Assembly: GCF_001194135.2 (NCBI RefSeq)
Contig: NC_068981.1
Coordinates: forward strand, 71,632,360 to 71,696,359
Length of the DNA: 64,000 bases
From: Octopus bimaculoides
Taxonomy: Eukaryota
Direction of reading: 5' to 3'
Under the pieces are notes generated by a model that was not told the DNA's origin, ran no database searches, and saw only the letters and a program-made list of their open reading frames with translations. The position numbers and the translations under genes were made by a program. Numbering within the stretch: position 1 is the stretch's first letter; each line of letters opens with the position of its first letter. This document shows, in pieces, positions 1-64,000 of this stretch.

Positions 1-984
1 TATCACATGGCTTGACGAGTCGTGATTTAAAAGCATAAGTTAGTCTGTTTGGAAATACATTGCTTTGATATCTATGGTTCTGGGGACTTTTCTGAGGTTA
101 TTGGCTATGAATAGGATTATTTCAACCAAATGATTTTTAGAAATGGCAGCAACATGCAATTTGTGTGTCAAAGGCTGAAATGAAAATATTATAAACACAA
201 AGTGGGTGCGACTTATTTACTGCTATGACTTATATTCAAGAATATACGATAGCCATTAATTACCAATATCATGTTTCTCACACTGCATATTTAATTTTAC
301 TTTTGCTTTTTCTTTTTCATAGTTCTATGCATTAGATATGCTTCCACCCACTTAACTATAGTTTTGTTTCAGTTGACTATTTTTCTTGCTCTTCAATAAT
401 TTAGTTTCTAGTTTATTTACACACACACATATACATCAAAAGCATCACTAATTTTATGATTTCTATTTAAATTCTTGAGGTGTTTTGGTCAGTAGGATAG
501 AGCAATGTATGTTAATGATGCTAATCCTGACTAATTTGTTTTAAATATTCAATTCTTTAGTTGTTATAATGAAGCAAACTAATATCTTTAAGTTTATGGC
601 TCAAAAAAAAAGATAAAGCAGGGGAAGCTTATGTTAACAACCTTCACTTATCTTGCAACACTATTTGTGAGTTAATATAATAACCATAACAGGACTATAA
701 TTGAATGTACTACATTAAAACTTAATTATCTTCAAAGTTACAATTCATAAATTTTAAAATCTAATTAGTTGTGTAAGGCAAATTTTCATTATATAGATTA
801 GATTGACAGCTAGAAGTTTTACATCTTTGTATTTTGATTTTTGTATCTTGATGTATTCCTTGTGTAGCAACTTTCCAAAAGCCTTTATACTGTGGCAATT
901 GAACTACAATACTCAGATTCACATTTTGTTGACAAGCTGGCTTAACACTCTGAGAATAAAGGAAATCATCAGGAATTGAGCTTT

Positions 985-1009
985 ATTTATATATATATAT
1001 ATATATAAT

Positions 1010-1053
<44 letters not shown>

Positions 1054-1138
1054 GATAGATAGATAGATAGGTGTGTGTGTGTATGTATGTGTATATATAT
1101 ATATATATATATACATACACACACACACACACACACAC
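985..1138. repeat. Compound microsatellite (TA)n(TG)n(GATA)n(CA)n
   Basis: Direct reading. Confidence 0.95.
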
Positions 1139-2329
1139 AGAACGATGCAGCATTGATACATATAATTATGTAAGAGAAAGGAATATGGGCATAGCTTGGT
1201 ACTCATTTATTCCAATTGTTACATATATTTCAGTATTCAATAACACATGATATCACACTACGGATACAACCAGTAGATGCAGCTTATAGGGCAAGCATGG
1301 AGCAAACACATTGTCAGACAATCGATAAAAAAAATAACTGTATATAATTATCTATGGATAATTATTATTTCACATTATGGCTCAGCCTATGTAATCTATG
1401 TATTATATATATATAGTTGTACTGCAGTATATAATATCTGTTATTATTGGTAAGAAACTCTCAGAAGAGATGAATAGCAGAAGGGCTTCAGAAAAGAAAC
1501 ATAATTCAAGCAAGTGTTTCAACTCTTAACTTCTTACACTATAAGGGGACTCTGTTGCAACCAGGTCATGACACTTGTGTGCCCTTCTGCCAATACTTTT
1601 AGCTACTTATGCATTTAAACCATATGGATATTTAACAAGATCTAGCTGGAATTCCTCTCTGTTGCCTCTGCTTTCAAACTTATCTTCTTTGAGTTTAGAA
1701 ATAACATTGATAGTTATGATAGCTATGAAACATTATTTTAAACTGGAGCATTGTGAAAATATTTTACAGTATTTGTTCTGGCTCTTTACATTCTGAATCA
1801 AAATCTGCTGAGATCAACTTGCTTTTTATCCTTTCAGGAACAATAAGTAGGGGTTGATATCAACTAATGCCCTCCACTCAAAATTGCTGGCTTTGTGCCT
1901 AAATCAGAAACCATTATTTTAAACAGGAACATCAGAAAATTTCTTTGCAATACTTGTTTTGGCTCTGTACTTTCTGAGCTTAAATTCCATTGAGATCAGC
2001 TTTGCCTTTCATCCTTTCAATAAATAATTATTTTCCTCATTTTAAGTACAACCTCTCATTCTAATTCAATATTCTGAATGAATACATTGCTTACAATTTA
2101 GAATGTTTTGAAGCAATACTTATTATTTGTTTCTGGATTTTCATGACAGTCATATTTTGCAGAGAATAAAATACTTGGTCTGTTTTCATTTCTTAAGTGT
2201 ATAAGTTACTTCTTATATTGTTTTTTTTATTTAGGATAAGAACCATAAGCAAGTCATTGTCTAGCATCATAGTTTTCAGTAACCACCTCAGATTTTTGTA
2301 GTCTTACAAGCAATGGCACACAAAAAAAG

Positions 2330-2485
2330 CACCCAGTATGTGCCATAGAGTGGTAGATTTTAGAAAGGGCATCCAGCCATTGAAAGCATATGGACACTAG
2401 CATGATGCAGTTCTTCAACCCATTAGACCCTGTCAAACTGTCCAACCCATACCAACAGGGAATATGGGCATTAAATGATGATGAT
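2330..2485 (+). mobile_element. Old RTE 3'-tail copy
   Basis: agggcatccagc..ctgtccaacccat..aaatgatgatgat. Confidence 0.6.
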
Positions 2486-3034
2486 CTTAGAATATGTTGG
2501 GATATATTTAGCTATTTGAACTTGTATATAACCTGTATGATTGTATTGTTTTCCAAAACTCTTCTGGAACTAAAGGAGTTTGATCTTTTCTTTTCAAATT
2601 TAAAGTGATAAACTTTTCCATTTATCTTATCTCCATCCAGGATTAAGCACTTTGTCTGAGCAGCTCCTTTCCTTCCTATATTAGCCCAATGTTTTTGTAG
2701 TAGTTTGTAAATCATTAATACCTCACACCCATTGTATGTGCATGTGTGTGTGTCACTTCCTTCTCCCATAATTTGCAACATGCTTCTTGTTCTTCTTTAA
2801 AAAAATTTTTTGCTTAATGCAGAGATATCTAAGAAAGGAATTATCACATTACCTATGTCTGTTAAAAGTAGGAAAGTTTAAATATCTGGAAATATTCCAA
2901 AAAAATAAAAGCCTATTTTACTATCTTTCTACCACTTAAACTGTCAGGCCATAATTTTGATCCTCTTAACAAATGATACAAACTACATTGTTCATGTCCA
3001 AGTAAAAGAGAGAATAATTAATAATTTGACTATT

Positions 3035-3065
<31 letters not shown>

Positions 3066-3881
3066 TTTAGTAGAGAGAGAAAGAAAGGGGAGAGTATAGG
3101 CTGGGAAATGGCTTCATCTCTTAAGCCATTGCTCTAAATCTTGTATTCTTTCTTCAAATCACAAAATTCTGAAGCTTCACCCAGTGACTTTCATTTGTAT
3201 CTGAACATCTAAGTATTATACTCTATTAACCTTACTTCCTACACATTAGGGTATTAGGTCACTGTATACAAGCTGTCTTAAAAGCATATGAATATTTTGC
3301 TTTCACTAACCATTAAAAAAATGTAGCTCTCAGCATTCACAATAATCACTGTTTATATAATTGTCAATTCTTACTCTTACGGAACACTAACCACATAAAC
3401 TTACAGCTCTTGAAAGTACAAAAGCTTTTGTTCAAAATTAACATGCTTCTGTACATGGTACATATTCCTTCAAATAGCAGCTCATGCATGTATTCACAAA
3501 AATGAATCTCACAGTCAATTCTTCTAGTACTCTTTTTATCTTTTCCTCAAATCTTTCATACTCAGATCTTGTATACATTTTATATATATTTATCTATATA
3601 CCATCACCCTATGTTAAATATAATCATAAGTGTATGCTCCTGAAAGTTTAAATATAAGGAACACTGACTGCATTTTTATGTATGTTTTTAAACCAATATA
3701 AATGTTTACCTTATATTTTTATTTGCAAAAAACGAAAAATTACTGCCAGTGAAACTATTGATGAATAAACAATAAGAAATTTAATTTTATAGATGTTATA
3801 ACACTCAAGGTGTGTTGTTATATGGACCTTGTAAAGTTCCCTCAAATTATTTTCGCCAATGCATACATAATATCCCTTAGC

Positions 3882-3920
3882 AACCAGGTATGTTGTTATG
3901 TTATAACAACATACCTGGTT
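3882..3920. repeat. Perfect 18-bp inverted repeat with a 3-nt spacer
   Basis: aaccaggtatgttgttat-gtt-ataacaacatacctggtt. Confidence 0.95.
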
Positions 3921-4362
3921 TCTGAAGGTTGTATGTATGCATTGGTGAAAATACTTTCTAATAAAGCTTTACAAGGTTCATTATGCTACTAAAGGTTTCA
4001 GTTAATATTAGCTCACACATTTTAAACCATGCTTCAATCTATTTTCCCAAAATAAATGCTCAACAAAGTATGTACTATAAATTTGAGCATCAGACCCTGT
4101 ATCAAGGTTTATTACAGTAAATGTATGACAATATGATTAGATTAAAACTATAGTTGTAATCAGCAGTGATGTGTATAATTTATAACAGTTGTGATTTTTT
4201 GAGAAATATAAAGTCTGCACCAAAGTTATAAACTAAGATATAGAATTATTGTATATTGATTTAAAAGTGAGATCTCAAACATACAACAGTTCTTAAAAGA
4301 GATACAATGGAAACTTAATGAAAATAATTATTCCCTTGAACATATAAATAAAACTCAATACA

Positions 4363-4402
<40 letters not shown>

Positions 4403-4772
4403 AAACCCTGCTGCTTCTTACAATTATGATTGCAAAGCAAATAAAATTGAATACCAGTGGATTTTCTAAAACTGATTTTTACTTGCATTTAAATAGTTTA
4501 TTTGATGGTGCAAATTTTCTCAGAGAGAATTTTTTTCTACAACACACTTCTAAAGTTTTTTGCACATAAAATGATTACCTGTTCTCATGCATTCATACAG
4601 CTGCTACTTAGTACAGCTAGTGATCTAATCTACATTATATTTCTCACCTTCAGTATTGCTTTCATTTACTGTAATGAAATAATCTTCCAGCAAACTAAAG
4701 TCATTAAAATATTTCGTATTCCACCCCACTTAAAATACAGGATTTTGAACCTTGTGAAAAAGAAATCATAGT

Positions 4773-4856
<84 letters not shown>
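4773..4856. repeat. (TA)n microsatellite
   Basis: Direct reading. Confidence 0.95.
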
Positions 4857-4861
<5 letters not shown>

Positions 4862-5434
4862 TCTATATTGCATAACATTTTTTCTCAATTCTCATTGTAA
4901 AGGGCAGGAATACTACAATTTTCCATTTCTCTTCATATTTTAACATTTGCTGGAATAACTATTTCAAAATATAGCTATTGCATCATACCCAATAGATAAG
5001 GTACATTATTGTTTATGTAATCTACTTACCTGGAAGTAACTATCACCTAAGTTGTTATCCAATATTTGGTCAGTTTACATTTTCTCACATAGACTTTTCC
5101 ATTTATTGGAAAAAACAGAATCAGTTTACTTTGTAAGAAATGGAAATGTTGAAACATTTATTCTTTTCTTGTAGGTATTATTATCATCGTAAGTAAGTTA
5201 GCTTCAGCTGAGAAATTAAATTAGTTCAGTTTTTAAGAAGCCTCTAATACTTTTGATGTTTATTCTTTAGTCAAAATCAGTGATTTTTTTTTTTGTGAAG
5301 TCCTAAAAACGAGAGTTTACCATTATCAAAGTAGGACATCCCACATTGACTAAATATCTTCAAATATTTCTAAATCCCATACAAATTAGAAATAGTAGCT
5401 TAACATTTTCTTCACGAATGTTGATCAAATAAAT

Positions 5435-5910
5435 AGAATTATTCAGTATCTGACATTCAGACTCATTCGCCTCACAAGGGAGATCACTCTTTATATACAA
5501 AGAAGTGTTGCAGTTTCCTACTCTTTAATAATTTTTCGAAAGCGAGAATACCGTAATTTATTTTATAGAAGTGTAACCTGTCTCTGTTGTTTGAACACAC
5601 AATATATCTCAATGTTTAAGATAATTGCAATTCATAGTTCCTTAAATTAAAAACAAAATATACTTTACAAAAACGTGTTTGAACAGAGTGAAAATTTGAA
5701 AGAAAATCAAATACGTTTGTTTCAAAACTTTCAATAACGGCAATAAATCTTTCTCACATAGTCTTCATGTCCAAATATAAGGGTTATATTTCATCCAAAT
5801 AAGTTTGTTATGCCTTTCAGAACAAAATTCTTAAAATGTGATGCTCCTTAGTGTATGAAGAGTAATCTCCCTTGTTGTGCGAAAGTTTCTGAACATCCTG
5901 TATTCTAATC
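5435..5910. mobile_element. Degenerate DNA-transposon/MITE relic with long inverted ends
   Basis: About 5440-5500 (caagggagatcactctt) is the inverted counterpart of about 5850-5910 (aagagtaatctcccttg). Confidence 0.45.
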
Positions 5911-8419
5911 ATTATCATGTAGGTTATATAAGGATAGTGAAAGCATTCTGAGCTTAACCTATTTGATTATTGATTTATAATGCTAAACGTTTACATGACA
6001 TTATGCTACTTTTATAAGTTGAACGAAATATAATAGAAAGATGGTGTATCACTCACTTTATTAACACCACTATAGAACCAATGCATAATTATTACTAATC
6101 ACTTGTCTTAAACAAGATTACATTTTCCTTCCCAAGTTGTTAGTATCTGAAAGTATATATACACTACTGCATTTTTTTTTTTTTTAGGTAATAATAATAA
6201 GCTTTGCATTAAAATACTTCATGCAAATTTTTTTTCTAATTCCTTTTTAAAATCACTTTTCTATTTCAGTTATGCATGCTTTTTTTTATGTTGTCCTGAA
6301 ATATAGCATGCCTGATCTAATATTACATTTTTTTTTTTTACACTTTATCACAATTTCTTTGTTTCTGATAAAATATCAAGACAACTTCATAAAATATTTT
6401 TTTAAGAAATCTTATAACAAATGTATTTTTATTAAAAGTGAAATGATAATGTGTTAGGATTTTGTGATCTGTTATTATTAGTTTTGTAATTTTTATATTA
6501 AATGATTAAATTGATTGATTTGATAGAAAGTTAAGTATCAACTACTGTAGTGTTTTATAATTTCAGACTATATACAACTCATAATTAGCTTATTTTGATG
6601 TCATTCCAATGAAGGCCATCAATTAGACAGTCTAGCAGATTTTAGAACAATCAAGAAAAATAGACTATAAAAATACCTAAGTGTCCTGTACAGCCCACTA
6701 TGTAATCCTTGGTACAGAAAAGGACCACTTGTTTTCCACATTCCAAAAACATTCATTGTAACAGACAATCTTCATGGATTAGTGAAAATAAAAAAATGTT
6801 TAATGAGTTTTTTTAAATAGTTGAAATGTTTTTATAATACAAATTAGTAGTACATTTATTAACATTATTGTGAAAAAAGTTTTTTTTTTTTTTTTTTACA
6901 AAGGAAATTTTCTAAACTTCTATATTCCATCTGAGTAATTTTAAATGATCAAGAATTTGATAATTTCTTAAAAGGACCAATTTATACTTTTTTGTCCCCC
7001 AAAAGAATTCTCTAAATGCTTCCTATATGGTTTGTTTTTATTAATTAGAAACAAATACACATTAAAAATATTCTGTGAGTGCTGATGTTGACTCCCTATG
7101 TAAATAAAATTGTTATATTTACTGCTAAACAATTATCTTTTCAGCTGCAGTTAATTTGTAGACCAATTCACTTACCATTGTCTCTTAATGATCACTCTTT
7201 GTTTCTTTAAGTTTAGATAACTTTACTCCTCTGTGTCTTGGACTTTAAAATAATTCCATTATAAAATAAAATGCATTAAAAATACTTTTTAACATTATTT
7301 CTAGCGTTATCTTGAGTTATTTTGTTTTGAATCTGCATTTACATGTTAAACTTCCACTCCAATTATTACCAGTCAACAGTGAGAAAGTCATTGAAGTATA
7401 GATTGCTTGTCAGATGCTCTACATCATGCCAGACTTCATGACAATATTTTTAATACACACATAATTTGTATAACAAAGTCATTTTTCTAACATATGCCAA
7501 GCATTAAAAACAGAATCAGTTTTAAAATGCAAATATATTTAATGTTTAGAAAAAGATATACAATACATATTTTAAAACATTATTACAAAAAGTAAATTAT
7601 TTTTTTTTAAGAATGAAAACTTGAATAAAGCAAAGATTATAGTTCTTTAAAAAAATTATACAGGACTTCAAAAGCAAGAATTTAGTTCTTAATTCTCGAA
7701 ATAGGTTTTATAATAAAAAAAATCAGATTCTCTTTTCAGATCTATTGGGTGCATGAATGATTTAAAAATTCCTGTTTTAGAGAAAAGAATTTAGAATTAT
7801 ACAAGTCCCATTATATGAGACTTAATACCTGCATTAAGACCCATATATTATAACACATAAAACATACAATAACATTACAAAATGCTGTCTCGATATTTCT
7901 TTAAGGCACATATTTAAATTTCAAGCCAGTGAATCCTGAAAGTCTTGACTTGATATGCAGAGGATACATTAATTCCACCACACTAATGAGACAATGTTAA
8001 ACTGTATGATGTTCAGTTTTATAGCTGGTATCATTCGAAATCACAGCTACACAAAATATGGTAGCATTACTACGAAAGGATTTTATGCAAAATGATATAA
8101 ATCATAAACTTTTGAACTGCATCCAACATATTTCAATTACTTCTTGACATTAAAATAAGATCTTTAATTTTAATATTTAAACTTTTGGTGTGATGCAGGT
8201 GATCATGTTTTCTGTTTTGTTCATTACAGAAATGAAGGTCAACACTAAAATATAACTTGGATTTTTAGCAATCAGATTCAAGTATTCACTTCTGTTTCAG
8301 AATCGATTTGCATTGTCTTATGTCATAAGCCAGTTAAAGATGAAGGGTGAGGCAAATAGATATATTGCATTTAGGAATAAGACTAAATGCCTGCACTAGA
8401 ATAAAAAGGAATTAAGTTC

Positions 8420-8567
8420 TCAGTTGGTGAGAGTATTCCAAGCTTGATATAAACGAGTTGTAATGGCCTCTAGAACTGGTTGGGTGCAATGAATAGCCGT
8501 GGAACCAGTTTTCAGAGAAGGTGCCAAAGATAGCAGAGATTCCAGAGTGGTAGAAGTATCATTCAAC
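8420..8567 (-). CDS. M28B-like gene exon 12 (terminal)
   Basis: tattttttcag|G TTG AAT GAT to AAC TGA. RLNDTSTTLE resembles GCPII RMMNDQLMFLE. Confidence 0.82.
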
Positions 8568-11172
8568 CTGAAAAAATAAATTTGATAATGCACTTAAAAG
8601 AAAATAGCTTTCAAGTATTCATAGACATATGTACATTTTAGTATACAATTTTTATAGTTTCTATGCAAAAAATTTACACAAGCTGTTGAATCTATGCTGT
8701 CAGTGACTCTAAAAAGTGAACATCACACTGCTTTATTTAATCTAGGAGGCTGGTAAATAGTTTTATTCCTACTAGTAAGAAAGAAGGTAATTCAAAACTA
8801 ATTGTTACCATTTGATTTTAATAGTATGTGAATTTCCAAAATTGTAGAAATCCTTTAGATCAAAGTGTATAATACAAAATATACTTATACAAGCATATAA
8901 GTAAATACAAATCTTGGAATGCTTTGGTTTTGGTAACGTTGAAGAATTTGTCTTTATGTTTTTAGTTCCCCACTCATAACTGAGTATGGTTATCTTGATG
9001 TTGTAATGTAAGGTAGAATGGTTTTAGAAAAGGTTAAAGGTGAAACAGTTCTATATCACAATCACCAAAGATTTCCTTCTCACCACTAACTATTTAAACA
9101 TGTTAAAAAAAAGAAAAAGAAAAAGAACAAAATGAATTATTTAGAATACCTGGTGAGTGGAGCCAATATTTTATGCAATGCCAATGATTCCTGTTGACAA
9201 TCTTTTTTTAACCACTGGCCATGTGATGATTTTTTATTCTTTGGTGGAATATTTGAATGTTTAAAAGCTGCTGGATGATTGATAGTACCAACTAAGGACA
9301 ACATTTCTGACATAGCATCACTAAGGGCATCTGAAAAGAAACAGTTTAAAGTTACTCAACCAAACCAGTTATTGTTCCACTTTTATAAAAATGAAGTTAA
9401 GAAAGATGTGGAAGAGGGAGACCCAGGAAGACATGGGACGGAATATCGAAAGCTGATTGCAAGATACTGAGCTTTATGAAAAGACAGATATCTGGCACAT
9501 TGCTGTACTCATGAAGGACTGTCCGCCATAGCAGAACTGATACCACTGCTAGTGCCACATAAAAAGCAGCCAGTACACTTTGTGGAGTGGTTTGGCATTA
9601 GGAAGGATATCCAGCTATAGAAGCCATGTCAAAACAGACAATGGAGCCTTTCTTATAAACATTAGCCTAGTACCAATATAAGAAATCCTTGTTTTAGAAT
9701 GTTTGTGAAGTAGTGCATGGTAAAATTTACATATACGCACATGGATGTTGAAAAACTGAACAGCTTCAATTTAACTCATCAATATTATCAAAGCGAAACA
9801 CAGGTCATAAACAGTTCTTAACACAAAGATAGCTAAATTAACCCTTTTTGCACCAGCTTGCCTGAGACCGCTCCTGGTTCTATAGTTTTAAAGTGAACTA
9901 AGTTAAACTAAACACCAGCTTAATAACAACAAAATTAGTTTACAAAATATTTTTAAAATGACAATTATTTTACAAAGTATTTTCAAAATTAATTGAAACA
10001 CAGTGACAAAAGAGTTTATACCTACACATATATTATGGTCTTCACAGTGAAATAATTTCTTTATTTAATACAATCAGAATGGATATAAAAATATATGTGG
10101 GGAGGGGAAACTAGAGGATATTTGGTAACTATTTGGGGCCCTAATTAAAATCAATAATGTTGAAGTAGGGATGTTTTTGCAATGTGTAACTGTATTTAAG
10201 ATCCTGTCTTAATATTAGCTTACACTTAAAGATGGCAAGCAGGCAGAATCACTACTGTGCTGAGCAAATTGCTTAGCAGCATTTCGTCTGTTTTTATGTT
10301 CCGAATTAAAATGCCGCCAAGGTTGACTTTGCCTTCCATCCTTAAGAAGCCGATGAAGTAAGTACCAGTTGAATACTGGGGTTGATGTAATTGACTCACC
10401 CTTCCTCTGAAACTGCTGGCCTTGTGCCAAAATTTGAAACCAATATTAACTCACACCTCATACATTCCTTTCTGAGAAGTGAATGTGGTAAAAAAAAAAA
10501 TAATCAGTCTTCAGCAATGACTTAATATTAAAATGTTCTATTACAAGTCTAGGAAACACAAGCACTATAACCCACACATATACATATGATGGACTTTTAG
10601 TATCAACCTACCAAATTTACTCACAGGGTTTTGGCCAACCCAAAAGTGTAGCAGAAGGCATTTGCCTAAGGTACTTTGCAGTGGGACTGAACCCAAAATA
10701 ACATGGTTCAGAAGTGAACTTCTTTCCCACATGTCCATTTTACAAATAACTGATTTAATTTGGTGTCAGATAGATGAAGTAACATATTAAAGGCATCTAA
10801 GTCAGATATTTCAGTCTTCCAGCTAACCTGCAGCAGCAAACAGGAAATCACTCCCTTGTTCAGTAATGAGATCCTGATATTAGCTAAATCACATCTGGTG
10901 TAGTTCAGTCTCAGCAAGACACCATCAATAATTTCCTCATCACTCCTTCGTGCTGAAGTGGTGATGTTTTGCTTTTCTGACAAGTCCTAATAAGATCAGA
11001 ATATGTCCTAGGTTATTTCCTTTACTGGCTAGAATAATAATAATAATATTTCGGATGTGTATTTGGTGGGCAAGATTCTTGATGTGAATACGTGTGTTGA
11101 AAGAGATACTATTAAACCTTGGGAGAGGCATTATGCATGTGTTTATTACCAGCATAATGCCTCTCCCAAGGT

Positions 11173-11208
<36 letters not shown>

Positions 11209-14200
11209 TCAGTCATTGTATATTGTTTTTCCCTCATTGCATGAATATTTCAAATTAGCCTTTTAATATTCACTTCATTAAATATGGTATCCTATAATCT
11301 TTAATATTTATGGAGGAATATGATTTTACTATGTTCAATTATGAAGTGAAACAAGTGAATTTGATCTCAATTTAGAACTAAATTAACTAGTATTGACAAA
11401 CAACATGAAGTAATCATCTTCTGAACAATAATAAAAGCAGCAACTATATTAATTATTTTTTAACATTTTCATTTTAAGATGGTGTATGAATACGTGTGTA
11501 CATGCAAAGAACAAAACTTACTAAATGAAAGAGTTTGAAAAGTACGGCATTTCTCGACAAGAGAACCAACTTGTTGTTCAACAGCAGTCACTAGGTCTAC
11601 CAGGCTGTAAGCATTCCTCCCTACGCCATCAGATAAACTCAACAATACAAGGGAGCTAACTCGAGCTACCGCCATATGGTAGCGAAAATGATGCCTGCTA
11701 TCAGGTTCTGTTTTTATCTCCTTCGGCTTCTGCAGGAAAAAAACAAAAACAAAAAAAAAATATCAATATATATTTCCATATTATTGCTATACTCAGGAGA
11801 GAGTGAGTAATTTAAATATTGAGGCAACATATTTACAAAGCAATAAACCTTATTTTGCAAGTAAATTCTAAAATAGGTTGTTGAGTCAATAACAACCAAA
11901 CATTTAAAGAACAGTCTTGATAAATATTTGAAGAACATTTAATTTGAAATACTCTTCTGATATGAAAAATCAACATCTTTAGACTTCTAACATTCAGAGG
12001 AAACAATAAAGTAACAGTCGAAAACATTGAGATGATTGTTGAGCTTAAATTAGCTCGCTCCGCCTCGCACGGGGTCGCGATGCGACGACCGCGACCCCGT
12101 GCGGCAGGAGTTCGGCCGGCGGCAAACGGTCAACTCGGAACTGGTACGGACTGGGGGAAATGGCAGATCCAAAGTAGTATTTTAAGGATCCATGAAAAAA
12201 TACGACTTTGGACGTATTTATTGCAAGACATAGTTAGGTAATTTTTTCTGACGTTTTACATAGTTCAACCTGCAAAAGTTAAATGTATGAAAAACAAAAT
12301 AGGAATTTTGAAAGAAGTATATCTATAAAACTAGTTTTCAAACGTCGAATAGCTAAGGGGTTCACCAGAATAAAATGGTAATCATAGGGATCCATAGATA
12401 AAAAAAATGGCTGAGAACCATGAGTTAAAATATGATAGAGGATCAGAAATATATGTCTTGCAATAGAGGAGATACATAACTACCCCAGTTGGTGGGTGGG
12501 GTGGGGAAGAAAGGATGGTAAAGCTGTGTCAGGGCACACACCCAAAGTTACAGGGATGGATATATAAATGAAGTGGTAGAGAGGATTGGATAGGATGAGT
12601 GGGCAGGTGAGCTTGCAAGAGTGCAAAAAAAGAGTGGATCCAGTGAGTGAATATGACTGGAAAGGAGAGGAGTTAGGAAGATGAGTTGCATGGAAGAGAA
12701 ATATTTGTTCTAAGAATATGTCGTCTTTTAAGAGACAAAAGAAAAATTCATGTAACTCAAAAAATACCTTAGCAGTTTCAGGTGCATATTTACAAGTGAA
12801 CTGAATACTGGGCAGCCATTTACTCATAATTTCAGTGTGTGTATCACTTAATGGCATTAATATACCATTTGAAGTTAAAGGAAGTGGAAGTTTGGGTTTC
12901 TGGTAGAAAGTGGTAGCCAATATACTCAGTTCTCTTTCATCAGGATCAGGAACCTGAAATAGAAATTAATTCAGAATGTGATAATAAAGTTGTTTCAGTT
13001 CTAACCATTGAAATACATAAAATGTTCTGTCAATAAAGAAGAAAAAAAAACCATTCAGTATATTAAGATACTGTTAAAACTGTAACTGTGGTTTTTATTT
13101 GGACTTTGGGCACTAGACTAATAAATATAACCCACTAGATTCCAGCAAAGAAGGAAAAGAACTTGTAACTTGCTTTACTTGTGTAAGCATTATATTATAA
13201 CAATCTGCAAGAATGTGAAACTGTTCATTAGACAACAAAGCTGGTATTATTTGATTCTTTCACCTGCACGATTTTCACTAAGGTAAAGAAGAAAAAAAAA
13301 AAACTCAGATTTTTTTGTGTGGAATCAAGTACCCTGACCTCCTAATATGCTGCAAACCCCTTACTTTTGTTTGGAAAAAAAAAAGCGGGGTACCAGACTG
13401 CCCTCATATCCTGGAATCATTGAAAAAATTTTTTTTTTCATTGAATGTATTCCGGTGACCTCCTAATAGGCTACAAAACCATTTTTGGGGTCCAGAAAAC
13501 GGGATGGGGTGAGGTGGAAGCCTCGGAAATTTTATCCCCCACCCCCATTGATCTTTTCACCCGCATGATTTTCACCCGCATGATTTTCACTAAGAAAAAA
13601 AAACTCAGATTTTTTGCATGGAATTAAGCACCTTGACCTCCTAATATGCTGCAAACCCCTTACTTTTGTTTGGAAAAAAAAAAGCGGGGTNNNNNNNNNN
13701 NNNNNNNNNNNNNNNNNNNNNNNNNNNNNNNNNNNNNNNNNNNNNNNNNNNNNNNNNNNNNNNNNNNNNNNNNNNNNNNNNNNNNNNNNNNNNNNNNNNN
13801 NNNNNNNNNNNNNNNNNNNNNNNNNNNNNNNNNNNNNNNNNNNNNNNNNNNNNNNNNNNNNNNNNNNNNNNNNNNNNNNNNNNNNNNNNNTTAGATAACA
13901 TTTTGCAGAAATATATTTTCAAGGGAGTGTGGATTACATTAGATTGAAAATTCAAAGAAGTTTGAAATGAATAAGTGAAAATGTAGAGGTTATAGAAGTT
14001 AGTGGTAATGAAGTATGTGGAGAGATAACGAATGATAAATTCATCTAAAAAAAGGATAGAGTTTTTGCATGTACGTGTGAAACAAAGTAAAACTCTTTTT
14101 CTTTTTTTCTCTTTTTTCCTTGTTTCAGTCATTTGACTGTGGCCATGCTGGAGCACCATCTTTAGTCAAGCAAATCAACCCCAGGACTTATTCTTTGTAA

Positions 14201-15074
14201 GCCTAGTACTTATTCTATTGCCAAAAATTGCAAAGGGAAAATGCTTTAGTTTTTCAAATCTAATCTGCAACCTGGGGTTATTATATATATATTATATCCA
14301 GTTCCCTCAAAGAAAATGCATCAAGCTAAAGTAACCTTCTCAATTTTAACACATTTCGAGTAATCTTCATTTTATAACAGATTCATGGGGTATACTAACC
14401 CTTTAACATTTGGATTACTGTTAAATGTAAAGCTTATTTATTCATATCATTTTGAATTAATCATGCACTATCTAATAGCTTTGACACTTCAATGTTGTAC
14501 TTGTTTAGTTTTAGAATGACATTGTAAGGTAGGCGTAAGAGGCTCAATCTAGCCAGTTTGAACATAAAACAACTGGAATATTTGAGCTGGATAGAGCTAG
14601 TTTAAGCAAAAAAGGGTTAAATGACTGGAATCATTTTTAACTAATCTTGTTATGTTTCTGTCCCCACCACAGAAAGGTGATGAAAATTAACAAATGAATT
14701 AACAAATTAACTCACTTCATTTTTGCATTTAACCAAATGAACTTAATTCTCTCTTAAGCAGAAAAAATACGAATATGCATAAATGATTAAATGCTTTCAT
14801 ACTGATTCCCTTATTTTTTATTTTCTTCAAAACAAAGCCTCCTGTATCAAATAAATTCAAGTAAGTATTCAATGCACAAAGCAAATAATATATAACATAC
14901 CATATTCATGGCTCTCAGAATGAGAGCTGTTGCCATGTTATCTGTGTGTGCTGTAAAATGGTTACACCATTTTCCTGCCTTATCCATCAGATCCACATAA
15001 CCAACACCACGACTATTCAAGATAAAACTATTTCTCTGCAAAAATACAAAAAAAAAAAAATAATAATAATAATG

Positions 15075-15107
<33 letters not shown>

Positions 15108-18100
15108 TCTTGGTATAAAAGATGGGCTACAGCAAATATTCTGCTCAATACCACAGATTTGCTTGTCAGTTGTTTGACCTTAACCAGTTGAGCATGTCCC
15201 TAAGTGGCTCATGTGCATCTCTGATCATAAGCAGAAGTAGTGGGGAAGCATCATAGCCATGTGTTGAGAGGAATTGGGGGCAGAGTGAGTAATTCACCTC
15301 AGGAAACATAGGTGTTTTGTTCGACAACCTTAAACACCCTCGACCTGAAGAGTAACCGGGCCCCACCTACAAGGTCATGCACTGTTTATCTTAATAGGAG
15401 ACCACCATGTCGTACACGTATGGTTGTGATGCATGCAACTGATGTACCCTTATCGAACAGGTAGTCATGATGGGTGTACTGGGCTTCGTATATTTTACCC
15501 CAGTGTCACTTTGATGGCATGCATGGCTTTCTCACATAATAATGATAATAACAACAATAATATATAGATTTTAGTGTGTGGATAGACATGAGAGTGGAGT
15601 GGCCTGCAACAGGTGAAGTGCATGAGAGAGCGTGAAGAGGGGAAGATCTGCTGGGAGTTTGACAGAAGTCAAGTAGTGTGTGTGTGTGTGTGAGAGAGAG
15701 AGAGAAAGGTGGGGGGGACATGGCCAAAAAGGACATTCATGTGTGCATGGCCACGATTTCACTTAGCTTGACATGTTTTCGCAAGCACAACAAATCACCA
15801 GAAGTCTCAGTCCCTTGTCATTTCCTCTGTAAGGCTCAACAACCAAAGGTCATATTTCACCAGTCTCTCAAAACACACTTTGTTGTACATGCACACTCAC
15901 ATTGCACATCCAGTGGAACACATTGGCTTCATTTCTTTCAAGCCTTTGCATGTCCTCTGCAGTCACAGTCCATGTTTCACTGCCATGTAGCATAGTTGTT
16001 TGCACACAGGTATCATACAATCTGCCTTTCACTCTGAAGGATATATATTAGTGTTTATACTGTTTTAATAATTCTTGTAGAAAATTATTTCCACTAAAAA
16101 TTCATAGTTAACTAAATATCTTAACATGGAAAGGTTATGTGAAAGCTACAACGACAAAAGATAAAGAAACAACTTGAATGTTTTAGTTACCTTCAGGTAT
16201 TCTTGGATCCCAGCTTCATCACTGCCTGTAACAGTACCCCATGAATAAAACTTGATGGTTCGCTGTGGATGCCATCCTTCTAATTTGCGAACATGCAAAA
16301 GACTGTATATTAATTCCAGTAACATAGCAGTGCTTGACAAACTGGCCATTTGGAAAAGACTGGAAACTGAACTGTTTAAAGTGAGTGAAGTTTCTGATTC
16401 AGCCGTTCCATACAGTCGTTGAGTTCCAACTAATACCATCTCATCTATAGAAATAATGAAACAAAACAATAAGGAATCTTGTTTCCTCAGAAATGTAGCA
16501 AGATGTCTGTAACAGTATTTATATATATGCTGCTTTCTGTGTTGTAGTGCTGCTAGAGTTATTCTTTTGTATTTCATCCCTTCAGGATGAAAAAGTAAGT
16601 ATCTGCAGTACACTGGTGTTAAATCAAGTAGTGTTGTACCTCCTCCAACAATTTCTTTTTTTTTTTTAATGTTTAGTGAGAGAGAGAAGGCACTGTACTT
16701 ATGACCTTTTATTTTATTTTATTTATTTATTTTTTTTTTGTCTTTGAGACTAATGGGATGGAGGGAAGTAGCTATTCTGAAACCAAATACCAGATCTGAA
16801 TACTTTCAACAGAGTGAACTCCACAAAAGGCAAACGAGGATGAAATGGTAGCATTAAACCAAGAGATGAATTAAACCTACCACTCAAGTATATTCAGAAT
16901 GCAAATTGCCTAAACAAGTACTGAAAGGCATTCCCAATCTAATGCATTTATCAATTCCACTAATCTATCATCCTGGACTGGTATTTTATTTTACTGACTC
17001 TAAAAGAATGAAAGATAATGCTGACCTTGCTGAGATTTGAACTCAGAACACAGAAAACTGGAAGAAATACTGCAAAACATTTTGTCCTATGCTCTAACAA
17101 CTTTACCAAATTGCTGTCTTAGCCAAAATAAATAAATAAAATAAAAAGTAAAATATAATAAATAAATAATGTTTTCCCCAAAATATTAAATAAAATATAG
17201 GTTGTTGTTGTTTAGCACCAGGTTCATGCTAATTAAGTAGGCTTTTCATCAAAAGATAGGATGGTTTTGATTGTAATGTCTTTCATTAAAGGCATTCCAA
17301 TGAAGACCATCCTATCTTTTATTCAAACATTGTATCTAGAACAACATTATCCAATGTCTTGTTCTTATAGGGGATTTATGTAGGCGGTCAATTTGTTAGA
17401 AACAGTAATCAAATATTCCACATATGTCTACACTTGATTTAGCATTTTTAAGATGATACACAACCTATCTGAAAAATACTAAAATCATGTTTGGGACAGC
17501 AAGTAACACTTCATAAACCATTGGGTTGCTGGTGAAGACATTGTTTCATCAAATGAAAAAGAATATTAATTGTAACATTATTTTCATAAATAGATACATC
17601 AGAAAGCTAAAACATAACATTAGTCTTCACTTTTTCAAGAGGGAATGAAAGAAAATCACTAATGAAATATCTTCAAGCATGTTTTTATTATTATTATTAT
17701 TATTATTTTATTCCTTCAGTATTATTTGAAGTACATTTTCCTGATTATAGGATTATTTCAAAGTGAACCAAAATTACCATAAGAAAATAACATTTTTGCT
17801 TATCATTCTTCCAGCATCAAATATATATCTTTTAAATCAGACAAATTAATCTTAAGGCACAATGATCACTTTTAAGACAACAGTAAGAATCACACTGAAT
17901 GAAAACATGGGAAATAATCAAGTTACCTGGTTTGGTTTTTCCATAGAGAGTTCCTTCAACATTGGACACAGTGTGGCTTTTCAAACAAGAATTGAACTTG
18001 AGATACAAAGTGTTGTGTCCCTCAACTATAAAAGTAAAACATATATAACTTATGGTAATCATCATCAACATCAGCATCATCATCATCACCCTTGTTTAAC

Positions 18101-21100
18101 GTCTGCTTTCCTTGCTGGCATGGGTTGGATGATTTGACTGAGGACTGGCGAACCAGATGGTTGCACCAGGCTCCAATCTGATCTGGCAGAGTTTCTACTG
18201 CTGGATGCCCTTCCTAACACCAACCACTCCGAGAGTGTAGTGGGTGCTTTTATGTGCCACCAGCACAAGGGCCAGTCAGGCGGTACTGGCAATGGCCATG
18301 CTCAAATGGTGTTTTTTACGTGCCACCTGCACAGGGGCCAGTCCAGCGGCACTGGCAACGACCTCGCTCGAATATTTTTTCACATGCCACAGGCACAAGT
18401 GCCAGTAAGGCAACACTAGTAACAATCACGCTCAAATGGTGCTTTTTATGTGCCACTAGCATAGAAGCCAGTCAGCTGCTCTGGCAACGATCATGCTTGG
18501 ATGGTGCTCTTAGCGCTCCACTAGCACGGATGCCAAATTTATCAACTATACTTCCAATCTGGTTATCTTTAATCATCAATCTTTAGTCTATCTGCTGTCT
18601 GATGATTAAGCCATTTACTTGACTTTTCAATATCAGAGATTAGTCATCACTGGATAATCAGTTCTACTGACTTCTAAACAATACTTGTGGAATCCAATTC
18701 TTTGTCATACCCACAAGAATATTTGAACACAAGCTAACATAGTAGTTTTATAGTGCAGCCACTGCTAAAATAGTGAGTTGTCCTATACTACTATACCTAC
18801 ATTCAGCTAATAGGTTGAATCTTTAGAACAGTGGGGCTGAAAATGAATGAAATTAAGATGAAGTATCTGGTAGAGAACATTAAGATTCCAGAGAAGATTA
18901 TGAATGTAGACGGGAAGCCACTGGAGTTGGTTGAGGACTTTCTGTATTTGGGAGCAAAGATTGGGAACACAGAGAGTGATGTAGTTGAGAGGAAGAGCAA
19001 AGCCTGGGCGGCATGCAACAGTTTGTGATTTTTATGGAAACCAGACCTTCGTAAAGACCTGAAGATCTATCTCTTCATTGCTGCAGTGGAGTCTGTACAG
19101 GTCTGAGACTTGGACACTGATCAAGAAACTCAGTCAGATGGTGGATAGGTGTTACAAGAGAATGCTGAGGATGGCTCTGAACATTAATCAGTATACACTG
19201 AGGATGAAGAACTCAGAGTTGTAAGAGAGTCTCCCAATAGTTAGCTCAAAAATAACAGAGTTGATACTGCACTCAGTGCTCCTGTGGGAGCCCCTACACA
19301 GACATACTAGAAGAGGGAGACTGAGGATGACATAGACATATGTTGATGCCCTAAGGACAGATGCTGGTTTCTGGGAGACACAGGACATGGCAGCAATGAT
19401 GAAGGACAAAGATCGCTGGAGAGAACTCGTCCATGGATCTTGGGAATTTTACCCACCCTAGATAGATACAAGTTGAGCACTGGGGTTAACGTAATCGACT
19501 TATTCCCTCCCTTGAAATAACTGGCCATATGCCAAAATTTGAAACCAATATTTCCCCATGACCAGACATGTTATCACAGAAGATTGGAAATGAAGAACAC
19601 TGCTTGTGTGACAGGGACAATCATTTACAACTATCATGAGACGTCAAAGGAGAGAGTAACACACAAAAAATATATACATATAGCAGGAGTGGTTGTGTGG
19701 TAAGAAGCTTGCTTCCCAGCCACATGGTTCTGGATTCAGTCCCATTGTGTGGCACCTTGAGCAAGTGTCTTCTACTATAGCCTCAGACTGACCAAAGCCT
19801 TGTGAGCAGATTTGGCAGATGGAAACTGAAAGAAACCTGTTGTATATATATCTACGTGTGTGTGTGTGTCCATGTTTGTCCCCTGCCATTACCAATTGAT
19901 AATTGGTGTTGGTGTGTTTACATCCCTGTAACTTAGCAGTTCAGCAAAAGAAACCGATAGAATAAGTACCAGGCTTAAAAATATAAGTACTGAGATCGAT
20001 TCAGTCACCTAAAAATTCAAGGCAGTGCTCCAGCATGGCTGCAGTCTAATGACTGAAACAGGAAAAAGGTAAAAGATATACACACGCACATGCACACATA
20101 ATGGACTTCTTTCAGTTTCCGTCTAACAAATCCATAAGAACGTCTATAAAGACAAAACAATATCATACCTGAATGGCTGATTCCAATATTGTATGTGGTG
20201 TTTAAACTTCCCCACCATGATATTGGTGCAGCAGTTGTATCAGCAAGAGTGGTAAAAATTCTCAGAGCAAGTGCAGCAGAGATATTGTATACAAGCATAG
20301 ACTTATTGCCACCTTCATTCACATCTGAAAAATTAAATTCATCTAAAATACAAAAAAATTAATTTTAAAAGATAGGGAAGCATTGATACACACACAAAAT
20401 ATTACAGGGTGTTCTGGTAAAAAAATTTTCAGGAACAGCTTGATATATTGGTGAACAATCAACAGTATTTGAAATCAATGATTAATGATGAAGTTGAGAA
20501 AAGGTTAGCTGACAGGGAGGACTGGAAGCCATCTGGATATTGAAAAAAGTAAACTGTATCATGATAACTCACACCAGATATCAAAGTACTGACATCATGA
20601 CCGCTGGTCAATGCTCCGTGAACACTGTAAAGGCTGTAAGATATGACAGCCGCAATGGAGGATATGATGCTGTGGCCAACAGGAAGAGACACAGCAGGTG
20701 TTCTGACTGTGTCTGCACACCAGGATTCATCCCCAAGTCTTTGAATAAGACTTTAGGCTCAATTCAAAGTTATGTGAAGGTGCTGTAGACTATAGTCAAA
20801 CCCTAGCTTGAGAGGGTTGCTGCTGGAAGGCCATATATGTGGAAGCAGAATTCAGCTCCTTGTCATACTTCCAGAAAGAGTCAAAAATAGCTCTCAGAGA
20901 ATTTCTATGACTTCACCAAACCCAATTTCTGACTTCCTAATTCTCCCAATTGTAATCCCATGCATTACTATACGTGGAACATGGTTGAGAAGACACCAAT
21001 TGCTCTGCTTGCAACACCAAAGCTTCCCAGGGATGCAGTGAGAAGCACATGCACCAGGTTCCAGAACCATCTTGAGGCTGTAGTGGAAGCTGAGGGTGGC

Positions 21101-24100
21101 TACTTTGAGTAAACTATTACCTCCCATCCATAATCTAGATAATATATTTTGCACTTTTAAAATACTTTTATTATTGTGCTTTCTTTTCCTTTTATGCAAA
21201 CTGTCAAATTTAGCCCAAACACTCTGCATATATAAATTAGAATTTATATCACTGATAAATATTCAAATAATGAAAAAGGAACATAATAAGGTATTAATAG
21301 CTTTGTACTGAGGAGATGCAACTGAATTAAAATAGTAGCTATTATATGAAAAAATTCAGTACTTTTACTGCAGAAAGCAGATATATCTACTCAAAATTTC
21401 ATTACCTTTAGCTGCAGAAAGCAATTTATCTTTTGTTGAGGAATGTCATGTTTGAAACTAATTTCTATTGAGATATGTTAAGTTTATTGAGACAATGTGA
21501 CTTGGAGAAAATACCAATTCTATTTTTGGTTGATATTTAATATCATTATTGGAATAACCATGAAATTTAATTTTGTAGCTTAAAGGGTTAATTAAGTATG
21601 TTATAACTGAAAAAAACAAAAACAAAAAAAAAACAAGAAATTTGAATTAAATGCATAAAGGTCATGATATACTTCATTCCTTTAAGCTTATATTTACTTC
21701 ATGAATATTAACTTGTGACAAGACAATTCCCTCTCTTACTAGAGGGGGCTCTCTATGCAAGGTCTTTCAGGAAAGTGAAAAAAAAAACTTATTTATTCAA
21801 AGGTCAAAAATGTGCACTTAATAGTGCAAGGGTGACAAGTCAGAGTTAAGGAACAAAGAGTTATGTCACCTGCTTAGAGAAATGATGATTGTAGGTCCAT
21901 CAGACTTACACAAAATTTTAAGTTATGTAGCCCAGTTTGTGTGTAATGGTTTCTGTCTAATATATTTCAGTACTCGGGTGTAGCTGATAAACACTACCCA
22001 ATCACAATATATCTACACACACACACATATATATAATGCATGTTAGTGTATTGATCATTTTCTTAATAGCTGTCAAATTAACACCAGCATGCATATGTAT
22101 ATACTCAAATGTAAATTTAGATGCATTTTCTATTTATATTTAACCATGAACTGGGGTTTTTTTCATTGTGGCAATGGTAGTAATTTTATGATCTTCCCTG
22201 TGTTACCAACTTACACGTTTTACATTTTTAAGGTTTAGTCAGAAGATGGCGGGCAGTACCTGTAAACTTTTTGCTAGACTTCTAAGGATGGTATGAGAAA
22301 AAGAGGAAGGAACAACTGATTGGTTATCCTCAAAATGAGACCTAGTCTGAATGCTTGAAGAAAAATGGACTTTACACAGCTGGTAAAACACACTCACTTG
22401 ATGAAATATCTCAAACACTTTCTTGAGTGTGTCTTTCATGCCTTCATAAGAACATGTGCTATGTGCTAGTTTTCCATTTTCTTCCTTTACAGTGCCACAT
22501 AAAAAGCACTTAGTTCACTCTGCTGGGTGGTTGGTGTTAGGAAGAACATCCAGTTGTAAAAACCCTGCCCAAACAGACACAGAAGTCTGGTGCAGGTTCC
22601 TGCCTAGCTGTCTCCTGTCAAACCATCCAACCCATGCCAGCATAGAAACCAGACCTTAAACAATGATAATGATGATGAAATACTAGAAATACTTGGGTAA
22701 AGCGATTTGAAATTATTATAGCTTTTGATGAAGAAATTCATACCAAATGAGAAAATCATTCAAACCTGTACCTGAAATTCTCATATTCATCATCTTCATC
22801 ATCATCATCGTTTAACGTCCGCCTTCCATGCTAGCATGGGTTGGACGATTTGACTGAGGACTGGTGAAACCGGATGGCAACACCAGGCTCCAATCTAATT
22901 TGGCAGAGTTTCTACAGCTGGATGCCCTTCCTAACGCCAACCACTCAGAGAGTGTAGTGGGTGCTTTTACGTGTCACCCGCACGAAAACGGCCACGCTCG
23001 AAATGGTGTCTTTTATGTGCCACCCGCACAAGAGCCAGTCCAGGGGCACCAGCAATGATCTCACTCGAAAAACCTCATGTGTCACTCGCACAAGAGCCAG
23101 TCCATGGGCACTGGCAACGATCTCGCACGAAAGATATCATGTGTCGCCCGCACATGAGCCAGTCCAGGGGCACTGGCAACGATCCCGCTCGAAAGATTTC
23201 ATGTGTCGCCCGCACATGAGCCAGTCCGGGGGCACTGGCAAACGATCCCGCTCGAAAAAGCCTCATCAAGTTTATGTGTAATAGTCTAACTCCAGAGTCT
23301 TTATGAGTATCAATGGATGCTAGGTTGCATAAACATTCACATATGTTGAGAGGCAATGATACAAACACCACAAGTCCATGTTGTGTTCTTGGCAAATCTG
23401 TGTAAACTAGCCAAATTTTTACATCTTCCTCCCATTCTGTTAATGATTCTTTTTATTAGACAAAATTAGTAGTTGTTCACCGAAATTCCCCATTGAATCC
23501 AAATGTACAAGCTATACTAGAAATAATATTTCTTGTTATACTAGAACCTATGGCAATTGCTACCACTGTGAAGGCTCATCACATTACATATACTGCTTTG
23601 TCATCATAAACACAGCAACGTTTACAGCAGCCATTTCTATATATAATTATATGCGTTTATCATGGAGATGGTGTCCAAAAAACAAGAGATAAACAAATGA
23701 GCAATAAATGAATCATATCCATATACTTTATAAATGGAACAAATGATAACTTCATTGACACTAAATTCACAGTCCCAAGAAGGGAAGCTTCCACTGTCAT
23801 ATTTTCTTGATCATTTCTACCTTTACTAGTTGAGAATACACTTGTAGCGAGGCATAAAGAAGCCAGTGACGTTTTGGAACAGCGAGATCTCGCCTGCAAC
23901 CATTGCCATATGTGAGACAAAAACAAGATCTCACCTGCAACCATTATTTAAGGAAAAGACATTTTCTCTCTCGTTCTTCTCACGCTGACGCTGAGAAGAC
24001 ACTTTGAAGCCAGGAGCTCACAGCAGACTTTCGTCCTGCTGTGATACCACATGCATTGTCTCCAGAGGTTATTGAACCTCGTGTATGGGAGAGAAGGCTA

Positions 24101-26885
24101 GCTGCGCACTGCTGTGAAGATGGTTACTGAAAGCAAACCCCTTGTATGAAGCACCTGTGAATAAATGGTTATTGAATTTACCCCACCTGAGAACTTCATT
24201 CTTCGTATTTCCAGCTCCTTGAATCAAAAGAATAATTATAATGGAAGAAGATACCCCAAAAGTATCATAAAAACCTTCCTTCCATTATACACTCCTCTAC
24301 ATCATTTGTTAGGATCAAGCACCTTTGTATTTTTTTCTGTTCATTGATTCTATGTTGACGGATGAGTAATAAATCTGCAGAAAAAATAGCCACAGCACAG
24401 TCATGTAAGCACAAACAATATTCAGAGTGCATTTGGGGTAGGTGAGCATTGTAGATGAGTACGAAGAATGGATACGCTTTTGTAGTGCAAGCAAAATCTT
24501 TGACTGATTGTCCTTTTTGTTATCACAGATCAATTTGCGATATGCATAACATAATTTACAACTGAGCGTACCATGCAATTCTGAATCAGTGATAAATGAG
24601 GTTGCATGTATATATGGTTCACTTACCTATGCCAAGGACAACAACTCGTATTGGCCTTGCAGATACATACAACAAGGAAGCTAATCCAGTAATCTAATAA
24701 CAGTACTGTCTTGCACATAACGTATTTTGTTTCTTTTCTCTAGTTCCTAGCAGGAGTGGCATTATCTTTCATACTCCAAGGATGAAAAAATAAGTACTCT
24801 AAATATAGTCAATATCTTCCCTACAAAAATTGTTTTTGTGCTTACATAAGACATAAATATCTGAAAATTTATATAAAATTTTTATTACGGCCATAAAAAA
24901 CAAAATGTTATTACCTGATGAGATATATGAGATAGCATAGCTGTCAGATTTTGGATAGTTTTCAGCATGCCAACGTGCCTCAGTGTTACTTTCCGGGTCA
25001 GTGTATAAAAGAACTCCGCGTAGTCCAGCCATTTGAGCATTATATATCTATAATACAAAAAAACAAACCTTCAGTTATTATTCTTTATCATATAGACAAT
25101 TAACAACAATTAAAGTTTCACAGTCAATATGACTTAAAACTGTGATTTCCAACTCCATTGAAAATCACTAAGCATTTATGAAACCATCTTTATTTCACTA
25201 AAGGGGCCAAATCTAAAATGGACAATCACTATTTTTATAATATTATTTCAAACAAAGTGAGTTGGCAGGGTCATTAGAGTTTTGCTTGTGATCTGATTCA
25301 CTGCATTCTGAGTTCAAATCCTGCTAAGTTTAATTTTGCTTGTCATCCTAACATTGTTGATAAATAACGTAGAAGCGCAATTCTGGAAGCAATTCTTTTT
25401 TTCTTTCTTAGTCTATATTTTCCTTTCATCTCTTTCTCTTGGAATCAGTTATTTTATGTTATGAGAAAGGTTATGGAAGACCATTCTCAGCATCACTTTT
25501 TTCAGATATTCGAGGATGATTAAGCAAGGGCAGGCAACTTCTCATAAAAAATTTTTTAAAACTTATATGAAACATTCTCTTACCAAAAATATCTGTTTAA
25601 CAGATATTTTTGGTAAGAGAATGTTGATTTCGAAACTATAGTACACGGATAATTTATATTTATGTAATTTTCATTGTCTTGCCCGCATACATTTTGGTAT
25701 TTCGCTGAATTTCATTTGAGAACAATAAGGTCTTAGTAGACACATTACATGTGATCTTCTTCTAGCACATTAACAGTCCACCTAGTGGTCTTCTTTATAT
25801 ATACATATATTGACATTCGTGCGGGTGACACGTAAAAGCACCCACTACACTCTCTGAGTGGTTGGCGTTAGGAAGGGCATCCAGCTGTAGAAACTCTGCC
25901 AAATCAGACTGGAGCCTGGTGTTGNNNNNNNNNNNNNNNNNNNNNNNNNNNNNNNNNNNNNNNNNNNNNNNNNNNNNNNNNNNNNNNNNNNNNNNNNNNN
26001 NNNNNNNNNNNNNNNNNNNNNNNNNNNNNNNNNNNNNNNNNNNNNNNNNNNNNNNNNNNNNNNNNNNNNNNNNNNNNNNNNNNNNNNNNNNNNNNNNNNN
26101 NNNNNNNNNNNNNNNNNNNNNNNNNNNNNNNNNNNNNNNNNNNNNNNNNNNNNNNNNNNNNNNNNNNNNNNNNNNNNNNNNNNNNNNNNNNNNNNNNNNN
26201 NNNNNNNNNNNNNNNNNNNNNNNNNNNNNNNNNNNNNNNNNNNNNNNNNNNNNNNNNNNNNNNNNNNNNNNNNNNNNNNNNNNNNNNNNNNNNNNNNNNN
26301 NNNNNNNNNNNNNNNNNNNNNNNNNNNNNNNNNNNNNNNNNNNNNNNNNNNNNNNNNNNNNNNNNNNNNNNNNNNNNNNNNNNNNNNNNNNNNNNNNNNN
26401 NNNNNNNNNNNNNNNNNNNNNNNNNNNNNNNNNNNNNNNNNNNNNNNNNNNNNNNNNNNNNNNNNNNNNNNNNNNNNNNNNNNNNNNNNNNNNNNNNNNN
26501 NNNNNNNNNNNNNNNNNNNNNNNNNNNNNNNNNNNNNNNNNNNNNNNNNNNNNNNNNNNNNNNNNNNNNNNNNNNNNNNNNNNNNNNNNNNNNNNNNNNN
26601 NNNNNNNNNNNNNNNNNNNNNNNNNNNNNNNNNNNNNNNNNNNNNNNNNNNNNNNNNNNNNNNNNNNNNNNNNNNNNNNNNNNNNNNNNNNNNNNNNNNN
26701 NNNNNNNNNNNNNNNNNNNNNNNNNNNNNNNNNNNNNNNNNNNNNNNNNNNNNNNNNNNNNNNNNNNNNNNNNNNNNNNNNNNNNNNNNNNNNNNNNNNN
26801 NNNNNNNNNNNNNNNNNNNNNNNNNNNNNNNNNNNNNNNNNNNNNNNNNNNNNNNNNNNNNNNNNNNNNNNNNNNNNNNNNNNNN

Positions 26886-26958
<73 letters not shown>

Positions 26959-29900
26959 CACACACACATGCATATAAAGACATTTGATTACATATGTACA
27001 CAAAACACTCTCACACCTTTTCTGATTATTTCAACAAGTAATACATGTTTTTAAATAAACATCTCTGTATGTCAATAAATTTAACTAGACTTTCTTCTCT
27101 ATTTAGAAATAAGTCTTAATAAATATTGCTTAACTCAACCAAACCAAATTTTCTTGAGTAAACATTTAAAAGTACTATATATAAAAGTTTTACTAAATAC
27201 AAACATTCATTCTAACAGTTCTTTCCTCAACATACAGATTTTCATTTATATATTTACCAAGGTTCAAACTAAATCTTTAATTACTGTATTCACTTAAATA
27301 CAAACTGATCTCATACATATGATGTGACTTAAACTTTTTTAAATTAAGGTCATTTATTTTATGCTTTTACAGATTAGGACTAAGCTTTGACTAAATTCAA
27401 TGCAGTGAACATTACATCTCTTCTTCAGATTGTATACTAAACATCATTTTTGTATTTAACATACAAGGCACAAGCATGTCTGTGTGGTAAGAAGTTTACT
27501 TTCCAATCAAATGCTTTTGGGTTAGGTTCCACTACATAGCAATTTGGGCAAGTGTCTTCTATTATATTATATATTATTAAAATTATTAAAATTTTAGATT
27601 AAAATCTTAGATAAGTATTTATACGGTATATGCCTCACAGCATGGTTTTGGACGGGTTTTTCATTGACTGAGTTGTAGAGTGGTGGTTCGTCTCTAAATT
27701 AGTTATATTCATATATATTACGAAACTCCGTGTAATATTATACCGAATTTTACCTGTAAGGTTGGAATAAGTTTTTATTCCCTAATATTATTACTATATA
27801 TACATATATATATAAACATATATATATATATATATGCGCCCAGGAAAGTTTATATTGTATTTTTATATTAATTCTAAACAAAGATATTATGCACATTTAA
27901 ACTCGTTTAAATATAAAGAGAATGGTAATTCCACATCACTAGCCAGCCACGTATACCCACAAACTCTGTTTACACTATACATATACAAAGTTACCAAATC
28001 ATTCTTCAACAACCACACAAATCAATGCACTTTTGTCCATGTTGATTACAAACAGTTCCTTACCTTCTTTGAAATAGATATCTTGCCTGTTCGTATTATT
28101 GCAATCTGGTCAATGAGGGTGACTTTCAGTTTATTTAGGTAAGCAAAGTCAACTGACCTCCCATAATTGGCATAATACAATAAACCCTAAATAAAAACAA
28201 AATAGAAAAAATAGTATTAAATTGCGAGTAAACACAAACATACAGTTCAAAAACCCTCCATGTCACATTCTGAGTTCAAATCCTGACAGAGCTAATTTTT
28301 TCATGGCAAATTTCAATTTAACATATGCTTTGTTTACTCAAATCAGGAACTCTGAAGTTGTTAAAGGAATTACAAAGCATTCACTGGGGTCAATTCCATC
28401 AAATCTAAACATTATCGAACACACATACTCAATATATGTGCTTTGTTTGTTTTCCGGTAGGCTGCAATTTAGCACAGTGGAGACAACTCCTTCAGTTCGC
28501 CTCCAATTCCTTTCAGGTATGTGATGTTGATAAGCTACAAAAATGGTGAAACATCAATATCCATTACTCCTGAATGGGATTTGGGGTGAGTTGCCTCACT
28601 TGCTTATGACTTTTGGGTATTTTAACACCCATACTTTAAAGGACTCATCTCCACCACATTATTTTGCAGCTTACAGGTGAACAAGCAAAGCACATACATT
28701 AAGTATGTGTGTTCGATAATGTTTGCAACACTAGCACTATATCTACTTTATATTTGAATCTATTAAGTTAATTTAATTTCTGGTTTTATAATAATGTCAG
28801 GTACTTTTTTTTTAGAAGTTTTTCATGCTTGCATATACACAAAATGTTTTTTTTCTTTTGTTATTGGAGCTATTCTTTTAACAGCTGGACATACACAAAC
28901 AGACAGCTGAAAACTATTACATAAGGAGTGCTGTTGTTTATTAGGTGACCAAAAATACAAATGATACATTAAAATGTAAAGGTTTCTTTTTTACCTAATA
29001 TACAATGTCTAACAAAATGATAATGAAGTAAGAAGAGCAGAACACTGGTAATGAAGATGAAATAAAATAGTAGCTGACAAATATACACAGGAAAATATCT
29101 AAAAAGCCTGCAGACTTGATCAAACTTGACCACCTATGTCAGACAAAGTATTTAAAACAAGAATGAGGAACATAGAGAAATAAATTCATTTTAATTTAGC
29201 TTACCAGTGGAAGCTTGTACAAACAAGTAATAGTTAATAGAAATTCAGTACTTTGAACAAAGGAAAGAATTTATGATACAAAGTTACATAACAGGGCTAT
29301 GTTCTAAAAGTAATGCAATGGACAAATATATTTAACATAACACAAAAAATAATTTTTACTAAAAAGAATAACAGTTTTGACCAATAAAATAAAAAGTGTC
29401 TGATAGAAATGACAATAAAATGTTCTTTGATATTTTCTTTACCAAATAAATATTTGGAAAACAGAAATTAATGTGTGTTGCAATATATCATTAGGGGTGT
29501 GCAGAGAAGAATATACAAACATGAAATTTCATTAGTCTTTGTCTGTGTCTATGCTTCATTGGCTTCAGCTAGGGGACAGAGCAGTTATAGTGTTTTGTCA
29601 TTCTATGGTGCACCCTCCCAACCCACTCTCGCCACCTGTACCAGAAGTCTTTCTCCTCTTACCTCTACCAGAAGTCTCTCTCCTCTTACTACTACCAGAA
29701 GTCTCTCTCCTAAGCACTTCTAACAGTTACCTATACGGAATGCCTCCCCTCCATCCCTGTCTAGATTCTATCTCCCATTAAACCAGTGCCACCATCACAT
29801 AAAAAACACCATTTGAGCGTGACCAACGCCAGTGTTGCCTGATTAATATCCGTGCCAGTGGCATGTAAAAAGCACCTTTCAAGCATGGCTAATGCCAGTA

Positions 29901-31378
29901 CCACCTAACTGGCCCCTGTGCCGGTGGCACATAAAAAGCACCCACCACACTCTCACAGTGGTTGGCATTAGGAAGGGCATCCAGCTGTAGAAACCTTGCC
30001 AAATCAGATTGGGACCTGGTGCAGCCTCCTAGTTTACCAATTCTCAGTCAAACTGTCCAACCCATGCCAGCGTGGAAAACAGATGTTAAACGATGACGAT
30101 GATGATGATGATGAATGCCAATGACTAGTTCATTCGCATTTTCTTGTTGGATTCCCATCTCAACTCACTTCTAAGGAGTCTTGTTAGCAGTTGCCATCAA
30201 AGAAAGAAGAGCTTTGATTTTATTGACCACAGTAGGGTCAGATGAGCCAAGACAATGATTCTGGTAAATCCTGAATTCATGTGACTGTCTTTTTAACTGA
30301 CATCATACAGAGAAAAATTGTTTCAACCTATTTTCAAGAGTAATTGAATAGATAAGCTGGCTGAAGGACTTAACTCTTAACTCTTTAACTGCAAAATTAA
30401 ATTTTATGGTTATTCTAGTAATAATGTTAAAATATCTACCAAAAATAGAATTGGTATTTTCTGCAAGTCACACTTCCTCAAAAACTTGACACACTTGACA
30501 AAAAATAGTTTCAAACATGACATTCCTCAACAAAAGATAAATTGGTATATAAACCTGCTTTCTGCAGTTAAGGGTAATGAAATTTTGAAACGATGTATCT
30601 GATTATCACAAAAAAAGGGTTAAGAGAAACTATAGTAGCTCTCTATCAGAAGGAAGGCAATAACCAAAGGTCAAAGATATCACTGTCAACATATGTGAGT
30701 GATTATGTTGCAACAAGTAATGATGATGAACCATGTCCCCTTGATCACAGAGGGAGTATAAAAGATCAAACTGAAACAGAAAAAGGAATGGACCCAGACT
30801 ATTCGGACAATGAAAAAGAAAGTGGTAAAGGAAAGGTAGATTTGGAATTCAGCTGCTGTGGAAAGGTGTTTTCTAGTTACATCAGGCTTAGAATTCACCA
30901 AGGGAAGGTGTGTCAGAAGAAAGTGATTCAACAGTGTAGGTAGAAAAACCAGAAGACGTGTGGCCAGAACCTTCTGGAAAGAAACCATAGCAAAGGTCAT
31001 TTCACAGTTGAATCAAAAGAGCCAAGAAAAGAGATAGGCATGAAGAAGCCAAAGATTAAGTGGCCAAAGGCAAATGATGCAGCTAGCTATAAGAAATTTG
31101 ACAATGAGGTAGCAAAAATGACCACCAAATTCAAAGGGGAAGACAAACAAAAGCTCATGGCAGGATGGTCATTCGCCTGCTGACATTCGGGCCAAAGAAA
31201 AAAGGAGAAAAAAAAAAACGCACTCAACACCAGAGCTGAAAGGGTGGGGGGCATCACATCAAAAACAGTAGAGGAGTAGGGACTGAAAGCAGACGTGGTT
31301 CCTTCTGATGGTAGCCACTGGATCCTACGAAGGAGATGTTGAGGTAGCAAACCACAAAACGTGGCTGGAATTCCCCAT

Positions 31379-31417
<39 letters not shown>

Positions 31418-33168
31418 CATACATACATACATACAATGGGCTTCTTTCAGCTTTCATCTACCAAAAATCTATTCACAAGACTTTGGTCAGCCTTTTGAGC
31501 AGATTTAGTTGCAGAAGACACTTGCCCAATGTATCATACAGTGGGACTGAACCCAGAACAGTCTGTTGGGAACCGCACTTCTCACTATACATCCATGCCT
31601 GTGCCTAACCATCCCTGCACCTGTTGAATATAGAAATACTTATAGAAAAATTAGGTAAAAATAAATCTTTTATCGTAGGTAAATATTAATTGTTAACTTA
31701 CTTTGAAGTTATCGTTACTTGTCTCAAACATGTAGCTGTGTTCGTCTTGTTCAACATGGTTTGCTTTAGTCTTAGAAGAAATTTTAGGGATCGAACTGCT
31801 GTCAGAGTTTAAGGTTTTCAACTGGGCACTCAATTGAACTTGTCCTTTCCCATTAACAATCTCCATATAATTCGGTTCTTTTACATCCGGGGTAGTAACT
31901 AGAACATTGTATGTAAGAACTTCAACTTTGTCAAGTCCAACTTGGTAAAATTTCTTTTGAATGTAATCACTGAATTGATTATCGTAATCCTTTCTTGGCT
32001 GTTGTGGAAGCTGTTTTGGAAAATCCCTACAATAGAAAGATTTTAAAACAATTATTATATCAATCATTAACTTTTTTGTTTTTAATTAACACAGAATAAT
32101 TTGGTATGTTATAGAAGTAGCCAGAAATATTAATATCAATTACCTCAATTCCTATATTTTTCTTTTCTTGTATTCTAACACCAGAAATATTCAAAAACTC
32201 TTTCCTCTACTCTACACCAGATCAAATTAGACAAAAGATCAACTTATGCCAGCATGGTAAACACATATTATTTGATGATGATGATGATGATGAAATTACA
32301 AATGTCTCTTCACAAACATATTTTCATGTGTTTAAGTCAAACTATTAAGAAGTACAAATTTGAAAACCTAACCTGTATTTCACTTCGTAAAAAGAAAGAT
32401 CCTAAATATTTATTATCAATCATAATAAAATAATAAACCTCCAGATAAACTAATAAACCTTTCTAACAGAAGTTGAGAGGTGCAAATAATAGATGGAGAA
32501 ACAGAGCGAGAGGAGAAAACAATTTACTAGAGTTGCTGTTTAGTTCCAGGTTAGCTTTGGTCAAGCAGACTTATGAAAAAGGCATTAACTGTTTTGTGTA
32601 AGGAACATTAATATGGAGAAAACATGGGCAAAATAATTTAGAGAAAGGTATAGCATAAATTTTCTGTCTAGTTTTATATAACAGCTTATCAAAATATAAT
32701 AAATAAGTAAGATTTCTAAATATAAACATCTGTATAATAAATCCATGACCTGAATATATGTTAAAGAGCGGGAATAAGTTTATTCTTCTTACCATCTTAT
32801 GTATCTAAAGAGCAAAAACTTTTTCTCCCAGTTAGAGGTCTCAAAAAGCTAGTTAACTGCTTTTGTTTAGCTCCAGTCCAGACCTGACCAACCAGATTTT
32901 TTTTTTAACAAAATGATTCCAGCTATGACTATCCTGCTATTCTGTCATTCCACAAGTACAGTTAACCCTGACCTCCCAAATCCAATGTGTCTAGATTTTC
33001 TAATTGGTAGAGATTTCAAAGAAATGTACTACCATTACTGCTGGTTGAAATGATTACGTAGAGGCTACCTTGTTGACTTACTACTATTTCCTTCTAAAAT
33101 TAAATTAATGAAAAACATTTTTTTTCCTATCATATGTAAACACTCCAAGTGTTTAGTCACAAGAGTAG

Positions 33169-33211
<43 letters not shown>

Positions 33212-36200
33212 GAAGCAACTTCAAAAACTAAATTAATTAAAAATTGTATGAAGTTTGTAGTACAGAACAAGTTTGACCACTGCCAAATGTCAGTGACAAT
33301 TCCAAATATATTTCAGTCTTATTAGACCTTCTCAGCAAAGCAGGCTGAGAATTTCATATGCAAAGTTGTCATCCTTGCTTTTCTTGACTAGAATTAATAA
33401 TTAAAGATAATGATTTATTTCTTTCTTTTCATTAGGGACATTATTTTGAATGATTAAGTATTTATTTAGACTTACAAAATTAAGTAAGCATCTATTTAAC
33501 TATATGTGAAATGTATTTTAGTTAAGACATAATAGTAATATTAACTAAGAGATTGGTTGCTTGATCACAAAAATATATGTAGCAAATATACAGTATGCTA
33601 TTTCCCCTTAATTCCACTTTTAATCTAATTACTTCATTGCATATCTTCTTTAACCTATACTACCATATCACTCACTACACTTTCACTCATACTATACACC
33701 CTATTTCTGATAAAAAGAAGGGATGGACAAGGTTCAAATGCTCTTACTCAATCAAGGCTGCCCTAGGGCTAAACAGCAAATTTTACCCATGTATGATCCA
33801 TTTATAAATATTTCATTTGGTTAAGAAGCTTGCTTCTCAAACACGTGGTCTTGGGTTCAGTTCCACAGCATGGCACTGTGGGCAAGTGTCTTCTACGATA
33901 GATCCAGGTCAATCAAAGCTTTGACTAGATTTGATGGATGGAAACTGAACAAAACCCATAGTGTGTGTGTGTGTGTGTGTGTTTTGCTTGCCTTGTTTGT
34001 ATGCACCTTTGTCTAGACATCACATGATGGTTGTAAATGCATATCAACATCATTCAAGTGAAGTTGTTCATTTCCAATCTTTCATGATAAACATGTCTTG
34101 CTATGGGAGAATAATAATACCGTACTTGAAAATAGGTGAGGGTTGGCAGCAGAAAGAGCATCCAGCTGTAGAAAATCTACCTCAACAAATTCCATCTGAC
34201 CCATGCAAGTATGGAAAAGTGGACATTAAATGATGATGATGATGATGGTAGTACAGTCAATACTCTTGTAAATATTTTCACCTAAATGCATTGTCAGTAT
34301 ATATATACACTGAAACTGTCACTCAAACTCAGGTTGTACATGCATCAGACAGGATTTAAAATATTCTGTCTTTGTTGCTGATCTGTTTTCATTTCTCACA
34401 TTTTAAAGTAACACAACATTAGTGGTAACACTTATCTGTTAATCTGTCCTTTGTGTCAAAAGAGGTAGCAATTACCTAAACTGCTCAAATATCTTTTTAT
34501 TGTGCCCAAAACACAACACTATCACTAATTCCATCCTCAGCATTCATTACATCATCTAAGTAGCATATTTTACATACTACATCCGGTTATAAAATCAAGC
34601 AGTTCATATTCTCCAGCCCTTGGTTCATCACCCAGTCACACATGCATACACACACACACACCTGTACACTTATAATATTTGAGTTGTTGCAATATTTCAG
34701 ACCTCACTGCTGCTTTATGTGCACATTGATTGCTCTTCCTATACAATATTTACTTCATTACTACAAAGAGACATGACTATTTTCTTTGCATTGAAAGTAT
34801 TTACTACTGTGTTGCAGTTGGTCAATATGAATTATTGACTTGTTTCGTGTCACAGACACTATACTGTAATATTTGGCAAAGACAGCTTGTAATGGCTCAA
34901 TCTACCTATAGATTAACTACGTACCAAGGCGAGGTACATTTTACCACTTACAGTAATAAGAATACTTTATAACTGTTGCTTCGTTAATTTATAGCACTGG
35001 CCTTAAATCCTCCTTTAACCATTGAACATTTAAACAGGCCATATCTGGCCCAAATATTCTCCTTGCTTTATGTTCAAGCCATACAGATCTGGCCTCTCAC
35101 ACCTACACTACAATGTCTTTCTAACAATAATAATTACATCATCAAAATCTCAAAGCTACAAGATAATGCATGATTAATTCAAACCAATATGTTGTTATGT
35201 TCTGTTTGATTTTAAAACACATTACACTACCAAACTAAATGACCACAATACATTTTCATTATTTCATCAGTAGTAATATACGTATATTTTTTTACCACTT
35301 AGTCTGGGAGAGAAGGACCTCAAAGACTAGTTGGAGGAAGGGATGAAGTTATCCTAGCATCAAATGCTTACAAGAAAATGAACTCACTCTGTTAAAGGTA
35401 CCAAGGTGATGGTAGTTTAAACTGAGTAACAAATTAAGCCTACAACTGAAGAACTCAGAATATAAAGAACCAGATCAAATATTAGAAGTCATCTCATGGA
35501 ATTCGCTAACATTTCTATCAATCCACTACTTTGAATTGTCATTTTATTTTCTCAATCACCAAAAGAGTGAAGAAAAAAGTTGACCACGGTAAGATTTGAA
35601 CTCAGAGCCTGAACAAATACAACAAGGCATTTTGCCTGAAGGTAACAATTTTGTCACTTTGCTGGCAGTGTAACAGAGAACTTATGAGAACAAAAGGATT
35701 ATAAAAGAAATATTTCCTACCTTTTAAGATAGAGATTAACTAAAAATAATTAATTTCCAATAAATTCTAAAGAGCTGAAGCAAGAAACTAGTCTGCAAAA
35801 CCAAATGCAATTTACTAATCTTTGCTATGAACACCACAAATCTTTAAGCATACACCAACAAACTGGATGGCAAAAGAAATGCAACATACTCTGACTATGC
35901 TTTTATACTCTGCATGAAAAAAAAATTATAGCTTGACGCAGACAAGCATGAAATGTGGCATATCCAAGCATAGTGAGCAATTGGTTGTTCTTAACCATAT
36001 AACACTTGAATTATCAATGTACAGAAAATTATTTACTGGTCTTTTTCAACTCAAAGGTAATTAAAAATTAAAATTTTCTACATATACTTATTTGAATTAT
36101 TCAAATCTCTGATAAAATAATTGCTTACAAAAAATAATCTTGTTCATACATAAAAGCTCTGAGAGCTTATCCAACCTTTCAAGTTTGTCATTTTCTTCCC

Positions 36201-39200
36201 ACACAAATGTTATATTTGAATAATAATTATTATTAACAATAAGTGTAATAAGGTTAAGGATTCAATAAGTTTACATGAATAGAGTTGACAGAGCTAACAA
36301 TTCTTCACTAAATATATTATCTTAACTTTTAATCCAGCAGATATTCAGATTTTTCTTTTGAATTGTAACACTGTTGAAGTTGTCTGTATTCAACAAAATG
36401 AGAAATAAATCCAAGCATATCATCATCATTTAACGTCCATTGTCTGTGCTGGCATGGGTTGGACAGTTTGACTGGGCTGGCACACTGGAAGGCTGCACCA
36501 GACTCCAGTCTGATTTGGAATGGTTTTCTATGGCTGGATGCACTTCCTAACGCCAACCACTCTGAGAGTGTAATGGATGTTTTTACATGCCACCGGCACA
36601 TGTACCATTTGCACGAGACTGGGGTGCTTTTATGTGCCACCAGCACGGGTGCCAATTTGAGTGACACTGGTATTTGCCACGACTGCTATTTTGCTTGGCT
36701 TGATGGGTCTTCTTCCCAAGCATGACATAATGCCAAAGGTCTCGGTCACTGCCTCCATGAGGCCCAACATTTGAAAGGAACTCAGCCACTTTGCCTCGCC
36801 AAAGGTCTCGGTCACTGCCTCCATGAGGCCCAACACTTGAAAGGAACTCAGCCACTTTGCCTCAAATGAATATCAGGAGAACGAGATCTGGGTTCGATAT
36901 TGATTATGTAAATACTTGAAAAAAGTGGAAATGAAGTATTAATGGTATAGAATAAATGAAAGTGATTGTCTCATTTGGCTGCAGACACAATACAGACTGT
37001 AAAATGATTCATATTAAGAGCATTCTACAATAGAAATGTTGAAAATAGAACATAAAAGTGGAATGTGTTCCCTAACCAACCTATAAGGCCAGTAACTCCA
37101 AATAACAACTGATCTCTATCCATCTGACCCTTCAAACTCATTCTAACATGGTAAAGCAAATATAAATTGATGATAGACGCACTCAACTTTCATAAATGAA
37201 AAACAGACAAATCGTCAGTTTGAGGAGTTAACCTATATTTAATTAATATAACACATCACATGACCATTGCAAGTATCTGAACCAAGACCCAAGTTTGAGG
37301 CTATCACAATATCTTGATGTGAGACTTCTGATTGCAACTCTCCTTGAATAGCACCACAGTTTGTGAAGGAGTATATATATATATATGGGAGAATATACAA
37401 ATAATAACAACAGACGAGGACAGGTGGTGTAAATAACAAAAGTATATATTAGTATGACGCTCGGGAATACGGAAAGTCTTTGACGTTTCGAGCTACGCTC
37501 TTCAACAGAAAGAATACGGAGACAAGGAGAAAAACACGGAGAAAAAAAATTGAATAGTGTTCAGTCAACGGTCAATCATAATAATATATATATATATATA
37601 TANNNNNNNNNNNNNNNNNNNNNNNNNNNNNNNNNNNNNNNNNNNNNNNNNNNNNNNNNNNNNNNNNNATAAAACAAATAATAAATGGGTAAATGCATAT
37701 AAACGTATAGGTATGTGCATACCTATGTCTACCTGTATATATAGGTGCATATCTGGGTACAGGACATTGCAAACAAAACGTAGACAAGAAAATAATAATA
37801 ACCAGAGTACAGAAAACACACAAACCACATAGAGAACATTTTTCTTCATCAGCTACCCCCATTTTAACACCGGCGTTTCATTTAGTGTCTGCTTTCCATG
37901 CTGGCATGGGTTTGACAGTTTGACTGGAACTGGTAAGCCAGAGAGCTGCACCATGTTCCAGTCTGATTTGGTATGGTTTCTACAGCTGGATACCCTTCCT
38001 AATGTCAACCACTCCAAGAATGGGTACTTTTATGTGCCATCAGCATGAATGCTTTTATTTCACTTGGCTTGATAATTTTTTCCAAGCACAGTATATCACC
38101 AAAGGGCTTGGTTACTTGTCATCGCCTCTGTGAGGCCCAATGTTTGAAGATCATGTTTCACCACCTCATCCCCTGTCTTCCTCAGTCTACTTCTTCTGCA
38201 GGTTCCCTCCACAGTTAGATACCAGCACTTCTTTACACAGTTGTCCTTGTCCATATGCATCATATGACCATACTAGGGCATTCATCTCACTTGCACACCA
38301 CATCTGATGCCTCTTATGCCCAATTTTTCTCTCGAGACACTTACACTCTGTTGCACATGCACACTGACACTGCACATCCAGCGAAGCATAAAAGGTTTCC
38401 CAGTTGAAGACCATTCCCAGATAAAACAGGGTTCAACCTTGTAGCCAATGTAATAGGAAGCTGCCTCATCAATTGGCACATAATCCCATACCATTTCCCC
38501 ACTTAGTCCATGGCTGACACCTCTCTAAATACAGGATATTGAGAGACTGACCTGTAACAACCTTCCAGTTGGATTACCTATATGGAACAACTTAGTGCTT
38601 AAAAGCAACTTATGAGCCATAGTTGTCTGTACTCCTAATAAAACTACTATAAACATGATCAATGAAATTAAATCTAAATAAAAATGACAAATGCGCTACA
38701 AAAATTTTCCCTCTAGATGCAAACATCCATGGATTGTGGTTCAACTGGAACTCTACCAACCACTTCCTTTTAACAAGCAAATCATACACATTCCTTTCTC
38801 AGAGACACAAATCACCCATCCTCAAACTCTAACACAGCTTGATGTACTGGCTTCACTCTTTAACCTAACTCCTCTCTGAGATGTGGTATCAATACTTCTT
38901 ACATACATTTTACACACCACAACTCAATTGCCTCAACTGAATTTCAGCAGCAACAACTTCCAGTTTCTCTCTCTCTTTTCTACATTTCTTGGTCACACTC
39001 AAACTCCTCCAACAACCACCAGTTGTATGATTATCTCTCAAGTCTTTAGCCTCAATGATTTCAATACTCACAACTACTCTTGGTTCTTACACCCCCCACC
39101 CCACCTCACTGATGTAGAAGTCAACTATTTTTCCATTGAAGATTGTTTGCATCAGTCAGTATCATCACCTACCCACAACCCTGGCCAATGCATTGACACT

Positions 39201-42200
39201 CCAAATACTCTTAACCTCTTTCTAACCTTCAAACCCAAATTTTATCCAGCTACCCATTAGATTTGATGACAGCTGCTAAACATAGCAAATTATTACATCC
39301 ACACATGAAGGCTGGAGTATTCCAAGTTAGCAACTGGTGGGAATTCTGCCAATCTCATACTGACAACTCCAGGCAGTAAATATACTTTGACCTCAACCCA
39401 TCCAAAGTACATAACGAAAGCCATAACCCTATCAAAATTTACCTGTAGCAATAGCGATGAAGAACACTATCTAGAACACATAGGGGAAGTCTCTAACTTC
39501 CTACCAACTAGAAGGCTTAATTTTCAATATTCTTATGTCTTCTATTTACAACTTAGACATCTCAAACCAGAACTACACTGCTTTCATAAATAGAAACCTT
39601 AAAAGTTTCCTTCATTTGGAACATGACAATCTAGTTTCTTTTAACAGCACAGTCACTACACATATTAAGATAATAACGTTAAGTTAAAAACAACACACAA
39701 ACATCTCAGTTTCAGCAAATGCTAGATCTCCCATACTTTGAAAATTTCTCATTGTGACTCTCACATAACATTGCCTAAACTACATCCAAAAGACTACAAT
39801 TCTTCTTTGAAGCAGAAAATACATCAGCCTTGATTAGCAGATGAATCTCGACAAACTCACCACAAACCACATAATTAAGTGCTGTACACATCAGGATGGC
39901 TTACTGCTACACACACACACAATGTTGATCGCATCCGAACAAGGCCATTCTCGTATGGGTTCACTTAATGCGTTTCAACCTTCTATTTCTATTACAATAG
40001 TCTCTGTGACAAAGACTGTTCCTCATTCTGATACATTCCCATCTTTCAAGTTTTGCACTAAAGCATTTTCTCAACTCTCCTTCATAAGACTGCTACTCTC
40101 TGGAATACCACCTGTACACACATTCTTCTTGCAGACAGAGAACAAAAGATGTTCAAACTGAATGTCAACAATATCGGCAAAAAAAAAAAAAACATGTCAA
40201 AAAATAAAAAAACAGAAGAGGCATAGACTCCACAGGGACAACAAAGGCGACTCATCCTGATGAGTAGTAACTCTGAAGGGAATAAAAACTATTATACTTC
40301 TATTTTTACTTCTACAATGCCTTATAGATCAATCCAGTATTTATTTCATTTTATTGATCGGCGATGGGAGTGAAAGGTAAAGTTGATCTTAGCTGGATTT
40401 AAAATCAGGAGTAAAATGCCATAACTAAATTCCTGGAGACATTTGTTCAATGCTAAAACGCGTCAGCCAATCCACTGCAGACTCTGTGATAGGGTTAGGG
40501 TTAATCCCGATCCACACTGTAAAGTGGTTGGTGATAGGAAAGACATCCAGATGGAAAAACAAATGATAAATGATGACAATAAGCGAAAATGACGATAAAA
40601 ATACAGACATAGGAAGCAAGGAGGTATTCTTTTACTTGTTTCAGTCAACAAATTCTCACTAGTTTACAAATAAAGTTTAACTGATTAAATTCAAATGCTC
40701 TTGTGATGAATTTGTATCATGCCAATTTTTACATAACAACAACAAATTATAACTATGTGGATTCGAAGGAAAAACAAGTCTATGATGATTTCCTAGACAG
40801 AAGATAAAGCTTCAGGAAATAAAATGCATATATGATAATAACCAACCCTAATTTTTTCATACATAACAAAACATATAAGTTGTATAATTTTTCGGAGCGA
40901 GTTATTTGCTGATCAAGTTTGTACCTGATTTGCAATGTTTCAAAAGTTTAGCTATACACACATCTCCAGTTAAATTCATTAGGATAAATCATATATGTGA
41001 CATGTAGAGAGAGGATGTTGAAATGCCACTACATATTTATTCAGTCTGGACTGCAAATTAATATGCACCTGTCAAATTTTCCACACTGACAGTTAAGTGG
41101 TTTTAACACTCTTTTTGCGAATATATATTTGTTAGTAGCTAACTACTACTTAAAATAGCGAATCTGAAGTTCTTTTGTTCTACATGTGTGTCTGTATAAC
41201 ATATATAAACATTTCTGTATAAAATTTATCATGTATTTGTCCCCCAATATCGCTTGACAACCGATGCTAGCGGTTCAGCAAAATAGACTGATAGAATAAG
41301 TACTAGGCTTACAAAGAATAAGTCCTGGGGTTATTTGCTCGACTAAAGGCGGTGCTCCAGCATGGCCGCAGTCAAATGACCGAAACAAGAATAAAAGAAT
41401 AAATTCAAGCCTTTAATTCCCCCATTGAAAATTTGTTTTCAATCATGCTCGTTCTTCCAAATGTGAGTAGATTTGACCGACATTAATAAACATTACTAAT
41501 AGATATTGCTAGTAAAGTTACTTTTTGGAATAGAGACCCCGGAGTGTCGCATAACATACTTTCTCTCTTTACATTTTTTCCCCCGTAGGAATAGTTCTCT
41601 AAATTCCATTTATTTTGGACTCTAGCCAAAATGTTATCTGGAGTTTTATGGTCAACAGTGATTAAACTGTCGAGATAAATCAATAGTTTTTGCAGGAGTC
41701 CTTATCACATAGAAAACCACACCAGTCGTACATTATTATAACATTGAATTGAGAGTACAATGGCAAATTGTCAGGAATTACATTACACTTCTACTATACA
41801 GAATTTTAACTAATTTCATTGCTTTATATTACTATGAAATTACAATCACACACAAATGTCTTAGTAACCCACCAGATTCTAAAATTAAGAATAACCCCAC
41901 CAGTATAATGCTGCATTCTTCTAATGCAGATCCAAATAAATTATGAACTCTGATCTTATTTTTCTCACCTTCAGAAGTTGGGAATTAGATGGGTGTAGAG
42001 AATCTTCCGGGTGTATTTTCCTTCTTTGCTTTACAATTAAGTGATGAATCAAATGATACAATATGTTGGAATTAATCAGAATGACTTTTGGTTAAAGTAT
42101 CATAACAGCAAGCCATGTAATAAAGAGCTGAATCATAATGTTAAAGTTATATCGTATTTTTTTATGTCCCCACCCCACCCCACACAAAAAGGGTTATTTA

Positions 42201-43465
42201 CAAATAACCACATTTCGATAAAAGCATATTTCCCTGCCAAAACACTCCAACAAAATGTATAGCTGTGAAAATTAGTAAAAAGAGTTAGGATTTTATTTAT
42301 AGGAAATATATCACGGGATCAACACGTTCAATTCAACAAGTTTGTCTAAAACCTGTAAGCAATATTAGTACTGCGTGTGCCCTGAAAAAGATATCAAATC
42401 AATTATTTGTGACCTAAATGTCATTTCTTATATCTGATATGAATATCTTAGAACTTCATTAATTTTGATTTCCCTCATTTTCTATTTTGTCCATAAAGAT
42501 TTCTCAGGTACATTACTGAAAATCTTCATATGGGAATAGAAGCACGGACTCAATGAATTCTGACACCTTTCATATTTGTATTTGTTTTTTTAAGAGAAAT
42601 ACAGTTATATCTTTTACAGATCCACAAATGATGACTGTAATCAATAAGATCCGCATTCTTAAAACATTAGGCAATTATCAAAATAAAAGAGCGCAAAAAA
42701 ATAAGCATATGCACAAATTAGATTGAACTCATATTTAAGGAAAAGAAGAAAAAAACCAATAAAGAACAATGAGAAGTAGAATGAACTTGAAAAAATTATA
42801 CTTTCCTACCTAATAAAATCCATCATACGGTTTCCATTAATATAATACATGATATTTCCGTGTATGGACTCGAGATGTGTGTTAGAACAAAGATCAGACA
42901 GTTTAGAATCCAAGTGACATTTCTGAAAGCAAATCTTTTTATTTTCTGTAGTGTCCAAATAATCCTCGGATGATCCCAAAAGAGGTTGTCTTTCATTTTC
43001 AGTACTATGTGAACCAACGCGAACATAATAACCGATTAATAATCCCATAAGGAAAATAATTAGGATAGCCAAACTGATCAAAATTAATGTAGAGTTTGAA
43101 CCACAGGATCCGTGACGGCTTCGGGTGGCTCGGAAAACATTAGTTGAAAGGGGAAGAGGTGAGTAATTAGCACTTAACAAAGATGAATTGCTGGTTCCAT
43201 TACAATTTTTATCATGAGCACCACTGCAGCTACTGATCCAGTTGTAAGGTCCTTTATAGCATAAAGGTATTGAAGAGCTACTACTGTGAGCTAAAAGTTG
43301 TTGAACTTCGTTGTCATCTTCAGTATGACCTATTGTTGTCGCAGATACTGCACTCCATGGTTCCAATAAATGTTTGTTTGATTCAGTAGAAGTTTTTTTG
43401 CAACATATATCCTCATCGAAGTTTACAGTAGTCAAGTCTAAAGACGAGAGCCTGTCCGTCGCCAT
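8420..43465 (-). CDS. M28B-family type II membrane protein (GCPII/NAALADase/TfR fold, NAALADL2-like), probably catalytically inactive; 12 coding exons, 867 aa
   Basis: Exons 42810-43465, 31702-32026, 28064-28186, 24915-25047, 20169-20324, 17927-18025, 16191-16444, 14901-15035, 12768-12953, 11522-11729, 9150-9330, 8420-8567. All GT-AG, phases join, total 2604 nt. GCPII-like motifs: YANYGR, GVLLYTDP, WWGSLNTTYNIG, NVEGTLYG, GWHPQRTIKFYSW, RGVGYVD, FRYHMAVA, RLND. Confidence 0.88.
9150..9330 (-). CDS. M28B-like gene exon 11
   Basis: ttcttttcag|AT GCC CTT to ACC AG|gtattc. Open frame, phases 1 and 2 fit both neighbours. Confidence 0.82.
10215..10445 (+). mobile_element. Old, CpG-decayed SINE family B copy
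   Basis: ggcagaatc..gcttagcagcatttcgtc..gactttgccttccatcc, same orientation as the 44041 cluster. Confidence 0.65.
10600..10710 (-). mobile_element. SINE family C head fragment
   Basis: ggccaaccc..tgcagtgggactgaaccc..aacatggt. Confidence 0.6.
11110..11178. repeat. Perfect 27-bp inverted repeat with a 15-nt spacer
   Basis: Arms 11110-11136 and 11152-11178 are exact reverse complements. Confidence 0.95.
11522..11729 (-). CDS. M28B-like gene exon 10
   Basis: ttttcctgcag|AAG to TTT A|gtaagt. HFRYHMAVARV matches GCPII MFKYHLTVAQV. Confidence 0.9.
12052..12159 (+). pseudogene. 28S rRNA fragment (end of a GC-rich expansion segment plus adjacent conserved core) in intron 9
   Basis: GTCAACTCGGAACTGGTACGGACTGGGGGAA matches the recalled LSU core ACTYAGAACTGGYACGGACNRGGGGAATCC. 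It is preceded by a 14-bp perfect GC stem, 12066-12079/12090-12103. Confidence 0.75.
12768..12953 (-). CDS. M28B-like gene exon 9
   Basis: tctatttcag|GTT CCT GAT CCT to AAG|gtattt. 62 open codons, VPDPD matches GCPII LKSPD. Confidence 0.85.
13691..13890. other. Assembly gap
   Basis: N run. Confidence 1.
14901..15035 (-). CDS. M28B-like gene exon 8
   Basis: tttttgcag|AGA to ATG|gtatgt. RNSFILNSRGVGYVD matches GCPII ENSRLLQERGVAYIN. Confidence 0.9.
15060..15106. repeat. (TAA)n microsatellite just upstream of the exon 8 acceptor
   Basis: Direct reading. Confidence 0.9.
15170..15555 (+). repeat. Interspersed repeat of uncertain family ending in a (TAA)-like tail
   Basis: GC-elevated block with sharp boundaries in intron 7. 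Family not identified. Confidence 0.35.
15590..16000 (-). mobile_element. RTE LINE fragment
   Basis: MLHGSETWTVTAEDMQRLERNEA..WMCNVSVH, similar to 38340-38420. Confidence 0.7.
16191..16444 (-). CDS. M28B-like gene exon 7 (degenerate peptidase core)
   Basis: tttctatag|AT to AAG|gtaact. EGWHPQRTIKFYSW matches GCPII EGWRPRRTILFASW. Confidence 0.92.
16790..17110 (-). mobile_element. Old SINE family B copy
   Basis: gaaagataatgctgaccttgctgagatttgaactcagaac. Confidence 0.6.
17927..18025 (-). CDS. M28B-like gene exon 6
   Basis: ttttatag|TT to CCA G|gtaact. TVSNVEGTLYGKTKP matches GCPII RIYNVIGTLRGAVEP. Confidence 0.88.
18058..18540 (-). mobile_element. RTE 3'-tail copy with internal subrepeats
   Basis: (CAT)n then gtttaacgtc..ggatgcccttcctaac..gtgggtgcttttat. 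Confidence 0.85.
18690..19445 (+). mobile_element. RTE-clade LINE RT/C-terminal fragment
   Basis: GLKMNEIKMKYL..VEDFLYLG..AWAACNSL..SETWTL..KRMLRMAL with stops. Confidence 0.8.
19683..20075 (+). mobile_element. tRNA-derived SINE family C copy
   Basis: gcaggagtggttgtgtggtaagaagcttgc..ggattcagtcccattgtgtggcacc..gatggaaactgaaagaa. Confidence 0.8.
20169..20324 (-). CDS. M28B-like gene exon 5
   Basis: tttttcag|AT to TCA G|gtatga. PISWWGSLNTTYNIG matches GCPII DSSWRGSLKVPYNVG. Confidence 0.88.
20405..21226 (+). mobile_element. Tc1/mariner-superfamily (maT/DD37D-like) transposon, internally deleted and decayed
   Basis: TA+CAGGGTGTT start and a degenerate inverted end. Reads RVAAGRPYMWKQNSAPCHTSRKSQ..PNSPNCNP..RFQNHLEAVVEAEGGYFE* with stops. 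Confidence 0.8.
22495..22680 (+). mobile_element. RTE 3'-tail copy
   Basis: ggtgttaggaagaacatccag..ccaacccatgccagcat..(GAT)n. Confidence 0.75.
22786..23268 (-). mobile_element. RTE 3'-tail copy with a ~62-bp minisatellite
   Basis: Near-consensus tail plus about 4 tandem units at 23027-23268. Confidence 0.85.
23843..24240 (+). mobile_element. Possible solo LTR remnant
   Basis: Starts TGTAG, has a tandem agatctcrcctgcaaccatt repeat, AATAAA at about 24160, and TGG after the apparent end. Confidence 0.35.
24915..25047 (-). CDS. M28B-like gene exon 4 (PA domain)
   Basis: tattatag|ATA to TCA G|gtaata. IYNAQMAGLRGVLLYTDP matches GCPII VKNAQLAGAKGVILYSDP. Confidence 0.9.
25571..25625. repeat. Perfect 55-bp palindrome (27-bp arms, 1-nt centre)
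   Basis: aacattctcttaccaaaaatatctgtt-t-aacagatatttttggtaagagaatgtt. Confidence 0.95.
25805..25924 (+). mobile_element. RTE 3'-tail copy running into a gap
   Basis: cactacactctctgagtggttggcgttaggaagggcatccagctgtag. Confidence 0.8.
25925..26885. other. Assembly gap
   Basis: N run. Confidence 1.
26886..26967. repeat. (CA)n microsatellite at a gap edge
   Basis: Direct reading. Confidence 0.95.
28064..28186 (-). CDS. M28B-like gene exon 3 (PA domain)
   Basis: tttatttag|GGT to AAG|gtaagg. GLLYYANYGRSVDFAYLNKLKVTLIDQIAIIRTGKISISKK. Confidence 0.9.
29640..29720 (+). repeat. 27-bp tandem repeat, about 3 units
   Basis: ccagaagtctytctcctcttacctcta units. Confidence 0.8.
29790..30115 (+). mobile_element. 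RTE 3'-tail copy
   Basis: Tail consensus ending in (GAT)n. Confidence 0.85.
30545..31170 (+). mobile_element. 5' fragment of an RLE-clade (HERO/R2-like) non-LTR retroelement with a C2H2-like finger
   Basis: FSCCGKVFSSYIRLRIHQGKVC, a stop at 30941, then KPKIKWPKANDAASYKKFDNEV. Confidence 0.55.
31440..31610 (-). mobile_element. SINE family C head
   Basis: gaagacacttgccc..cagtgggactgaaccc. Confidence 0.7.
31702..32026 (-). CDS. M28B-like gene exon 2
   Basis: tctattgtag|G GAT TTT to TTC AAA|gtaagt. YIQKKFYQVGLDKVEVLTYNVLVTTPD resembles GCPII [21 protein letters not shown]. Confidence 0.88.
33823..34247 (+). mobile_element. SINE family C copy ending in an RTE-like (GAT)n tail
   Basis: tRNA-like head at 33823, then gcatccagctgtagaaa..ggacattaaatgatgatgat. 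Confidence 0.7.
35330..35660 (-). mobile_element. Old SINE family B copies
   Basis: gaagaaaaaagttgaccacggtaagatttgaactcagag. Confidence 0.5.
36419..36862 (-). mobile_element. RTE 3'-tail copy with a 66-bp tandem duplication
   Basis: Tail plus ORF end. gccaaaggtctcggtc..tttgcctc occurs twice at about 36732-36863. Confidence 0.8.
37603..37668. other. Assembly gap
   Basis: N run. Confidence 1.
37870..38560 (-). mobile_element. RTE LINE 3' portion joined to the common RTE 3' tail
   Basis: REKLGIRGIRCGVQ..YGHMMHMD..CVKKC..LGLTEAM continues into the tail found at many loci. Confidence 0.8.
38690..40190 (+). mobile_element. CR1/L2-like LINE remnant (APE endonuclease and C-terminal region), heavily deleted
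   Basis: NDFNTHN..LHQSVSSPTH..LNLFLT (APE). A RT-x-TLWN-like C-terminal motif and an A-rich tail near 40180. Confidence 0.65.
42810..43465 (-). CDS. M28B-like gene coding exon 1: cytoplasmic tail, transmembrane helix, stalk
   Basis: First in-frame ATG in good context (aatATGg). Hydrophobic LILISLAILIIFLMGLLIGYYV. Donor AG|gtagga, phase 2. Confidence 0.85.
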
Positions 43466-44040
43466 ATTTGTCACACCTGTATATGCTATTAAAGTAATCT
43501 CAGGTGGAGAAAGGTAAGAGTGATAAGTTGTGCTCACGATACACACTTCATTGTTCTTTTCCTCCTTCTTCAAAAGAACTTAACATAATCATGCTACATT
43601 GAAATGTAAACAATCATAAAAAAAAGGGGGGAAGCCTCATAAATTAAGCTTGTTCATACGTAGACGGGTTTGGAAGAACATAAGTAAACAAGAGCAAAGG
43701 GCTGACAAGCAAGAGAGTAACTTGTAAATCCGCTCCGTCTAATCTTTTTTAACGATATGAGCCAGAGCTTATCACAAAGTTTTGTTGTCAGCAGTCAATT
43801 TGACCGACCACCTAAATATTTCTCTCCCTTCCTTCTTCTTTTCTTTCGCCTGACAATAATAGAAACTATAAAAATTAGATATTTTATGTTAGTTATCGAG
43901 AGAAGTATGTATTTAAAATAACACATACGGTTTTTAAAAGCAAAACGACTAAGCAAATTAAAATGTATGATTGAAAATTAAATTAATCAAATAATGAAAT
44001 TAAAACTAATTCACTGGTTATTAAAAAGAAACAAACTTTT

Positions 44041-44670
44041 TAGCTGGCAGAATTGATAGCACGCTGGACAAAATGCTTAGCGGCATTTCGTCCGTCTTTA
44101 CGTTCCGAGTTCAAATTTCGCCAAATTTTGCCTTTCATCCTTTCGAAGGTCGATAAAATGAGTACCACTCGAGTACTTCGATGTAGTAGATTAACCCCCG
44201 CCTAAAAAATTTCAGGCCTTGTGCCTATAGTAGAAAGGATGTAGGCAGCGAGTTGGCAGAATCGTTAGCACGCCGGGCGAAATGCTTAGCGGGATTTCGT
44301 CTGCCGTTACGTTCTGAGTTCAAATTCCGCCGAGGTCGACTTTGCCTTTCATCCATTCGGGGTCGATAAATTAAGTACCAGTTACACACTGGGGTCGATG
44401 TAATCGACTTAACCCATTTGTCTGTCCTTGTTTGTCTCCTCTATGGTTAGCTACTTGTGGACAATAAAGAAATAAGAATCGTTAGCACGCCAGGCAAAAT
44501 GCTTAGCGGCATTTAATCCGTCTTGCTTAAATTCCGCTGAGATCGACTTTTTCTTTCTTCCTTTCGGGGTCGATAAAATAAGTACCAGTTTTGTACTGGG
44601 TCGATGTAATCGACTTACCATACCCCCACCACCACTACCACCATAAAAAATTCAGGCCTTGTGCCTGTAG
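44041..44670 (+). mobile_element. Cluster of three tandem tRNA-derived SINE copies (family B)
   Basis: Repeated ggcagaatcgttagcacgcc..gagttcaaattccgccgaggtcgactttgcctttcatcc with A/B-box-like motifs. Confidence 0.8.
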
Positions 44671-45339
44671 TAGAAATAATAGATAGAAAGTGTTTAAAAT
44701 TTACTTTTTTTTTACACAGAGAGCTAGGACAAATTGCAAATAGGCCGAAGGCGAAAAACACAGTGATTACTACAAAACTTAATTGATATTTTTAAAGTGG
44801 GCATCTAGTCAGTAAATCTATAGGAGAATGAAATTACATCACATTTATACCTTTCGTTATACAAGTTAATATCCCTTCACTATTTTTGCACTTGAACGAA
44901 AGTAATTTACGTTAGATCGAATCCTATGGGCTTTTACGGCTATCAGTATCGATCCTTTCAAGTTTATGACATTGAAGCTTGCGTTCGAAGTTAAAACTAA
45001 TGGTACTTTTACTATAGATTAACAGAAATTAATTTCTAGGAAGAATAAAATTGATAAATTTACCAATTTATTTTACTGAAAAGTCATGGACTTAATAATA
45101 TTCGTGGGGTATCACATCCGTATTCTGAAGGGATTATTCTAACTAGGTATTAGTCATCATGTATTAACATAATTTCAATGCCGGTTTTAGTTATGAAACA
45201 AAAGAGAGAGAAACATTTGTTCACACACATAAACACCTAATATATATGCGTGTGTGTGTGTGTGTCTAAGTCGTCTAAAAGTACATAAGTCAGGGAAAAA
45301 TGCACTCGTATATGTCAATAGAGTGAGTATATTCTTTTC

Positions 45340-45545
45340 TAGTCTGGGTACAAGGCCCGAAATTTTGTGGGAGGGGGGCAGTAGTTTAGATCGATGCCAG
45401 TACGCAACTGGTACTTAATTTATCGACCCCGAAAGGATGAAAGGCAAAGTCGACCTTGGCAGAATTTGAACTCAGAACATAAAGACAGACGAAATACCGC
45501 TAAGCATTTCGCCCGGTGTGCTAACATTTCTGCTAGCTCTCCGCC
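45340..45545 (-). mobile_element. SINE family B copy
   Basis: Reverse complement of the 44240-44400 motif set. Confidence 0.8.
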
Positions 45546-45785
45546 TTAATAGAGTGGATATATTATCCGAAAACAGACATATAATACTGTACATTTCGGA
45601 TAATATATATAAATATATCGTCAGTAGTTCTTATAACCGTAAAGAGAAGCACACTCTAGTACAAAAGAGCAGTGATACATTATATATATTTAGTAGACTG
45701 TTATGGTTGGTCAGAGGGTGACTATTGATTTTGTACCTATAGCGCTTTATAAGCGCGAAGCCAATGGTCATTCTCTGACTGGACG

Positions 45786-45930
45786 TGACTGTGCGGTAGG
45801 AAGCTTGCTTCCCAACCGCATGGATCCAGGTTCAGTCCCACTGCATGGCACCTTGGGCAACAGCCTTCTACTATAGCCTCGGGTCGACCAAAGCCTTGTG
45901 AGTGGATTTGGCAGACGGAAACTGAAACAA
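45786..45930 (+). mobile_element. SINE family C head
   Basis: gtgactgtgcggtaggaagcttgcttcccaacc..ggttcagtcccactgc. Confidence 0.75.
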
Positions 45931-46699
45931 AAGATTACACACTCACCACACACATCTATATATACTATCCGAAGTGTACAATATTATATATCCACTACGG
46001 ATGATCTTACCAATCGCTTTCGCGCTAGGGTTATCACGGAATGTTAGGTAACAATACGATTATATTATCGTACGCTCATCAGAGGCAGCCGATATGGAAC
46101 GAAATATAACCATTCCATATAGGCTACCTTTGATGAGCATAGGGTTATATAATCGGATTGTTACATAATACTCCGTTGTATTCCTAGCTTGAAACCGATT
46201 GGTAATATTATCCGTAATAGATATGTAAAAACTAACGCTTCCTTTTTCCGAGATGAGATTCGAAACCGAATCTAAGGATTTTCGCTTGTCAGATCCACTA
46301 CTAGCCAAACAGGCGCGAAAGAAATTTGTCTTGTCAAAAAATGATGGATGGATTTCCCTTCGACCTATGACCTGAGCCGTGTCATTTAAGGTTCAAGTGG
46401 ACAGGAGACGACTTACATAAGTAATCTGTCCTTCTAGCTGTCATGACCATTATAAATACAGCAATCCGTCAAGGGACTACGGAGAGAGCCATCACTAAGC
46501 AGACAGCCAGCAAGTAACTTGCGCTAGTCAAGCAGCCAACATAGAAGCACGAAAAAGGAAAGGCGATCTTTTGAAGTGAGCTTCGAATGAAGACACATGG
46601 ACAGTTTTGTGACTGAACTTCTTTTGAAGTTGTAGTGAGAGGGGAGAATTGATGTGCGTGCGTATGTCTATGTGTGTGTGAGTGTGTATGTTTGATGGG

Positions 46700-48350
46700 G
46701 TGTGGCTAGCATTGTCTTTGAATTTGTATAGTAGAAACGTTGTGAATTTGGGAAATTTGTTGTAAGCACATTCGTCGATGTGCTGGTTGAGAGGTATTTT
46801 CCTGTTTTCTGGGATCCTAATTTGAGATTTGTGCACCACCATCCTCTGACGTAGGCTGTTTTTTGTGTGTCCATTATATTGCCGTTTGCATCCAGAGCAT
46901 GTAATTAGGTAGATCAAGTTCTCCGATGCACATGTAAAATTAGTTTTTATTGTGGAATTATGGCCTTATTCTAATCGGTGTTCTGATCCTTCTATTACGT
47001 TGACACAAATTCCACAGTTGGGTCTCCCGCATTTTTTTTTATTGTTGGCTTAGTGGTTATTGTTGAGTGTAATTTGGCCTGGGTTAAAATCTTTTTCATT
47101 GATTTTGATTGCATCCTACTTTTGGTGATTGTATGTGTTTTCAGGATTTGGTTCATCTTTAGGTCTTTCTTGAGCAGAGCTGGGCTGTGGAGTATATTGT
47201 TGAAGGCCTCATTGTTATGTGGGTTGTGTGTGGAGATGTAAGGCAAGGTTTTTAATTGTTCTTCCTTCTTGGGTCTTGGTTGTCTAAGTTCTTGTGTATT
47301 TAATTTAAGTACTCTTTGGATCGTATTTTCGATTAAGGGCTGTGGATAATTTCTATTTATGAGTGTGGTTTTCAATTCCTGGAGTCGTGTATAACGGGTG
47401 TCTGCATCTGATACTATAGTGCATATTCTTTTGGCTAAACAAAATGGGATATTAATCCTGGTGTGTCTCGGGTGGCAAGAATCAAATGGCCGGTACTGTT
47501 TCGAATCAGTGGGTTTATTAATAGATATCTGTCTCTATCTTATTCCCGACTTTATGAGGATATCTAAAAACGGTAGTTGTTGATTGTTGTATTCCATCGT
47601 AAATTGGAGGTTTTCATTTAATCCATTTAGAAGTGTTTGGAATTCGTTGAGTTTTTCTATACTTTCATTCCAGAGGATGAAGCAGTCATCGAGATATCTT
47701 TTCCAGTTGTTTTGTATGTAGGTGGAAAAGGAGTTTCCATATTTCTCGAGTGTTCTCTGGCATAGTTTAATCTCGAGATAGCCCATTACCAAGTTCGTAA
47801 AAGAAGGTGCAGTTCGTGTTCCCATTGCAGTCCCCGATTACTGTCGGAAGTAGTCATTGTTAAATATAAAATAATTATTTTCTAGGATAAATCTTAGTCC
47901 TTCTATTATGAGTTCTTTTTTAATGCGAGAGGGGAGTTCATAGGTGAAATTGTCTAACCAGAATGTGATGGCTACTATTCCTAGAGTGTGTGGGATGTTT
48001 GAATATAGGTTGACTACGTCGAAGAATACTAGTAGTGTTTTCTCATTGACCGTTTTTGGGCGGTGGTTTAGCATGTCCAGGTCATCCCTTATAAAGCTCT
48101 TGATGTGTTTTAGGAAGGGTTTCAGTAGAGTGTCCAAGAAGCTGCTGAGGCGGTGGGTTTCACATGCTGGACCTGCTATTATTGGTCTTAGTTTCAGGTC
48201 ATCAGGTGAGGGGACCTTGATAATTATGTCTGTAGCTCCTCACAGACAAGGAATACGACTACATTACCAATTTCAAGAGTAAATCAAGTTTATTCTACGG
48301 TATCCTCAAAATCCACAAAAGTAGAATAATAAGCGATGCATGCAAAGGAG
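46700..48350 (-). mobile_element. Penelope-like retroelement (Neptune-like), RT + GIY-YIG, decayed, with inverted 5' segment
   Basis: LRPIIAGP, GTAMGTRTAP, WKRYLDDCF, C-x-R-x2-C-x2-C linker, IYLITCSGCKRQY. In-frame stop at 47838 and frameshifts. Confidence 0.9.
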
Positions 48351-48383
48351 CATGTGCAGTTATTTGTACTATTATTATTTTTA

Positions 48384-48762
48384 TGTTTATATGTATTTAG
48401 TAGAAAGTGAGTTATACATCTTTAGATTGTATACCTGACTTTCTACTATAAAATTAATGAATATAACGGAACGCTGAACTCCAGACTATCAACTTAAACA
48501 ACACTTTATTCAGGTGGTAAATATATAAACATCTTTAGTTCTTGTTGTTACAGCTTCTGTGTGTATGAGTATAGTTGTTGGGACGTTGTTCTGTAGTTGT
48601 GAGCGAGCTGTCGAGTGTAAGTCCGAAAGATGTAGAGAGACAGCTTAAAATACGTCCATGCTCAATCGCTGGCCAGCGAGAAAGAGAATGAATTGAGCGG
48701 GAAACGCTTGCTTGTTTAATTCTACGCATGCGTAAGACTACGCATGCGCAGGCGTTACTACA
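48384..48762 (-). mobile_element. LTR-like repeat copy 1 (TG...CA, about 379 bp)
   Basis: TG/CA termini at the boundary shared with the other copies. Minus strand has TATTTTAA and AATAAA. Appears identical to 49672-50051. Confidence 0.55.
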
Positions 48763-48764
48763 TG

Positions 48765-49670
48765 NNNNNNNNNNNNNNNNNNNNNNNNNNNNNNNNNNNN
48801 NNNNNNNNNNNNNNNNNNNNNNNNNNNNNNNNNNNNNNNNNNNNNNNNNNNNNNNNNNNNNNNNNNNNNNNNNNNNNNNNNNNNNNNNNNNNNNNNNNNN
48901 NNNNNNNNNNNNNNNNNNNNNNNNNNNNNNNNNNNNNNNNNNNNNNNNNNNNNNNNNNNNNNNNNNNNNNNNNNNNNNNNNNNNNNNNNNNNNNNNNNNN
49001 NNNNNNNNNNNNNNNNNNNNNNNNNNNNNNNNNNNNNNNNNNNNNNNNNNNNNNNNNNNNNNNNNNNNNNNNNNNNNNNNNNNNNNNNNNNNNNNNNNNN
49101 NNNNNNNNNNNNNNNNNNNNNNNNNNNNNNNNNNNNNNNNNNNNNNNNNNNNNNNNNNNNNNNNNNNNNNNNNNNNNNNNNNNNNNNNNNNNNNNNNNNN
49201 NNNNNNNNNNNNNNNNNNNNNNNNNNNNNNNNNNNNNNNNNNNNNNNNNNNNNNNNNNNNNNNNNNNNNNNNNNNNNNNNNNNNNNNNNNNNNNNNNNNN
49301 NNNNNNNNNNNNNNNNNNNNNNNNNNNNNNNNNNNNNNNNNNNNNNNNNNNNNNNNNNNNNNNNNNNNNNNNNNNNNNNNNNNNNNNNNNNNNNNNNNNN
49401 NNNNNNNNNNNNNNNNNNNNNNNNNNNNNNNNNNNNNNNNNNNNNNNNNNNNNNNNNNNNNNNNNNNNNNNNNNNNNNNNNNNNNNNNNNNNNNNNNNNN
49501 NNNNNNNNNNNNNNNNNNNNNNNNNNNNNNNNNNNNNNNNNNNNNNNNNNNNNNNNNNNNNNNNNNNNNNNNNNNNNNNNNNNNNNNNNNNNNNNNNNNN
49601 NNNNNNNNNNNNNNNNNNNNNNNNNNNNNNNNNNNNNNNNNNNNNNNNNNNNNNNNNNNNNNNNNNNNNN
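48765..49670. other. Assembly gap
   Basis: N run. Confidence 1.
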
Positions 49671-49671
49671 N

Positions 49672-50051
49672 ATGTTTATATGTATTTAGTAGAAAGTGAG
49701 TTATACATCTTTAGATTGTATACCTGACTTTCTACTATAAAATTAATGAATATAACGGAACGCTGAACTCCAGACTATCAACTTAAACAACACTTTATTC
49801 AGGTGGTAAATATATAAACATCTTTAGTTCTTGTTGTTACAGCTTCTGTGTGTATGAGTATAGTTGTTGGGACGTTGTTCTGTAGTTGTGAGCGAGCTGT
49901 CGAGTGTAAGTCCGAAAGATGTAGAGAGACAGCTTAAAATACGTCCATGCTCAATCGCTGGCCAGCGAGAAAGAGAATGAATTGAGCGGGAAACGCTTGC
50001 TTGTTTAATTCTACGCATGCGTAAGACTACGCATGCGCAGGCGTTACTACA
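49672..50051 (-). mobile_element. LTR-like repeat copy 2 (possibly an assembly duplicate across the gap)
   Basis: Appears identical to 48384-48762, including the flanking bases that are visible. Confidence 0.5.
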
Positions 50052-50821
50052 TGTATATGTATGTGTATGTGTGTGTGTTTTCTGAATGATTGTGTTGTGT
50101 GTTTTCATCTATAAAACGGTATAGTTTGGGAATGGAAACCAATTTTAAACACATTATCAATTTGCGTTTCAAAATGCAATTTATGCCATGAAAGTAGTTT
50201 TTTTTTAATACAGATCTGATGCTAGTGCAGTTTTGCACATAGAATAGTTTCACGTTGTAAATGTTTCACCAAAATAAATACATAGATTACACTTGTCAAC
50301 CACACGAAACAGCTACACGTCACTTCCCTTTTCAGACTTTTGTTTTATGGCTCATTTACACTTCCATTTAAAAAAATATAACTTTCTGAACAAGTTTTTA
50401 TTATTTTGACCTTGCGGAATTTTCCCACACTCGTAAAACTTCGGGTTTTGAAAAGTTTTCAGAATTTTGGATAAAAACTCATCATACACGCATACATACG
50501 TAATTATAATACATACACATCTGTTTATGCATACAAATCAGGTATGGTTTGGGTTTTTAGAACATACACGTATTTCACCAAAATACCATAATAATGACAT
50601 AACAGTTGTATAAACATTATGCAATCTTGCACTCCATCATATCAGTGTTCCGCAATAAATGTTTTTATTGTGGAACACTGATGAGGTGAAGTGCAAGATA
50701 GAATAATGTTTCTGCAACTGTTATGTAATTACTACTGATGAGACCTGTATATGTTCTATCAGGCATTGAATACCATACTTGATATATTATTATTAATATT
50801 ACTACTACTACTACTACTATT

Positions 50822-51030
50822 GAAGGCGGCGAACTGCCAGAATCGTTAGGATGCTGGGCAAAATTCTTGGCAGTATTCCGCCTGTCTTTACGTACTGAGT
50901 TCAAATTCTGCCGAGGTGGACTTTGCCTTTCATCCTTGTGAGGTCCATAAATTAAGTACCAGTGAAACACTGGGGTCGATGTAATCGACTTATCCCCTTC
51001 CCCAAAATGGCTGTCCTTGTGACAAAATAA
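50822..51030 (+). mobile_element. SINE family B copy
   Basis: gaaggcggcgaactgccagaatcgttagg..gagttcaaattctgcc. Confidence 0.8.
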
Positions 51031-52610
51031 GAAACCATTATTATTATGGCTATTTTTCGTTTGGCTCGTTTTAACCCAGCCTACCCTGACGTTGATGTCT
51101 CGTATCGTACTACACTGGATTGGAGTCTGGAACCCACTACTGAGCCTGATTTTCGTTTTGTGCAACACTTCATATGTATACGAACACACACTCACATATA
51201 TATGTAGATGTATGTGTCTGCCTGTGTATGTCTACGTATATCTTGGTTGTTATTTTTAGATTTTAAACACTCCTAGAGGGTTATTTTATCTACTAATTGC
51301 ACGAATAGTCTCAGTTAATTGAAGTTTTCAACATACTATACTAGTTATGCGAGACTTTACCGTATGTGTATTTAGTACACAGATCAAAACCCTGGGGCAC
51401 TTTTCGTTAGTTTTGTTGTTGATATAGATAATCAACATCACTACACTTTTTCTATTTCTATATATACTGATCATTTCTGTCTTGCCAACTGAGCTGAATG
51501 CGATTTTTTGAGGTAATGTAATAAGATCGAAATGTTCGTTATTTTCACTAGTTAACCTTAAAAATACAGTGGCCAATGGTCAGATCATTTGCTTCGCAGA
51601 TTTCCAAAAGTGTTTATCTCTTTTTGTGCATCATATCCATTGCTTTCATGCACACTGGAATTGCACAACATGGTCTTTATAGTCTCCAGTCGTGACAATG
51701 ACATTGCTGTTGTAGCGGGGATCCAAACCCTAACTGCTAGGTACTTGGTCAGGCACTACGAGTGAGCCATCACAATTTCACAAGATTGATCTATAAATCG
51801 ACCAGTCAGCGTGAGGCTGTGGCATGATAGAGTTTTCTCGAATGTTCACCAATTTAATCTCCTGTCCCCAATAAAAACTGTTTTTGGCACTAAACTAATT
51901 GTAGAGTGTTGAAGGTGGCTGGTTGATTCATGAGCCTCCTCTCTTGCCATGCAGACGGATCTGGACATTTGTGCAGACAACACCAGGTTCTTGGACTGAC
52001 CATTCTGAACATTCTTACAATGTCTTACAAATAACGTCTACGGATGCAGTGCAACATTTTTTTGCTACCCCAGTCGGAAATTATTAATATTGCTCATTGT
52101 AAATAGCCAAATTATGTCCAGCAATAAATAGCAAGTTAAATGTTTGTGAGTTTGCTTCAGTTATTATTCATGCAGCCAACAATGACATCTCCATTTACAC
52201 TACACCATGTTAATAAAGCCATCCAATTTGGCAATGGTGACACATACTTCTGAAGTATATCAACATACTTCATGACCCAGTCAAGTGACAAGTTAACCTT
52301 GCGACACTGTCATTCATTATCAATGTGTCCCATAAGAGCATCTCACAGAAATATGTACAGCAAATGTAAACTGAGATGTAGACGGGATCCCAGGTGGACA
52401 GACAGAATTTAAGTTTCATTGATATAGATGTATCCAGCTGGTTTGCTATACAAATTTATTTAGCGGATGAATGGTGTCGCAGTTCCTTGAAAACTCATTT
52501 TGTATTTCTTTCCACTACTTTATACAGAACCCATGGAACCAAGAACTTGTAATAATACAAGGGCCAGAAATATGCTTCACACCAGCTAGACTGAAATTAT
52601 TTCATCTCTC

Positions 52611-52784
52611 TGTTTATATGTATTTAGTAGAAAGTGAGTTATACATCTTTAGATTGTATACCTGACTTTCTACTATAAAATTAATGAATATAACGGAACG
52701 CTGAACTCCAGACTATCAACTTAAACAACACTTTATTCAGGTGGTAAATATATAAACATCTTTAGTTCTTGTTGTTACAGCTTC
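52611..52784 (-). mobile_element. Partial third copy of the LTR-like repeat
   Basis: Appears identical to about 48384-48557 and starts at the same TGTTTATATG. Confidence 0.6.
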
Positions 52785-53530
52785 GTTGAATCTCCCATCC
52801 AGCTTATCTTTTGAACACATAACTCACCCATTCTACCTTCATTCTAGTGTTTCTATGATCTTTCCAGATCATATCCACATTGACAGAGTCACCCCTTAAG
52901 TTTTGCAACCTGATAGAAAGTGGAGTATTTCAGATGATATTTTGGCTATCTGATGTCTGTTTTCTGGATCTGAAAGGAAGAGAGGTGGTGTGATTATTTG
53001 ATATCAGTCGAGGGATGTTTATAATTAGTCAGATGTTCACACTCAACCATCCCACTTGTGTAGACCTGAATACAAAATTAGTTATTATGATTATCAAGAT
53101 TTTATGGTTTTATTAGCTAAAGCCACTTGCTATAATCATTACTTTACAGCCTGTAGTGTGTACATTTTATTGTACCATAAGTACTAGAAAGGTTATCCAA
53201 CTAGATTAAAGTGTCCTTTATACATTGTGTCATTTTTTTTATTCACAGTTACTTCTTTCTTTAGATAGCTTACGTTTGTCATGAGTTGCAGAGTTCACTT
53301 CTCCCTTGTGAGGATTTTATTCAGAGTTTTGACTCTCCTACTCAGGCTTCTTTCATAATGGCTGAAGAGCAACGTTTCTCTGTAGCATAGTATGTCAGTA
53401 GAAAGTGAAAGAGCTTTATACGATGTGGTTGTTTGGCTCTGGGTTAACCTCCATGAGCCAGTCAAGACCACATGCATGATCGCCTAGAAATTTTCTTGAC
53501 AAGCTAGTTGAATTAATGACAACAGTTATA

Positions 53531-53747
53531 CAAGGGGGTACTGAAAAGTTCCTGGTTTTAAGAGTGTTGCAAAAGGTCTGGTTGGAGGCCCAACCTTCTG
53601 AGTCCTTTTACAGGGCTTAGAAAAACTGAAGGACTGCTGCAATAAGTATGTGAATCTGAGCAAGGAATTTGTTGAATAAAATCATAATCAACTGACACTC
53701 CTGTATTTTCTTTTACCCAAAGCTATGAACTTTACAGCATCCCCTTG
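53531..53747 (+). mobile_element. Non-autonomous mariner-type MITE
   Basis: TA on both sides. Imperfect 21-nt TIRs (CAAGGGGGTACTGAAAAGTTC vs CAAGGGGATGCTGTAAAGTTC). Interior keeps a transposase C-terminal remnant, KLKDCCNKYVNLSKEFVE*. Confidence 0.75.
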
Positions 53748-54598
53748 TACTTGTCATCATGAGGAGTGAGGTAGGATAGTTATGTCTGTCATTCTACTGA
53801 GCAGACGTATTTACTAAACAGGAGGGAAATAAGTGAATTTCTTAGTAGCAGCAGTAAGAAATTATTTTTCTCTTAGCTTAATTTTATATCTCTTGTTTTT
53901 TTTTGTTTTTTTTGCTGTCCATAAAACCAGTACGAAGGATCGTCCTCTATCTTGGAGTGGCACTTTAGTATTTTTCCCAGTTAGCTGTGCAGAAATATAA
54001 ATAAATTAACAAATAGTTCAATATGTCTTTTGTGGAGCTTCTTCATGGAGGTAGCCAATAAGAGAAGAGAAATTTTAAAGAAAGAATCTGGTCAATTTTT
54101 ATAGTGATAGTAGTAATAAATAATCATCCTTAGTTTAATTTCAGGTCTATGAATATTGATAGGAATCACTTTAGATATTGTGAGCAGGAGGCAAGACAGC
54201 TGGGAGGGTATGTATTGCATACAGAGGATGGCAGTTAACAAAACACATAAAAAAGCTATCCAAATGGAAGGAATTTGCAGAAGAAAAGGACTGAATATTA
54301 TATGGAATGAAGTGGTGCAAGTGACTCTCAGAAGACTAAATATCACAAAAGAGATGACAAAGGGCTGCAAAACGTAGAGAGTGACACTTTGCTAGAGAGG
54401 ACCTGTTTAACACATGCAAGCATAGAAAACAGGCACATGACAACAAAGGTGGCAATGCAATGGCATCAATTGTGCACACATGTGACATCAAATTGGTTGA
54501 GTCATAAGAGAATCTAATAGAATGTCTTATGGTATTTGTTCCAGCTCTCTCCACTCTGAGTTCAAATAGGTAAACTTTGCTTTTCATCCATTTAAGGT

Positions 54599-54810
54599 TC
54601 ATCATCATCATCGTTTAACGTCCAATTTCCATGCTAGCATGGGTGGGACGATTTGACTGAGGACTGGTGAAACCGGATGGCAACACCAGGCTCCAATCTG
54701 ATTTGCCAGAGTTTCTACAGCTGGATGCCCTTCCTAACGCCAACCACTCAGAGAGTGTAGTGGATGCTTTTACATGTCACCCGCACGAAGGCCAGTCAGG
54801 CGGTACTGGC
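54599..54810 (-). mobile_element. RTE 3'-tail copy
   Basis: Nearly identical to 22795-22985. Confidence 0.85.
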
Positions 54811-55574
54811 ATGACTAACCAAAGTATCAGTCCAGGAAAGAGGACAATCTTCAACATGATCCCAACTAAACCAAGAGCCATGCATCTAATAATTAGTTAA
54901 GCTATGTACATTTGTGCTGAAGCAGTACATTATCTAAAATATTTGAAAGGAAGATGCCATTAGTAACTGGGAGCTTTTTACCAATCTCTGCAATATCTAC
55001 AATGCTACCACCACAAAAACACAGAATGTCTTCATGCACAATCTAAGAGCTTCCCTGCATTCTTAAATTCCTTGCAAAACAAGTCTTTATCTACTTGTTG
55101 GCTCTCTTAGCTGTACTCCTGCTCAAAAAGCCTTTACATTTACTACCTTTGTCTACAATTCTACATAAGTCTTGGAAAAAAAACCCTTCTTTCACTACAC
55201 AGTCTCACCTCTGTGCTTGAAAATTCCTCTGATCACTCCAAATCAAGAAAGTAACCATCACTCTCAAACAATGCACTTTAGTGCAACCTCCTTCCTACAG
55301 GAATCTATTCCAATCTTTAAAAACATGTCAGTGTTTCTAATCCCTAGAAAGAGAACCTCTCTGACTTTGCTAACCACCATGTCAATCTTAATCCAAACAT
55401 CTGAAAACAGTTATTTAATAATTAGTCCATGTTCAGCTCTCTTCCGTCACGTTCAGTATAGTTATGAAATTTTATGTGAAAATGCATTAGAGAAATGATT
55501 GAAGAACAATATTTGCTTGATCATTTATTATGTCGATTACAAATATTAGTTGTTTCAATATATAAGATATATGA

Positions 55575-55921
55575 TCGTTACCAGCGTCGCCTTCCTGGCA
55601 CTTGTGCCGGTGGCATGTGAAAAGTCATTCGAGCGAGATCGTTGCCTGTGCCGCTGGACTGGCTCCTGTGCAGGTGACACGTAAAATACACCATTTTGAG
55701 CGTGGCCGTTGCCAGTACTGCCTGACTGGCCTTCGTGCCGGTGGCACGTAAAAGCACTCACTACACTCTTGGAGTGGTTGGCGTTAGGAAGGGCATCCAG
55801 CTGTAGAAACTCTTCCGAGTCGGATTGGAGCCTGGTGTAGCCATCTGGTTCACCAATCCTCAGTCAAATCGTCCAACCCATGCTAGCATGGAAAGTGGAC
55901 GTTAAACGATGATGATGATGA
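55575..55921 (+). mobile_element. RTE 3'-tail copy, CpG-retaining (young)
   Basis: Tail consensus ending in (GAT)n. Confidence 0.85.
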
Positions 55922-56394
55922 TACAACTTCAAGTTGTTTGTAGATCTCTGGTCCATTCTGTATGATAATTAGTAGTTTCATCTGTGATGCTAGTGAGAAA
56001 GACAGAGTAAAAGGAATGCATGCAGATAGAGTTGTGTTCTCATACTCATGACAGGACATACCCGAGGTGAAGGAGTAGCCATGCTTATATTAGTAGGCAC
56101 TGAATTACCAAAAGAAATCAACTGATATTTATTTTACTTATTAAAAATGGCCAACTGAGAACCACAAGGTTCTTCACTGTATCAGTTTTGACCCATAAAT
56201 GCATGGAAAAATCAACTCTAATCTCTAACACTCTAGTTATGCTTTTTTAACACTACAACAGCCTTGATTCTTTTGAAAAGCAGCTGCATCCCGTCTCTGT
56301 GAACTATTTTACCCAGGTTATGTAAGAACTGCAATTTTCTTCACCTGCCATTTTTACTATCTACAAGCTGAACATTTGGTTTCAGATTTTGATA

Positions 56395-56530
56395 GAAGGC
56401 CAGCGATTTCAAGGGAAAGGGTAAGTCAATTATATCAACTGGTACTTATTTTATTGACCCTGAAAGGATGTAAAGCCAAGTCTACCTCAGCAGCATTTGA
56501 ACTCAGAACATAAAGATGGATGAAATGCCA
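56395..56530 (-). mobile_element. SINE family B fragment
   Basis: gaccctgaaaggatgtaaagccaagtctacctcagcagcatttgaactcagaac. Confidence 0.65.
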
Positions 56531-56934
56531 TACTTCAAGCTGAATATTAGCCACATCAATATCACCGGTCTAGGTGGGGGTTACAATGGTCATAGATAAT
56601 GCCCCAATTAAAAAAAAAAAAAAATCAAGACTTCATATCCTTTAATCTTTAATTCCATCGAATTGTATTTGCTTAATCTTTATACTGTTTGAAGTAAGGA
56701 GATTATCTATTTTGATCCTTCCATCAGTTACACCTCATTTATTGAAGATAGTATTTGAGCTGTCAACATTATATTTTCCAATTCTTTTGTTTTTTTTTTA
56801 ACATTAGTAATATGGCATGATAAAAATAATAGTGGGTATTGTTATCTCAGAAATTACTTTATTGATCTGACTGTCCAAGTATTTATTAGATTAGTTTTTG
56901 TTTCCAATAGCTCATACTCTTTATTATTATATAG

Positions 56935-57130
56935 ATCATGGTTCCAGGTTCAGTCCCTGAGTAGCAACTTGGGCAAGTGTCTTCTACTCCAGCATTGGGC
57001 CAACCAAAGCCTTGCAAATAGATGGAAACTGAAAGAAGCCCCATCGTCTGTATTTGTCTCCAACCACTGCTTTTAAAAGAATAAGTACTGGGGTGGATTC
57101 ATTCGACTAAAACCTTTCAATGTGATGCCA
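56935..57130 (+). mobile_element. SINE family C fragment
   Basis: catggttccaggttcagtccc..gggcaagtgtcttctac. Confidence 0.7.
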
Positions 57131-57235
57131 TGGCTTTGTAAAGGCATTTTTTTTCTCATGTGATGGTGTAAAAGCAAAAGATTTCAGTTACAACACATGC
57201 TGTTGCAAACAAGTCAAAGACAAAATGCATCCACT

Positions 57236-57445
57236 AACATCATCATCATTTAACATCCACTTTCCATGCTGGTATGAGTTAGACTGGAACAAGTAAGGGG
57301 AGGGTTACACTTGATTCCAGTGCAATTTGGCACGATTTCTATGGCTGGATGTCCCTCCTAACACCAACTACTCCGAGAAGGTAACAGGTGCTATTTACCT
57401 GACACTGGCAACAGCCATGACTAATTTCATTTGGCTTGACAAGTG
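57236..57445 (-). mobile_element. Old RTE 3'-tail copy
   Basis: (CAT)n ttaacatccactttccatgctgg.. Confidence 0.65.
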
Positions 57446-57779
57446 TAGCATATTGCAAAAATGTATTTTCTGTTGATTCCATATAACACTGAAGTCAGTC
57501 AATAGCAAATGTTTATCAGTTTTACAGAATTCCATGCCACAGCAAAGTTTTCAGGAATGCAATACCTACTTTTATGAGGAATCTTTTTCACCTAGCATTT
57601 GTTTTCTATGCTGGCATGGGTTGGACACTTTGACAGGAGCTGCCCGTCTTGGCAGAGTCATACTGTTTTAATACACACATACATGCAACAGAATTTTAAA
57701 CAGCTCTGATAATGGACGGAATCAACATCTATTGACAAGGTTGCAAAAGCAATGAAAAGTTTTCTAAGACAAAAAACAA

Positions 57780-58160
57780 AATGGAAATTGAACCGGTGAG
57801 TGTGTTAGATGCTGACCAAAGTATTCTTGTGGAATGTAACTAAATGAAGCTTGCTTTTCAACATAGTCCCCCTTGCAGTTCACACACTTCTTCCATAATT
57901 GTAATTTTTGGATCCCATTGGTGAAGAAGCTCTCATTCTGATGGACAAAAAAAAGCCATCAGCAGTAGATACATCATCGTCACTGCGATATTGGTTCTCA
58001 GCCAAGTGATTTTCCTATATTGAGAACAGATGATAGGGCCAAATCAGTACAGAGTGAACAATTAGTCTAAAACCAGAGTCACGCACAGTAGCCATTGAAA
58101 CCAAGGACCTGTGTGTTGGGGCATTGTCCTCATGAAACAAGACCCCTTTCATCAATGGAT
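57780..58160 (-). mobile_element. Mariner transposase 3' fragment, decayed
   Basis: GVLFHEDNAPTH..NQYRSDDDV..FFTNGIQKL..KCVNCKGDYVEK pieced across frameshifts. Confidence 0.75.
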
Positions 58161-59120
58161 GCCTGTATGAATACATATGGTTGAAAAAAAAAAAAACAAA
58201 GGTGAAAGAGCAACAAATAAAAAGTATTAGTTTAATACTCAGGAAAAACAGAAGTTCTTAACATTTTGAACCTACACGAGCAGAAAAAAAAAAGTGTCTA
58301 AATTAAATGGTTTCAAGGGCATGCTGAAACAAACGGAAGATGGTTTGAGGAACAGGTGGCAAGGGAGACAACAATGACCTAAAAAAAATAACTATTGTTC
58401 AAAGCTGGAAATGGATTGGATGGTTTGATAGGATCCAACAGGTTCAAAGACTGCATCATGCTCCACTGTCTATGGTATGATTTCTACTGCCATCCATTTA
58501 ACAGTATGTAGTGGGTACTGAGCTGCTAAATTATTGGGATGTAAACATACGAACACCAATTGTCAAGTAGCATTGAGGGACACAAGTATAAATATATATT
58601 TGAAGTCAGTAGGTTTTTCAATCAATATATTCTGATTACCTGTTATCTTCTGCAGGAGTTTGAGGGTCCTGAGATAAGCCCTTACCACCTTCTGCAAGCT
58701 CTATTCACATGTAAGAAATTAGTAGTCATGACTGTATGACCAAAAGCTTATCTCCCCTACATGGTCTCTGCACAGTACATTGGATAAATACCCCCTTCAG
58801 TCAGGAATGACAATGGGACTGCACCTAGAAACATGCCTGTGCAAAGTTGTTTATGGAACAGTTGCCCATGCATACCAATAGTTATCTACGGAAAAGGAAG
58901 GTACAACTTGGCACCAGTGATGTAAACTAGTTTCTACAGCTTTGTGAACTGGGGCAACATGAAATAAAGTATCTTGCTCAAGAACACAACACAGCCTGGT
59001 CTGGAAATGAAACTCACTACCTCTTGATTGCAAGCCCTGTACTAACCTATCTACAACACAGGTTAACCAGTCTTCTGAGTGGATTTGGTAGTTAGAAAAT
59101 GGAAAGAAGTCCAGTGTGTG

Positions 59121-59162
<42 letters not shown>

Positions 59163-59165
<3 letters not shown>

Positions 59166-59305
59166 TAGGAAGGGCATTCAGCTGCAGAAACTCTGCCAAA
59201 TTAGACTGGAGCCTGGTGTTGCCATCCGGTTTCACCAGTCCTCAGTCAAATCGTCCAACCCATGCTAGCATGGAAAGCGGACGTTAAACGATGATGATGA
59301 TGATG
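59163..59305 (+). mobile_element. Short RTE 3'-tail copy
   Basis: Tail consensus ending in (GAT)n. Confidence 0.85.
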
Positions 59306-59685
59306 ATATGTATGCATGTGCTAAGAGTGCTTCTTTCCTTGTCCAGGAATCACTATTTTCTGTGGATGGCATCTAATCAACATAGTGATTCATTAAAATT
59401 TTTCATGCTCTCAAGTTAAATGATTGTCATCAACATAGTGTAGTTTGCTGTATAAAAGAACTTTAAGAAACATACATGGATGGTAAATGATATGCTTGCA
59501 ACTCTTGTCAAGGCATTGCATACTAATTGTAAATAAGCTTCAGTAGTATACAAAGTGATGCTTGTTATGCATTTGACAATAATCTGAACGCGAAAGGATT
59601 AAACAATGGAAGTGTTTGATAAAACAGCCTGCTACCATTCAACAAAAAAAAAAAAAAAAACCCAACAGAATTTCCGGAATTAACA

Positions 59686-59691
59686 TTTATT
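59686..59691 (-). terminator. Polyadenylation signal AATAAA of RPL10A
   Basis: AATAAA about 19 nt after the stop, followed by a U/GU-rich tract. Confidence 0.7.
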
Positions 59692-59709
59692 CATCTATCT
59701 CAAGAATAC

Positions 59710-59880
59710 CTAATAAAGTCTCTGAGATGGACCCATTGTTGATGTGATATACAGGGCTCGAACATTTTGCCAATTCTTCTTCAGTAACGACACCAAGAAA
59801 TTGATAGCAAGACTGATGTTGGAATACAGCTGATCAGGCTTCATCTTCACATGACCAACGCACACAGATAGACAGAGCAC
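59710..59880 (-). CDS. RPL10A: RPL10A exon 5 (terminal)
   Basis: ccctccactag|GTG CTC TGT to TAT TAG. Confidence 0.95.
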
Positions 59881-62800
59881 CTAGTGGAGGGAAAAAAATA
59901 AACAATCAATATAGATTCAACAAAGCCAGTCACTTAAAACTGAGCAGCACATTTAAATATTGACTCATTTCAATATACAATAGCTATGAACAATGACTAT
60001 ACAAAAGAATTCGAGAAGGAAATCTATATTCTATCCATGAAGTCATAAAATGAGTGAAGACAAAGCTGTTTAAATGGCAGTGATAACAATTTAGTAAAGA
60101 AAAAAAAAAAAAAAAAAAAAAAAAAANNNNNNNNNNNNNNNNNNNNNNNTTTTGCACATCCATAATCCCTGGCATAAAAAAAAAAAAAAATCCAAGGAAA
60201 GGTGAGAAACTGCATTAGCCCCAATGTGTAAATTAAATAGACATTTTATGAGAAACAAACAATATTTAATAAGGGGCCCAAATGTAACCCCTCCCCCAAT
60301 TTTAAATTTTTTCATCCATTCATGTCTATTTATCCCATCCCTATCGGTTTATTCATAAAATATATTTGCCAACTAAATGTGGCGGTGTTGCTTTTAGCCC
60401 TAGGAAGGCATTCATATCTATCTTTTTTTTTTTATACACCTATCTATATGCTTATTGAATTTAAAAGCTTCAAAATGTGGTTTCATGCATATCCGGAGTC
60501 TAATAAAAAATTTCGAAAAAATCCAAAATTTTAAATGGGAGAGTGGGGAAGGGGAGTGGCGGTTAAAATTTTTTTCTTTTTGCATATTCGTAATCTGACA
60601 TCTAAAACGTAGGGATATGGAAAAAAAATCCGTTGCTTTTGTAATTTTAAAACTACAGAGTAATAATGAAGTGCTTAAGAAACACAAACTCACCTTCCTC
60701 ATTTGGAATTTAATAGTAGCTTTGCAATCCTCCACCTTGTTAACTATAGACTCTCCATGGGAGATTGGTGTCGGGAATTTACCAGCTTTGTTCAAACCAG
60801 GACCAAGAATTCTTGGAATTTGTTTGATGAGCGAGTCGGAAGCAAGGAAAGCATCAAATTTTTTAGCTGAAAAATGAAAAGACACTAATTAAACCTTGGG
60901 AGAGGCATTATGCCGGTAATAAACACACGCACTGGTTCAGTCCTTTATTAATTCATATAGTTTTTTGTTAATTATTTCATTGCACTCTTCAGTAACTTGT
61001 CTCTCCACTTCCACCAATCGCCCTTGCAATGAAAACCAATAAACATGCCCTTGTAATATTGACACATCAACATCTAAAACAACAAAGAACAAAACTGATA
61101 TACAGCCATAACCATCTAAAAACGAAAACTTATAAGCCTTTATGCCAACTGCTACAATTCAAATGTTTACTTCACAATGTAATTCCAAGATGTTTAAGTT
61201 CCCATACAAAGGATGCCAACAATACAGATTGTTTCGTAGTGAATAGCAATATTTTTTAAGATGCATACCCTCAATCCAATAGATCGAGGTTGGTTCAGCC
61301 ACCTACTCTACAAGCAATGAATAAGACATACCCAATTTTTTAACAAGTTTCTTATTCTTGTTCAGTTTCTTCAAAGCGTCGGCATCCATACATTCAATGC
61401 TGTTTGCTTTAGCTTCATCAATATGCTGCTGATCACCCAAAAGGCATACCTTCAACTTGGGTCGTGGGATATACTTCAACCTGAAACAGGAAAATATAGC
61501 ATAAGTAAAACATTCCAGATTAACCGATCACATTGCATGGGCTATGATAGCCCATTGCATGAACCTCCATATCAAACTCCCTTTGAGCACTAGACCACAT
61601 ATGCTTGAAAACTTTTTGCCAGGTGCCACAATACTTCCAAGTGACAAACTATTTCACTTTTCCTTGAACTCTTAAACACCGACGTCCTTTGACATGTTTG
61701 CTTACCGTGTCACTTTGCTTTACATTTACTCGAGGTGTCTAAAAGATTAGTCACAGAAATCCTTTTTCACCACCGGCTTTTTTTTTCTCAACATATAGAC
61801 CACATCTAGTTTTAGTCCTGTTAATTCCTTAATCCCCAACAAGTATGGAAGCACCATGTTCTTCAACCGTCACCGATTTAACCGCGGTTAAATTGGGGAA
61901 TTAAAATATTGGAATGCCGATTTTTCTTTGCAGATTCGTTACCTCTGCAGTAATTCTTTCACCTATGTCAACACGTGGCGTCCCAGATGGCAAACAAGTC
62001 CCTAACAGGGCGAAAACTTCTGGAATTAAGGTCACTAATTAGCATAGCATCATCCAGCGCAACGTAATGAGGTAACGTTACGCACTTGAACAGGTGCACT
62101 TTGAGCCCTCCGCTCACTTAATTTTTCTCTCCCATCTCACAAACAAGTAAAATCTACCATAGAGATATACATCATAGAAAGCATAAAACAAATATCAGCA
62201 AGACCAGAGTTGGCAGAGACGACTCAATTTTATGCCAGCAATAAAAAAATAACGAACATGGAAACGATTAAAGCTAGATAATGCGTCTACTCACCACAAG
62301 TACAAGTTCTGCTATACAGAGCGGTGCTATTTTTAAAAAAAAAATAGGACCTCCCCATTTAAATTTAAGACCCTGGGTAAAGGTCCGTAAGGTTTAGAAA
62401 AACCCAACTACCTAATAAGTGACTTATAGGAGGCGATATAACGACTTAAAAAAAAAAATTGACATGGTGGTGGACATATGAAGGATTTTGCTAGCCTATA
62501 CATTTTATCATACACATCACATATATATAGGCTAGCAATTTTTCTAAGAAATCAAAAAGGATAACTAAACTGTCGTATTGCCTGCCTCCTAGGAGTCTCT
62601 TTTATAGGTCGAATAAATAAAAAGATTGCTGTCCGTACTTTACTGTACCAGAAAACCTCTTATCTTTTTGAGGATCGTAGTTCTTCAGGGCGATTTGTAG
62701 ATCTACGGATTCGGTAAACCGCCTCTTCTTTCTCTTAGAGAAGGCGAGCATCGCCGCAATAGCTTCCTGCAAAGTATCCTTCGTAATTTTACTACTGTAA

Positions 62801-63065
62801 AATAAAATAAAATATATACGTTCAGGTAGCTGTATCATTAATCCTACGTAATATGAACACAAAACTACGACAAATCAAAACGAGAAAATGAATTATGTTT
62901 AAGTTAAATTATGAAATATAGAAAATAAATTTTTATAATAAATATATATATATCTAAATTAAGAATAGATATATGAAAACTAAGCAATGAGAATTATAAA
63001 AAAATTAAGTATTTTTTAAACAAGATGCATGAAATTGGTAGAAGCGATAAATTAACGAACCTCAT
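59710..63065 (-). CDS. RPL10A: 60S ribosomal protein L10a (uL1), 5 coding exons, 217 aa
   Basis: Exons 63061-63065, 62639-62794, 61332-61480, 60694-60866, 59710-59880, total 654 nt. [78 protein letters not shown]. Confidence 0.97.
60127..60149. other. Assembly gap in RPL10A intron 4
   Basis: N run. Confidence 1.
60694..60866 (-). CDS. RPL10A: RPL10A exon 4
   Basis: catttttcag|CT AAA to AAG|gtgagt. Confidence 0.95.
61332..61480 (-). CDS. RPL10A: RPL10A exon 3
   Basis: cctgtttcag|G TTG AAG to TTG G|gtatgt. [24 protein letters not shown]. Confidence 0.95.
62639..62794 (-). CDS. RPL10A: RPL10A exon 2
   Basis: ttttacag|T AGT AAA to GTA AA|gtacgg. Confidence 0.95.
63061..63065 (-). CDS. RPL10A: RPL10A exon 1 coding part (ATG AG)
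   Basis: caccATGAG|gttcgt. Phase 2 joins exon 2 to give MSSK. Confidence 0.85.
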
Positions 63066-63079
63066 GGTGATAAGATGTA

Positions 63080-63165
63080 GTATCGGAAAGACTGATTTAT
63101 GGTAAGACCGACGCAATGATGACTTCCTGTATTTTCGACAAAACTCGGTAAATTCCGGAAGCCGA
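63080..63165 (-). promoter_or_regulatory. RPL10A core promoter: TCT/5'TOP-like start and ETS-type sites
   Basis: Minus strand gtCTTTCCg at about 63090, 25 nt before the ATG. CAGGAAGT at about 63122-63129 and TTCCGGAA at about 63153-63160. Confidence 0.6.
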
Positions 63166-64000
63166 GAATTATTGAATTCTCTAGAAATTTCTCATTTTGT
63201 TTACTTCATTCAATCTCGCATTAATTGGCGTGTTTTGCAATTAGTTTTCCTGATTGTAGTTATAGAGGGATTTCTAATGGGTGTTTGTTATATATATTTA
63301 TATTTTTTTTACTTATAACAAAGGCGTGATGTAATTTCAAGAAAGTATTTCTTATATCTCGAGAAAATTTAAGTAATTTATGCAATTTAAAAAATAAATT
63401 CTGATATGTATATAATTTATAACTTATTGATACGAGTTACAAGTAAATAAGATAGACAGGATTTTGGTTTAATTTTTTAAATTTTGTATTGTTTAAATTA
63501 ACGAAATTGTTTATTAACTTTGTACATGTAGTTACGTCCCTTTACCTTTTGAGTTCGAATCCCCCTGAATTAAGACTTTACTTTACGCTCTACAGGGGTC
63601 AGCAAAAAAAAAATGTGGCGATTAATTTCGAACCCCACTAAAAATTCGGGTTTTGTGCCAGTGCTAAAACTTATTTGCGTGATCGAGTGGCAGGATTAGT
63701 TGAGCACCGGACAATGATTTGCGGTATTTAGTTATGTGGCCTGCCGTTTTAAATCCCTAAACTCTGCCGGAGTCGAGTTTTCATTATCGTATTTAGCAGT
63801 CGATTTGAAATTCTATTAGTCTGGTACTTGGATCGGTAAAATCTGACTGCCCTCGCACTCAAATATATAACCTTGTGTCTATTACTGTATACTACTTTTA
63901 TCGTCATTGAATGTATGAGCATAAAGCAGGAACTCATTTTTAATAATCTAAAATTTTACGTAAACCACATGTCATTTTCATTAATTATACAAATTGAATT

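Follow-up and report, generated by a model that had tools for sequence, protein, structure and literature searches.

An Octopus bimaculoides gene annotated as aminopeptidase NAALADL1 probably encodes a membrane-anchored M28B pseudo-peptidase of a molluscan clade

The window, i.e., the whole analyzed stretch of 64,000 nt of contig NC_068981.1, contains on its minus strand an open reading frame reaching from 43465 to 8420, which is divided into 12 exons (Table 1) and gives a CDS of 2,622 nt for a protein of 873 aa. All 12 exons agree with AG acceptors, GT donors, polypyrimidine tracts, and consistent phases. An in-frame acceptor located 18 nt further into exon 5 results in a protein of 867 aa, and both models are identical to the RefSeq proteins XP_014783935.1 and XP_014783937.1 of O. 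bimaculoides, which are labeled as isoforms X1 and X2 of "aminopeptidase NAALADL1." The orthologs of Argonauta hians and O. sinensis possess 12 exons each, with matching or nearly matching sizes. Exon 6 has the same size in both, exon 12 also has 148 nt in both, and exon 5 of isoform X2 is as long as the exon of Argonauta (156 nt). An earlier note on this DNA had placed a 12-exon reading frame with clean splice phases at 11522 to 16444; frame and phases were correct, but these coordinates cover exons 7 to 10 only.

Table 1. Exons of the gene and assembly gap, in window positions
Feature	Position	Strand	Size and content
Exon 1	42810..43465	-	656 nt; start codon 43465-43463; cytoplasmic tail, TM helix, stalk
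Exon 2	31702..32026	-	325 nt; protease-like domain, N-terminal part, includes FYQVGLDKVEVLTYNVLV
Exon 3	28064..28186	-	123 nt; start of PA (apical) domain, LLYYANYGRSVDF
Exon 4	24915..25047	-	133 nt; PA domain, includes GLRGVLLYTDPES
Exon 5	20169..20342	-	174 nt in X1; acceptor 20324 gives 156 nt in X2
Exon 6	17927..18025	-	99 nt; strand leading into the pseudo-catalytic domain
Exon 7	16191..16444	-	254 nt; GTQRLYG, Ser-rich insert, WGTVTGS
Exon 8	14901..15035	-	135 nt; YVDLMD
Assembly gap	13691..13890	.	within intron 8, flanked by exons 8 and 9
Exon 9	12768..12953	-	186 nt; equivalent to GCPII ~480-545
Exon 10	11522..11729	-	208 nt; H553 region, ~11-aa deletion, HHFRYH, start of helical domain
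Exon 11	9150..9330	-	181 nt; helical (dimerization-like) domain; in exact RefSeq match
Exon 12	8420..8567	-	148 nt including stop codon 8422-8420; RLNDTSTTLE…TLTN*

The assembly gap adjoins a tandem repeat of about 300 bp (13258-13391 and 13555-13690). Across the junction of exons 8 and 9, the protein alignment to the scallop, Argonauta, and O. sinensis orthologs is unbroken, and the exon count is the same in the ungapped loci of O. sinensis and Argonauta, which indicates that the gap does not hide an exon. The RefSeq isoform models suggest that the gene is transcribed in O. bimaculoides, and for a related cephalopod an intron-free 3.2-kb Logan contig (SRR27666080) encodes the full ortholog of 883 aa, P0024.

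The protein starts with a Ser/Cys-rich cytoplasmic tail of about 125 aa, followed by the TM helix LILISLAILIIFLMGLLIGYYV (residues 127 to 148; 43087-43022, minus strand), for which AlphaFold2 (AF2) predicts a helix from residue 125 to 152. An acidic dileucine-like motif, E-V-Q-Q-L-L, is encoded in the tail at 43309-43292 (minus strand), and its E-x-x-x-L-L pattern is kept in four cephalopod sequences, those of O. bimaculoides, O. sinensis, Argonauta, and P0024. A phmmer search against the PDB matched GCPII (E = 5e-26), GCPIII (3e-20), NAALADL1 (1e-18), and TfR1 (4e-14); exon 2 is the strongest HMM match of all exons. The Pfam PA domain passed the cutoff at residues 332 to 392 (E = 3e-5), and the Pfam Peptidase_M28 model did not detect its domain in the octopus protein. 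The AF2 model (pLDDT of 72.8, pTM of 0.75) found GCPII, GCPIII, NAALADL1, and TfR1 as top Foldseek matches, with E values around 1e-35 and target-normalized TM scores of 0.64 to 0.71, a comparison at the level of the fold. At this level, the three-domain fold of GCPII and TfR is retained. The protein belongs to the M28B (GCPII/TfR) structural family, with protease-like, PA/apical, and helical domains on a type II TM anchor.

A phmmer comparison with GCPII chains, as well as three MAFFT alignments, confirmed the positions of the active-site motifs. At the position of the zinc ligand H377, GGHRDSW is replaced by GTQRLYG (residues 510 to 516; 16427-16407, minus strand), with the Q512 codon (16421-16419) in place of that of the histidine. 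An octopod-specific, Ser-rich insert of 18 aa, SLTLNSSVSSLFQMASLS, with a pLDDT below 50 in the AF2 model, is located at the position of D387 (residues 523 to 540; 16388-16335, minus strand). WGTVTGS (residues 572 to 578; 16241-16221, minus strand) stands in place of WDAEEFG, with the loss of both E424 and E425, and YVDLMD (residues 601 to 606; 14999-14982, minus strand) in place of YINADS, with M605 at the position of D453. In the alignments of exon 10 to GCPII, no histidine is found at the position of H553, and a deletion of about 11 aa follows directly. Altogether, the five zinc-ligand positions H377, D387, E425, D453, and H553 hold Q, A, T/G, M, and A/K, respectively, and that of the catalytic base E424 holds V or T, with no glutamate within W572 to S578. 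The double entries depend on the alignment: E424/E425 read V/T in one and T/G in another, and H553 likewise reads A or K.

The losses extend beyond the metal site. The GCPII substrate-binding residues R210, N257, R534, R536, Y552, K699, and Y700 are all replaced, and neither the arginine patch nor substrate-binding residues are present in the exon 9 region when aligned to GCPII ~480-545. On both strands of the window, no alternative exon with canonical motifs was found, and the dead motifs are identical between O. bimaculoides and O. sinensis. These results bear out the earlier note, which had proposed these motif replacements, a Ser-rich insert of approximately 16 aa, a missing LYH553 segment, and a non-catalytic protein more eroded than a point-inactivated enzyme; the last point agrees with the failure of the Peptidase_M28 model. 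The residues D579-E580, which follow the E424/E425 position at a distance of 3 to 4 residues, and H708, H709, and H713, close to the former H553 position, may nevertheless form a rearranged, non-canonical metal site.

Such a degree of erosion could also mean that the gene is decaying or non-functional, a unitary pseudogene in the making, the open frame of which is coincidental or an annotation artifact. The blindness of the Pfam model to the domain would fit this, as would a first word-indexed protein search that returned no cephalopod relatives. However, the 12-exon frame is open over 873 codons in both O. bimaculoides and O. sinensis and over 866 codons in Argonauta, a full-length protein is annotated in O. 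vulgaris, the full-length transcript contig exists in the related cephalopod, and the clade described below covers cephalopods, gastropods, and bivalves. Between O. bimaculoides and O. sinensis, dN was 0.017 and dS, which was not saturated, 0.10 to 0.13, giving an omega of 0.14 to 0.18, with 35 nonsynonymous and 67 synonymous differences (binomial P = 3e-21); exons 7 to 10 alone also deviated from neutrality (P = 6e-6). Compared to Argonauta, omega was about 0.15 overall and 0.12 in exons 7 to 10, which are the best-conserved part of the protein, with 79% amino acid identity. None of these values is near 1, and the gene is maintained under purifying selection, as the earlier note had assumed; decay has a negligible probability.

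The octopus protein belongs to a monophyletic molluscan clade (100% neighbor-joining [NJ] bootstrap) in which the cephalopods form a subclade, again with 100%. Further members come from Argonauta, Haliotis, Gigantopelta, Arion, Physella, Biomphalaria, pectinids, Pinctada, Mytilus, Saccostrea, Mactra, and Solemya. H377 and E424 are missing in all of them; the deletion of about 11 aa behind H553 is common to all aligned members, and in most of them an HH-x-x-Y-H motif is present at this place, in the form of HHFRYH in the octopus (11693-11676, minus strand, exon 10). Loss at the catalytic site is shared across the clade and not specific to the octopus. Of D387, E425, and D453, the members outside the cephalopods have retained a part, with a maximum of three acidic ligands, and binding of a single metal ion might still be possible in them; the cephalopods have kept none. 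This distribution suggests that the ancestor of the clade had already lost H377, E424, and H553, that D387, E425, and D453 were lost later in the cephalopod lineage, and that the octopods gained the Ser-rich loop of 18 aa where the metal site had been. Both the HH-x-x-Y-H motif and the octopod loop are now located in the former active site, where they might provide a new surface for binding a ligand or a metal.

The origin of the clade needs to be considered together with NAALADL2, since the earlier note had left the choice between a NAALADL2 ortholog and an independent loss. A loss restricted to the octopus does not agree with the clade, but activity may have been lost only once, in the bilaterian ancestor, in which case the octopus gene would be NAALADL2. 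Both are M28B proteins of type II topology, in which the cytoplasmic tail is long and the TM helix ends in GYYV; both have D453 replaced, and NAALADL2 is likewise conserved and treated as non-enzymatic. SWDAEE has become SWGGT or SWGT in NAALADL2 and the molluscan protein, with the catalytic Glu pair replaced in WGGTAFG and WGTVTGS, respectively. NAALADL2 is the neighbor of the molluscan clade in the NJ tree, and both together with hemichordate sequences reach a bootstrap of 62%, but the pair of molluscan clade and NAALADL2 reaches only 26%; moreover, all long branches including TfR cluster together, a pattern expected from long-branch attraction, which is likely behind this placement. In these trees and searches, in which NAALADL2 was represented by mammalian sequences, its best BLAST matches were canonical enzymes such as amphioxus P0021, with the molluscan clade at ranks 96 to 193 and no reciprocal best match among the 198 ranked sequences. 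An HMM of the molluscan clade scored NAALADL2 (137 to 165 bits) below TfR (222) and canonical M28B proteins (298), and the hhalign score of the molluscan clade was lowest with NAALADL2 (378, compared to 844 with the canonical proteins). The alignments revealed no shared derived indels. NAALADL2 lacks the HHFRYH motif, the deletion behind H553, and the Ser-rich insert; it has kept H377 in most species and carries D453H. Orthology to NAALADL2 is therefore unsupported by BLAST, HMM, hhalign, and indels, and a single bilaterian loss seems rather improbable. The chances are even that, besides the transferrin receptors and vertebrate NAALADL2, the clade represents a third case in which an M28B zinc peptidase independently became a surface protein without catalysis. 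This conversion would predate the split of cephalopods, gastropods, and bivalves and would have been kept under purifying selection since.

TfR1 and TfR2 are the textbook example of endocytic receptors that use the M28B peptidase fold without catalysis, and the molluscan protein might be their functional analog, i.e., a former M28B peptidase that serves in iron uptake as a receptor. Lost catalysis with a kept fold parallels TfR, both have a three-domain ectodomain, the target-normalized TM score was slightly higher for TfR1 (0.70 to 0.71) than for GCPII (0.64 to 0.67), and some clade members carry automated names such as "transferrin receptor protein 1/2-like." A TfR function has also been speculated upon for molluscan M28B proteins (PMC12896564), albeit on the basis of a canonical-type NAALAD2. 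On the other hand, the grouping with TfR had a bootstrap of 33% only, and the ligand positions of TfR (Q/D/K/G/D/D) follow another pattern of replacement, with GAQRDSW, WSAGDFG, and YINLD and with D379 and D453 kept, unlike in the octopus protein. The RGD of TfR1, a transferrin-binding determinant within the helical domain, has no counterpart, the aligned octopus column being SEM. A transferrin receptor is a distinctly improbable assignment.

The best match in sequence and structure is GCPII/PSMA (FOLH1), with an identity of about 19 to 20%. Conserved between the two are the PA domain and the scaffold of strands and helices that bears the ligand positions, whereas the five zinc ligands, E424, and the S1/S1' residues are lost. 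NAALADL1 (human ileal aminopeptidase, PDB 4twe), which we take to have a complete zinc site, shares family and domain order with the octopus protein, which is without any zinc ligand. The octopus protein matches GCPII better than NAALADL1 (phmmer, 5e-26 versus 1.4e-18), and the clade stands apart from the canonical group of an NJ tree in which no sequence was identified as vertebrate NAALADL1. NAALADL1 is described as an active aminopeptidase of the human intestine (ref. 5 of PMC10794815). In RefSeq, the name is a label transferred by similarity rather than an orthology call, and the gene is misnamed.

All of this points with good confidence to a type II single-pass membrane glycoprotein with a three-domain M28B ectodomain, in which the di-zinc center and the substrate pockets are dismantled and which would serve as a non-enzymatic surface binding protein. 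By analogy with TfR and NAALADL2, it may be a receptor, a co-receptor, or an adhesion scaffold at the cell surface; a type II surface protein that acts without catalysis, as a receptor or a scaffold, is the most likely role. Dimers probably form via the helical domain, and the conserved tail signal would probably direct endocytic trafficking.

Pseudo-peptidases of the M28B family are already known as a kind and do not represent new biology, and a description of the molluscan clade was not found in the literature. With PSMA/GCPII and the transferrin receptors, M28B is the classic case of an enzyme scaffold reused as a receptor, to which the clade adds conserved dead members. The graded loss of metal ligands over three mollusc classes provides a natural series in which a di-zinc site is dismantled while fold and dimer scaffold are kept. 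The result also corrects the annotation. At present, members from octopus, scallop, abalone, oyster, and snail bear the names "aminopeptidase NAALADL1," "glutamate carboxypeptidase 2-like," or "transferrin receptor-like," which would mislead degradome counts, inferences on neuropeptide or NAAG metabolism made in the neurobiology of cephalopods, and searches for molluscan iron-uptake receptors.

A second molluscan paralog group, "NAALAD2-like" (P0084, P0095, and P0111, from Dreissena, Magallana, and Liolophura), also has a damaged site (E424S, E425K, H553G/N) but has kept H377, D387, and D453 and groups with the canonical lophotrochozoan enzymes, outside the clade. Among the top profile matches, the full catalytic signature was intact in only 88 of 157, which indicates that loss of the catalytic site recurs in M28B.

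Alignment of the octopus protein (P0320, the product of the gene) to human GCPII by phmmer against PDB chains (E = 5e-26) placed VLVGTQR opposite ILGGHRD, so that H377 is represented by Q512, SWGTVTG opposite SWDAEEF, which replaces E424 and E425 by V and T, and GYVDLM opposite AYINAD, with M605 at the position of D453. MAFFT alignments of 70 and of 111 sequences, the latter including the 750-aa goat GCPII (P0078; human numbering is used), agreed with these placements. They also indicated A for D387, located inside an 18-aa Ser-rich insertion, SLTLNSSVSSLFQMASLS, and either A or K for H553, according to which of the two was used. None of the GCPII residues that bind substrate (R210, N257, R534, R536, Y552, K699, and Y700) was kept in these alignments. 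The Pfam Peptidase_M28 model no longer detected its domain in the protein, and the PA domain alone was above the cutoff. The motif losses described in the earlier note were thus borne out by both types of alignment.

A caveat to the dead active site concerns D579 and E580, 3 to 4 residues downstream of the position of the EE pair, and H708, H709, and H713 near the former position of H553. The three histidines belong to an HHFRYH (HH-x-x-Y-H) motif that follows a deletion of about 11 aa after the H553 position. This motif could form a new element that binds a metal or a ligand.

The gene model was obtained from tblastn and HMM matches of scallop homologues and subsequent direct reading of the splice sites. 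The DNA of the window is eukaryotic, AT-rich, and repeat-rich, and contains five assembly gaps. All 12 exons possess an AG acceptor after a polypyrimidine tract, a GT donor, and compatible phases, and their joining resulted in a CDS of 2,622 nt for a protein of 873 aa (see the table below). Two in-frame acceptors 18 nt apart at the 5' end of exon 5 lead to isoforms of 873 and 867 aa. Annotations of both isoforms exist for O. bimaculoides and likewise for O. sinensis (876/870 aa), and the annotated Argonauta model is the shorter exon 5 form (156 nt). By exact-sequence look-up, the two proteins were identical to XP_014783935.1 and XP_014783937.1, which confirmed the previously proposed 12-exon structure. 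The region 11522-16444 assigned to it in the earlier note does contain true minus-strand exons, but it covers only exons 7-10, beginning and ending exactly at their outer borders, and the gene is much larger. Exons 11 and 12 were not detected by HMM searches with the subfamily profile; they were recognized by eye from the splice phase and a weak RLND…LE motif, and were validated by the exact RefSeq match.

Features of the gene and of its surroundings (window positions)
Feature	Position	Strand	Remark
Exon 1	43465-42810	minus	
Exon 2	32026-31702	minus	
Exon 3	28186-28064	minus	
Exon 4	25047-24915	minus	
Exon 5	20342-20169	minus	
Exon 6	18025-17927	minus	
Exon 7	16444-16191	minus	
Exon 8	15035-14901	minus	
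Exon 9	12953-12768	minus	
Exon 10	11729-11522	minus	
Exon 11	9330-9150	minus	
Exon 12	8567-8420	minus	
E-V-Q-Q-L-L	43292-43309		Exon 1, residues E53-L58
Alternative acceptors	20324-20342		5' end of exon 5
HHFRYH	11676-11693		Exon 10, residues H708-H713
Assembly gap	13691-13890		Intron 8, 200 N
Tandem duplication	13258-13391 and 13555-13690		Abuts the gap
RT-like fragment	18831-19028	plus	Intron 5
RT-like fragment	15868-16032	minus	Intron 7
Ribosomal_L1 fragment	60418-60885	minus	Probable exon of an RPL10A-like gene
GIY-YIG ORF	46528-46917	minus	Possible retroelement remnant

The gene is already annotated, but it is named as an active enzyme. A word-indexed search with a rough concatenation of exons had matched two scallop proteins only and had suggested that the gene was unannotated in cephalopods; this was overturned by a profile search and exact look-up, which gave Argonauta, O. 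sinensis, O. vulgaris, and O. bimaculoides RefSeq entries. The O. sinensis and O. vulgaris database entries are orthologues with at least 90% identity.

One of the assembly gaps is located within intron 8. A tandem duplication of about 300 bp, with 81-nt core copies of 94% identity, directly abuts this gap and probably caused it, since such repeats are a typical cause of assembly breaks. The protein alignment across the exon 8/9 junction was continuous with those of scallop, Argonauta, and O. sinensis, and the loci of O. sinensis and Argonauta, which are ungapped here, also contain 12 exons. This indicates that no coding sequence was lost in the gap. When every stop-free segment on both strands of the window was scanned with an HMM of canonical M28B proteins, the known exons were the only matches. 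Therefore, neither an exon hidden in the gap nor an alternative exon restores HRD, EE, or D, and a different exon use, the case that could have overturned the reading of a dead site, was not found.

For the analysis of selection, the CDSs of the loci of Argonauta hians (L001) and O. sinensis (L002) were recovered by threading the annotated proteins onto them. The comparison with O. sinensis over the whole CDS yielded 96% amino acid identity, a dN of 0.017-0.018, a dS of 0.10-0.13, and an omega of 0.14-0.18, with 35 nonsynonymous changes in 2,045 sites and 67 synonymous changes in 571 sites. Tested against neutrality, the binomial p value was 3e-21 for the whole CDS and 6e-6 for exons 7-10 alone. 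With Argonauta, the values were 71% identity, dN 0.17, dS 1.1-1.5, and omega about 0.15 for the whole CDS, and 79% identity, dN 0.125, dS 1.02, and omega 0.12 for exons 7-10, so that the "dead" domain is the best-conserved part of the protein in this comparison. The degenerate motifs were identical in O. bimaculoides and O. sinensis; in Argonauta, the Ser-rich insert was nearly identical and the other motifs were close but not identical (GSQRLYG, WGTVMGN, and YVDLTD). With omega far from 1 in both comparisons, the gene is maintained by strong purifying selection. The central interpretation of the earlier note, a maintained non-catalytic protein, is correct. An intron-free Logan contig of 3209 nt from SRR27666080 (L003) encodes a complete 883-aa orthologue (P0024), which shares 41% identity with the octopus protein and clusters with the octopods at 100% bootstrap support. 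This full-length contig shows that a related cephalopod expresses the orthologue and splices it correctly.

The dead site is not specific for the octopus. A profile of molluscan homologues was compared with 1.84 billion representative proteins, followed by BLAST and name look-ups. The resulting clade comprises cephalopods (Octopus, Argonauta, and P0024), gastropods (Haliotis, Gigantopelta, Arion, Physella, Biomphalaria, and Candidula), and bivalves (pectinids, Pinctada, Mytilus, Saccostrea, Mactra, and Solemya), to which annotation pipelines have given varying names (NAALADL1-like, GCP2-like, TfR1-like, or TfR2-like). This clade and its cephalopod subclade each had 100% support in an NJ tree built from 642 columns with 100 bootstraps. 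H377 and E424 are missing in all members. All aligned members have lost about 11 residues behind the H553 position, most of them with HH-x-x-Y-H at this site, and both features are absent from canonical M28B proteins, TfR, and NAALADL2. Bivalves kept D453, most of them E425, and some D387; gastropods kept D387 and E425; cephalopods are without D387, E425, and D453, and the large Ser-rich insert is restricted to octopods. This graded retention of ligands across three classes indicates a stepwise erosion that started before cephalopods, gastropods, and bivalves diverged. A literature search found no previous account of such a clade of M28B pseudo-peptidases in molluscs. The octopus gene does not represent a new type of system; it is a new and misnamed, apparently undescribed member of the M28B pseudo-peptidases, which are a known category.

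The earlier note had left open whether the gene is a NAALADL2 orthologue or the result of an independent loss. Orthology would agree with the NJ tree insofar as the molluscan clade, NAALADL2, the hemichordate proteins, and TfR, all on long branches, came together, but with a support of only 26-62%, a pattern that long-branch attraction produces. In the comparisons, which used NAALADL2 proteins from the database only, the HMM of the molluscan clade gave NAALADL2 137-165 bits, below the canonical enzymes (about 298) and TfR (about 222). The best BLAST matches of NAALADL2 were canonical enzymes, with the molluscan clade near the bottom of the ranking, and hhalign assigned the pair of molluscan clade and NAALADL2 the lowest score, 378, versus 844 for the clade and canonical proteins. 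NAALADL2 is also without the indel and motif signature of the clade. These scores and indels, together with the weak NJ grouping, favor a catalytic loss in the molluscan clade that was independent of NAALADL2, with orthology to NAALADL2 as the less likely reading. Treatment of NAALADL2 as a pseudoenzyme was not found in the literature search.

Transferrin receptors are treated as non-enzymatic M28B relatives (PMC10794815), and molluscan M28B proteins have been speculated to stand in for TfR (PMC12896564); the razor-clam ScNAALAD2 studied is a canonical-type paralogue. An identity of the octopus protein as TfR was not supported: the substitution pattern differs, the RGD of TfR1 has no counterpart, and the bootstrap value was 33%. 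Damage to the catalytic site is common in animal M28B proteins, with the full HDDEEDH signature (seven residues) in 88 of the 157 best profile matches. A second molluscan "NAALAD2-like" paralogue in Dreissena, Magallana, and Liolophura (P0084, P0095, and P0111) carries E424S, E425K, and H553G/N, and the EE pair is missing in the hemichordate proteins P0022 and P0033.

An AlphaFold2 model of P0320 on the 111-sequence alignment had a mean pLDDT of 72.8 and a pTM of 0.75, with values above 85 for most of the ectodomain. Disorder was seen in the cytoplasmic tail, in the stalk, and in the Ser-rich insert (517-531), and the strands and helices on which M28 enzymes carry the ligand positions were predicted at their usual sites (E502-512, H529-559, E565-572, and E598-606). 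Foldseek against PDB matched GCPII, GCPIII, NAALADL1, and TfR1 with E values of 1e-36 to 1e-30 and target-normalized TM scores of 0.64-0.71. At the level of the predicted fold, this structural comparison shows that the GCPII/TfR ectodomain is conserved.

The octopus gene thus encodes a membrane protein of type II that kept the GCPII/TfR scaffold and the PA domain and lost the catalytic machinery. Its most likely role is a non-enzymatic one at the cell surface, as a receptor, a co-receptor, or a scaffold for adhesion, and it would probably dimerize via the helical domain. The former active-site cleft, now lined with the insert and the HH motif, would be a candidate ligand surface. The cytoplasmic tail contains E-V-Q-Q-L-L, and the counterparts in O. 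sinensis, Argonauta, and P0024 fit the pattern E-[VI]-[QR]-[QN]-L-L, so that the motif is conserved in four cephalopod sequences including the octopus. This acidic dileucine-like motif may be an endocytic sorting signal, and endocytosis could possibly proceed through it.

Introns 5 and 7 each contain an ORF fragment that appears reverse transcriptase-like on reading of the sequence only, and neither fragment had a match in Pfam. Upstream of the gene, an ORF fragment matching Pfam Ribosomal_L1 (E = 2e-12) probably belongs to an RPL10A-like gene as one of its exons. Another ORF has a GIY-YIG nuclease domain with E = 3e-4, slightly short of the Pfam cutoff, and this suggests a remnant of a Penelope-like retroelement.
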